DNA of 56,552 nt from Rhizaria sp. SCN 62-66 (GCA_001724265.1 MEDY01000174.1:1-56552); one strand, 5' to 3'; positions 1-56,552 are shown, counted from the first letter of the stretch. Notes: generated by a model not told the origin, from the sequence alone. A program made the numbers and translations.

Positions 1-325
1 TGTATTTTGTTGCCAACTTGACTTGAACGAAATCCCTCTGGGCTCCCTCCCCACGGCCCAGAGGCCGGTCCGCGCCATCCTACGACGGACCGATGGTCAG
101 TAGTGATATAACATCATGATGATTAAGCTAAGTAAGATTCTGAACAGTACCTGCCGCACGAACAACAAGCGACAGTGAATGACATTGACTGCTAAAGCAC
201 AGTCTTCTCTAAATAACGTTGCGATATCACACCCATTGACTGCGTGAATGACTTGCGTGCGCCTCGTATTATTATGCGCGCCAATGAATGACTATCTGAC
301 GAGCAAAAGATACACTATGTTTGCA

Positions 326-2431
326 TCAAAACAGCAATCCCCGTTGTTGCGCCACGTCAAGCTCCAGAGCACGCTCCCACCCGGCCCCGCCAAGCACGCC
401 CCTCGCCTCCCGCTCCCGCGCGCGCTGCCGCGCCGCCGCCACCGCCGCCGCAGTCGCGGTCTCCACCGCAGCCGCCTCGGCCTCAGCCTCAGCTTCGGCT
501 TCGGCAGCGTGCGCGTCGCTCTCGCGCATCGCGGAGGCGGCTGTTGCTGTGGCTGTGCGGGTGGAGGCGCGGGGCGGAGTGGCACCGACAGTGTGCGAGT
601 GCACGTCCAATGCTGCGTGATGCACTGCGTGGTGTGGTGCAGAGTGATGCCGCGAGTGGGCGGTAGCAGCGTTGTGCGCGTTGGCGTCGTGTTCACCACC
701 GTCGCCAGTAAATTTATCGTCGTAGTTATCGTCGTCGTCGTCATCATCATCAGAACCACTAATAACCTCTGCAGCGGCCGCAGCAGCCTCAGCGTCCGCA
801 CCATCACCATCGGTCATTGCTACACTCGTGCCAGCGCCAGCGCCAGTGTGTGCACCAACGTCAACGCCAGCGCCAGCGCCAGCGCCAGTAAAGTTGCTGT
901 GCCCACCGCGCGCACGCAACCAGGCGTCAGTCTTGCGCGCCTGTTCTTCCCGCCGCGCGCGCGCCTCAGCCTTGCGCTGCCGACGGAACGCCCTCACAGC
1001 CTCCGCCTCCGCCTCTGCGTCCGCGTCGGTGGCAGAGGTAGACTGACGGTGACCGTGAGAGGTTGAGATGACTGGGGCGGAGGGCAGGGGGGGCGGGGCG
1101 TGGATGGGGGGCTGGTAGCGCGGGCGGAGGCGAGACTCTGGCACTGCGGACAGCTGTGCTAGTCGGGCTGGGGACGGAGGGCGCACGTTGGGGTCAGCAG
1201 GCAGCCGCTGTTGGCGTACAAGTGCGTATAAGCCAAGAACAAAGCGATTTATTAAGAACATTGAATGTGAGAGTTCGTGATCAAGCTTTCAATTGTTACA
1301 GCAATACATGGATGAGATTCAATGAAACGTTGAGATCCAAACAACAACAATAGCAAAACGCAACAGTAAGAGATGAATGAGACGTACTCTAACCTCAAAC
1401 CGGCTGCGCCCGGCCTTGTCAGCGCCGTTTTGGTCCAGCCCGGCAGCTAGCGCGTCTACTTTAGCACGCTGTGACTCGGCCAGCGGCTGCGTCAGGGCCG
1501 CGCGCCGCTGCAGAAAGTCCTCGTGCGTCGCGCGCGTGCGGGTGAACTTGGCTGTGACGGTGCGCGGGCGCGCTAGAGACGCCTGAGGAGGCGCGAAAAC
1601 GTAGATGAGAACAAAACGTGTGTTGCGTAAGAGATGAGAGAGTGTGAGGGATTGTTGACCAAAGAAGGTGCCATGCATAAAAATAAAGAGAGTACCGTTA
1701 ACAACAAAAAGTACATTGCTATCTTCAATAAAAATACACGAATAGCGCTGCATTAAGCCATTTAGACGTGGTTTAATATCCGTTACTAACGTGTCAGCAT
1801 TGCGGAAGGTCCTCAAGCGTACCATTTTGTTCGCGAGCGGGTCCGGCGGCAGCGCGCGGAGCTGCTCATAGGGCACCGCGCTCGCAGGCTTCTCTGTGCA
1901 GGCGTGGCCGGCGTCAGTGGCGTCGGTCGCGGCGTGTTTGCGCTTGCTTTGCTTGTGGCGGGGCGCGGTGGCGAGCTTCGCCAGGCGCGCGCGCTCGTGA
2001 TCGGAGAGCGGGGCGGACTTGAGCTGTGCGAGCTCTTGCTGCCGCTGCTGCTCAGCCGCGGCCTCGGCGGCCAGAGTGTCCTGTGCGCGAGTCAGGGGAT
2101 CAAGAGGCAAAGCGTGAGCGCGATCGAGAGAGGAGTTGGTGTCAGAGAATAGGGAGAGAGAGCGCATGTGGAGATAAGAAGCGGGACGGACCGAGAACGT
2201 AGGTTTGACGCGCCGCGGAACGGCAAGTCGGCTTAAAGCATCAATGTTTTTTGGGACTACACATAAAGAAACAATCAAAACAGATCTATGGTGAGCTAGG
2301 CGGCCTGAACGAGCGAAGTCGAGGGGTCAGAAGCGATGGCCGTTGGGAGGTGAGTTAAAAGACGTACCTGAAGGGGGGTTCCGCTCCGGCTCGGGCGGAA
2401 CATAAACTAAAGGACGACTCCAGTAGCTCAT
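326..2431 (-). CDS. Multi-exon hypothetical protein with repeated RLxxLAxP-like (THEG-like) motifs, possibly ciliary/microtubule-associated
   Basis: Joins ORFs 2327..2593, 1319..2278 and 326..1261 through GT-AG introns. Exons approx 2431-2368, 2304(or 2256)-2192, 2080-1823, 1582-1388, 1207-326, with consistent phases. Motifs LSRLAVPRR, RLAKLATAPR, MASLARPRT, SPARLAQLSAVP. Ends TGA. Start codon uncertain. Confidence 0.6.
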
Positions 2432-2880
2432 ATCCACCAAAACCAAGTTGATAGCTTCACCGACGATCGTATTAAGCTCGAACCAGAAGCTTCCTTTAAG
2501 GCTCTTCGTAACGGAGGACCAGCGCGGTCGCGGTGGTGCCACCACTGGGTTTAGACACTTCAAAGCATATCCGTTAAGAAACGTGCGACTCAAGCGTTGT
2601 AAAGATGCATATCTTTAAGTTAAAATTCTTTGTGTATTATAGTTTAAAGCATCAACTGTTGTCGACGTATAATTTGCACATGAAGAGGTAATCCGAAGAT
2701 TGCCATCCGCGCACGCATTCGTGGTCGCGCTTAACTTCCGTTGTTTTTAAGAGTTCGACATATTCTGACATAGAGTTAAACTAATACGCACACAGCATAC
2801 CATTTGTATTTTTCTTCAAGTGGTTTCACAGGCAGCACGCAGAGTCCGCGACATTTCCTTGCGCTTTATCCCGGGCCGAG

Positions 2881-3266
2881 ATGCAGCATTACAACCCGCA
2901 TGCATCGGCCTACAACCGCGCTTCAGATGCGTCTGCGGGCGAGAAATCCGTCGCTTTGCCGCGAAAATCGCTCCATAACCACGCCCCTGTGCTCCATCCC
3001 CAGGCCGCTGCGCGCAACTCCTGTGAAAACAAGGAGAACCTCTCACACGGGCCCCTCTCTCGCTCCTCAGCCTTTGCACCCCAGCAGCACGGTTATGGTC
3101 AAGCTCAGTCACAGTCACAGGCTTCGTCGCTCGCTCGTGCGCCTCCTTGCGCTACCGTTGCGCTTTCATTCCCAGTGGATCCGCTGGCGGACCTTCCGCC
3201 TGTGCCCGTGGACGACTTTTTCTTCACAGAGAACTCGCTCCCCTCCGCCACCTCAGCATCAGCACC

Positions 3267-3297
<31 letters not shown>

Positions 3298-6200
3298 TAC
3301 CAGTCTGGGCAAGCGTCCTCATACGGCCGTCCTCAGTATGGAGCCGCTGCGGCTGGTTCTTTCCGCAGCACTTTCCCCGTCACACAGTCGCAGTCCCAGC
3401 TCCAGTCTCAGACTCAGACAGCGTTTCAGCGCAACAGCAGCACCTTTGACTCCTACAACAACAACGCCAACCAAGGCGTGAACGATAACGGTTTTCCGGC
3501 TGCATCTGCGGCTGCCGGTGGCGCTCAGTCGTACTGTGCAGCGACTGCGGATGTTTCTGTGGGGTTTGACGGGACACCTCTGGTGCCCGTTGCGAGTCTG
3601 TTGCCGCACCACGTAGGCGTGTTTCCCAAGTACAAGTACTTTAAGTACGTTGCATTGCACGCAGCAAACTGTTACATTTCAAGTTGATAACTGCAAAGAT
3701 TCGCTATCTAGATTAAAACTCAATGCTAAATAATCCAGTTATGGCGCCAATATCTAATGTATTCTTTCTTCAGATGTCACAATCCCACAACATATCTTCA
3801 TCAAAACTTCACTCTTTTTGGTCTTTTTTACGACTCTTTTTTTGCGTAACACACTGCGTTTTCACAGCGTCGTGCAGTCGCGCTGCTTCGACACGGTATA
3901 CAACTCTGATGCCAACGTGGTTGTGGCCGCCCCCACGGGCTGCGGAAAAACCGCCATCTTCGAGCTTGCAGTGCTCCGCCTCTACCGCGCACACCATAGT
4001 AACGGGGCAGGGGGACGAGGTAGCAGCACTGGGGGCGGAAAGGTCAAGGCAATTTATATCTGCCCGCTTAAGTACGAAAAAACTGTTTTATGTCAATTAT
4101 ATGCTGTTTCTAGCGAGGAACCCGTTTGTCCGCATCATCTGCACGAGCTCACACTCTCACACACGCTACTAACTTCACTCTTGTCTTATTTTTGCACTGT
4201 AACGTAACACAGGGCGCTGTGCGAAGAGCGTTTCGCTGACTGGAACACCAAGTTCTCACCCCTTGGTCTCCGCGTGGCCCAGGTCACCGGTGACACTCAG
4301 CACGCAGACTTCGGCGGCCTAACTAACACCGACATTGTGTACGTCTCGCTCTATATCTACCTACACATCGCAAGACACTCTATGAGCACGTGTACTTAAA
4401 GCAAGATAACTGTTTGACACATTATGATCACATCTCATTAAAATGATTCTTTCTGGACAACAATCTCACTCACTTCTACACCATCTACATAACTGCAACG
4501 CACTGTATCACGCGGCACCGCTCTGCTTCTTTACACAGGATCACGACTCCTGAAAAGTGGGACACTATGACCCGCCGCTGGAATGCCTCAGCCGCCTCAG
4601 CTTCGATTATGAACTCCATCGGGCTACTCATGGTTGACGAAGGTATGCACTACTCACAAACATCTATCGCTCCGCAGTCTTTTGCAAAACTTCGACTTTG
4701 GTTCTCTCACAACTCTTCCTGATCATCCGTATCATCCATATTACTCGCACTCATTTGATTAAATATTTTCACTTTTACCTTGCTGATCCATCCTTACCCC
4801 CGTGTATCCACGCGTACTACCCTCGCGTACCCCTCTTGTGCACCGCCACAGTGCACGTGCTAAACGAGAGCCGCGGCGCGTGCGTCGAGGGTACCGTGAC
4901 CCGCTGCAAGATGGTCCAGTCCACCTTTGCCCCCGCCGTCGCCGCCGCCCGCGCCCACGCCCCGTCTGGCGGCGAGGCGCTGCGCGTGGAGCTCCAGTGC
5001 GCCGGTCTGCCGCCAATCGCAACCATGCGGCTGCTGGCGCTCTCGGCCACGGTGCCCAATCTGGGGGATATCGCGGAGTGGCTCGACGCCAAGAGCTTCG
5101 GATTCGGGCCGCAGTACCGGTACGCGTTGTGACAATCAGACAGAGCAAACTATCTTGATTTTGACGAATTTCATAACAAATCGATGTTTTTAAACTAAAA
5201 ATCCACGGTCACGTTGAATTTTGCAAATTTTAATCTCTGAAATTGTTTTACCTTTGCATATGAAAACTGCATATTGCTCACACTAACGCTTTGGTTTTCC
5301 TCTGTCACACACTCACAGCCCTGTGCCGCTGGAGGTCGTCGTGCGCTCCTACCCTCCCGCCAAGTCGTCCTTCATGTTCTCGCACATCCTGAACTTCCGT
5401 CTGGCGGACATCCTGGCAGAGCACGCCGGCGGCCGTCCCGCGCTCGTCTTTTGCTCCACGCGTAAAGAGTGCCTCTCGGCGGCGCAGGAGCTCGCCAAGG
5501 CCCCGCTCGCGCTCGTCTCCACAGCGCGACAGCGGCACGCGCTCGAGGCCGTCGCGCGCACGCTGAAGTCGCGCCCGCTGGCCGAGTGCGTTGCGCGCGG
5601 TGTCGGCGTTCACTCGGCCGGGCTCGAGTACTCGGACCGGCTGGCCGTAGAGCGGCTGTTTCTCGACGGCCACCTGCTCGCGCTGTGCACGACGTCGACG
5701 CTGGCGCAGGGCGTGAACCTGCCCGCACACCTGGTCGTGATCAAGGGCACACAGGCCTACAACTCCGGCGCCGGGTACGAAGAGTACGCGGGGTCAGCGG
5801 TGGTGCAGATGATGGGGCGCGCGGGCCGGCCGCAGTTCGACTCGTCCGCCAAGTGCGTGATCATGACGCAGCACAGCACGCGCCGCCTTTACGAGCGCAT
5901 TGAGCAAACCCCGGTCGAAAGCACTCTGACGGCCGCCGTTGTCGAGCACCTCAACGCCGAGATCGTGCTTGGCACAGTGCGCAGCGCGATGGATGCGCAC
6001 CGGTGGATCCGCAACACGTACCTCTACGTCCGCGCCAAGCGCCGCGCCGCCGCCGCCGCCGCAGCAGCACCGGGCTTGGGAGTTGTGAACATTGCGACTG
6101 GCGCTGGCGCTGGCACTAGCGCGGGCGCAGGCTTCGGCGCTGGTGTCGCTGCGGCTGCGGGGGCGGTCGTGAGGCGTGAGGTTGGGAGCGCGGGGTCGGC

Positions 6201-9200
6201 GTTGCACGAGACCGTGAACCGAGAGCTCGCGCGGCTCTGCGAAAAGGGACTCGTGGTCTACCGGCCGCCTGCTAATCACACTAACAATACCGCAGATGAC
6301 GCGAGTACCTTGATTACCACCACGAGTACCGGCGCCAACCCCACGAGTACCGCCGCCGCGCCGGCCGCGCCACCACTGCGCATCCCGATAGAGAGCGCGC
6401 TTGAGTCGACGATCCTGGGCCAAGTCATGGCACGCTTTTACCTGCGCTTTGACACCGCAGCGGCGTTTGGCGCGCTTGCGGGCGCGGGCTCGCTGGAGGA
6501 TGTGATTGACCTGTGCGCCGCCGCCGACGAGTACCAAGGCCTGCAGATTAAGATGGGTGATAAAACCACATTAACCAAGCTCAACAAGGTCCCCAAGAAG
6601 GACCAGGTCCCCGGTGCGTTTCCGGGCGTGCGTTTTCCTGTCCGCCGCGCTGCCGGCTCCGGCTCTGGCGGCTCGGTTATTGCCGAGGCCCGTGACAAGG
6701 TCAAGGTGCTGCTGCAGTGCGCGCTGGACCCGACGTGCCGCATCGCCGATCACGAGCTGACGCTGGCGACCGAGACCATCGCGCAGGGCGCGGGCCGCCT
6801 GCTCTCGGCGCTCTGCGAGTTCTTGGCGACGCAACCCGCGGCGTGGACCGCGCTGCGCAACGCGTTAATGCTGCGCAAGGCGCTCACGCAGCGGCTCTGG
6901 CCCGACCCGTCGCCGCCGCCGCTGCCTGTGTCGGCGGACGCAGCGGCAGCGCCCGACGCGCACGCCGCAACCCGGGGCGCGGCCTCAGTTACCCACATTG
7001 CGGACCACCTGCTGCAGCAGCTGGACGGCATTGGACCACGCTACTGCGCGCTGCTGGGCCAGCGCGGCGTCCGCTCCTTCGGCGACCTCGCGGCGACCAC
7101 CGCGGCCGAAGTTGACGCCATCTGCGGACGCGGACGCGCGTTCTCGCAGAAGATCTTCGAGTCGCTGGCCGCCGTGCCGCAGCTTGTGCTGGGGCTGGAG
7201 CTCGAGCCAGGCGCCGGGAACACGGCCCCCACAGGCACCCACGACCGGCGCGTACGCGTGACTCTGCGGCAGCTCAAAGACGACTTCGCACCGCAGCCGA
7301 AGCTGCGCCAGAGCGTCGCGCTTGTCGTCGGCGACGACAGCAACGCGCTGCTGTCGCACCGCGTCTGCTGGCTTTCGGCTGCGGGGCCCGGGGAGTGGAG
7401 CGCCGTGGTGCTTGCGAAGGCCGGCTCGGTGGTCACGGCCGCCGCGGTTGATAAGACCTTCGTCGGTGTAGACGTGCAGCACTCGCTCCGCGTCCCCGGC
7501 ACGCGTCCTCTCACTGCTAATGTTATCACCGTTGCAGACGGCGCTTCCGGCAGTGCTAGTGCGAGTGCGGGTGAGAGTGCCGGTAGCGACGCTGCGACAG
7601 GTCCGGCAGCAAAGAAGCTGACGCGCGCGGAGGAAAACAGGCTCAAGGCGCAGGAGAAGCTCAAGCTCGCGCGAGAACGCAAGGCTGCCGAAGCTGCTGC
7701 AAAGGCTGCTGCTGAGTCAGGATCTGGCTCCAGCTCTAGCGCCAGCTCCAGCTCTAGCGCTAGTGCGAGCGCTATTGCAAGTGCAAGTGCCAAGAACGCG
7801 ACTACCGCAGTGCCCGCAGGGCCAAGCGCGGCGGCGCAACGGCTGAGCGCTGCTGCGGACGTGCTTGCGAGCGCGGTCAAGTCCACCACAGGCTCTGGGG
7901 GCCTCACGTCTGGCGGCCAGTCAAACAACGCTATCTCTGTCGCTGCTGCTAACACTGCCAAGACTAAGGCTGACTTCGAAGATGGCGACTACGACGGCGC
8001 CCGTGTCGACGACCTGGCAGGCCTTGGAGACGACATTGACGGCTTTGGCGTCGACTTCAATAGTGACTTGAACAGTGTGACACAGGCGCAATCCACGCGA
8101 CCCAACGGTACGTCTGCCGGCACCGCTGGTGACTGTGACGACGACCCTGAGCTGAGCGAGATGGACGCGTTTCTGCGCGCCCTTGAGCCTGGCGCCTTGC
8201 CTGGCGACAGTGACAGCGCTGGCGCGTTTGACGCACCTCCGCCGGAGCCCACGGTCACTGATACGAACGCCGTGAGCGCCAATCACACTCACAGTCAAAG
8301 CTTTCGTCACGGGGGCAGCGGCGGTGGGAGTGGCAGCGATGACGATGTGGTTGCGCTGGGCCCCGTCACCTTCAGCCCTGCCAAGCGCGCTGCAAACACA
8401 GACGCCACCCGCTCCACAACAGCCGTTGCGGCTGCGGCCGCTGCTGTTGATGCGACTGGCCCTCGGTCAACTTCAGTGCCATCGTCATCGTCGTCGTCGC
8501 TGTACAGTCGCAAGCGAGGTGCAGACTCGGCCCCGGGCCCTTCGGCAGCATATGCCGCTGCACACCCCGCCACGCCCGCTGTCGCGCAGTCCACATACAG
8601 TGCCAGTGCAGCGCACGGTCATGGTGTGAAGCGCTCTAAGGGCGGCGCATCCACAGGGACTAACCCGGGCGCAACTGCGGAGCTGGTCACGTTTGCGCCC
8701 CCAGTGCGCGGCGCCTCTGGCCCTCTGGCGCGCTTTATGCCCCGCCAAAGCGCGAGCGAGACCTCCAGTGCGGAAAGCGGAGAGCAGGGCCAAAGTGGAG
8801 GTGTCGCGACGTTGCAGCCAGAGGAGTACATGGGCTCACTTGCACCGGACTCCGTGTTCGCCAATAACAACAATAACAACAGCGGCATTGGCAAGTACAT
8901 GCAGCAGCAGACTGGCAACAGCGGTGTGGAGACACTCGACCGCTTTGCTTACAGCAAGGCTGCGAGCAAGCCTAACTCCAACCCCAGCATTGGCTCTAGC
9001 GCTGGCGCTGGCGCGGATCCCGCGGCCACAACTAAGCCCGCTCCCATCACTGCCTGGCAATCAACTACTCAGCTCTCTGCCCCCTCAACCACAACTGGCA
9101 CTACGGCTGGCACTGGCACTGCTGTGGCAAGCAATGGGACTGGGACGACTGCGAGTGGCTCTGGAAGGCTGCCCCCGCCCAGCGCCCGCCAAACCGCCGG

Positions 9201-10557
9201 CGAGCGTGCGGCGGGCGGCGCCGGTCTGGGTTACCTCCGCATGCTCGCCGCGCGCGCCAGCTCCCTGTCCAGCGAGACTGCCGCGAACGATGGCAGTGCT
9301 GCTGCGACCGCTGCGGCGCCGACTGTGGTGGTGCCGCCGCCGTCGCCGCGGACGCTGCCGCCGGGCGCGGGCCGCGGGGGCGCGCTGACTGGCGCCGAGG
9401 CTGCCGTCACGTGGGGGCAGCGCTCTCAGCACGCCGCCGCCCACAGCCACAGCCACGGTCACGCAACAAAGCAACAACAACAGTACCAACAGCCTACGTA
9501 CAGCGGTGGCGCTGCTGCAAGCGGCAGTGGCTACAGCGGGCCAGTTGCGCCGCCGGCGACGCCTGGACTGGGGACTGGGCTGCAGTTTGACAGCTTCGTC
9601 TCTGCGGCCACATACGGCACCCCCTACAACCGCTACAGTCACGGTCACGGCAGCGGCTTCAACAGCAGCGGTGTCGGCTCTGCTCCTGGCTCTGCTCCTG
9701 GTTCTGGCTCTGGCTCTGCTAGCGCTGGCGCTGGCGCTGCGGGCGGTGACTTTAAGAAACTGGACCACGGCCAGGACAACAGTCACGGTAGCGGCCACGG
9801 CTACAGCGCAACAGGCGCGGCTCACGGCAACAGCGGTGGCAGTCACCCACAAGAGCAGCAAGAACAGTTACATAAACAGCAACAAACGCAGGCGCTCTAT
9901 CACCAGCAGCAGGAGCAAGAAGAGCTTGCACAGGCTCAGACTCAGGCGCAACAGCAGCATCAGGAGAGTGCTTATAATGCCGGCGACTCTGGCTATGGTA
10001 CATACAATAGCGACCAGCGGCATCAGCAGTACCAGCAGCAGCAGTCATATGGCGGCTACCGCAGATACACTGGCTATGGCAACGCTGGCTACGGAGGCAA
10101 CGCTGGCTACGGAGCAAGCGGTGGCTACAGCAGCAACGCTTACGGCTACGGCAACAATGGCTATGGCAACGGCGGCTACGGTGCTCAGCAGGGCTATGGC
10201 TACGGCAACAACACTCACATCAGCGGCTACGGCAGCGCTGCTCAGCACGGCACCAACGGCTACGGTGCACAGGGCTACGGTGCGCAACAGCAGCATCTGT
10301 ACCAGCACAACCAGCAGCAGGGTGGTTACCAGGGCTACGGCGGCAACAGCGGCTACGGCGGCAACGGTTACGGCTCCGCGCCCGTACCGGGGGCTTACGG
10401 CGCGCCTCTGATGCCGACCGGCGCGAGCTCCAGTGCAAGCGCGAGCGCGAGTGTGAGTGCGAGTGCAGGTGCGAGTGCACAGCAGCAGCCGCCACAGAGT
10501 CCGGCGCCGCGAAACGCGTATGCATTCCACAGCAACAACAACTACCGCGCACGGTGA
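2881..10557 (+). CDS. HFM1: Meiotic Ski2-like DNA helicase HFM1/MER3 with long low-complexity C-terminal extension
   Basis: Exons 2881-3644, 3868-4071, 4213-4338, 4539-4642, 4852-5119, 5319-10557 splice in frame. They give YFNVVQS, Walker A APTGCGKT, ITTPEKWD, DEVH, LSATVPN, YRPVPL, TSTLAQGVNLPAHLVVIKGT, QMMGRAGRPQFD, EHLNAEIVLGT and a Sec63-like region (LLQQLDGIG). Single helicase cassette. Ends TGA. Confidence 0.88.
9860..10400 (+). repeat. Coding low-complexity Q- and GYG(G/N)-rich (prion-like) repeat region in the HFM1 tail
   Basis: Many GGCTAC/GGCTAT units encoding GYGNAGYGGNAGYGASGGY... plus poly-Q runs. Confidence 0.8.
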
Positions 10558-10996
10558 GTTGCTGCACGAGGCGAACTGACTGCGAGCAACAAGTGAAACA
10601 TCAAGATTGAATAATGTAACTTAGCTTAACGTAATACTTAGACTGAAAGGCCAACACACTTGTTACATTGGAATGAAATGAAATGATTTTTGTATTTGTA
10701 TTACTTATACTCGTACGCGCGCGTATGTGTGTGTGTATCTGCTGCACCAAGCGAGGCCTCGTGTCACCGTAACAAGGGAAGCACGGGCACGCTTGTACAC
10801 AAAATAAGAGACAACGAGCGCGAGTTAGCGTCAAACTACGTAAACGTCAGCAACAAACAAACAAATCGAAAGAGAAACACTGGAACAATCTCAAGAATAC
10901 ATACATAAAGTCGCAACAACCAAAGCCTTCACTGATCACAAACGACGACGAGATCGCTCCGCTAAACTATATGTGTGTGTTGCTTTACGTCGATTC

Positions 10997-12625
10997 TTAC
11001 TTAGGAGCATCCTTCCGCGGCGCGGGTGCAGCGAGACGCGACCCTGGCGGCGGCGCGGGCTCCTTCTTGGACTTCTTCTTCTTCTTATTCTTGCGCTTCT
11101 TGGCCAGCTTGCGCTTGTATACACGCCACCAGAAGCGGATCAGGCGCTGTGCACGATCCATGCGCTCGGCCAGCTCCTGTTGCGCCTGCGTCTCAATCGT
11201 GCGCCGCTTGATCTCCTCGACCTGCGCCAGCCGCTCCTCTTCCTCGGTCTCCCAGCGCTCTGCCAGCGCGTTAAGCTTCGCCTTTTCACGCGCCCGCAGT
11301 TCGCTGAGGCCCTCCAGCATAGCCTCGCGCTTGGCGACGTCCGCGGCGGCCTTGTGCTCCCACGTCTGGTGTAGCGCGTCCAACTCGCGCCGCTGCATGT
11401 CGAGGAACGCCGTGGCCTTGTCGTGCGCCAGTGCGTCGGTCGCCACGTCGCGCTGCAGACGCGAGATCTCGGCCTCGAGATCCTGCAGCCGCTGCTCACG
11501 GACGCGGCGGATCGACTCGAGCTGCGCGCGCGCGGCGTCCTCTTCGTAGCGAAGCTGGTTCGTGGTGACCTTGCGCAGATGCTTCAGGTGCTGCGTCAAA
11601 CGCGCGATCTCGCGGTTCTTGGTCTCCTCAGACTGCTTGAACGCGGCCTCCTCAAGCCGGATGTCGACCTCCAGCTTCTGCGACTTCTCGAGGTTCACGG
11701 CGAGCGTCTTCTGGCTTTCTTCGAGCAGACGGTGACGCTCAATGTGCGCGTTGATGACTTCGACCAGCCCCTGGAACGAGCCCTGCTTGAGCTCCTCGAT
11801 GCTCAGCTCAACGGCGCTCGCGACCATATCGCGGTCCCGGACGAGCTTCTGGAACGCGCCGGACAGTGACGGCACGTCTTTGAGGTGCACGGTGACGTTG
11901 CTGGTCGATTGCCGCAGCAGCGCAATCACGGCCTGGATCTCCGCCTCGTTATCCACGGCGCGCGCGCGGTTCGAGAGCCCGCGGAGCTCTTTGCGTCGCT
12001 GGGTCAGAGCGGCGTACCTTTCCTCGAGCTGCTTCTGCGTCTGAAGCAGGTCGGCGATGTCGGTGTGGTGGCTGCTGCCGCCCGCGCCCGCGCCGGCCCC
12101 CGCGGCGCCCGGCTTGCCGCCCGCGGCGCCGTCGCGGCGCTTGGCGGGGTCGACGAGCATGAGCCCGACCAGGTCGAGGCGTTCTTTGCCTTCTTCAAGC
12201 AGCGCCATGAAACGGCGCGCGTCGACGGCGTCGAGCTGGTACTCCGGTGCAGGAGCCGCCGTGGGGCCCGACGCGGACGAAAGTGCAAAGGAAAACGCGC
12301 TGGCGCCGCTCCCGCCGGCGGCGCCGAGGCTGGAGGCGGGCGTGGTGGCGCTGCCAGGGGTGGCGAGGCCCAGGCCAAGACTGGAGGAGCTGTTGGAGTT
12401 GGAGTTGCTGGAGCCGGGCGTGGCGGGGAGCGTCGCGCCCAGTGAGCCGCCAGAGGGCAGCGTGGACAGAGACGGGGGCGCGAGCGAGGAAGAACCGCCC
12501 GCAGTGGAGCGGAAAGAGCGCGGACGGGCGCCGAAGCTGCTCACGAAGCCACCACCGGGGGTCGAGGGCGGCCCGCCCGCCGCGGGCGAGGGGCCGGACG
12601 AGGGGACACGGTAGTTGTCACTCAT
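10997..12625 (-). CDS. IQCG: Dynein regulatory complex subunit 9 (IQCG/DRC9)-like coiled-coil protein with C-terminal IQ-like motif
   Basis: Single-exon 542 aa ORF. Long coiled coil with the pattern KLVRDR...IEEL...LRY...H..A..FL...W..K, a degenerate IQ motif (LIRFWWRVYK) and a Lys-rich tail, as I recall from the IQCG family. Ends TAA. Confidence 0.75.
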   Translation of the reverse strand: MSDNYRVPSSGPSPAAGGPPSTPGGGFVSSFGARPRSFRSTAGGSSSLAPPSLSTLPSGGSLGATLPATPGSSNSNSNSSSSLGLGLATPGSATTPASSLGAAGGSGASAFSFALSSASGPTAAPAPEYQLDAVDARRFMALLEEGKERLDLVGLMLVDPAKRRDGAAGGKPGAAGAGAGAGGSSHHTDIADLLQTQKQLEERYAALTQRRKELRGLSNRARAVDNEAEIQAVIALLRQSTSNVTVHLKDVPSLSGAFQKLVRDRDMVASAVELSIEELKQGSFQGLVEVINAHIERHRLLEESQKTLAVNLEKSQKLEVDIRLEEAAFKQSEETKNREIARLTQHLKHLRKVTTNQLRYEEDAARAQLESIRRVREQRLQDLEAEISRLQRDVATDALAHDKATAFLDMQRRELDALHQTWEHKAAADVAKREAMLEGLSELRAREKAKLNALAERWETEEEERLAQVEEIKRRTIETQAQQELAERMDRAQRLIRFWWRVYKRKLAKKRKNKKKKKSKKEPAPPPGSRLAAPAPRKDAPK

Positions 12626-13123
12626 GAGAGTGAAGAAACTGCAAGAAGGCCAACACTAGTGCGGTGGTAAAGTCTTACAATGTCTGAAACTGGTCGGCTG
12701 AGGCGGTGGGGAGCAAGGAGACACGGCGAACGGGAGTAGGGAGACGTTAATGAACGGACAGGACTTTGGGCCACAGAAACGATTGCACCTAAGGGGTTAG
12801 GCTACATCAAGCGCGTATTTTGATTAAAATATTAGAATTAGACAGTAGTTTAAACCAAAAGCACAATCTAGCAGACAAATTGGCGGCTTATTGGGTGCGC
12901 ACGGGCTGTGCTCTTGAACGAGTAACTGCCCACATTTCAGACTCGGTTTCGGTCGCCACTGTCTCGAAGGGACTGTAACACACACTGAAGAGCAGCCAAA
13001 TGCACCGCGTTCATAAGCAAGATGTTTGTATTATTAAACAAAACTGAGATATGATTAAATAAAAGGCTAACTGTAACTTATGGCGTTATATTGACTTTAA
13101 GGGTCGCGTATATATGCAGTTAT

Positions 13124-13817
13124 TTAGATGCGCCTGGCGAGGTCCTCGAGCCGCGGCACCTCGCCAGCGCGCGCAGGCGGCCACGCGATCGCCACTACAC
13201 GACTCTCAACCATCGCGATGGGAACGGGGCCAAACTGGCGCGAGTCGTGCGACTGCGCCGGGTTGTCGCCTGCCAGCCAGACGTGACCCGCAGGCACGCG
13301 CACGGTCTCGCGCAGGGGGCCCACGACGGAGGTCGAAGGCTGCTGGAGGGTGTCGCCGGCCTGCGAAGCGCGATATATCGACAAAAAGTAAAAAAATCAA
13401 CAGGATATAGAAAATATACATCGTGAGGTATTATGGAGCAATACGATATAGCGCGTCAGTGCAAATAAGAGGCGTTGAAAGTGACTGAAGTGAAGTTGAT
13501 GAGAGGAATGCGACGGAAACTAGCGCATAGAGAGCGAAAGCAAGACGTACGATCGCGACGACTCGCTTGCACATGAGCGTGTCGAGCGTGTCCGGGTTCT
13601 TCGCGATAACAATATCGCCGAGTTTGATGTCCCGCGCGCCCGGCACGACGCACAGCACACGGTCGCCGGGCTCGAACGTCGGCAGCATGCTCGGCCCACG
13701 CAGGCGCGTCAAGTGGCAGACGTTGTCGGCGATGAAGATGGCGCTCAGGTAGCCCACGGCGGCGGTGCCGACCACACCGCGCGCCACGCGGGCCAGGCTC
13801 GACAGCAGGCTGGACAT
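13124..13817 (-). CDS. IMMP1L: Mitochondrial inner membrane peptidase subunit 1 (peptidase S26)
   Basis: Exons 13817-13551 and 13360-13124 (intron GTACGT...GCAG, phase 0). Catalytic Ser in GPSMLPT, Lys in CKRV, then VPAGHVWLAGDN..SHDSRQFGPVP. No C-terminal TM helix, which favours IMP1 over IMP2. Ends TAA. Confidence 0.85.
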
Positions 13818-14292
13818 TGCGGTGGGACGAGAGGGCAGGACGCTGGGAAGCGCGGGCGTCACAGCAGGACGGGGATTGGTGGTGTCGAGGCGAAAGGGAT
13901 CGCTGTAGAGTAGGAAGGAGAGCACTAGAGGGAGAGCGGCAAATAAAAGATGTAGTTTATGAGTAATCGTTCAAAAAGTCGAGTTATTAGTACTTAAGTC
14001 TCATTATGTGTGGAAGGTAGCCTTGCTCATCACCGTGGCCACGACGGCAGAAAATGACGACTCGCTCCAAGTTCTGGTGAATCCAACTTGAAAATAGATA
14101 GAACTCGCAATTCTGACCGTAACATTTGACTGTGGTCATAAAGTACATACTATCATTTTATTTTATACAGTTCACCTTAATTATATTTTGCCAATTGTTG
14201 TTTAGGTCTCGCACAGACATCTTTTCGATTCTCCCACGCCCTCTCAAGTTGGACCCCTTGCTTCTCCGCCCGTCGTCCCGCTCGTGCCCGCC

Positions 14293-17200
14293 ATGAGCGC
14301 GCCCGGCCGCGGCCCGGAGCAGCCCCCCACGGTGCCCCGCGCGCCGTCGCCGTCCCCAGCGGTCTCCAACTCCCTCCGCCCCGCGCATCCCTCTCAGCAT
14401 ACCTCCGAGCCCCCCACGTCATTAACCGTTGTCACTCGCACCTCGTCCGCTTCCACAGCCGATGTTGCCCGTAATAGCCCCGAGACAGGTACAGCTCACA
14501 GAGCCGCCCATAAAGCCCCACGTCAGCCGTCCCGGCGGCGCCGCCGCGCGCCCCGCGGCTCGTCCTCGTCACACAACGCTTTCGCCGCCTCATCCTCTGC
14601 ATCAACATCGTCACCGTCGTCATCATTGGCCGTATCAGGCTCTGCAGCGGCGGTGCCCGCGTTGCTGTAGCTGCCGACGGAGCTATTCTGGGAGATCTGT
14701 CTCTTCAGCGACGTGCGCTCGCTTCTCATGTTGTCATCATGTTCTCTCGTGCTGCACCGCGTGTTCAACGAAGCGTTCTGGCAGCAGTACTTCATGCTGC
14801 GCTGGGGCCGCCTGCACCACGTCGACAGCGCAACCAAAGTCTCGCCGCTGCTGCCGCGCATTTGCTCAGCGCTGTGTCTCTCCGGTGACTTCCTTGTCAA
14901 CTTTATCGAGTTTGGTTTCAACGTACGTGCCCGACTCAACGGCAAATCGCAATTCGCTATTTTTGCGACTGTGTTATACAAGTATTGGATATGAACATGA
15001 TTATGATTCCAGGATCAAAAAAATAATGATATTCAGGAGTACTATGTAGATTTTTATCTGGTACTCAATTTTGTTCTGTCTTGCAATGATTTTATATCCC
15101 ACAACATCGCATCATCTCTCTTGCTTTGTTGCTTTGCTTGATGTACATATCACAGGCGCCTCGCGTGGCCCGTGCGCCCGGTGTCGACCTCGGCACAGGC
15201 TACCTGGCCGCGTTTTTCGGCTTTGCCGAGCCCTGGGCCCGTTTCGCGCCCGCGCTCTCTCTCGCACCGTCGCTCACACCGTCTATCTCGCTGTCGCTGG
15301 CGCAGTCGATGGCCCGCGCGTCGGCTCCCTCGGCACGCGCGCTGCGGGCCGCCGCTGCCCTCCTCGACAGCACCGACGACGACGACAACAAGAACGACGG
15401 CAACAGTATTAACGGCGGTGACGGCTACAACGCGGACGACGTCGCCGCTTACGGTCACGGTCACAGACGCGACCGCAGTCGCAGGGACAGCGGCGGCGTC
15501 TACGGCTACGGCGGCGACGGCGCTGTCGCTGCTGCGGAGGACGCGTGCGGAGGCGCGACGTGGCGTCTGCGCAGTGCGCTGAGCTCGTGCGCGGTCGCCT
15601 TTTCGCGCGTCGCCAGCCCGCTTGCCATCGCGGTGCGCCGGCAAAAGCAGTCGCAGAAGCAGAAGCAGAAACAGCGGCTGTATAGCGGCGACGGTGACGG
15701 GGATATGGACTCTAGCGTCAACGCCAACATCACTGGCAATGACAGCGGTGCTGAGAGCGACACCGAGAGCGAGAGTTACAGTGACAGCGCTATGACCGAG
15801 ACCGAGACCGAGACTGAGAGTGAGACTGAGACCGGGAGCGAGAGCGAAAACAGACCCACTGTTACTGCTGAGACAGAGCATGCGCCCGAGCTTTCTGCGG
15901 CGACTGAGACTGCGGGCGCGTCTGCGTCGACCCGGAGCGCGCTGGAGCAGCGGCAACAGCGCCGCCGCCGCCGTTTGGCGCGCGATTTATCTACTGCTGC
16001 TGCTGCTGCTGCGGCGGCGGCCGCATCCGACTCTGCGACTATGAGCCCGATCGCTAATTCTAGCGCGAGCTCGAGCGCCAGCGCCAGCGCCAGCATTAGC
16101 GTTAGCGTTAGCGTCAACGCGAACGCGTTGTCGCGCGCGGGCAGTGGTTCGGAGGCCGGCGATACGAGCGACTACGACGACGACGACAACGACGGCCTGT
16201 CCGCGGCGCCGGAGCACTCGCACGGCAGTGACCGCGGGGGCGCTGGTGGCGGCGGTGCGGGGGGCAACGGCACGAGTGGCAGTGGCAGCGCCCGCCGCGC
16301 CCGCCGCCGCCGCGCGAAACGCCGTGCTGGCTTCCCCGCTGCCTCCGAAGCCTCTGACGGCGCTGCAGCAGAGGAGCGCTCTCAGCAGCAACAGCAGCAG
16401 CAGCCATGGGGGGACCGGGCGCGCGCGCGGTGGGCGAGGTGGGGCGCGCCCTCGACTGACCGGCTGCCGCGGCTGCGGCGCCGCGCGGACCTGCAGGTAC
16501 GATGCAATCTATAGTACCTTCGTACTGTACAAGATTATATATCGAGTATATCTTGATCAAAGTGTTGATTTGGAAAGAACCGCTCGATATTCTTCAGAAT
16601 CAAGGTATATTCTGCAACGATTATTGTTTAAGTTGCTTAAGTCAATATTATCAGCAACGGCGTTCTCATGATATCCGACTCATTTCTTTGCTTCTTTAGG
16701 ATCACCCACTGTTGCTGCCGTGGTCAGACGCGCCGCCCGCAGCCGCGTCCCCCTCTCCAAGGACACCAACTGCGACTCCAGCCGCGCTTACCGTGCCCCG
16801 CGCTGGTGTTGAAGCGAGCACAAGCCTCGTCGCACGCGCTGGCGCAGCGCTAGCGTCGCTGTCGTCGCTCTTCGCGTCTCAAAGGGCCAGCAGAAATGAC
16901 CGTGGCGACAATAACAACGCTAGCTCACTGGCTGTTGCCGCCACCGATGGCAGTAACGCACCAGCTGCAGGCCCCGCTGTGTCTGGGACCAATGTCACGC
17001 ATGCCTCACACACGGCGACCTCGGTCCGCGACCTCGGCGTCTCTGCCTCAACCTCCGCCTCCGCCTCCGCCTCCGCATACGCGACTGCGCACGACGTCAC
17101 CGACGCTGGCGCCGAGAGCTACGCCGGCGCAGACTCGGGCTGGGGCAGCTACAGTTACGACGCAGATCTGTACGACGACGATGCCGCGGTTGATTTCTAC

Positions 17201-20200
17201 GGCTCCGGCCCCGACTCCGGCGCTGGCACTGGTGCGAACGCGGGCGTGGGTGCGTTAGAGCTGCGGGACGAAGGCGTGCTCGACCGGCTCCTCCGCATTC
17301 GCAGCGCTGCTATCGCGGCGCACTCAAGCGCGGACGCCGCGGCAGTGCCGTCTCTGCTGACGCCTGCGGGCGACGAGTACGACATCGCGTCTGCGCACTA
17401 CGTCCCGCCCCCACCGTCGCAGACCCAGCGTTCGCATGCTCAGGCGTCGCGCGCACAGTCAGAGGCCGGACTCAGCGACGGCGGCTCCGCGCTCGGCGGC
17501 GGCGGCTCTGACGCAGGGCCAATGTCCTCTGCAGTGGGGCAAGAGGTGGAATCCGACTCGGACGCCGACGCCCGCGCCCGCGCCCGCGGTCACGGTCACG
17601 GTCTCAGTTTCGGTCCTGGTCACGGCCAGGTCTACGGTTACGGCCGCGGTGCCGCTGGCCCCGGCAGCGGCCTTCTGTTTCCGCGCCCGCCGCGTCCTGC
17701 AGGCAGCGGCAACGGCGGTCACAGCGGCATCGGCGACCGGTCACTGCTGCGTTCGCAGTCGCGGACGCAGTCGCGGACGCACTCACGGTCGGGCTCGCAC
17801 TCGCGCGCGCACTCGCGCTCGCGCGATAACTCGCCGCCTCCGCTCGGCCTCGGTCTGCCAGCCGCAGCCGCCGCTGCCGCAGCCGCCGCTGCCGCTGCCG
17901 GCACTGGCGCTGGCACCGGCGCAGGCGCTGGACTCGGGAGTGTGCATGGCTCAGACGCGGAGCCGGGAGTGATGTCTCGCTCGCGCGCCGGCTCCGGCTC
18001 GAGTTTTTCCTCACACAGCCACAGCTACAGTCAGAGCTACGGCGGCAGCAGCGGCGGTGGCGGCGGCGCGGTCGCTGCGGTCTATTTCCCGTCCGCTGCC
18101 GGCACTGCCGCACCGCTGCCGCTTGTCGGCGCTGTTGTCGCGGCGCCACACAGCTCCGCAACCGCCGCTCTTGCAGCCGCCGCAGCGACGAGTCGTCTGC
18201 GCACGCAAGCGCAGGCGCAAGCACAAGCGCAGGCACAGGCAAGGACACAGGCACATACACAGATGCAGACGCAGTCGAGCGCGGCGACGCAGGAAAGCTC
18301 TGTTCTGTCACAGGCGCAGCCGCTGACGCTGTCGCTGTCCGGCGATGCTTCCGCTCCCGGCAGCCCTCTGGCCGCGCTGCCTGACGTCGCCAGTCCGGTG
18401 CCGATGCTCCCACCCGCGCGAGGCCCGCCGTCCGCCGCCGCAGCCTCTGTTTTAGCATCCGCTTCCGCACTTGCAGTGGCTCCGTCGGCCGCGGGCTTTG
18501 TGGACGGAGCCGGCGCTGCGGAGGCGGCGCCCCCGCCGCTGCTGCGGCCGCAGTCTCTGTACCTCGACGCCGAGAGCGAGGCATGGGCGCTAGCGCTTGT
18601 GCGGTCGATTACTCACCCCACTCTCCCCTCTGTGACTGCAGCGCTGAGTTCCGCCCCAGTCAAACACGCTGCGCTCGCCGGCGATGTGACCGCAGTGAGC
18701 CAGCAGCGGGCTGTGGCGCATAACGCAGTCGCCCCGCGGTCACCGGGCGGAGCACGGTCTCAGACTGGGTCGCAGACCGGCGACGCGCCGCTGCGGCGGT
18801 CACAAGTTACGCCCGCGCCTCGGTTTCCCACTGCTGGCATCGCTGCCGCCGCCGTCGCCACTCCACCAGTCTTCCTTAACGCTAGTCTCGAGCTGCCGGC
18901 CGCGCAGAGCATGCCCACCAACGGTCACCACTCCACTGATCTTAGCGTTACGTCTGGTAGAGGCGCTGTAGGGGCTCTGCGGCGAACCAACACTACCGGC
19001 GCCGGCGGCCGCGCGCTTAGCGGCATCGGCGACCACGTCACTGGAGCTGACGACCTTGAGCTCGACGAGGATGAAGAAGACGGCGCTGCGCCGTTGCGTC
19101 CGCTGTCGCGCGCGTTCGGTTACAATGGCAACAGTGATAGCAGCGACAGTGACAGCGACGTGGTCGGCGCCGGCAGCGGCGGCGCCAGCGGCAGCCTCAG
19201 CGGCAGCTTCAGCGGCAGCATCGAGGACAGCCTCTCAGGCGGCCTGCGCCCGCGCCACCAGAGACGCGACGTCGCCGCCGCGCCCACGCGCCGCTCCCCC
19301 GCGACGTCGTCGTCCGTCTCCACTGTCTCTGCGCACATCGCGCACAGAGCGCACGCGGCACACGCGGCAACAGCAGCAGCGCATGGCGCCGGTGCGGCGC
19401 TTTTGGCGCCATCTGGCGGCGCGCTTGTTGTGTCTGCCAGTGTACACTCGCCTATGCACGCACACGCGCACGCGCATCAGAACGCGCGCGCGCTCTCTCG
19501 CACGCACACACGCACGCCGTCGCACTCGCAACACACGTCCACTGCGTCTGTGGCTTCCTCAGCGCGCGTGCCCGGGCACGTGCCCGGACACTTGCAGTCG
19601 CCGCCCGCGCGGCCGACGCCGGGCCCCGCGCCCGTGCCGCTGCGCGCGCCGCCGTCGTTGCCAGCTGCGCCCGGCTCAGTCTCAGCGTCGGTGTTCGAGG
19701 TCGTCTCCGCGCGCCTGTCCGCGGCGGCCTCCGACGCAGCGCGCGCGGCCGCCGCGGCGGTCGCCACTGCGATCTGGGGCACTCTGCCTGCAACCGACAG
19801 CGTGACCTCTGCGGTGAACACAGCGGCGGCGGCTAACTTGGCTCCAGGTGCTGATTGCTGTGTTGACAGCGAAGACCGTGAAACCGCCGCTCCCAGCATC
19901 ACAATCACCGCGGCCGCTGGCGACACAAACGCTGCCGCTCTGGCCGCGCCCGCTGCTTTACACGCGGGCTTACCGGCGCTATGTCCAGACGTCACACTGG
20001 CGGCGGACTCGGGACCGGCGCTGGTAGAGAGATTGCTGCAGCTGGATTCACGGCCGCACTCGCGCTCACAGTCGCAGTGCTCTGCGGCAGCGCCCTCAGG
20101 TCCCATAACTCCGCTCGCAACTGCTGCTTCCCCGCTTGCAGTGACTCGAGCGACATCACCCGCACGCGCGACCTCGCATGCGTTCGCGTATTCTCCCGCT

Positions 20201-22447
20201 CCAGACTCGCCCCCAACGGCCGCAAAACACACTGCAGCAACCGCGGCACTTAGGGAGATGGGCTTGGAGGACGCGCTGGCGGCCGTGCACGCCCGCGCAC
20301 GCGCGCGTGCGCCGGCGCTGCGTCGCGAGCAGTGGGCTGTTGCCCACTTGCACGCGCGCGACCCGCGCTTACCCGGAGGAAGCGGACACCGCAGTACCGA
20401 CGCAGCAGAGCATAGGGACTTGGGTAAAACCCACGGCAGCAAAAGCAGTCGCGGTCGGAGCAGTGGAGGCTTGCTATGGGGTTCTTCGAACAAGGCGCGG
20501 CGCGGCGGCGATGGGTGCAGCAGCGGCAGCGGCAATAGCGATTGTGAAAGCGACGGCGACGTGCTCGATCTTTCACAGCTCCCAGCTGGTGGGCCTGGCG
20601 CGGGCACCGGCGGCGGCGTTGGCGACCTGTGGAAGCACGCGTGCTGGGTACAAGAGAGCACGCGCGGTGACCCCGGCGAGGCCGTCGAGCTGCGCCAGTG
20701 CTCGATCTGCAACCAGCTAGACGTGTACGACGTCGACATGCGCCGCCGCGAAGCCCTGCTCGCAGCCGCCGAACACTCGTCCGCGACGTGGATCCGGCCC
20801 TGCGCGTGCGCCACGTACGCGCACCGCGCGTGCCTTGAGACGGAGCTGTTGCAGCGCGGCGCGCGCGCGCTGCATTGCCGCGAGTGCGGCTCTGCGTATC
20901 GCACCGCGCAGCGCATGCCGCTGACGCCCGCTGAGCTGCTGCGCGCGACATGGGCCGACCGCGCGCACGTCGCGCGCATGCTGCTGGTGTGGAACGTCCC
21001 GTTCTACTTGTTCTGTATGCTGCTCGTCGTCCTAGTCGAGAATGCGCACGTGCTGATGCGGTGCGCCGATGACACCTTGCGCGCACACTCGCCATTCGAG
21101 CCGCTGGAGCCACCATACCGCGCGCACATTGCGTACGCTGGGCGCCCCGCGGCCACGGCAGCTATTGCAGCGGCCGCGGCCGCCGCGGTTTCCTCCGCCG
21201 CTGCGCCCGCTGTTTCAGCCGCGCTTAACGCGACCGTCAGCGCAAGTGCGGGCGCCGGCGGCGTGGCCGCCTGGGCCGCGGCAGCGGGGCGCACTGCGTT
21301 GCGCTACCTGGCAGCCGACGTTGCCTTTGTTGCGCGCGTGTGCGGCGCGGCGCCGGAGACACAGCGCTGGCTGCTTGATATGTTTGCGCCTGTCCATGTT
21401 AATACCGCTCCGGACCCCGTTGTTACTGCAGCAAGCATGACATCAGCAACACCATTGAGAGAGTACGACGCCCCTGCTGCGGCGAAGGCCCGCGCTGCTG
21501 CAGTCAATGCGGCGGAGGCAAAGCGTTGGCGTCGCGTTGCCGTGGCGGAAATGGATTTGTCTCTGTGGCGCTCGCCGCTACAATCGATTGCGCCTGCCAC
21601 AGCCACTGCCGCTTGGGCCGGCGAAACAGGGCTAGCACAACTTGACCTGACAGCACACGCGCTCTACCATCGCAATTACATCGAAATCTGCTACCGCCCT
21701 GAGCAGATTGCAACGGACGTCAACGCGACCTCATCAGTGAGCAGCGCCACGGTGACTGCAACTGTGCCTGCGAGCGCGCACAGCGATGCTGCGACGATTA
21801 CGGCCAGCTAGCCCGCACCTAGGCACGGCGACGACGATGACGACGACGATGACGACGCGGAGGAGCCCGTGCTGCCCGGCACGTCGGCGTTCCCCGGGTA
21901 CTGGATGGGCACATTCCGCCCTTCTGCGACCAGTGGCGCATGCGCCTGGGAGAACGTCATGGCGCCGTCGTGGGCCGTTGCGGTGGCGTTCCTGCTTCAG
22001 CACCAGCTCGTGTTCATCTACTACTCGCCGCGCCTGCAGGCCGCCGTGCTCCGTGTGTGGTCTTCGCCGTTCGTCATGAGCTTCATCAAGCTCTTCCTCT
22101 TCTTCGTCACGACGGTGACATTCATCCAGGCGGCGTTTATCCGCGTCGAACTCCTCCACGCGCTCGCTGTGCGGCTGCCGCACTTGCTTGCGCTGCCGAT
22201 GTTTGCCGCCGCCCGCTTCGTAGGCGCTGTGCAAACGGCCATCGCGCGCTCGGTGCTGCTGTCGACGCTGGCGTGGACAGCGTGGGCTGTGTACTTAGCA
22301 GCAGCGAGTGTGCTTGTGTACATCTACTGGCGCACACATTACCGCATTGATACGCTGCAGAACAACACTTACCAGCCGCGCTCCACAATCCTGCCGTCAT
22401 TTGGCTGTCTCATGTGTTCCATGGGTATGTGTCTTGATAATCACTAA
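14293..22447 (+). CDS. F-box + RING-CH (RINGv/MARCH-type) + multi-pass TM protein; contains two in-frame TAG codons
   Basis: Exons 14293-14922, 15156-16496, 16700-22447 (phase-0 introns GTACGT..CAG and GTACGA..TAG). F-box-like ALL*LPTELFWEICLFSDVRSLLMLSSCSLVLHRVFNEAFWQQYFMLRW. C4HC3 RING-CH CSIC...WIRPCACATYAHRACL...CREC at about 20699-20890, followed by hydrophobic helices. About 2573 codons, ends TAA. Requires reading through TAG at 14668 and 21809. Confidence 0.7.
14668..14670 (+). other. In-frame TAG within the F-box motif (candidate recoded codon)
   Basis: GCG TTG CTG TAG CTG CCG ACG GAG CTA = A-L-L-*-L-P-T-E-L. Confidence 0.75.
21809..21811 (+). other. Second in-frame TAG (candidate recoded codon)
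   Basis: ACG GCC AGC TAG CCC GCA CCT AGG CAC GGC GAC... ORFs 16712..21811 and 21869..22447 are in the same frame with no other stop between them. Confidence 0.7.
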
Positions 22448-22869
22448 ACACCACGATTGTGTCTCAATCATTTGAAAGTAAGGCGACGCCTGTGTGACGA
22501 ATATTTGTGTGACAAGATTTGTTTGCGACAGACGTGGCATTTTTATAGCAATTTCTTGTATTTTAATCATCACAGAGACTTGTACGACTCGAGTAAAACC
22601 AGAAGTTGTACTTGTGCAATGATGATAAGTTGGTAGTTTTAATTAAAGGCTCACCGTTACATAGGCTTGTGCGACAAGTAAAAACAAATGTTGGATATGT
22701 CTACTAATAAATTACTTGTATTTTGTCAAACAAATAAGCTCACAAATGAATGTTTAATTCATTGTACAAAGCGATCATCTGATGATCGTTTCACTGGCCC
22801 TCGAGTAACATCAAGTCTCACATTACACACGCTAGTGGCCATATCAAACATGCAATAATCGCACACGCT

Positions 22870-25800
22870 TCAGTGCGCCTCAAGCAGAGTCTTGGCCTCG
22901 CTCTTGCAGGCGACGACCTCAGCCATATCGCGACGCGCGAGTGCCGCGGCGGCGCGCTTCGCCAGCGCCATGCGCGCGGCAGCCATCTTGGCCGCCTTGG
23001 CGCTGTCACTATCATCCGCGGGCGCGACCTTGTGGGCGAGCGCGAGGCGCTCCTCGAACATCTCCGACATGGCCTTGGCGCGCATAACGAGCGCGCGCGG
23101 GAGACCGGCGAGCGTGGCGACGTTCATACCGAACGACTTAGAGCACACGCCCGGCACGAACTTGTACAGGAACGTAACGTCAACGTTGTCGCCGTCCTCG
23201 ACAGCGGCCTTGGTGGCGGCCTCGGCAGACGCGCCGGCGCCCGGCTGCGCGCCGCGCGCGCGGACCTGGCATGCCATGTGGTACATCGCGACGCGCGGGT
23301 CCGTGCGGAACTCCTCCAACAGCATGTGATAGTGTGTGGAAAAGAGCGCGAGACACTTGACGCGCGCAACGAGGTGCTCGATCACGGCGTGCGCGATCGA
23401 AGTGCCGTCGAACGTCGACGTGCCGCGGCCCAGCTCGTCGAGAATCACCAGCGAGCGCGGGGACGCGTGGCGCAAAATAGTCGCCGTCTCCTCAAGCTCC
23501 ACCAGGAACGTCGACTGGCCCTGCATGATGCGGTCGTTCGCGCCGACACGCGTGAAGATCCGGTCCACGGGCGTCAGCCGGCACGACTTGGCGGCGACGT
23601 AGCACCCGATCTGTGCCATGATCACGGCACAGCACACCTGGCGCAGCAGCGTAGACTTGCCGCCCATGTTGGGGCCGGAGATTAGCACGAAACGCGCCGG
23701 GTTCTGCTCCGAGCCCAAGTCCGTGTCGTTGGGGATGAACTGCGTCGGCGCGCTTGCATACGCGCCTAGCGACGCGCCCGACTGCGCCAGCGACGGGTGC
23801 ACGGCGTCGCGCAGCTCCAACAGCGCGTGGCCGCCCGTCTCCTCGTAGGACACGAAGCGCGGGCGGCACGACGCGCCGTCCTGGTACGTCGACACGAGCG
23901 CGAGCGAGATAAGGCAGTCGAGCTCAGCCACGCACGCCACGGCCTGCGCCCACAGCGGGTAGTCCTGGCCGAACTTGGCGAAGACCTGCCGCGTGACGTC
24001 CTGCAGCACGTCGTCGCGCCGCGCCTGCGCTGTCTCCAGCTCGGCCACGAGCGTGCGCACGGTAGGCGTCCAGAAACGGCGCACCTTGACCGTCTGCGAC
24101 ATCTGCTCGTACTGCTCGGGTGCCTTGCGGCGCTTAAGCGTGTCGACCGAGATCTCCAGCTGATACACTTCCTTAGCGCGGTGGTGGTATTTGATGCTGG
24201 TGTCGCCAAACTCACGGCGGACCTCGCCCAAGTACTCCTCAAGCTCGCGCTCGCACGCGGCAACGTCGGCCTTGGCGGTATCGAAGTCCTCAACAAACCC
24301 GGCCTGCGGAACGATGAAGCCGTCCTCGCGCGCCTGCTTCGCGTTGAACGTGCCGCGAAAGTCGCTCAGCAGAGTAGCGATTTCGGGGAAAGCGCCGTCA
24401 GGCACTTCCTTGCTGCGGATGTGTGTCAGCGCGCGCAGGCGGCTCGACTTCCACGGCCGCTGCGCGAGCGCGTCGATGGCCGCGATGGCGGCGGCGAAGC
24501 CATCGAGCGTCTTGATGAAGAGCTCCACCTTGGCCTTGCCGACGTTCTCGTACATCACAGCGTTGTCCTTCTTGGTGCCGTTGGCGCGCACGCGTGCCAG
24601 CAGACGCTCGACATCGGGCAGCTTCTTCATCGCCGCGCGCGCCGCCGTGACGGTTTCCTTGGCGGCCATGAGCTCCTCCACCGCGTCGAGCCGCTCGTTG
24701 ATCGCGGCGACGCGGCCGAGCGGGCGCGCGACCCACTGCCGCATGAGCCGCTTGCCAAAGGCCGTGACGCACTGGTCGAGGTGCTTGAGCATCGTACCCT
24801 CGGCGCCGCCGTCCTGGTTCTGCAGCACCTCGAGATTCGCCAGCGTCTGCCCGTCGAGCACGAGCGCGTCGAACTCAGCCTGCACGGCCGGGTCGAAACG
24901 GCGGAAGTTACCCAGTGAGACCAGCTCGTCCGCCAGTTTCAGCCGCTGCAGGTACCACACGACGCCGCCCAGCGCGGAAAACAGGGCCGCCGCGCTCGTC
25001 TTCGCGCGCGGGTCCTCGATCTCCTCGATCTCCGCGCTACCTGCCGCGAGACTCGCGTCGCCGCTGCTCTGGCTGACGAGCTTGGCCATGATGTTGGCGG
25101 CGCTTTTGCCGGTCTGCAGCTGCGTGCGTAGCGCGTCGAGCAAGAACGGCCAACCGTCCTCGGCGACGCGCGGCGGCAGCTCGCGCGCAACGTCCTTGAT
25201 GCGCTTCTCGCGGGCAGCGTCGAAGAACTTGCCGCGCACGAGCTCCGTCACCGTGCGGTCGCCGGCCCAGAACTCGCTGCCGGGGACAAGCGTCGTGCGC
25301 AGCGACGCCGCGGGCAGCGTGGCGCGCAGCGCGCCCTCGGTGGCGGGCGACAGCGCGCCGCGCGCGGAGAGCACTTCGGCGGGCTTGGTGCACTCGAGCA
25401 GCGTGCGCAAACGCGAGCGCTGGCGGTCGTCGACGAAGGCGCCGACAGTGAACACGCCCGTCGCCGTGTCGACGAAACACACGCCCACGAGCACGTCCTC
25501 AGCGACGAACGCCACGCGCGCAAAAGTCTCGGCGGAGGCGTCGCGCGCGGAGGCGGCGAGCGCGGCCTCGGCCTCCTCGGCCGTCGAGAGCGGCGTCTCC
25601 GACAGAGAGAGCAGGTAGACGGCGTCGTCGCGGCCCAGCAGCTCCTGGTCGACGATCGTGGCCTGCGTGAGGATGGAACACATCTCGCGGCGCACAACCT
25701 GCGACTTTTGCCCCTTGGCGGCCTTGGCGTTTGCCTCGGCGAGCTGCTTCGGCGTCTGCGTCTGCTCCACGCGCCCCACGCGGTATCCGCGCTTCACGAG

Positions 25801-27213
25801 TATCTCGGCATACTTCGCGTACGCAGACTCGGGGAAGCCGACGTGGAGCCGCTCGCCGCCCATGCGCGCGAGGTTGAGCTCGCGGATACCGGTCTCGGCG
25901 TCAAAGTCAAAGAGCTCGTAAAACTTGCCCATCTTGAAGAAGAGCACGACGTCCATGTTCTGCGCCTTGATCTCCCAGTACTGGCGCTGCGCGGGCGTCA
26001 TGCGCCGCAAGTCGGCCTCGGGGATGCGAAGTGTGCGCGGGTCGTAGCCCTCGTCGCCGGGCCGCTTGCCCGCCGCGTCGCGCCGGTGCGCAGGCAGCGA
26101 AAAGTCCGGGAACGAGTACTCCGCGGACAGAAGCGCGGCCGGCTTGTCAGAGTCTTCCTCGCCCTCGCTACCGTCGCCGCCGCCGTCGTCGCTATCGTCG
26201 CCGCTGTCGCCACCGGCCGCGGCCGCGGACGCGCTCTTACTCGCCGCAGGCTTCGGCACCGGGGACGGTGAAGCGGCGGCAGCGGCGGGCTTGGGCTTGC
26301 TCGCACTGGCACCGCCGAAGCCAGGGAACGCTTTGGGAGCGCTGCTACTGCTAGAGCTGCTGCTATTGTTGTTGTTCGCAGCGGCGGCGGCCGCGATTGA
26401 GGCGCGGAACTGGTCCATGCTGGCGAGCGTGCTGTTGGAGGAGCCCAGCGCGGGCTTGGTGCGCTTCTGAGGCGACAGCGCATCACCGTCGTCGTCGTCG
26501 TCGTCGTCATCGTCGTTCAGTGCAGTAGCGCGTGCCTTGGCACTGCTTTTGCCCGCGCTCTTGCTCTTGCTGGCGGCGGCCTTCTTGCTCTTGCCCTTGC
26601 GGCGCGGTGCGTCGCTGTCTTCGCTGTCATCGTCGTCACTGCCGCTGCTGTCGCTGCTGTTGGAGTCGGAGCTGTACGAGTCAGAGCCTGAGCTAGAGCA
26701 GTCTTCGGAAGCCGAGCTCTCGCTGTCTGAGCTCGCACTCGCGCTCTCGCTCGCCTCTTCTTTCTCGTCGTCGTCATCAGTGATCACGCGGCGCTTCGTG
26801 GCCGGAGCCTTGGACTTGCTCTTGCTACTGCTCTTGCTCTCTGTCTTCTTCTCGGACGCCTTGGGCTTAGGGGTCTCAGACTTGGCCTCAGCCTTTGCCG
26901 CGGCTTCGGGCTTGTTGGTCGTCTCGGACTTGGACTCGTCGGCCTTGGCCTCGAGCTTGACGGGCGTCTTCTGCGCGGGCGAAGCGGCAGCGCTGCAGTC
27001 GGGCACGGGCGGCGCCACAGGGCGCGGGGTCGCTGGCGCGTTCTCGGACGCAGGCTTCGCGGTCGTAGCAAGATATGGAGAAGGGGCGGCCGGGGCAGAC
27101 GGACTGGCAGAAGCGGAGTCGGTCGTGGGCAGTTTCTTGGGCGTCGCAGAGAAGAACCTCATGATGCCACCATCCTTGGGAGGCGCCTGTGGGGTCGCCT
27201 TCTTTGACGACAT
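22870..27213 (-). CDS. MSH6: DNA mismatch repair protein MSH6
   Basis: 1447 aa ORF with GYDPRTL, mismatch-recognition FFKMGKFYELF, LDGQTLANLE, FGKRLMRQW, SGPNMGGKSTLLRQ, DRIFTRVGAND, STFLVEL, DELGRGTSTFDG, FSTHYH and a disordered acidic N-terminus. Possible upstream micro-exon ATG ATC AAA at 27344-27336. Ends TGA. Confidence 0.95.
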   Translation of the reverse strand: MSSKKATPQAPPKDGGIMRFFSATPKKLPTTDSASASPSAPAAPSPYLATTAKPASENAPATPRPVAPPVPDCSAAASPAQKTPVKLEAKADESKSETTNKPEAAAKAEAKSETPKPKASEKKTESKSSSKSKSKAPATKRRVITDDDDEKEEASESASASSDSESSASEDCSSSGSDSYSSDSNSSDSSGSDDDDSEDSDAPRRKGKSKKAAASKSKSAGKSSAKARATALNDDDDDDDDDGDALSPQKRTKPALGSSNSTLASMDQFRASIAAAAAANNNNSSSSSSSSAPKAFPGFGGASASKPKPAAAAASPSPVPKPAASKSASAAAAGGDSGDDSDDGGGDGSEGEEDSDKPAALLSAEYSFPDFSLPAHRRDAAGKRPGDEGYDPRTLRIPEADLRRMTPAQRQYWEIKAQNMDVVLFFKMGKFYELFDFDAETGIRELNLARMGGERLHVGFPESAYAKYAEILVKRGYRVGRVEQTQTPKQLAEANAKAAKGQKSQVVRREMCSILTQATIVDQELLGRDDAVYLLSLSETPLSTAEEAEAALAASARDASAETFARVAFVAEDVLVGVCFVDTATGVFTVGAFVDDRQRSRLRTLLECTKPAEVLSARGALSPATEGALRATLPAASLRTTLVPGSEFWAGDRTVTELVRGKFFDAAREKRIKDVARELPPRVAEDGWPFLLDALRTQLQTGKSAANIMAKLVSQSSGDASLAAGSAEIEEIEDPRAKTSAAALFSALGGVVWYLQRLKLADELVSLGNFRRFDPAVQAEFDALVLDGQTLANLEVLQNQDGGAEGTMLKHLDQCVTAFGKRLMRQWVARPLGRVAAINERLDAVEELMAAKETVTAARAAMKKLPDVERLLARVRANGTKKDNAVMYENVGKAKVELFIKTLDGFAAAIAAIDALAQRPWKSSRLRALTHIRSKEVPDGAFPEIATLLSDFRGTFNAKQAREDGFIVPQAGFVEDFDTAKADVAACERELEEYLGEVRREFGDTSIKYHHRAKEVYQLEISVDTLKRRKAPEQYEQMSQTVKVRRFWTPTVRTLVAELETAQARRDDVLQDVTRQVFAKFGQDYPLWAQAVACVAELDCLISLALVSTYQDGASCRPRFVSYEETGGHALLELRDAVHPSLAQSGASLGAYASAPTQFIPNDTDLGSEQNPARFVLISGPNMGGKSTLLRQVCCAVIMAQIGCYVAAKSCRLTPVDRIFTRVGANDRIMQGQSTFLVELEETATILRHASPRSLVILDELGRGTSTFDGTSIAHAVIEHLVARVKCLALFSTHYHMLLEEFRTDPRVAMYHMACQVRARGAQPGAGASAEAATKAAVEDGDNVDVTFLYKFVPGVCSKSFGMNVATLAGLPRALVMRAKAMSEMFEERLALAHKVAPADDSDSAKAAKMAAARMALAKRAAAALARRDMAEVVACKSEAKTLLEAH

Positions 27214-27782
27214 CTATATAAGTAAATCAAAAGAACGTGAAGATATAATAACGTATTTAGAATTAATCTATCGTATAAAACTCGTAGACGCGTTACAAGT
27301 AGATAATATCGACTCGCTGCATGAGATTTACTTACTTTGATCATGGAAGGTCATGGCGCGAAAAGCGGCACCCAACCTATTGAAGAAAAAAACAGTGTAT
27401 CAATAATCTTATGACTATGCTTAGATGTTGCGCCCAACGCTTAAAAAGAAGAGTAGCGATCACTTGAAAAATGAGCTAGGACAGGCATTGACAACGATAT
27501 TGATTGAAAATGTATTATTCGGGTTTAAATAAATTATCACAAAACTAAAACAAGATTATTTGATTCAAGATCAACCGATGTTCGCACAGGTATTCTTGCG
27601 CGGCATCGCACTCTCAAGAGTGTCAAAAGTGAGTGACACGATGCATAGCTGCGCTTCCACGTTTTATACGTCACAAATGCAGAAATAATTAAGCTCAACT
27701 CATAGTTGCAGCCTTATGACATGACAGTCGAGTGTCAGCCTAATCTGCCACTCCTCTGACTCACATAGGTCACATGGCGCGG

Positions 27783-29019
27783 TTAGAAGAAAAGCTTGAT
27801 GAGGACACCAGTTCCGATTGCAGAGCCGAACATCGCGCAGACAGCAATGGCTGATGTAGTAGACAACAAGCCAAGGCCGGTCAACCCGTGTCCACTGGTG
27901 CAGCCCCCACAGAGCTGACTGCCGAGAGTGAGACAGATCCCTCCAACAAACATGCGCAAGTACGAGAAATCAGCTCCAACATAGGTAGCGCCAGTGGCCA
28001 GAGCCGAAACAAACGCTCCGAGCACGATTCCAACAACTACCAGCACCTGAAAGCGGTGAGTCTTGGCCAAAGACATAGGGTACGCGACGTTGCCATTCTT
28101 GTCGCTGCATGCGTTCGAATTTGAGCCCGCTGCCAAGCAGTTACCGAGCACACAAGCGTAGGAGGACGACGTGCCCAGAGCGCGGCCAGCGCCAGCAGAA
28201 GCGAGAAGTTGTGCGGAGCCAATAATCAGGCCAGCAATAAGCGGCGGCACAACGGGGCCCCAGATCGCAAAGCGCGGAAGTGCGGCCGCAGACGAGCCCA
28301 GCACGCCTGCAGCATCAACGCGGTAGTCAACAAGGTATTCGAGGGCGAGAACCATGCTGAAGAGAATCGCGGAGAACGCGAGCGTGACACGCGCGCCAGC
28401 GGGTGATGTAGGCGAGGCATTCTCGTCGCCCGTGACAATCACAGCAAGGCAGCGCTTCGAAGCAGGCATGCGGCCGTCGGTCAGGAACGTCGAGCCAGTA
28501 GCGTCGAGGTGCGCAATGACGAGTGAGAGAATGTAAATGCCTACGATCCCACCCACAAGGATAACGAGGGCGGGGAAGCCAGCGCCAGCGCCGAGCTGAG
28601 CGAAAACAGTGCCGGGACAGGAACCAGTGAGCGCCATGCCCACACCGAGGATAGAAGCGCCGAGCACGACAGCGGGGACGCCGCGACCGAAGTTCTCGCG
28701 GTAGTCGCTGCGGACAGTCTTGCGGCGGAAGACCTGCTCAACGATGACGAAGGCAAGCATCGACGACGCGCACGCGGTGAGGAACATCTTGAGCATTACA
28801 AAGTGCGAAAACGTCATCTGGCCGGCGACGAGACTTGTCTCGTGCACACGGCCGCGCTGCAGGCCGATGCCGAAGAGGCCGCCGACAGTGAGCAGCAACG
28901 CCGCCTGCGACAGCGACACGGAGTTGCTGCACGGCGCAGCTGCTGTAGAGGGCTGCGAAGTAATGGTGTAAAGCTAAGCAAACAAGATAGGATGAAAATA
29001 CCATACATGTATGGTTCAT
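27783..29019 (-). CDS. YeeE/YedE (TsuA-like) thiosulfate/sulfur compound transporter
   Basis: Multi-TM protein with the two Cys motifs GMALTGSCPGT and GSQLCGGCTSGHGLTG. Probable short first exon 29019-29007 and intron 29006-28943 (GTATGG..TACAG). Ends TAA. Confidence 0.82.
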
Positions 29020-29999
29020 CAGGTGAGCTTGCGAGACTGAAGGAGGAGAAGCTGCTCGAGGACGGCCTTTCGTCAGCAGAATACACTTTGCGTTCATGAT
29101 TAGCAATAATTTATCAATGTCTGCAACTAACAGTCATTGTGGAGTTGCACATGTTCAAGGCAGTTGCCAGGGATCGTGCCAGTCGCCATTCCTATGCCAA
29201 GAGTGGCAACAAACACCGATGTTCTGACTCGAACGAGTGGAGGTTCGAGGATCTGCCAAGCGCGACGCAAATGCTTCCCAAAAAAGTAGTAAATAGTTGT
29301 TGTAGTGGACAAAACTAATTAATAATATATTGAACCAACTTGGACACGTTGGTCATCGTAGTTACATTTGTTCCTGACGAACGCTTCAGTCAGGGCAATG
29401 TCGAAAAGTTTGGAATGCATTGTCCACGCCGCTTTACAGCCCACCACAAACGTAAAACGCCAGCAGTTGCCGGCTCACGGTCACTCTCTTGTCGATCAAT
29501 GGCCATCGGCGCTCAATTGACTGAGAGGAGATTCGTGCCCCAATATAAAGGAGGCATTTCGCAGGGTTCCATCGTGCTAGAGCTTTTTCAAGATTTGAGC
29601 ACGACACTAAATTTATCTCTGTAGTTATTCGTTTCATTTTTACTGCTGAGACGAATGCGTATCCCTGTCGTCTCTGAAGGACGACACGTCTCTTAAAGCG
29701 GCGTGTCGCCCGACGTGCCTCTCATGCATTAACACGAGCTTGTCTCACAGTCAAGAACTTCTCAATTCTCCGACCCTCACAATCTTTTTTCTCAACTGAA
29801 CTTGTATATCCCCCTCACTTCACAGCAACTCTGCTCCTAGGTGCGCCCTTCTGTTCCTCTTTCTCATCCTCGTCTTGCTACTGCATCGCTGCTTCGAGTA
29901 ACCTGCCCGCTGGCCGCTGCAGTCTGCCGCGTTCCAACAGCCTCAGTCCGCCAAACCCCGCCGGCGACTGCCGCATCGCACCGTGTTCACACAGCAACC

Positions 30000-31847
30000 A
30001 TGACAGACGTTCTGACTGCTAGCGCCCCCGCCCCCGCCCCCGCGCCCGCGCCTGAAGTGACAACAAACGCCGCAATGACGACAACTCCGACCCCCGCGTC
30101 TGCAGCTGCGGCCGCTGCGACCACCACGGCCGCTGTCCCAGCATCCACACCGGCTGTCGGCGCCGTGGAGCCCCGCGCGAGCAAGCGCATGCTTTTACTC
30201 CGTACCGCGCCGACATTCCTGTTTCTCTGGACGCTCATCCCTCTCTGCGCGTGTCTCGCGACAGTCTACGTCTCGCTGCTGCTCTTCCGCGTCTGGCGCC
30301 CGATGAACCCGGACGCGTTTCCCGTGCTGCGGCGCCTGCGCGGCGCGCTGCTGGGCCACCGCGGCGGCGTCGGCACCAACGACCCGCCCACTGACAAGGC
30401 CTTTCTGCTCGCGTCTGGCATCGCCGCCGCCGCAGACCCGCTCGCGCTCGACCTCTACGACCAGCGCGTGCCGCGCAACTCGCTCGCGGCGTTCCGCACT
30501 GCGCGCGCGCGCGGATTGGCCGGCGTGGAACTCGACGTGCAGCTCACTGCGGACGGGATCGCGGTGGTGTTCCACGATGAGGTGGTCGGCCGCACGCTCG
30601 CAGTGCCCGCGCGCGATGCCGACCGCGCCGTCGCGTCGTACACGCTTGCCGAGCTGCAGACGCTGCCGTTTTCCGCGGCCTACTGCGGGCCCGCTTTCAC
30701 CGCCACCGAACGCGTGCCCACTCTCGCTGCAGCTCTCGCGCAGTTGCGTGCTGACGGACTCCTCGCGTTTGTCGAGCTCAAGGCCTTTTCACCCGCTGTG
30801 TCGCGCGCACTCGCCGCGGCCGCCGTGCGCGCTATCGTCGACGCGCGCTACGCCTCGCGCGCCGCGATTATTTCCTTCAACCCGTATGCGCTGTACTGTG
30901 TGCGTCGGCTCGCCGAGGCCCGCGGCGTTGCCACAGGATTGGTATTTGCTCATGACGTCGCCGCCAACATCGAGCGTGAGCGCGCGCGCGTGGGGCTCGC
31001 CGCGCCCGCGCTGCTCGCCTCGGCCCCCGCCGCCTTACTATTGGGCATCGTCTCGCGCTTCTGCTCGCACCCGCGCGTGCTGCCACTGCTGGGCCACGCA
31101 CTCGCGGTCGCCGAGACGCCCGCTGTGTCTGCCTCTCTCGCGGCCGCCTACGCGCAGCGCGGCGTTGCGCTGGCGGCCTGGGTGGTGAACGACGCATCGA
31201 CACAGCGTTGGCTGCTCGAGTCGCTTGTCGGCACCGTTATCTCAGACGTGCCGCTGCCGCTGCCCGTCGCTTTGCCCGTCGCCGTCCCCACCGTCGCGCC
31301 CGCCGACGAAGCCAACGCCGCCGCCATCGCCGCCGCCGCTGCCGTTGCCGCTGCAAACGCTGCTGCTGGTGTTGCGCCTGGCCCGCGGGCGTCTGGTTCG
31401 TCTGCATCGGCAGTGCACACACCCGTGAAGCGTGCTGCGACTAACGGCGCCAACACCGGCTCAACTGGCAGTGCGCCCGTGTCCGCGCCCGCTTCAACCG
31501 CCGCCACGCCGGCTGCCACTGCGAACGCGACTGCGGCCGCGGCTGTGGGCTTGACCTATGCGTCCGCGGCGCCGTCCGCCAGCGCGACCCCCACTCTGAC
31601 ACTGTCGCCGTTGCCTGTGCCTGCGTTGTATCACAAGTCTGACGACGTCGTCGGCGGATCTGTGATCGTCGACAACAACAACACTGCCGCCGTTGTTGCC
31701 GCCGCCGAGTCTGAGCTCTTTGAGGGCGGGGCGGCCGCGCCCAGCACCGCAGTCCCCAGCGCTGCGCACAGCACTGTGCATAGCACTGCGCAGAGCGAGG
31801 CTTCCAGTGTGGCACACAGTGCGGCGAGCAGTATGATGGACGGTTGA
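30000..31847 (+). CDS. Glycerophosphodiester phosphodiesterase (GDPD, GDE1-like) with N-terminal TM
   Basis: GHRGG, NSLAAF, GVELDVQLTADGIAVVFHD, RVPTL, FVELK, IISFN, AWVVND, VISD. Hydrophobic helix before the domain and Ala/Thr-rich termini. First ATG at 30000. Ends TGA. Confidence 0.88.
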   Translation: MTDVLTASAPAPAPAPAPEVTTNAAMTTTPTPASAAAAAATTTAAVPASTPAVGAVEPRASKRMLLLRTAPTFLFLWTLIPLCACLATVYVSLLLFRVWRPMNPDAFPVLRRLRGALLGHRGGVGTNDPPTDKAFLLASGIAAAADPLALDLYDQRVPRNSLAAFRTARARGLAGVELDVQLTADGIAVVFHDEVVGRTLAVPARDADRAVASYTLAELQTLPFSAAYCGPAFTATERVPTLAAALAQLRADGLLAFVELKAFSPAVSRALAAAAVRAIVDARYASRAAIISFNPYALYCVRRLAEARGVATGLVFAHDVAANIERERARVGLAAPALLASAPAALLLGIVSRFCSHPRVLPLLGHALAVAETPAVSASLAAAYAQRGVALAAWVVNDASTQRWLLESLVGTVISDVPLPLPVALPVAVPTVAPADEANAAAIAAAAAVAAANAAAGVAPGPRASGSSASAVHTPVKRAATNGANTGSTGSAPVSAPASTAATPAATANATAAAAVGLTYASAAPSASATPTLTLSPLPVPALYHKSDDVVGGSVIVDNNNTAAVVAAAESELFEGGAAAPSTAVPSAAHSTVHSTAQSEASSVAHSAASSMMDG

Positions 31848-31885
31848 GCTGTGCAGTTTCTGAGCATCTGTCGTGATGGGAGGCA

Positions 31886-31932
31886 ATATGATGTAATGTG
31901 ATGTGATATGATGTGATGTGATGTGATGTATG
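31886..31932. repeat. (ATGTG)n imperfect pentanucleotide microsatellite in the GDPD 3' region
   Basis: atatgatgtaatgtgatgtgatatgatgtgatgtgatgtgatgtatg. Confidence 0.85.
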
Positions 31933-32745
31933 CAGGGATGGTGATGATGATGTGTCTGTGTGCGTGTCGGCAAGATGGCCACGCTTTATTAATCTGTGCG
32001 TCTTTTTCCACTTTTATTATTCTGCAACGCTGTGCTACTCTATTGTGCTGGTGACATTACAATCCTACTGCTGTCGTCATACCTAGCGGTTTTACCAATA
32101 CATTTGTGCGATATGTGGATCTTTGTAAAGATTAAACAGGTTAATATAGTTGTATTATCATTCAATATTACACTAATACATTCTAGTTATCGTTTCTTTG
32201 TTGTTTTTCACGCAAGACTCTTGTGCTCTTGCTATTTGGTTGTTGTGGATAAATTTTCCGCCACTCACAGAGTCACATTGTCTCCGCTAGGGGCACACAC
32301 GCTAGTTATATTGTCAGCCCGAGCCTGCACACGCAAACGCACATACAGAAACAAGCACACTGTCGCAGACACAAAAGTCCTCAGTAGTCACTGGAAGTGC
32401 TCATAGGGTATGTGCGTGGACATTCGTTATTATTTGTGCACGTGTTTACACCGCTTTGGCGCTTGTGTGATGTTGGTGCTCGTTTATACCGGCGCAGCAC
32501 ATGTATATAGACACAGCTACAGTCGCTGTAGCAGCAGCAGTAGCAGCAGTCGGACACACAAGGTCGACGGCGGCTTCACTCTACACCGTGTCGACATCCG
32601 AATTAGTTTGCGCACCACGTCATTTTTCGTTTGTTCACACACTCCTTTCCCCCACTTTCGCATCATTGCACTTCATCTATTCACTCACACACACGTACAC
32701 TGCGTCGTCCGTGGAGTTTGACACCGACTGCGACAGACGTCGAGC

Positions 32746-33820
32746 TTAGAAGAGCACGGCGGCGATGATGAACGCAAGCACGACGGCCGCCAGCACCTGC
32801 CACAGCAACAGTGCATCCGCGGGCGCCTGCAGCCGCTCCGCGATGCTCTTGGGCGCAGCGGCCTTGGCAGAGGCGTCAGCGCGTGCTTTGACCTCGCGCT
32901 CCTGCGCCTTCTCGAACTCGGCGACGCGCGCGCGCAGCGACTCGTTGCGCGCCGTGAGAGTGTCCTGGGTGCCCATGAGCGTCGTGCGCTCAGCCTCGAG
33001 CTGCGCAGCGCGCTGCTCAAGCTGGCGGATCGTCGTACTCTGGCGGATCGAGTAGTCCATGAGGCCCTGGTACTCGGTCTGCCGCTCCTCGAGCTTGCGC
33101 GTGAGCGCCGCGACCTCCTCGCTCGACGCGGCCGCGGAGGAAGAGGAGTTGGCAGGCGCGGCGGCCGAGGCGGGCTCCTCGGGGATAGCAAGCTCGCACA
33201 CGATGCGCTTCTCGAGGTACGCGGGAGCGGTCTCGCCGCCGGCCTTGTGCTCGGCCTCCTTCTGGTGCCAGAAATCGATCAGAGGGACGGAGTCGGTGTC
33301 GTACACGGCCGTCTGGATGAGGAACTTGTGCTTGAGCTTGCGCGGGTCGGACCGGTCGGGGTACGACGACATGCGCTTGAGCATCACGACGACGGGCTCA
33401 ACGCTGCCGGGGGGAATCACGCCCACGATGGGGTTCACCTGGTACAGCATAGGCGCGGTCGTTTTGACCTTGAACGCGACGGTGGACTTTGTGCGTGTGT
33501 TCGGGAGTGTGCGCGTGCGTGCGCGAGTGAGTTGGGGAGTGCAAGGTGCGGGGAAGGGCAACAAGTGTTGTGATGGCAGCAGTGCGGGGGAGAAAAAGAG
33601 GCAGATAAAAAGCGAGAGGTTAGTGCCAGAGTGGGACAGGAGCGGAATCGAGCGCAGAGGCCAGGCAGGAGACAAAGAGTATACGATGATACGATGAAGA
33701 ATGAGGTGGACGTACGTGGGTAAGGTTCCTGAGCTTGATCTCCGTGACAATGTCGCAGTTGAGAACAACATTGCAAACGAAGTTCTCAGGAGTGACCTTG
33801 ACGAGCGGTGAGGCGGACAT
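32746..33820 (-). CDS. VAP: VAMP-associated protein (VAP; MSP domain, coiled coil, C-terminal TM anchor)
   Basis: Exons 33820-33716 and 33486-32746 give IKLRNLTH|STVAFKVKTTAPMLYQVNP...KHKFLIQ, a coiled coil, and the tail anchor LLLWQVLAAVVLAFIIAAVLF. Ends TAA. Confidence 0.9.
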
Positions 33821-34599
33821 TTCCTGTATGGGGGATAACGAGGGAGAGCGAGAGAGGCGAGTTAGAGGCGAACGTTGATGAGTCAGAATGCAACGGGTGG
33901 CGAGGCTCATTTCTTATGCGCCAGATTGAAGCAGTATTAGTCAGGCTGACAAAAGGATGAAATGATCCAGGATCTTAAGACTGCAAGCTTTACAGATCTC
34001 ACTGTTAGCATATCACGGGGACCACGACAGATGTACGATGCGGTCAAATATCGAGGATTCAAATTGAGCCTAACCACAACAGGCAACCCGCCGCGCGTCT
34101 TGACCTACAGCAGGACTGCGAACATGTAAGGCGCTGCTGCTTTAAAAAACAGATACACGGTATATCATAGCACAAGTGGCAAACCCACAGATCTTACACG
34201 ATCGACGACGACAGGCGCTATATCACTTGACAGATGGGGCAACGGTCATCTTTGTCGCTCGGGATTGTCGGGATTCTCGTTTCTGGCGGACTGGCTGGAT
34301 CGAGGGGGTCGAGATTTGCTCCACATTAAGAACCATTTTTATCTCCTCACTTGTATCATGCACGGATTCTAGTAGTTGCATACGAATTTTAAGCGACTGA
34401 ACTATGTCATTCTAATTTTCCTTGCTTGTAGCTCTCAACCACATCCCGCTGAAGGGTGTGTTGGGTGTGACCCCCTCCGCTTATTTCGGCGATGATGGCG
34501 CTGCTGATTCGCTACCCCCAGTGCCTTATGTATACTTCCTCTCATCTTTTACTTGTTATTGACACCTCCATCCATGTGCATCCATTCCAGAGAGCCCCC

Positions 34600-36681
34600 A
34601 TGAGTGACGCTGTGGCCACGAACAAGAAGGTGGTGCCCGTGCCTAAGTACATGTCGGTCATGTCCCCCGAGGGCTGGGCCCGCCAGGCGGGCCATGTCGC
34701 TGCAAACGGCAAGAACCTGCACTGGACCACCGACGCGTCGGTCGAGCTGCCTATCAAGCTCGGTCTGGACCCGGCGTGCATCAGCTCGCGCCCGCCCATG
34801 ACCGTCATGGAGCTCTTCGCCAAGACTGTGCAGGCGAACGGCAACGAGCCCGCGCTGCGCGTCAAGCGCTCTGGCGTGTGGCGCACGTGGACCTGGACCG
34901 ATTTCTGGCGCGACTGCGAGCGCTTTGCCAAGGCCGCCATTGCCACGGGCCTCCCGCGCCACGGCGGCACGTGCATCATCGGCTTCAACTCGCCCGAGTG
35001 GGTCATCGCCAACGTCGGCGCGATCCTCGCCGGCGGCATCGCGTCCGGTATTTACGCCACCAACGGCGCCGAAGCGACGTGGTACGTGGCCAACCACTCC
35101 GAGTCCGTTATCGCCGTTGCTGAGGACGCCGAGCAGGCCGCCAAGTTTATTGCCACGCGCGCGCGGCTGCCGCACCTCAAGACCGTCGTGCAGTGGACCG
35201 GCGAGCTCCCCGCCAACAACCCAGACGGGCTCGTTGTCTCCTGGGCGGATTTTCTGCGCCGCGGCGACGGCGTGCCCGCCGCAGCGCTGCAGGAGCGCGT
35301 GGCGTTCCAGAAGCCCGGCCACTGCTGCACGCTCATCTACACGTCCGGCACGACGGGCAACCCCAAGGCGGTGATGCTGTCGCACGACAACATCACGTGG
35401 ACGGCCACGGCCTCGCTCTCGCGCATCCCGTTCGCGGCCACGGACAAGGTCGTGTCTTACCTGCCGCTGTCGCATATTGCGGCCCAGATCATCGACCTCT
35501 ACCTGCCCATGGTCACTGGCGCCTCGGTGTCGTACGCGACCCCCGACGCGCTTAAGGGCTCGCTCGTCGACACGCTGTGCGAGGTTCGTCCCACCATCTT
35601 CTTCGGTGTCCCGCGCGTGTGGGAGAAGATCGAGGAGAAGATGAAGACGATGGCGGCCGGCAACGGCTTCCTTAAGCAGTGGCTTGGTTCCTGGGCCAAG
35701 GGCGTTGGTCTGCAGGGCAACGTCGCGCGCGTTAATGGCGAGCCGCTGCCGTGGGGGTTCTCCCTCGCCGAGAAGCTCGTTTTCTCTAACGTCAAGAAGG
35801 CGCTGGGACTGGACCAGGCGCGGCTCTGCGCCACGGCCGCGGCACCCATCTCGCGCGAGACGCTCGAGTACTTCCTGTCGCTGGACGTCATGATTCTCGA
35901 GATCTACGGCATGTCCGAGTCGACGGGCCCGCACACGATCAACATGCCTGACAACCTGCGCCTCTTCACCGTCGGCTCGCTCTTCCCGGGCGCGTTCCAG
36001 AAGCTGGACAACCCCGATGCCAAGGGCAACGGTGAGATCTGCTGCTGGGGCCGCCACATCTTCATGGGCTACCTCAAGGCTGAAGAGGCGACGGCGGCGA
36101 CGATCGACGCCGAGGGCTACCTGCACTCCGGAGACCTGGGCCGCTGCGACGCCGACGGCTTCCTCAGCATCACGGGCCGCATCAAGGAGCTGCTCATCAC
36201 TGCGGGCGGCGAGAATGTCGCTCCCGTCCCGATCGAGGACGCCCTCAAGGCTGAGCTGCCGCCGCTGTCCAACGTCGTCGTCATTGGCGACAAGCGCAAG
36301 TTCCTCTCTGCCGTGCTCACGTTCAAGACGGGCGTCGACGCAAACGAGAACCCTAACGGGAAGCTGGCCGAGCTTGCCGTCAACTGGTTCCGCGACAACG
36401 GCGTCGAGGGCGTCACCACGGGCACCACGGTCGCCGAGGCGCGCGCGATGCCTGCCGTGCAAAAGCTAATCGCCGAGGGCGTGGCGCGCGCTAACAAGGC
36501 CGCAGTGTCGCAGGCGCAGCGCGTGCAGCGCTGGTGTGTGCTCGACAACGATTTCGCCATTGTGACTGACGAGCTCACGCCGACGATGAAGGTCAAGCGT
36601 CGCGTCATTGTTGACAAGTTTGCAAAGGAGATCGAAGGCATGTATGCTGAGGGCGATGCCAAGCTGCCCGCCAAGCTCTAA
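34600..36681 (+). CDS. ACSBG: Long-chain fatty acid-CoA ligase, bubblegum (ACSBG) family
   Basis: AMP-binding LIYTSGTTGNPKAVMLSHDNITW, SYLPLSHIAAQ, GVPRVWEK, YGMSESTGPH, GEICCWGRHIFMGY, HSGDLG, ITGRIKELLITAGGENVAP, ELTPTMKVKR. Ends AKL (PTS1-like) then TAA. Confidence 0.93.
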   Translation: MSDAVATNKKVVPVPKYMSVMSPEGWARQAGHVAANGKNLHWTTDASVELPIKLGLDPACISSRPPMTVMELFAKTVQANGNEPALRVKRSGVWRTWTWTDFWRDCERFAKAAIATGLPRHGGTCIIGFNSPEWVIANVGAILAGGIASGIYATNGAEATWYVANHSESVIAVAEDAEQAAKFIATRARLPHLKTVVQWTGELPANNPDGLVVSWADFLRRGDGVPAAALQERVAFQKPGHCCTLIYTSGTTGNPKAVMLSHDNITWTATASLSRIPFAATDKVVSYLPLSHIAAQIIDLYLPMVTGASVSYATPDALKGSLVDTLCEVRPTIFFGVPRVWEKIEEKMKTMAAGNGFLKQWLGSWAKGVGLQGNVARVNGEPLPWGFSLAEKLVFSNVKKALGLDQARLCATAAAPISRETLEYFLSLDVMILEIYGMSESTGPHTINMPDNLRLFTVGSLFPGAFQKLDNPDAKGNGEICCWGRHIFMGYLKAEEATAATIDAEGYLHSGDLGRCDADGFLSITGRIKELLITAGGENVAPVPIEDALKAELPPLSNVVVIGDKRKFLSAVLTFKTGVDANENPNGKLAELAVNWFRDNGVEGVTTGTTVAEARAMPAVQKLIAEGVARANKAAVSQAQRVQRWCVLDNDFAIVTDELTPTMKVKRRVIVDKFAKEIEGMYAEGDAKLPAKL

Positions 36682-37084
36682 GTACGACGGTGAATGAATG
36701 CGTGGGTGAACTTCAGCGCAACGCAAAGTTTGATTAAACTTATTCCCTAAACTTCAATCAAAAATCAAAACTTTAATCTGTAAACAATGATGCAAACAAA
36801 TTATATCAAATGGTAACCTACATTATTCAAATAAATTCTATATTCATCGAATGATATTCTATAAAAACATCACGGAGAAACAAAACATTGTTGGTGTGAC
36901 ACAAAAGCATGTGTATAAGAGCAGAGCTGAAAGCAAAGTGCAACAAATGATTGTTTAAAAAACAACAACTTAGGACTAATTAATAGAATTAAATAGGGAG
37001 TTTCAACATTGGTTTCTTCGGGCGTTAGTTAGAGAAAGAACGGACGAATAAATTAGATTGGTGAACAAGCAAACGCAGAGCCGT

Positions 37085-40000
37085 TTACTTCTTCTTGCGA
37101 TCAGGGAGCTTGCGCGAAAGCGTGCTGCCATGCGCGGGCTGCGCACTGCGGGTAGCGAGCATCTCCAGGCCCTGAACAAAGAGCGATGGCGGCAGCAGCA
37201 GCAGCTCCAGGCGCTGCGCCTGCGAGGACGAGAGGAGTGGCAGCCCGGTAGCCGTCTCGCGCTTCAACACCAGTGCGTCGGTGCTCGCGTAGTCGAGCGA
37301 GCCGTCCGCGCCCAGCTGGACGCGCGGCATCGGCACCAGCGGCGTCAGGCGCGCCGCCTCAGCCGCGGAACTAGCCACCGCCGGCGTCGGGTGCATCGAG
37401 CGCAAGTTCCTGTCATACTGCGCGAGCGCGGCGTCGAGACTGGCGTCGCGCGCCTGCGCCGCGGGCGTCGGGCCCGTACTGAGGAGCACGTCGAACAGGC
37501 TGCCAAGCTTGAGACCAAAGGCCTGCACCATCGCCAGCGGCATCTGCTTCTGCACGTTGTCGCGCTGAAGTGCCTTGCCATTCGCGCTCACCGACACGGC
37601 CGCCGCGTGCAGCAGGCCCTGCATCGACGCGCGCATCGCGCACACGCGCGCGAACGTCGACTGCGCAGACGGTTGCTTCCGCAAAGCAGCCGTCGCCTCG
37701 GAGCTCGGCTCGACGCGAAGCTTGGAGAAGACGGGCAGCAGGGGCATGGAGCCCGTGACGGCGGGCACGGCCGAGAGCCAGGGCGAGAGGCGGATCAGCG
37801 GCTGCGTGTTGCTCGTGCGCCTGCGCACGGTGCGCGCGCTGGCGTTGGCGGAGCCGAAGGTGTGGAGCGAGACCGGATCTGCGGCGGCGGCCGTGGCGGC
37901 GGTGACTTCAGCACGCAGGGCAGTGAAGACGTTATCGATGTAGGCCGGCTGCAAGATCTTCGTCAGCATCGGCTCCCAGCGCGCGCGGTCGCGGGTCCGC
38001 AGCTCGGGGAGGATGATTCCGTTGATAAAGGCAGAGGAAGGCAGGTGGCGGTGGTAGTCGTACGCGAGAGCGCGTGTTGTCATCCCCTTAAGTGCAGACA
38101 GCGTTACAGGTGCGTGCGCCAACACACTTGCCACGGTGGACTGCGTCGCGCGCACGATAGGCCGAGACGGCAGCGCGAGGTTCTGCATCAGCAGACGGAT
38201 CGACATCGCCGTGCCCAGCGAGCCCAGCGGCACTGCCGGGCCGCCGATCGTGGCCGCAAGCGCGTCGCGCGCGTTATGCATGGGGTCGAGGCTCGCGAGC
38301 GTGCGCGCAAAGGACGGCGCGTCGCTGCGCACCGTGACAAGTCCCAAGAGCAGGCGCGACCAGTGCACTTCGGGCGCGCGCGCGCGCTGCGTCATGAACG
38401 TCGCTGAAGGGTTCTCTGGCAAGCCTAGTGCGTACGTCGCCTGGGGCGGAGGCAGTGCAGCACCTTGATCGTCACTGTAATACTCCTGGCGCTGCAAACC
38501 GCGCGTCGTGGCGCCCACGCCGCTCCCGCGGACCAGGGGTCCGAGAAGCATCGCCGTGAGCATCGGCGCCACGCGCACGCTGTCCGTCTCGGGCGCCACC
38601 GCGCTCTGACGCGGCGGCGCGGCGAACTGCAGCGAGTCGAGCCGCTGACGCAGCGCGCCACCCAGAGACAGTGGGACACCTGCCGCAGCACTCGCGCTCG
38701 GCGCCACAAGCGGCAGCACCATGGAGTCCGGCGTCGACAGCAGCGAGAGCGAGTTGTTGCCGGCTCTCGCAGGAGCGGCCGTCGCAGAGGCTGACGTCTG
38801 CTCTTCAGCGGCCTCAGCAGCCTCGATGAGCTCGGTGAGCGCGGCGCGGTGCCGCAGCCACGAGCGCACGAGCGCCGCAGCGGCGGGCGGAACGGCGATG
38901 CGCTGCTCAACGGGCGTATCAGGAGCGCCGGTGGTGGCACCCACACTGCCCTTGGGGGCGTACTCCGCGGGCACGTCGACGGCCGCGCGCAGACGCTTCA
39001 GGCGGCGCAGGCGGCGCATCATGGCGCGCGCAGCGGGGCCCTCGGGCGCTGCGGCTGACAGCGAGGCCTCCAGCTCGGACAGCAGCGCGTGGTGCAGCGC
39101 AACGCGCACACCTCCGCTGTTGGCAGCAGGGTTCTTCGCGCGCTGGCGTGCGCGTGCAGCGTCGTCATCGAGGATGGAGAACTTTTTGAGCATGGTGGCC
39201 AACCCGTCGTCCTGTTGCGCCGCGCGGTCACGCACGATGAATGTGGTGGCAGAGTCCAGGGTCTCGGTGAGGTCGAACAGACCGCTCGCGGCGCCCAGCA
39301 CGGACGCGGGCGGCGGCGTCAGCGCACGCCACTGCGGCGACAGCGCCAGCCACCGGCACGCCTCGAGCAGCAACATGATCGAGCGCCCCTGCCGCGCAGA
39401 AGGCGACAAACTCGAGACTTGGACGATACTGCGCACAGTTTCGGCGACGGTGGCCATGACGGAGTGGTCCGCGTGCGTGCGTGCCTGCGACTTGATCATC
39501 GACTGCAGCCAGTCGCTCACACGCGCGCCGCGCTGCTGCGCGTTCGCACTGGCACTGTGGGCGGAGGTGGAAAGCGCCGACTGCGTCGTCGACAGCGCAG
39601 CCGCAGCCGCCACGGCGGTCCACACCAGCGCGGGCGTGTCTTCCAGTGGCAGAACGGGCATCGTGAGCCATTCTTCCGCCGCAGCGCCGGGAGCAGCGCG
39701 TGCGACGTGCATTTCGCGCGGCGGCGGCGGCGGCACCATCGGCATCACCACGAGCTCGGGTGCGCCGCCCTTGATGGCGATACCCAACTCGCCCCTTAAA
39801 AGCGCGTCGTGTTCCTGTCCAACAGCCGTGCTACCAGCCGCCGAGACAGCGGCGACAGCGTCGAGGTCCTCGCACCATGCAGCGCCAAGCGCGCGCACTG
39901 CAACTGCGACTTCATCCGACGGCAGCACGTGCGCCAGTGCGGCGGTCAGACAGGGGTAGTCGGCCGGGTCCGCGCGCGCGCCGCCGTCAAGAGCGGCCGC

Positions 40001-43000
40001 GGCGGGCAGAGAGGTGTCGAGCCCCCACAGTGCGACCGCGGCGCGCGCCTCGGTAAGCGTGGCGGCGGTGGGTTCGATTGAGAGCAAAACCGACGCCGCG
40101 GGCAGCGCCGCGGCCGACGACGCAGAGAGCGCGCGAAGCGTGGCCGCGAGCGCGAGGTCGCGGCGCGCGGCCCACGCCTCCTCGTCGAGGTCGCCCAGGA
40201 CGCCTTCATTGTCGCGGCGCGGGGACACCACGGTGTAGCCGACGGCGTCGACGACGGCGCCGTGGTGCGCGGCCTCGCTGCGCAAGTGCGCGGTGGCGAT
40301 CGTGGTGGCATCGGTCAAGATCGTGCTCGACAGGTCAACGGGGCCCAGGAGTGCGTATGAGAGCGCGGAGATGGGCGCCGCGCCGGTCAGCGTGCGGCTG
40401 GATACCGTGCCGTCGGTCTCGCCGCTGTCGTCCGCCACAACGAGAGAGCCAGCGCCCGAGGCCTTGTCGCGCTCGGAGATGGGCGACATCTGCGGAAGAG
40501 TCGTCCGCTTCAGCCTATTGTCGCGCGCCATGGGGCCAACCGTGATGTCCGACACGCGCGGTGTGGTGACGTGCAGCGACTCCGAGAAAGACACCAGCGA
40601 CGAGTCCCACCGCGGCATCGGTCGCTGCCAGCTCTGCAGCGTCGGCACGGCGCGGCGGCCGGCAGCGGTGGCGCGGGAGCGGGCGGCCTCCTTGACCGAG
40701 GCGGCCTCCATGGCCATCACGGCGTCGGCCGACAGAATCGCGGCAGCGTCGCGGCGGCGGCGCGCCTGCACACGTAGCGCCGTGACGGCGGCGTCGACCG
40801 ACGTGGGCGCTAGCGACAGCGCCGGCACGGCCGGCACGACGAAGTTGCCGCCGCGCAGCGTCATGCGCACCGTCACAGCGCCGCTCGTCTGCAGCGCGTG
40901 CACGAGATTGGGGTCCTGGCCGCACGCCAGCAGCGTCTCGTCCTCGTCCCAAGTCCAGTTGGAGAAGCGGTACCGCGAGCCGGGAACGCGCAGCGCGTCT
41001 TGGAGCGCGAGCGCAGGCGACATCGCGAGCTCGTTCGCAGACGCGCGCTGCGCCAGCTTGAGCATATCGTGTGAGCGAGCTTCGTCTTCGTCCGCTGCGG
41101 CCAGCAGATAGCGCGCGAGCGCAACGCGCTGCAGCGACGCCATCCACGTGTGCGGCGGGGCCACCCCGGCAAGCATGATCGTCGGCTCGGCGTACCACAC
41201 GCCGGCCTGGCGCGCCCGGTGGCGGTGCGCCTCGCTTGACGAGTCGAGCTGCTCAGTGACAGCCATCGCCGCCGACACGCACAAGCGGTTCTCCCAGGGC
41301 ATCATCGCGGCGGCCAGATATTGGTCGTGCGAAACCAGCATCACGGGCGGCGCGCGCAGGTTCATGGGCTTCAGCAGGTCCTGCACCGCCGTCTCGGAGG
41401 GCGCGGCCGACATGATCTGCTCAGTGGGCACGCGGCTGTGAGTGCTCACCGTGGGCGGCTGCGGCGGGAACGAGGCCGCCACGACGGGAAAGCGCAGCTG
41501 CGCGAGCGCGTGCGCGGGCACTGGTGCGGGCGGCGCCGGCACCGCTTCCTTGCCGACGCGAACGGCCAGCGCAGTGGGCAGCGTGCCCGCGGAGACGAGC
41601 ATCGCCTGCACCAGGTCGCGGCGATTGATGTTCGCGTTGGCTGGACTAGAGGTCGTCGTCTGCGTCACAGTGAGCGGAATGGCGGCCGCGGAGTCCTCAA
41701 TCGCGTAGATGCTCGACATCACCGCGCCCCAGTCGTCGTCGAGCTCGGCCTCCGTCGCGCCAGCCTTGGTCCAGTCGTTGCTGTTGATGTTATTCTTCTT
41801 GCTCTCAGTCGCGGCGGATAACGCGGCGGCGGAGCGCTTCTGCTCAGTCTCGGCCGAAATATCAGCGGCGTAGCGCTTGTTGTGCGCGAGCTGGATGCGC
41901 GACGTGGCGCTGGCGATGGCGACGGAAAGCGCGCCGTGCGACAGCGACTGCGACGTCGCGCTCGAGGACAGCACCACCGACGGGTCAAACAGCGGTGCCA
42001 CGTGCGAAGAGCCCTGGCCAGTCTCGAGCATCGCGCCAGAGAGCAGCGAGCCCACGCCGTGGGCGCCCGCCGCGCGCACCGCAGCCGTGCCCGACACCAC
42101 GATGCCCATGGGCCCCACGCCCAGCGGTGTCGGCTGCAGCAGCTCGCCGATGTCGATCTCGTCTCCGTCATACACCGCGTCGGAGTCGCCGACACGCGAG
42201 TTTTCCGTGCCGCCATCCAACAACATGCCGGGCGCGGAGCCCGCGGTGTAGAGTTCGACGACGGTATCGCCACGCGCAGTGCTATCGTCGCCGTGGAGGC
42301 CGCGCCTCTTGCGGTCGCGGTCGCGGTCGCCGCTGTTGGTGTAGTTGCGGATGGCGGTGCGCAGCGTGACCGAGTACATGACACCGCCGTGCGACATTTC
42401 CAGACCAGGCGGCATCAGCGGCTCCAGCGCGGGGATACTGCGCAGTGACGAAAACATCTTGCGACGCATCATGACCACGGACCGCAACACACTGAAGTTA
42501 AGTCCCCAGGAACGCACGAATTGGTCGCGCGCACGGTTATCCCGCAACGCCAGGTAGTCGTGGACGAGATTGACGAGGGCTACGTGCTCCGAGCCCGAGT
42601 TCTGGGCATACAGCGCCAAGATGCGCGACATGCGCTGGCGGTCCGAGCCGCCACCCGGCGACGAGAGCGTGGACACGACGATCCCGGCGATGGTGGGGAC
42701 GAGCTGGTGCACGGCCACCGACGTCAGCGCCGGGTCGAGACAGCCCATGAGCAAGCCCGTGAGCAGTGCGCGCCCGTGCACGGCCTCAAGCGGCAGCGCA
42801 GCGAGCAGACGGCCCAGCGGGGTGAGGCGCTCCAGTCCGTCGAGCGCGGCGACCTGGCGCAGTGATGACACAGCCGCGGACACCACAGCCTCCGGCGGCG
42901 GGTCCAGCGCGCGAGCGAAGAAGTGCGACAGCTCACCGCGCAGGTCCCAGCGCCCACCGCCGTTGTGCAGCTCCACGTCGGCGTGCGCGGCGTCGTCCAA

Positions 43001-46000
43001 CCCGTCCTCATCCTCGTCGCGGTTCTCGGGCGCAGGCGCATGGTCGCCGTCGGCGTCGGGGTCTTCGTCGTGGAAGCCCGTCTGCTCGCGGCCGCCGTAG
43101 CGCGCGCTCGAGGCCGCGGCGGCCGCGGCGGCGACGTGCTTATTGCGGCGTGCGCGCAGCAGCGCGGGCGGCGGCGCCGACATGGCCTTGGCCGTGAGCA
43201 GCAATGCGTCGATGTTAGACGAGTGCAGCTCGGGGGGCCGCGACGCCGGCATCGAGGCGTAGAGCGCGCCGGTGAAGAGGCGGAAGCAGTAGCCGGGCTG
43301 CACGCGGCCCGCGCGGCCCGTACGCTGCAGCATGTTGGAGCGCGCGGTGAAGTCGGGCGAAAACGTCGTCATGTTCGACTCAGGGTGGTAGATCTTGTCA
43401 CGCGAAAGACCCAAATCGATGACATAGACGACGTCCTCGATCGTGATCGATGTCTCGGCTACGTTGGTCGACACGATGATCTTCCACTGCCCGTTCTCGG
43501 CGTCGGCGGGCGGGAACACGGCCTGCTGCGCCGCGCGCGACAGCATCGCGTGCAGCGGCAGCACGTTGAACCGCGTCTTGTCGCCGAACACGGGGTGCGC
43601 GCGCAGAGCTTCGACGATGAACGAGATGTACTCCCACGACGGCGCAAAGACCAGCACGGCGCCGTGCGGCAGCGACTGCTGCACGAAGCGCCGCACGTCC
43701 GCAGACGCCGGCGGCAGCCCTTCGGCGGCGATCTGCGCGCGCGCCTCTGCCACGGACTGCGGCAAGCCATTGCTACCGTTGTTGTTATTGCTGTTCTGCG
43801 TCTTCGCCAGCGCGTTCGGGTCGCCGCGCCCGCTCTTGGCGTCGCCACGGCCGCCCTTGCTCTTGGAAGCGTCGACCCGCGCCGACGCCGCCTCGGCCTC
43901 CTGCGCCGCGCGGCCGTACGACAACAGCATATCCGCGCGCGCGGCGCGGGCCGCGGCGTGCGCCTGCGCGGCGTGGCGATTGGCGCAGATGCGCTCGGCG
44001 GCGACGCGCGCGCGCAGCAGCTCGGTGCGCGAGAGAGCGAGCGGGTGCGCCGTGAGCAGCGCGGCCGACACGGCGGCCTCGCCGTCGACGGCCGCCGGGT
44101 GCGGCAGGACGGGCTGGCGCGGCAGCGGGCCGCGCAACGCGGCGGCGTAGGCGGCCGACAGCGGGAGCACGGCCTGCGAAAGCGCCTCGCGCTGCTCGGG
44201 CGACAGAGACGGCAGACCGCGGCCCAGCGCGGGCGCGGGGATGCCCGCCGGCAGCAGCTGCGCGGCCAGCGAGGGCGCCAGCGACGCCAGCGACTCCCAC
44301 TGCGCCATCTCGGGCATCACGTCGTCCATCGACTTGCTGTGCGGGGACGCGCCTTCCTCGGCGTCAGTGCGCGTGATAAAGCGCAGCAGACGCAGGATCA
44401 GCGGCAGCGCGGTTTCCTTCGCAGCCCTGACGTCGACGAGCTCGGCCGCGGCCGCGGAGAAGGGGTCGCACGCCTTGGTGTCACCGCGTGCGCGCGCCAT
44501 GGCGGCTGCGTAGTCGGCCTCGATGGCCGCGATGGCCGCCGCGAGCGACGCCGGCGTCGGCACTTCGTGCAACAGCGCAGCGGGGTCCTCCATCCCGCGC
44601 GACGGCAGTAGCGGCAGCAGCCCGGGCTCGCTCTCCGCGCGCGCGGCGCCGCTGCCGCTCGTGGTGCTCGGCGCGCCGCTCTCATGGTCGCTGCCGCCGA
44701 CGTTCGCTTGTACCGCGGCAGCGGCGCCGTCGGCCGCTTCGAGCTCGCTGCTGGACGAGTCCTCGTCAGCGTCGTCGCCGTCGTCCGACGCGCGCGTGCG
44801 TGAGTAGGCCATCGCGGCCACGGCGGCTTCCAGGCCGGCGTCGTCTTCGGACGCAGACGCGGCGCCGTCGTCACCGGCGTCGTCCAGGTCGTCACTCTTG
44901 CGCTTCGCAGCGTCGCCCGCCAGCGCGCTTGCGGCCGAGTCGTTACTCTCGGCCGCGTCGCCCGCCAGCGCGGCCTCGGTGTCGCTGGCGCCGGACGCGC
45001 CGCTGTTGGCAGCGGACTGCGGGGGCGCGACGGCATCCAGGTCCTTGTGGCCCGCGGAAAAGCGCGCGGCGCGCTGCACCAGAAGCGGCGGCAGCAGTCG
45101 GACCGAGTTTGTCCCGGCGGACAACGCGGCGGACGCGATGGCGGGCTCGGTGGTGCCCTCGAGCTCGAACGCGGGCGCAACCCAGGGCTGGTTAGCAAGA
45201 TCGATGTACGCGTCGATGCGCGCAAGCGCAGCCTGGGCGATTGCCAAGTCGCGGCGGCCCTGCACAACGGCGGCCTGCGTGATGGGCGCGTCGCCGTAGC
45301 CGACGAGCTCGGCCGTCTCGTGCAAGTGGCGCACCGAGACCGGGAACGTGCGGCCCTCGACCTCAATCACGGGCGCCACGAAACACGGCGTGTCGACGCC
45401 GTCGATTGGCACCATGAGCGCGCCAGAGCGCGTCACGTGCGCGGGCGGGGCAAGTGCGTCGACGGCGTGCAGCGCGGCTTCTGCGGCTTCGACGTCGCCC
45501 ACAGCGATGCGTGCGGCGGCCTCAGCCTCGGCGGCCTCGCGCGCAAAGTGCACGCGCCCGGCGTGCATGATGGCCTGCGTCGCCGCGGCCGTCACCTTGG
45601 GCTCGTTGAAGTAGGCCGCGTACTGCTCGGCGCTGATGGTTGCGGACATGAGCACGATCTTGAGGTCAGGCCGCAGGGCGTGCACGTTGCGCAGCAGCAA
45701 CAGCAGCAGGTCGAGATCCTTGCCGCGCTCGTGCACTTCGTCGATGACGAGGTGCGAGATGCCCGCCAGCGCCTTGGCCACGCGCTTGACCAGCGGTGAC
45801 GACGGCGCAGACCAGTACGCTTCGTCCTCGGGCCGCAGTACAGATTGTTCGGCCACTTCAGCGAGCGTCATCGTGACCGAGCTGCCCGCGCCCGCGTGGT
45901 CCGCAGCCACGGCCAGCGCAGCCAGATCGTCCAGCAGCAAATCAGCACTCCCCATCGTCGTGGCCGCAGCGTCTTCGCCGTCAGCGGAAACACTGTTGGA

Positions 46001-49000
46001 GTTGGCAGAGCCGGACACGCTCGCGGCGGCCGCGCGCGCAGCCGAGGCAGCGGCGAACTTTGCCGCTTGGGCGCTGCTGTCCTGAGTCTTCAACCTCTGC
46101 TGGCCGGCGCCGGCGCTGTTGGCGAGCATGCGGTTCACGATGCCGAGCGTGCAAAAGGTAAGTCGCGTGTCAGCCGCGACGGTGCGCTCATTGCGGACGA
46201 TGTAGCCGACCTCAGCGTGCGTCTGCTTGCGCCCACGCGCGTCGTCGCGGCTCGCATCGCCCGTCTTACGCACCCCGAGCGCCTTGGCGGCCGCGAGCGC
46301 CGTCGCAGACATTCGTGACGCCGGCACCGCGGGTGCGGGCTGCACCAGGGCCCACCCGCCGCCGTCGCCGCCGCCGTCGGCGTCGTCGCCATCTGCGGCG
46401 TCGTCGCCAAACAGCGGCGCGCCGCGCTCCTCCGCGACGCGGCCCGCGAGCGCGACCGTGGCCAGCCGGCGCGGCTCCGTCACCAGCACGCGCACGTCGC
46501 GCCCCGCCGCCATGGCGTGGTCCAGGATGAACTGCGGGAACTGCGTCGACTTGCCCGACCCCGTGGCGCCGGCGACGATGACGACGGGGAACCGCTCCAG
46601 TGCGTCGATGAATGCGTCGCGCGCGGCCATCGCGGGCAGCGCCGTGGGGCGGAACGGGTGCGCGGGCGCGGCTGGGTACGCGGGGCCAGTGTACCGGGAC
46701 CCGTGGAGCACGCGGCCCGGCTCAGGGCGGCCAGACGCAGAGGGCGGCAGCAGCGGCTTCTGATGCAACTGCAGCACCTGCGACGCCGCCAAGGCCGCCT
46801 CGCTGATCGACTGTGCGCAGCTGCCGCCGTCATCGTCACCGCCGCCCTGCGCGGTCTTCTGCGCCGCCGCCGCCGCCAGCAGCACGTCGTGCGGAAACGG
46901 CGGCACCAGCGGGGACGTCTGAGCCGCCTCCGCCTCCGCAGCAGCCGCAGCGGCGGTCGCGGCGGCGGTGTGGTGAGCGGGCGCGAGGGCGAGCGCGGCG
47001 AGCGCGAGGGGCGCGGGCACAAGCGGCAGCAGGCGCGCGTCGTCGTCAAGAACGTCCGGCAGCGCTGCCGTGAGCCGCGCGTGCAGCCGCGCGGGCACTT
47101 GGCCGTCATGGCGACCCGCAGCAGCGCTCGCGCCCGCGCTCGCGTCGTCCGCTGCCCCGTCAGCATCAGCAACAGCAGCAGCGTCGTCGCCGCTGCTGAT
47201 CTCTGCGTCGGGCTTGTCATCGGCCAACGACACGGCGTCGCCGCCGACGATGCCGACGACCTCAGCCTCTGGCACCGCGCTGCCCGACGCGGCGGCGACC
47301 ACTGCGGCGGCCTCGTGCGCCTGCGCCCACCCCGCAGCGACGACGTCGACGGCGCCCAGCCAGCGGCGACGGGCAGCGGCCGTGAAGATGGCGTTGGCGT
47401 TGCGCGCGCCGGGACTCAGCCCCGTGGTCTCTGCGACCATGAGCGAGAAGGCAGCGTAGTCGGCGTGCGAGTACGCCGTCCACGCGCCCGCCGCCGAGGC
47501 CGCGAGCGTGTCGCGCGCGAACGACGCGGCGACGGCGGCGCGCACGGCGGCCGCCGTCGCGGCGGCCTCCTGCAGCACGGGCGCCGCCAGCGCCGTGAGT
47601 GAGTGCGCGTGGACCGACGTGAAGCGGTCGATCAGACGCGCCTGCGCAGGGGAGAGAGCCATGGGCACCATGCCGCCCATCGAGCTGGCCGCAACGGACG
47701 CGCTCAGCTCGGCCACGCGCAAGTCCGCCGCACCGGGGCCCGCGGGCTCATCGTCCATCGCGGTCATCACCATCGTGGGCACCGAAGCCACGGTCGTCGC
47801 CGAGGGCGCCGCAAAGGTCGCCGCCGAGACCGCAGAGGAGACGTCGGCGTCGACGCCGCCGTCGGCGAGGGCGTCAACCATCTCGGCGACCGAGTCCGTG
47901 TCGGCCGCGGCCTCGGACACCGCCGCGGCCGCCTGCGCCGCGTCGGCCACAGCCCGCGGCAGCGCGGGCTCCACGATGACTGAGTACACCAGCGCCACGT
48001 CGGCCGCCACGGACACGGTCTCGGGCGACTGTGCGGATGTCAGACAGCCCGTGCGCAGACACACGCGCAGCTGCGGCGCCTGGCGCTGGCGCTGGCGCTG
48101 GCGCGGGGTACGCCCCGCCTCCGTGCTAGCGTCCTTACCGCCAACCTCAACCTCAACCTCAACCTTAGCATCTGCGTCCGCGTCGGCGTCCGTGTCGGCG
48201 TCGGCGTCAGCGTCGACGTCGGCCTCGAGCAGGCGCTGCAGTGACGACGTGTACGCGGCGGCGGCCTCCGCGGGCGCGGCCCCCGCTGCAACAGCGCGCA
48301 ACGTGTGCGCCAGCCGTGCGCGGCGCGCGGCGCGGGCGGCCATCTCGAGCCCTTCCGCGGGCGCAATGACGCGGACAGAGTAGCCCATGCCGCGCGCGAC
48401 GGCGGCGACGGCGGCGGCCGCGGGCGCGGGCAGCGCCGAGAGCAGCAGCGGCGGCGGCACGGGTACCAGCAGCACGTGCGACGCGCCCGCCGTCTCGGTG
48501 CGGTCACGGCGGAACATGGCCACCGCGTAGGCCGTGAGCGGGGCCACGAACGGCAGCGTCTCCGTCGACAGCGCGAGCGCGAAGGCGTCCCACGTGGACA
48601 GCGGTAGCGACACCGCCGCGGCCGCGCCGCCATGCCCCGCCCCCGCGCCCGCAGTTGCCGCCCCAGCCCCAGAGCCAGCGCCAGCGCCGGAGCCGGGACC
48701 CCCGAGGAGAGTGGGCACTTCGCTGGCGGCGCGCGAGTCCGCGGGCAGCAGCGGGCGCGACTGGCGTGACTTGCCGCCGCCGTCGCTCGTGCTGCGGCGG
48801 GGACTGAGCCTGTCGAGCGCGTCGGCGCCCGTGAGGCAAAGCTTGCTGGCGCGCGGCAGGGCCCACCAGCGCGACACGGCGCCGACCGTGGCGGCCGCGG
48901 GCGGCTGCGGCGCAATGAGCGCGCGCAAGCGCGCCGCAGGCGCGGGCTGCGGCGAGAGCGGGTGCCCCGCGGCGGCGAGCGCCGCGGCAAAACTGGCCCC

Positions 49001-50749
49001 CACGCCTGCGCCCGCGCGCCGCAGCGCCGCGGCGACGGAGCCCGGGCGGTAGGGCGACGGCGCGGCAGCCCCGGACACCACCGCCAGCGAGGACGGCATC
49101 AGCGCGCGCGCGCCGAGGTCCCGCGCGCGCGACAGCGGCATCAGCGGCGCGTCACCCCGCGCGGTGCCCGCAGTGCTTTGGCCGCCACTCGCCGCCGCCG
49201 CAGAAGCCGCAGTAAAGACCTCAGCTTCTTGTGCGAGCGCGGCGGCCTGCTTCAGCGCCGTGCGCCTGTCAAGCTGCTCCGCGTTTGCGTCAGCGTCAGC
49301 GTCAGCGTCAGCGTCGGCGTCGGCGTCGGCGCGCACGGCGGCCTGAGTCGCCCGCAAGGCGGCCTCTGTCGCGCGCTGTGTGGTCGAGCGCGACTGCGCA
49401 ACGCGGAAGGCCTCGGCGTGCTGCGCGGCCGCGGCGGCGAGCGTTTCGACCGTGTCGTGCACCATGCGCGCCGTGGCGCCACGCTGTGCGCCCAGCGTCG
49501 GCGCGCCGGGGTGCTCCGCATTCACCTCCGCGCTCTGCTCAGCTGCAGCTGCGTCGCTCTCTGCGGTAACGGCGTCGCTCTCTGGACTGGCACTGGCGCT
49601 GGCGTAGGGCTGCGGCGGCTGCGGCTGCGACGGCGGCGGAGGCGGCGGGGCGAGGAAAGCGAGGGCGGCGTCCGTGGCGCGTGTGGCCTCGTCTGCCGGC
49701 CGCGCCAGGTCCCCGCCCGGCGCGGCGGCAACGCGTGCGGAGCTGAAGTAGTCGTAGCCGGCCGCGGCGGGGTCCGCCAGTACGAGCTGCTGAGGAGGAG
49801 CCGCGTCCCCTGTGGTTTTGGCCGCTGTCGCCGCGGCAGCTAGCGCGGGGTCGCGGCCCAGCGCAACTGCGGCGAGCGCGTCGCGCAGGGACAGCGCGTC
49901 GAGGTACGCCAGCAGCAGCGGGGAGCGGTCACCGCGCGTGAGGGCGTCCGTCTCCACGGCGAGGTGGCGCGCCGCGGCCGCCGCGAGCGAAGGCGGCACG
50001 CGAGCCAGCGCTTCAGTGACCGCGGCGGCGAGCGCGGCGAGCTCTTCACAGGCGGCCGTAGTGGCGCGCGCGGCGGCAAGACTGCGCAGCTCGGGCGCGT
50101 CAGGGTGCAGCAGGTCGGCCGCGGCGGCGGCGAGCTCGGCCGGGGACAGCCACGACGCAGACACGTCAGCCTCTTTGGTGTTGTCGCTGGTCGCGTCGCT
50201 GGGGTCGTCATCGTCGTTGGGACCGTTCTGCTGCGCGGTGAGGGCGGCGCGCGCGATCTCGGCCAGCACGGGGTCCGACGCGGGCGGCACACCGAGCGCA
50301 CACGAGCCTGCGGGCAGGCGCAGCGGCCGCTCCGAGCCGTCCACGCCGGCGGAGCCGTCGACGTCGGCGCCGCCGTCCACGCCGGCGGGGATGTCAGCGG
50401 CGACAACGGATGTGTGGGGAGCAGCGGCGGCGGCTGCCGCAGCGGTAGCGGCAGCCGGGTCTTTGGACGTGGCCCGCTGCGCGGCGGTGTCTTTGCCGCG
50501 CTGCGCGGCTGTTGTGACACGCTGCGCGACGGTGTCTTTGGACGCGCGGGCTGTGCGCTGGGCCTGGCCAGCAGGGCGCGGTGCGGCGGTGGCTGGGGAC
50601 GCACTCGTGGCAAAGGCCGGGGCCCCGGGCGCGAATGGTCGCGAAGCCCGCGCGACCGCGTGCGCGCGGTCGGCGTGGAGCAGGACCTGGACCGCTACGG
50701 CTTGCCGCAGAAGCTGGTTCACCTGCGCCAGGGACGTCGGGCGCATCAT
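37085..50749 (-). CDS. Giant intronless DEAH/RHA-family RNA helicase (DHX30/DHX36-like core), 4554 aa
   Basis: GATGSGKSTQFPQF (about 46541-46570), TEPRRLAT, VGYIVR, DEVHER (about 45731), MSAT, GRTFPV, GAVLVFAPSW, PLHAML, STNVAETSITIEDVVYVID, QRTGRAGRVQPGYCFRLF, and HA2 LTPLGRLLAALPL. Ends TAA. Confidence 0.88.
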   Translation of the reverse strand: MMRPTSLAQVNQLLRQAVAVQVLLHADRAHAVARASRPFAPGAPAFATSASPATAAPRPAGQAQRTARASKDTVAQRVTTAAQRGKDTAAQRATSKDPAAATAAAAAAAAPHTSVVAADIPAGVDGGADVDGSAGVDGSERPLRLPAGSCALGVPPASDPVLAEIARAALTAQQNGPNDDDDPSDATSDNTKEADVSASWLSPAELAAAAADLLHPDAPELRSLAAARATTAACEELAALAAAVTEALARVPPSLAAAAARHLAVETDALTRGDRSPLLLAYLDALSLRDALAAVALGRDPALAAAATAAKTTGDAAPPQQLVLADPAAAGYDYFSSARVAAAPGGDLARPADEATRATDAALAFLAPPPPPPSQPQPPQPYASASASPESDAVTAESDAAAAEQSAEVNAEHPGAPTLGAQRGATARMVHDTVETLAAAAAQHAEAFRVAQSRSTTQRATEAALRATQAAVRADADADADADADADANAEQLDRRTALKQAAALAQEAEVFTAASAAAASGGQSTAGTARGDAPLMPLSRARDLGARALMPSSLAVVSGAAAPSPYRPGSVAAALRRAGAGVGASFAAALAAAGHPLSPQPAPAARLRALIAPQPPAAATVGAVSRWWALPRASKLCLTGADALDRLSPRRSTSDGGGKSRQSRPLLPADSRAASEVPTLLGGPGSGAGAGSGAGAATAGAGAGHGGAAAAVSLPLSTWDAFALALSTETLPFVAPLTAYAVAMFRRDRTETAGASHVLLVPVPPPLLLSALPAPAAAAVAAVARGMGYSVRVIAPAEGLEMAARAARRARLAHTLRAVAAGAAPAEAAAAYTSSLQRLLEADVDADADADTDADADADAKVEVEVEVGGKDASTEAGRTPRQRQRQRQAPQLRVCLRTGCLTSAQSPETVSVAADVALVYSVIVEPALPRAVADAAQAAAAVSEAAADTDSVAEMVDALADGGVDADVSSAVSAATFAAPSATTVASVPTMVMTAMDDEPAGPGAADLRVAELSASVAASSMGGMVPMALSPAQARLIDRFTSVHAHSLTALAAPVLQEAAATAAAVRAAVAASFARDTLAASAAGAWTAYSHADYAAFSLMVAETTGLSPGARNANAIFTAAARRRWLGAVDVVAAGWAQAHEAAAVVAAASGSAVPEAEVVGIVGGDAVSLADDKPDAEISSGDDAAAVADADGAADDASAGASAAAGRHDGQVPARLHARLTAALPDVLDDDARLLPLVPAPLALAALALAPAHHTAAATAAAAAAEAEAAQTSPLVPPFPHDVLLAAAAAQKTAQGGGDDDGGSCAQSISEAALAASQVLQLHQKPLLPPSASGRPEPGRVLHGSRYTGPAYPAAPAHPFRPTALPAMAARDAFIDALERFPVVIVAGATGSGKSTQFPQFILDHAMAAGRDVRVLVTEPRRLATVALAGRVAEERGAPLFGDDAADGDDADGGGDGGGWALVQPAPAVPASRMSATALAAAKALGVRKTGDASRDDARGRKQTHAEVGYIVRNERTVAADTRLTFCTLGIVNRMLANSAGAGQQRLKTQDSSAQAAKFAAASAARAAAASVSGSANSNSVSADGEDAAATTMGSADLLLDDLAALAVAADHAGAGSSVTMTLAEVAEQSVLRPEDEAYWSAPSSPLVKRVAKALAGISHLVIDEVHERGKDLDLLLLLLRNVHALRPDLKIVLMSATISAEQYAAYFNEPKVTAAATQAIMHAGRVHFAREAAEAEAAARIAVGDVEAAEAALHAVDALAPPAHVTRSGALMVPIDGVDTPCFVAPVIEVEGRTFPVSVRHLHETAELVGYGDAPITQAAVVQGRRDLAIAQAALARIDAYIDLANQPWVAPAFELEGTTEPAIASAALSAGTNSVRLLPPLLVQRAARFSAGHKDLDAVAPPQSAANSGASGASDTEAALAGDAAESNDSAASALAGDAAKRKSDDLDDAGDDGAASASEDDAGLEAAVAAMAYSRTRASDDGDDADEDSSSSELEAADGAAAAVQANVGGSDHESGAPSTTSGSGAARAESEPGLLPLLPSRGMEDPAALLHEVPTPASLAAAIAAIEADYAAAMARARGDTKACDPFSAAAAELVDVRAAKETALPLILRLLRFITRTDAEEGASPHSKSMDDVMPEMAQWESLASLAPSLAAQLLPAGIPAPALGRGLPSLSPEQREALSQAVLPLSAAYAAALRGPLPRQPVLPHPAAVDGEAAVSAALLTAHPLALSRTELLRARVAAERICANRHAAQAHAAARAARADMLLSYGRAAQEAEAASARVDASKSKGGRGDAKSGRGDPNALAKTQNSNNNNGSNGLPQSVAEARAQIAAEGLPPASADVRRFVQQSLPHGAVLVFAPSWEYISFIVEALRAHPVFGDKTRFNVLPLHAMLSRAAQQAVFPPADAENGQWKIIVSTNVAETSITIEDVVYVIDLGLSRDKIYHPESNMTTFSPDFTARSNMLQRTGRAGRVQPGYCFRLFTGALYASMPASRPPELHSSNIDALLLTAKAMSAPPPALLRARRNKHVAAAAAAASSARYGGREQTGFHDEDPDADGDHAPAPENRDEDEDGLDDAAHADVELHNGGGRWDLRGELSHFFARALDPPPEAVVSAAVSSLRQVAALDGLERLTPLGRLLAALPLEAVHGRALLTGLLMGCLDPALTSVAVHQLVPTIAGIVVSTLSSPGGGSDRQRMSRILALYAQNSGSEHVALVNLVHDYLALRDNRARDQFVRSWGLNFSVLRSVVMMRRKMFSSLRSIPALEPLMPPGLEMSHGGVMYSVTLRTAIRNYTNSGDRDRDRKRRGLHGDDSTARGDTVVELYTAGSAPGMLLDGGTENSRVGDSDAVYDGDEIDIGELLQPTPLGVGPMGIVVSGTAAVRAAGAHGVGSLLSGAMLETGQGSSHVAPLFDPSVVLSSSATSQSLSHGALSVAIASATSRIQLAHNKRYAADISAETEQKRSAAALSAATESKKNNINSNDWTKAGATEAELDDDWGAVMSSIYAIEDSAAAIPLTVTQTTTSSPANANINRRDLVQAMLVSAGTLPTALAVRVGKEAVPAPPAPVPAHALAQLRFPVVAASFPPQPPTVSTHSRVPTEQIMSAAPSETAVQDLLKPMNLRAPPVMLVSHDQYLAAAMMPWENRLCVSAAMAVTEQLDSSSEAHRHRARQAGVWYAEPTIMLAGVAPPHTWMASLQRVALARYLLAAADEDEARSHDMLKLAQRASANELAMSPALALQDALRVPGSRYRFSNWTWDEDETLLACGQDPNLVHALQTSGAVTVRMTLRGGNFVVPAVPALSLAPTSVDAAVTALRVQARRRRDAAAILSADAVMAMEAASVKEAARSRATAAGRRAVPTLQSWQRPMPRWDSSLVSFSESLHVTTPRVSDITVGPMARDNRLKRTTLPQMSPISERDKASGAGSLVVADDSGETDGTVSSRTLTGAAPISALSYALLGPVDLSSTILTDATTIATAHLRSEAAHHGAVVDAVGYTVVSPRRDNEGVLGDLDEEAWAARRDLALAATLRALSASSAAALPAASVLLSIEPTAATLTEARAAVALWGLDTSLPAAAALDGGARADPADYPCLTAALAHVLPSDEVAVAVRALGAAWCEDLDAVAAVSAAGSTAVGQEHDALLRGELGIAIKGGAPELVVMPMVPPPPPREMHVARAAPGAAAEEWLTMPVLPLEDTPALVWTAVAAAAALSTTQSALSTSAHSASANAQQRGARVSDWLQSMIKSQARTHADHSVMATVAETVRSIVQVSSLSPSARQGRSIMLLLEACRWLALSPQWRALTPPPASVLGAASGLFDLTETLDSATTFIVRDRAAQQDDGLATMLKKFSILDDDAARARQRAKNPAANSGGVRVALHHALLSELEASLSAAAPEGPAARAMMRRLRRLKRLRAAVDVPAEYAPKGSVGATTGAPDTPVEQRIAVPPAAAALVRSWLRHRAALTELIEAAEAAEEQTSASATAAPARAGNNSLSLLSTPDSMVLPLVAPSASAAAGVPLSLGGALRQRLDSLQFAAPPRQSAVAPETDSVRVAPMLTAMLLGPLVRGSGVGATTRGLQRQEYYSDDQGAALPPPQATYALGLPENPSATFMTQRARAPEVHWSRLLLGLVTVRSDAPSFARTLASLDPMHNARDALAATIGGPAVPLGSLGTAMSIRLLMQNLALPSRPIVRATQSTVASVLAHAPVTLSALKGMTTRALAYDYHRHLPSSAFINGIILPELRTRDRARWEPMLTKILQPAYIDNVFTALRAEVTAATAAAADPVSLHTFGSANASARTVRRRTSNTQPLIRLSPWLSAVPAVTGSMPLLPVFSKLRVEPSSEATAALRKQPSAQSTFARVCAMRASMQGLLHAAAVSVSANGKALQRDNVQKQMPLAMVQAFGLKLGSLFDVLLSTGPTPAAQARDASLDAALAQYDRNLRSMHPTPAVASSAAEAARLTPLVPMPRVQLGADGSLDYASTDALVLKRETATGLPLLSSSQAQRLELLLLPPSLFVQGLEMLATRSAQPAHGSTLSRKLPDRKKK

Positions 50750-51379
50750 GGCGGGCGAGCGGGGAGAAAGCTTGTTCAGAAAACAAGCGGGGTGTTAAGG
50801 CTTTGCGATATCAAAGTTATCTAGGGCTGACGCAATCGAAAAAGAGAGATGATCGGACTAAGACTACCGAGAGGCGTACCGTGGAAGGGAGAACAAGAGT
50901 ATGTGAGTGCAGCACGTCGTCTGATGCAATTCTATTTCAATAAGATGTAGAATTTGCGTTCGAGTATCAATAGAAACAAGTTCTTCCTCTATACACCGAA
51001 CGATGATATCGCGGCTTCATATGCAAGTTGGCATCTTTTCCTCGGCCAGTCCAGCCGCCCAAATGTGCCGCGATCGGCAGACTGGCCTCTTAAAATGAAG
51101 CTAGACTACATCAGGGATTCCGACGATAGTGCCATGACCGATATTACTGCTTTTATTTGTCGTTTTTATTATTTTCCGTTTTTTAGCATTAGCTGCGATG
51201 TATGTTCTGCTGTTAGATCACTCGGGAAGCGATCCCACCCACAAGATTCTGTGCGAAGCAGAGCACGGCATCCGCCCCTGTCATCCTAAGATAAACACGT
51301 GATAGAGTTATTTTACGTTTACATGACACCCCGCGCCGTTTTTAAACTCCAATGTTTCTTTACTCTTCCCGGTAGGCGT

Positions 51380-54300
51380 ATGTCTGACTCAAGCGCGCCC
51401 GCTGCAGAGCGGCTCTCAGCGGAGGAGCTTCGCGCGGAGCAGGCCTTGACAGGTCGCCGCATTCCGAACCCGCCGCCACACGCGCACCCGCAGGACATGG
51501 TGGACGTCCTGTTCCCACACTACCGGGCCGCGCTGGGCCGTCCCGCGCGCTCGCGCCGCAACCTGCTGCTGGCGTCGGCCTCGGGCCCGCAGATGGCGCC
51601 CTTTGTGCTCACCAAGGGCCTCGTTGCTTCGCTGCTCGCCGGCGCTGAGCGCATTATCGACTCACTGCCGCCCAAGTCCGCTGCCTCTGCTGCTGAGCCC
51701 ACACAGAACACAGAGCAGACAACATCAACTCGCCCTGACGACTTCGCCACCGAGTCTGCACCCGAGTCCAGTGCGTCCGCTGCTGACGCTGCTGCGTCCT
51801 CATCGTCGTCGGCTTCGTCCACTGCCGCTGCGCCGGCAGCGTCTTCGTCGAAGGCTGCGAACGTGGCTCTTAAGACCGCGGGGCGCACGGCGGCGGCGCA
51901 GGCGGGCCGGTGGCTGAGCAAGGCCGACTGGGTCCCCGGCACCGTCTCGTGGCCGCGCGCGGCCTGGCTTGCGCTCGCGCTCCGCAGCGCCTGCCACGAC
52001 ACGCACCCGCGCGCGCCGCCGCCGCCGCGGGCCGACGCGCCGGGCGCGGTGGATCTGCGCCAGGCCGTGGTCTTCGTGTCGGACGAGGTCGCCGCCGCGT
52101 GCGCGGTGACTGGCGAGGACGCCGTCGCCAAGGCCGCGGGCACTGCATGGAGCTGCGACGACCTCGTCGTCATTCCCACCCCCACAGCCCCCACAGCCCC
52201 CGCAGCTGCCGCAGCCGCCGCCACCGCCGCTCATGCTGCGACTGGCAGCGCTGCCGAGACGACTGAGACGGCTGCAGCTGACGCGACGGCTGACGCGACT
52301 ACTCCTGTCACTGCTGCTGTTGCTGCTGTTGTTGTAGCTGACGCTGCTGCTGAGCCTGCAGTGTCAGTGCCTCTGGCGCCCGCGCCGCCCGCGTCCTGGA
52401 CTGAGTGGGCGTCCCTGTACAACTCCGTTCCCGGCCGCCTCGTCATCGCGGTGACCGAGACCGTGCGCGCGCCCCGCGGCTGGCTGTTGCTGCACCCCGC
52501 CGTCTCGGCCTGCGCGCTGCCCGACGCGCGCGCGGTGCGGGCCCTGCTCCCTGCGCTCTGCGCCCGCGCGCGCGCGCTGCTACTGGCGGAGCCCTACGTG
52601 CCCGACTGCGCGCCGGCCCGCGCCGCGCTGCCGCCGCCGCCCGCCATCGCCACCGCAGGTACCGCAGGCGTGCCGCTCGCGCTCGCGGGGCTGGGCGCGG
52701 CGGTCGGCCCCGCGACGCAGGCCGCGCAGGACGCGTTCGCGCGCGCCTCGGAGCGCAGCTGGGTCCACGCAGAGACCATGGACGCCGCTAGTGCGAGCAC
52801 GCGCGCAGCCGCAGACGCAGACGCGGCGGCAAGTGCAGCCAGTGCGGCCCAGGGCGAGGCCGCCGCCGCGGCCCTGGCGGCGCGCGACGTGAGTGATCAC
52901 GGCAACGCACACAACAACAGCAGCAGTGAGGGCGGCGCGTTCGCCAAGTTCCGCTTCGCGCTGCCGCCCGCTATGCTGACCCGTCTGTCGCGGTCGCGGT
53001 GCCCGAACCCGCGCGGCGCGTGTCCGTTCGGCGCTAAGCCCGTGCACCTGTACTGCCCGGAGTGCCGCGTCCCCGCACTGCCCCCGGCGGAGCTGACGCC
53101 GCTGCTCGAGGCAGCGCAGGCCGAAGCCGAGGCCGAGTCTAGCTCCAGCAACGGTTCCTCGGCAGCGAACACCATCCCTCACAGTAGCGCAGAGACTGAG
53201 GAGGAGGAGAGCGCTGTTGCGGCCGGCGACCGAAAGCGCCGCCGCGTGGCTTCCAGCGACGACCCCACCACCACTGCTGCACCTGCGCCTGCGAGTGCAA
53301 GTGCGCGCAGTGCGAGTGAGACTGCGACGCCTGCCGGCCTGTCCGGGCTGCAGCAGGAGCTGTGGCCGCACCGCCGCGCGCTGCTGCGCCTCTTCGGCCC
53401 CGCTCGCGCCGCGGGCGCCGCGCCCGCGCCGCTGCTGGGGCCGCGCGCCCTGCCCGTCTGCGTGACGCTGGTGCACCACTGGCAGGAGAAGCTGACCAAG
53501 TCCACAGGGCTCCACGGCTGCGTGCTGGCACCGGCGCAGTGCGAGCTCAACGCGCACCCCGAGGAAGTGCCGCCGTTCGACCCGGCGACCACGGTCGTGC
53601 TGTATCCGTCCGCGGACGCCTGCGCCATCGACGACGACCTCAACCCCGTCTCTGTCGCCGACAACAGCGCAGATAGCAAGAACGCCAGCGCCCCTGTAGC
53701 TGAGGCTGCATCTGCGTCTTCTGCGTCTGCGCCTGTTGCTATGGACGACGATGACAACAAAGACGGTGACAAAGAGAGTGGCGCGAAGGATGACGGCGCA
53801 GCAGATGATAACTTGCTGCAGCGTAGCCACGGATACGCTGGCCTGCGCGCCCCAGTCGTGCAGATGACGCAACAGGCGCGCGGCACCACGGTCGACTGGG
53901 GCCGCGTTACGCGGCTTGTCTTATTGGAAGCGACGTGGCAGAAGGCGCCCGGCATGATTCTGCACCCGCACCTGCGCGATTTGCCGCGGGTCAAGCTGGC
54001 CCCGCGCGTGTCGACCTTCTGGCGCCACCAGGAGCTGGGCGCGGCCTATCTGGCCACGGTCGAGGCGGCCTATTACGCGTGTGTCGAGGTTCACGAGCGC
54101 AGGCTTCGCGACGCAGCGCGCGCTAACTCTCACAACGACGCTGCTGTCATTGCTGCTGCGGCTGCGGCTGCGGCTGCTACTGCTGATGCTGATGCGGCTG
54201 CGGCTGCGACCGTGTCTAGCGCTGGCGCTGGCGTCGGCGCGACTGTGCACCCTGCCGCGCGCGCGGACACTGCGGTCGCGACCCAGTACCGCGGCCAGTT

Positions 54301-54475
54301 CGACGACCTGCTGCTGCTGTACGCGGCGCGCCACTCGCGCGTCGTCGACAAGTACAAGGGCGTGGCTGCCGAGAACGTGCTTGCGGTCTGGCGCTCCTCG
54401 GTCGCCGCCGCGCAGGCCGGCAGCGGCACTGCCGCTAAGACAGACAGGGCGCACGACGCCTCAGACAGCAAGTGA
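51380..54475 (+). CDS. DTWD1: DTW-domain tRNA aminocarboxypropyltransferase (DTWD1-like) with long N-terminal extension
   Basis: RSRC...HLYCPECRVP, VHHWQEKLTKSTGLH, VLYPSADA, LVLLEATWQKA, TFWRHQ...YLATVEAAYY, FDDLLLLY, matching the DTWD1 motif order as I recall it. Probable 5'UTR intron (GTATGT at about 51199 to TAG at about 51375). Ends TGA. Confidence 0.8.
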   Translation: MSDSSAPAAERLSAEELRAEQALTGRRIPNPPPHAHPQDMVDVLFPHYRAALGRPARSRRNLLLASASGPQMAPFVLTKGLVASLLAGAERIIDSLPPKSAASAAEPTQNTEQTTSTRPDDFATESAPESSASAADAAASSSSSASSTAAAPAASSSKAANVALKTAGRTAAAQAGRWLSKADWVPGTVSWPRAAWLALALRSACHDTHPRAPPPPRADAPGAVDLRQAVVFVSDEVAAACAVTGEDAVAKAAGTAWSCDDLVVIPTPTAPTAPAAAAAAATAAHAATGSAAETTETAAADATADATTPVTAAVAAVVVADAAAEPAVSVPLAPAPPASWTEWASLYNSVPGRLVIAVTETVRAPRGWLLLHPAVSACALPDARAVRALLPALCARARALLLAEPYVPDCAPARAALPPPPAIATAGTAGVPLALAGLGAAVGPATQAAQDAFARASERSWVHAETMDAASASTRAAADADAAASAASAAQGEAAAAALAARDVSDHGNAHNNSSSEGGAFAKFRFALPPAMLTRLSRSRCPNPRGACPFGAKPVHLYCPECRVPALPPAELTPLLEAAQAEAEAESSSSNGSSAANTIPHSSAETEEEESAVAAGDRKRRRVASSDDPTTTAAPAPASASARSASETATPAGLSGLQQELWPHRRALLRLFGPARAAGAAPAPLLGPRALPVCVTLVHHWQEKLTKSTGLHGCVLAPAQCELNAHPEEVPPFDPATTVVLYPSADACAIDDDLNPVSVADNSADSKNASAPVAEAASASSASAPVAMDDDDNKDGDKESGAKDDGAADDNLLQRSHGYAGLRAPVVQMTQQARGTTVDWGRVTRLVLLEATWQKAPGMILHPHLRDLPRVKLAPRVSTFWRHQELGAAYLATVEAAYYACVEVHERRLRDAARANSHNDAAVIAAAAAAAAATADADAAAAATVSSAGAGVGATVHPAARADTAVATQYRGQFDDLLLLYAARHSRVVDKYKGVAAENVLAVWRSSVAAAQAGSGTAAKTDRAHDASDSK

Positions 54476-54767
54476 ACACGCTGTGCAAGTGAATAAGCGA
54501 GAGTTGCGAATTGTTCATGTATTCTATCTGTGAAGCTGGCCATTGTTTACAAAGTCACACTAACTTTCTTTTAATTAGCCTCATATAACAAACCTAATAA
54601 AGTTCAATAAATAATTCTGATTCCACATTTAAATATTGCCATCTCTTGCGCAAGACTAGAAAGACCCCCACGCAGTTAGAACGGAACTGTGCGTCACCGG
54701 TCAATCCCAGACTGACCGTGACTGGTGACTGACTGACCCCGACCAACTGACTCACAGGCTCACGGTC

Positions 54768-56291
54768 TCATACGAGCGCGCGCGCGGCGCCGCCCGTGCC
54801 GCGGACGTCCCTGATCGCCTGCTCCAGCGCCTTGGCCTCCTGCTCGCGCCGCGACGCCTCCGCCTGCTGCGCCGGAGAGACCGAGCCCCAGATCGAGGTC
54901 GCCCTCGCCAGCGCGGCTTTGACCTCCACAGCGCGGGCGGCCTCGAGCACGGCCACGGCGCGCCGCAGCTCCGCGCGCGAGACCAAGGGCACGCCAGACG
55001 CGGCCGCGGAGGCCACGAGCGCGCCGCGGGGAGCCCCGCCAGCTCCGCGCGTGCCCGCCGCCTCCGCCTGCAACACTGCAGCGTCCGCAGTTGAATTCAC
55101 AGCAGCGGCGTCACCAGAGGAGGAAGTAGAAGAAGAAACGGCGTCTGCATTCGACGAAACACTCGCGCCCACGGCGCCTGCTGTGAACGGCGCGGCGGCG
55201 ACGGAGATGCCGGCGATGTCCGCGCGCATGTACGCGTAGAGCATGCTCTCGAACACCTGCGCAAGCGCCTGCACTGCGGTGTCCTCCCCGGCCTTGAGCA
55301 CCGCGCCGAACTGGGTCGCGACCGTGGTGTTGGTGTCCGGGGACAGCTCGGGGTGCTGCGCGGCGGCCAGCGAGAGCACGCCGGGCAGCGCGGCCGCCGC
55401 GGCAAGGCGGGGCCGCTCGAGCACGGCCGCGGCGACGGCGGCGGCGTCGCGCAGCGACAGCGTCGAGTAGGCCTCGCGCATAGGGACGGGAAACAGCAGG
55501 GGCGCGGCGGCGGAACTGGGGCCGACGTAGGGCGCCGACACCAGCGGCAGCAGCTGCGCCAGCAGCGGGGCCGTGGCGGGCGGCGGCGGCGGCGCGGCGC
55601 CAGCGGCGAGGGCGGCCTCGAACGCCGCCAGCGCGGGCAGGACCGAGGGGTCGAGCGAGTCGGGCGCGAACTCGGCGCACGCGGTGTCGAACGCGGCGGC
55701 CACGGCGGCGGGAGACGTCGTCGCGGAGACCTCGGGCGTGGCCAGCAACGCGGGAAAGTACTGCCACTGGAAGCCCATGCGGTCCTTATTTGCGTATAGA
55801 AGGAGGGCGGGGAGCGAGAGGCCGAGCGCGCCGCAGAGCACGATGAGAATGCGGAAGAAACGGATCCGTCGGCGGTGGCGCTCGGCAGCCTCGCGCTCCG
55901 CCGTCTCGCGCGCGAACAGCACGCGCTCCTGCTCTTCCGTCAGCACAGACTCGTCGCGGAAGAAGTGCTCGGGAACCGCGCCCGTGTCGTCGGCGATGAG
56001 CGACTCGGCCGAGACGGTGTTTTCGGCTAGTCGGCGCTCGCGCTCTGCCTTGGCCGCCGCCTGCGTCTCCTTCTCCTTCTTGGACATGCGGCCAAACAGC
56101 GAGCGCTGCGGTGCGCTGCAGACTGCGCGCGGGCCTGTAACAGCCGAGGCGGTAGCAGCTGTAGCAGCGGCAGAGCGAAGAGGGTGTGCGCAACTACTCA
56201 GGAAAGCACGGTTACTTGTTGTGAAACCGACAGGGAGGCTGCGCGGAACGGCTGCAGCTATCGCGCGCGCCAGGAGACGACGGGTAAACAT
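54768..56291 (-). CDS. Hypothetical protein with mitochondrial-presequence-like N-terminus and one TM helix
   Basis: ATG 56291: MFTRRLLARAIAAAVPRSL... (R/S/A-rich, no acidic residues for about 70 aa). TM FFRILIVLCGALGLSLPALLLY. Ala-rich remainder. Ends TGA. Confidence 0.7.
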   Translation of the reverse strand: MFTRRLLARAIAAAVPRSLPVGFTTSNRAFLSSCAHPLRSAAATAATASAVTGPRAVCSAPQRSLFGRMSKKEKETQAAAKAERERRLAENTVSAESLIADDTGAVPEHFFRDESVLTEEQERVLFARETAEREAAERHRRRIRFFRILIVLCGALGLSLPALLLYANKDRMGFQWQYFPALLATPEVSATTSPAAVAAAFDTACAEFAPDSLDPSVLPALAAFEAALAAGAAPPPPPATAPLLAQLLPLVSAPYVGPSSAAAPLLFPVPMREAYSTLSLRDAAAVAAAVLERPRLAAAAALPGVLSLAAAQHPELSPDTNTTVATQFGAVLKAGEDTAVQALAQVFESMLYAYMRADIAGISVAAAPFTAGAVGASVSSNADAVSSSTSSSGDAAAVNSTADAAVLQAEAAGTRGAGGAPRGALVASAAASGVPLVSRAELRRAVAVLEAARAVEVKAALARATSIWGSVSPAQQAEASRREQEAKALEQAIRDVRGTGGAARALV

Positions 56292-56552
56292 GCGTCCTAG
56301 CAATGTGGCTGTGTGAAGTGGTTGATGCCAGGAAGCGTTGCTCCGACGAAAGAGAGAGTGCGCTCTGAAAGCGACTGGAGCGAGAGAGACGACCACGGTG
56401 GCGAGTAGTGACGTTTCAAGAAAGTGAAATAAATCAGGATAAGATGACCGTCATGTTACGCGCGAGATTTTACATAAAGTGACTCTCTCACAGGAAATCC
56501 ACAGAGAAACGGCACCCAACGACCTCCCAAGCTCCCTTTATTAGGGTGGTGT

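Follow-up and report, generated by a model that had tools for sequence, protein, structure and literature searches.

Introduction

The closest described systems in which UAG alone has been reassigned are the rhizarian exLh and Iotanema spirale. In the report on both (PMC5304391), exLh decodes UAG as leucine, with 384 in-frame UAG codons in 71 genes, and I. spirale decodes it as glutamine, with 204 in 126 genes; in-frame UAG is found in most of the genes examined, often at conserved leucine or glutamine positions. The same text describes a second rhizarian, Guttulinopsis, which uses UAA almost exclusively with an unchanged code. In Amoebophrya, reassigned stops are missing from about half of the transcripts (PMC6394959). 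A literature search, drawing on partly accessible sources, found no rhizarian code variant besides exLh.

The window studied here, the whole stretch of 56,552 nucleotides that was analysed, holds a gene with two in-frame TAG codons, and it resembles exLh and Iotanema in that TAG is the sole interrupter of the frame, genes end in TAA or TGA, and the host is probably a rhizarian. Unlike those systems, however, the window has in-frame TAG in one of 13 genes, at variable positions. The gene can equally be set beside unitary pseudogenes, with which it shares DNA-verified premature stops and intact homologues in relatives; a disabling deletion moreover segregates, and the polymorphism seen is protein-changing only. 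In contrast to such pseudogenes, it carries two lesions only, both of them TAG, with no fixed frameshift and no measurable acceleration of protein evolution.

Gene structure and conserved domains

The three-exon model proposed in the first-pass annotation (14293-22447, plus strand, 2572 codons) was reproduced. In the recomputed joined CDS of 7719 nt the only stops are TAG at codon 126 (14668), TAG at codon 2361 (21809) and the terminal TAA, in agreement with the two in-frame TAGs reported earlier and with the claim that the gene is free of frameshifts and of in-frame TAA or TGA. All exon junctions are in phase 0. Exon 1 (14293-14922), open from the ATG at 14293 save for the first TAG (TAG1), comprises a low-complexity N-terminus, TAG1 itself and an F-box-like block, and is in phase 0 where it meets the donor GTACGT. 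It is followed by the AT-rich, phase 0 intron 1 (14923-15155, GTACGT..CACAG), by exon 2 (15156-16496, 447 codons of low-complexity coding sequence), by the likewise AT-rich, phase 0 intron 2 (16497-16699, GTACGA..TTTAG) and by exon 3 (16700-22447, 1915 codons plus TAA). Along exon 3 a long Ala/Ser/Gly-rich region precedes a RING-CH-like block, a membrane helix, the linker holding the second TAG (TAG2) and a C-terminal membrane domain. The terminal TAA (22445-22447) is followed by AT-rich sequence, and the homologue P0125 ends at the same residue. The model frame had the highest coding score of the six frames in each of the 8 segments examined; this score is close to 0 over the 125 codons preceding TAG1 and reaches its maximum for the gene, 0.40, in the C-terminal domain.

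The introns and spacers recognised in the window are AT-rich in every case, and the recognised introns use GTA[CT]G donors, a motif of which the GTACG form is frequent by chance in GC-rich coding sequence. Two further introns, which would remove the TAGs, were considered and rejected. The one at 14489-14670 (182 nt, donor GTACAG) is GC-rich, lacks a GTA[CT]G donor and keeps the frame only with a 9-codon first exon from the ATG at 14462; the other, at 21463-21822 (360 nt, frame-keeping), contains a block conserved in P0125, and its donor GTACGA is common by chance in coding sequence.

The F-box-like block (LPTELFWEI...FIEFGF, 14671-14922, plus strand) matches the homologue in L002, a distant relative, with an E value of 5e-24 and 43% identity over 88 aa (BLASTP). 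Compared with the Pfam F-box models (PF12937 / PF00646), the window protein reaches 14.6 bits, below the gathering cut-off of 24.3; the homologue P0128 passes both models (24.7 and 22.5 bits), L002 reaching 22.3. In the RING-CH-like zinc-finger block (CxxC...CxC...HxxC...CxxC, 20699-20887, plus strand) eight Cys/His residues follow the C4HC3 order and are conserved across the alignments, and the block is kept in P0125, P0127, P0128, P0129 and L002. With the Pfam RINGv model (PF12906) the window protein scores 14.9 bits and P0125 16.3, both below the cut-off of 21.6. The distance between the fourth Cys and the His appears shorter than is usual for RING-CH. Upstream of TAG2 the linker contains a short conserved block (LWRSPLQSI...AWAGETG, 21563-21631, plus strand), with 12 of 23 residues identical in P0125 (BLASTP, E 3e-4). 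This block, collinear with the rest of the match to P0125, makes an intron removing TAG2 unlikely.

The conserved C-terminal multi-helix membrane domain (21899-22444, plus strand), ending in YIYWRTHYR...LPSFGCLMCSMGMCLDNH, is the best-scoring stretch against P0125, with query residues 395-576 aligned to P0125 residues 480-661 at 59% identity (alignment A2). No Pfam family matched it. A word-indexed protein search with the C-terminal third, in which low-complexity words filled the candidate list, returned P0125 alone; a metagenome scan with a 3-sequence alignment returned the same locus (L001), one distant relative (L002) and nothing else; and scans of genome contigs gave no relatives of the C-terminal domain and no match to an exact 49-nt stretch. 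In L002 the homologue forms one ORF of 1248 codons with F-box-like, RING-CH-like and C-terminal domains, and in P0125 the RING-CH-like block, linker and C-terminal domain belong to one protein. Both TAGs cut a conserved architecture, because homologues carry these domains uninterrupted. The window protein has in common with MARCH-type RING-CH ligases a C4HC3-like Cys/His pattern followed by membrane helices, and with F-box proteins the 'LPxE' F-box-like block, whereas its two Pfam matches lie below the curated cut-offs of these families. The predicted product is a membrane-anchored protein of the ubiquitin-ligase kind. No described family is known to us that unites an F-box, RING-CH and a C-terminal domain of this type.

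The two TAG codons

TAG1 (14668-14670, plus strand, codon 126) stands one residue ahead of the 'LP' at the start of the F-box-like block, and TAG2 (21809-21811, plus strand, codon 2361) in a variable linker before the C-terminal domain. The TAG-C context and GC-rich surroundings attributed to both hold on recomputation: the +4 base is C in each case, and the following 150 nt have a GC content of 0.59 and 0.69, compared with 0.33-0.53 after the 13 real gene stops. Two public contigs, X3 record 1 and X4 record 9, contain TAG1, both with 0 differences. A third (X5 record 22) bridges TAG2 with 0 differences, and the codon recurs in the metagenome locus L001, where 4077 nt are identical; X3 record 6 extends to TAG2 as well, ends 11 nt past it and was not counted as bridging. 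Because independent public contigs (X3, X4, X5, L001) carry the same TAGs, the assembly or sequencing error suggested earlier as an alternative can be set aside, and both TAGs are real in the DNA.

The residue aligned with TAG1 is D in the L002 homologue (BLASTP) and, in an 8-row alignment, T in P0127 and Q in both P0128 and P0129; TAG2 falls in a linker that is unalignable among the homologues. With both TAGs at variable positions, the residue that UAG would specify cannot be read off. Similarity to homologues starts two residues before TAG1 and none is detectable further upstream, where the open frame spans 154 codons; translation of this upstream part is weakly suggested by the sequence.

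The evidence from RNA libraries consists of assembled contigs, in which transcript ends and translation are not visible. Contigs of a polyA RNA run (X7) cover parts of the gene, none among those listed extending over the TAGs or the introns; an empty X7 bin over intron 2 and X5 bins without depth are uninformative either way.

Stop codon usage in the window

As had been claimed, all 13 genes in the window end in TAA (7) or TGA (6) and none in TAG, and the 12 other genes are without in-frame TAG. When the expectation is taken from the share of TAG among the stop trinucleotides of the window, the lack of TAG terminators has a p of about 0.05-0.19; it is weakly significant because TAG is generally rare in the window, being the rarest stop trinucleotide (12% off-frame inside ORFs, 21% in AT-rich segments). 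Nowhere else in the 56-kb window does a TAG join coding-like sequence in frame. Ten other long ORFs, stop-free by construction, encode MSH6, an acyl-CoA synthetase, two helicase ORFs and six others, and no TAG extends any of them. An open frame joined by a TAG at 32404 was discarded as an AT-rich 3' spacer that is not coding-like, and a TAG at 12658 as lying just upstream of the ATG of a neighbouring gene. No tRNA genes were found in the window.

Rare codons are 2.3 times denser in the TAG-bearing gene (AGA occurs 9 times, compared with 6 times in the ten other ORFs together), so that a pair of TAGs confined to this gene would be compatible with a sense codon of great rarity. The homologue in the distant relative L002 terminates in TAG, beyond which the sequence is AT-rich and contains additional stops; a neighbouring 3235-codon ORF also ends in TAG.

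Strain variation and constraint

Among the possible single-base nonsense changes in the gene, which make up 2.3-2.8% of its point mutations, 54-60% give TAG, and the chance that two nonsense changes both yield TAG is about 0.3-0.36. The strain differences among four runs are protein-changing in 3 of 3 cases (A267T, H1817P and G2499D), with a chance of 0.35-0.39 under neutrality and a lower one under purifying selection. In addition, one X5 contig (record 22) lacks 167 nt (21122-21288, plus strand) flanked by a 6-nt direct repeat, GCGCAC; the frame is shifted, with a stop 30 codons later and 0 other differences on either side. The undeleted form is found in X3 record 6, X7 record 30 and L001. 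The library with the deletion is labelled cDNA, although its guessed type is DNA; were it RNA, reverse transcriptase could have created the deletion joint artefactually at the 6-nt repeat. The strain differences and the deletion are possible signs of low constraint. In a relative-rate comparison of the conserved domains with L002 as outgroup, 20 changes are unique to the window protein and 21 to P0125, and the domain downstream of both TAGs evolves no faster than in P0125. As the conserved domains are not faster than those of P0125, any loss of function would be very recent.

Discussion

We consider the locus to be, somewhat more probably than not, a disabled or decaying gene under the standard code. 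According to this explanation, the two TAGs would be genuine nonsense codons in a gene that was intact until recently and acquired two point mutations to TAG, the commonest nonsense kind in a GC-rich gene; it would now be disabled or, at best, yield truncated products, and would be drifting. We infer that the full-length protein is not made. Counting in favour of this explanation are the confinement of lesions to one gene in the window and the service of TAG as terminator in the distant relative L002. Against it count the 0 of 13 gene ends in TAG and the fact that clustering of a rare sense codon in this particular gene would not be odd. Between two nonsense hits, by our own reasoning, drift should bring about 40 substitutions and probably a frameshift, and a reference without fixed frameshift, TAA or TGA in 2572 codons likewise counts against a disabled gene.

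A less probable explanation is that the gene is intact and UAG is decoded organism-wide, be it as a sense codon of very low usage or because termination at UAG is generally poor, with TAG purged from gene ends in an early or low-usage form of the UAG-only reassignment of exLh and Iotanema. It is likewise doubtful, to the same degree, that UAG is no longer a stop in a widespread uncultured cercozoan-like protist of wastewater and bioreactors, where TAG would be lost from gene ends and just starting to occur as a very rare sense codon in genes under weak constraint; this would amount to a second, independent or early-stage, rhizarian UAG-only reassignment. Such decoding would agree with the absence of TAG from gene ends, with two interruptions that are both TAG in a frame of 2572 codons without other lesion, with their variable positions (D, T, Q, Q at TAG1 and an unalignable linker at TAG2) and with a downstream domain as well kept as in the orthologue. 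It would also agree with the weak codon bias of the gene, where rare codons gather, with an MSH6 tree that groups the organism with a chlorarachniophyte (SH-aLRT 95), within the supergroup that includes one UAG-sense lineage, and with the roughly half of Amoebophrya transcripts that lack reassigned stops (PMC6394959). However, the density is 2 TAG per about 14,700 codons, far from the exLh and Iotanema counts (PMC5304391), and neither MSH6, the acyl-CoA synthetase, the two helicase ORFs nor the six other long ORFs contain a TAG or a TAG extension. The lack of TAG stops is weakly significant, and the skewed stops of Guttulinopsis, with no code change according to the same source, indicate that skew alone proves little. 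Furthermore, one population has a frameshifting deletion in the gene, all strain differences are non-synonymous, and the window is without a tRNA gene. Nothing in the window beyond the observation of the first-pass annotation favours UAG as a sense codon.

Alternatively, the gene model may be partly wrong, which we regard as unlikely: TAG1 would lie outside the translated region, avoided by another start or by splicing of an upstream exon to the AG within TAG1, and TAG2 would be the true end of a shortened gene, the C-terminal domain being made separately or not at all. In its favour, homologue similarity begins only two residues before TAG1, the preceding 125 codons have a negligible coding score, 'TGTAG/CTG' could be a splice acceptor with the conserved block starting exactly after it, and in-frame ATGs follow both TAGs. 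Nevertheless, the plus strand has no GTA[CT]G donor between positions 13547 and 14923, TAG1 is preceded by GC-rich sequence whereas recognised introns are AT-rich, and a start at the next ATG (codon 146) would remove the first part of the F-box-like block. Likewise, TAG2 is not followed by an AT-rich spacer, unlike 13 of 13 real gene ends, the two halves are fused in P0125 and L002, and the only frame-keeping candidate intron found around TAG2 encloses the conserved linker block, its GTACG being of the kind that often arises by chance.

Gene-specific recoding, by programmed readthrough of two UAG-C sites or by A-to-I editing that turns UAG into UGG at some stage of the life cycle, is very improbable. 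C after a stop is the leakiest context and the frame continues into a conserved domain, but neither TAG has a CARYYA-type motif, and the 100 nt downstream of each show no more stable fold than shuffled sequence (z 0.77 and 1.39). The homologues do not share the stops, L002 and P0125 having sense codons or an unrelated linker there, and the sole cDNA-labelled contig covering TAG2, from a library that is possibly DNA, reads TAG. Stop-correcting A-to-I editing has been described from filamentous ascomycetes, whereas the present organism groups with Rhizaria.

The owner of the gene is probably a cercozoan, an uncultured protist living in wastewater and bioreactors. Public data sets from such sites contain it repeatedly, and one of these runs includes a contig of up to about 190 kb that may be its own or another organism's. 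If UAG is decoded, the locus would represent an early, low-usage stage of stop-codon reassignment, predicted by theory and rarely observed, with a codon usage far below any described case. If the gene is simply disabled, the finding would be an ordinary one; it would nevertheless illustrate how two stops of the same type, together with few sampled gene ends, can give the appearance of a code change in a GC-rich genome in which, as here, TAG is the most frequent outcome of nonsense mutation and at the same time the scarcest of the stop trinucleotides.

Gene model and domain architecture

The earlier model of the gene at 14293-22447 was reproduced, with three exons (14293-14922, 15156-16496 and 16700-22447) separated by two AT-rich phase-0 introns (14923-15155 and 16497-16699) that open with GTACG donors. 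The CDS comprises 2572 codons, and the in-frame TAGs claimed by the first-pass annotation are borne out at codon 126 (position 14668, TAG1) and codon 2361 (position 21809, TAG2), the terminal TAA being the only other stop. The model frame displayed the best coding score among six frames in 8 of the 8 segments tested, and the score was only about 0 over the 125 codons before TAG1. Throughout the window, introns are AT-rich, with a GC of about 0.37-0.42, measure about 200-230 nt and begin with GTACG or GTATG, for example those starting at 3645, 4072, 4339, 5120, 14923 and 16497 on the + strand and at 1387 and 1822 on the - strand; their contrast with exon GC (0.6-0.77) is nearly enough alone to mark exon borders.

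The protein carries an F-box-like block (14671-14922), a RING-CH-like block with a membrane helix region (20699-21040) and a conserved C-terminal membrane domain (21899-22444) ending ...YIYWRTHYR...LPSFGC..CS.GMCLD.H, a combination that recurs in few protist proteins. It stays below the Pfam cut-offs (F-box-like 14.6 bits, RINGv 14.9), and no Pfam model exists for the C-terminal domain. The last 576 residues, used as query in a full HMMER search, matched 25 proteins at E <= 0.001 out of 1.84 billion representatives. One of the homologous proteins, P0125, unites the RING-CH-like block, a linker and the C-terminal domain in a single protein (331 aa at 43% identity, E 8e-51; 59% identical over the C-terminal domain), and three others, P0127, P0128 and P0129, additionally possess the upstream F-box block, P0128 passing both F-box models. 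In L002, a metagenome contig of a distant relative, all three parts lie within one 1248-codon ORF (6801-10547), whose F-box block aligns with exon 1 (E 5e-24) from two residues upstream of TAG1. Therefore, both TAGs interrupt a conserved architecture. Between the F-box and RING-CH blocks, about 1300 Ala/Ser/Gly-rich low-complexity codons occupy 16700-20630; the corresponding spacing is about 540 residues in the L002 homologue, and in P0125 the RING-CH block is preceded by about 100 residues. Convergent with the homologue, L002 also has, at 10770-20474 on the - strand, an ORF that terminates on TAG, extends beyond the end of the locus and spans 3235 codons or more.

Origin of the two TAG codons

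Contigs were compared from 4 of the 14 listed public runs. TAG1 is covered by X3 record 1 and X4 record 9, each with 0 differences, and TAG2 is bridged by X5 record 22, also with 0 differences, and reached by X3 record 6, which ends 11 nt past it; L001, a separate metagenome contig of the same locus, is identical to the window over 4077 nt, TAG2 included. Since X3 and X4 share TAG1, and X5 and L001 share TAG2, both are genuine and the assembly error previously considered is excluded. Just after TAG2, the X3 and X4 contigs both break at a GAC/GAT repeat encoding an Asp run (21821-21866), which is read through in X5 and L001.

Judging the odds of all readings ourselves, we lean towards a gene under weak constraint that was disabled recently, both TAGs being true nonsense codons. 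Three differences from the window occur among the four runs, and all 3 are protein-changing (A267T, H1817P and G2499D). In one X5 contig, 167 nt flanked by 6-nt direct repeats are missing, a loss that causes a frameshift and a stop 30 codons further on. These are signs of drift, although the deletion, which X3, the polyA RNA run X7 and L001 do not share, could be either an allele or an artefact, because the X5 library is labelled cDNA yet guessed to be DNA.

The 56 kb neither support nor exclude the proposal that UAG is a sense codon, and organism-wide decoding of UAG appears to us improbable. As first reported, no gene ends in TAG (of 13 endable genes, TAA closes 7 and TGA 6), TAG accounts for both interruptions, and the gene is without other lesion. 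Its density of rare codons is 2.3 times that of ten other long ORFs (AGA, 9 in this gene vs 6 in their 12,116 codons), so that a very rare sense codon could plausibly fall twice here and nowhere else. An intact gene would also agree with the relative rate in the RING-CH and C-terminal blocks, 20 changes unique to the target vs 21 unique to P0125 (L002 as outgroup; columns containing gaps or X excluded). Nevertheless, of the three stop trinucleotides TAG is the least frequent in the window (12% of off-frame stops inside ORFs, 21% in AT-rich segments), so that 0 of 13 gene ends has p about 0.19-0.05, and it is the product of 54-60% of the possible nonsense mutations in the gene. That the ten long ORFs contain no stop follows from how they were defined; the informative question is whether any of them is extended across a TAG into more coding sequence, and within the window this never happens. 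The implied usage, 2 TAG in about 14,700 codons, is far under that of described UAG-sense organisms, for which the excerpted text of PMC5304391 gives 384 in 71 genes and 204 in 126 genes. Moreover, the suggested tRNA search found no tRNA gene within the window, and in L002 the homologue and its neighbouring gene both end in TAG.

A partly wrong gene model is in our view distinctly unlikely, and the TAGs are probably neither spliced out nor gene ends. Every recognisable intron is AT-rich, whereas both TAGs lie, as originally noted, in GC-rich sequence, the following 150 nt having a GC of 0.59 and 0.69 vs 0.33-0.53 at the 13 real stops. GTACG is frequent by chance in coding sequence, and a frame-keeping candidate intron over TAG2 was rejected, as it holds a block conserved with P0125 (E 3e-4). 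For TAG1 the argument has less force, because conservation is absent upstream and its AG might in principle act as a splice acceptor; such an intron lacks a suitable donor, however. Gene-specific readthrough or editing is very unlikely, its sole support being the C after each TAG: a readthrough hexamer is missing at both sites, the sequence downstream folds no better than its shuffled versions (z 0.77 and 1.39), and the stops are not conserved among homologues. The remainder of our judgement goes to something else.

Source organism

The window consists of GC-rich eukaryotic DNA, its coding sequence (GC about 0.6-0.77) alternating with introns and spacers that are AT-rich (GC 0.33-0.48). It includes an uninterrupted ORF of 4569 codons (37085-50794, - strand) in which Pfam recognises just DEAD and Helicase_C, around the middle, the rest being unannotated. 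Chlorarachniophytes and Plasmodiophora are the top named matches for two conserved genes. In a quick MSH6 tree of 20 of the 120 listed matches (the top unnamed ones and named representatives), the window protein pairs with P0150 (SH-aLRT 100), and the pair falls in a group that includes Amorphochlora (SH-aLRT 95); judged by MSH6 alone, a cercozoan-like rhizarian is the probable source. Parts of the stretch are present in 11 rows from 7 studies of the public run listing, and the runs derive from bioreactor, wastewater, activated-sludge and fuel-cell metagenomes. Over 14200-22600, contigs from several studies, with runs dated 2015-2025, differ by 0-3 in 8.4 kb, so that the organism seems to be widely distributed across engineered water systems and almost clonal there.
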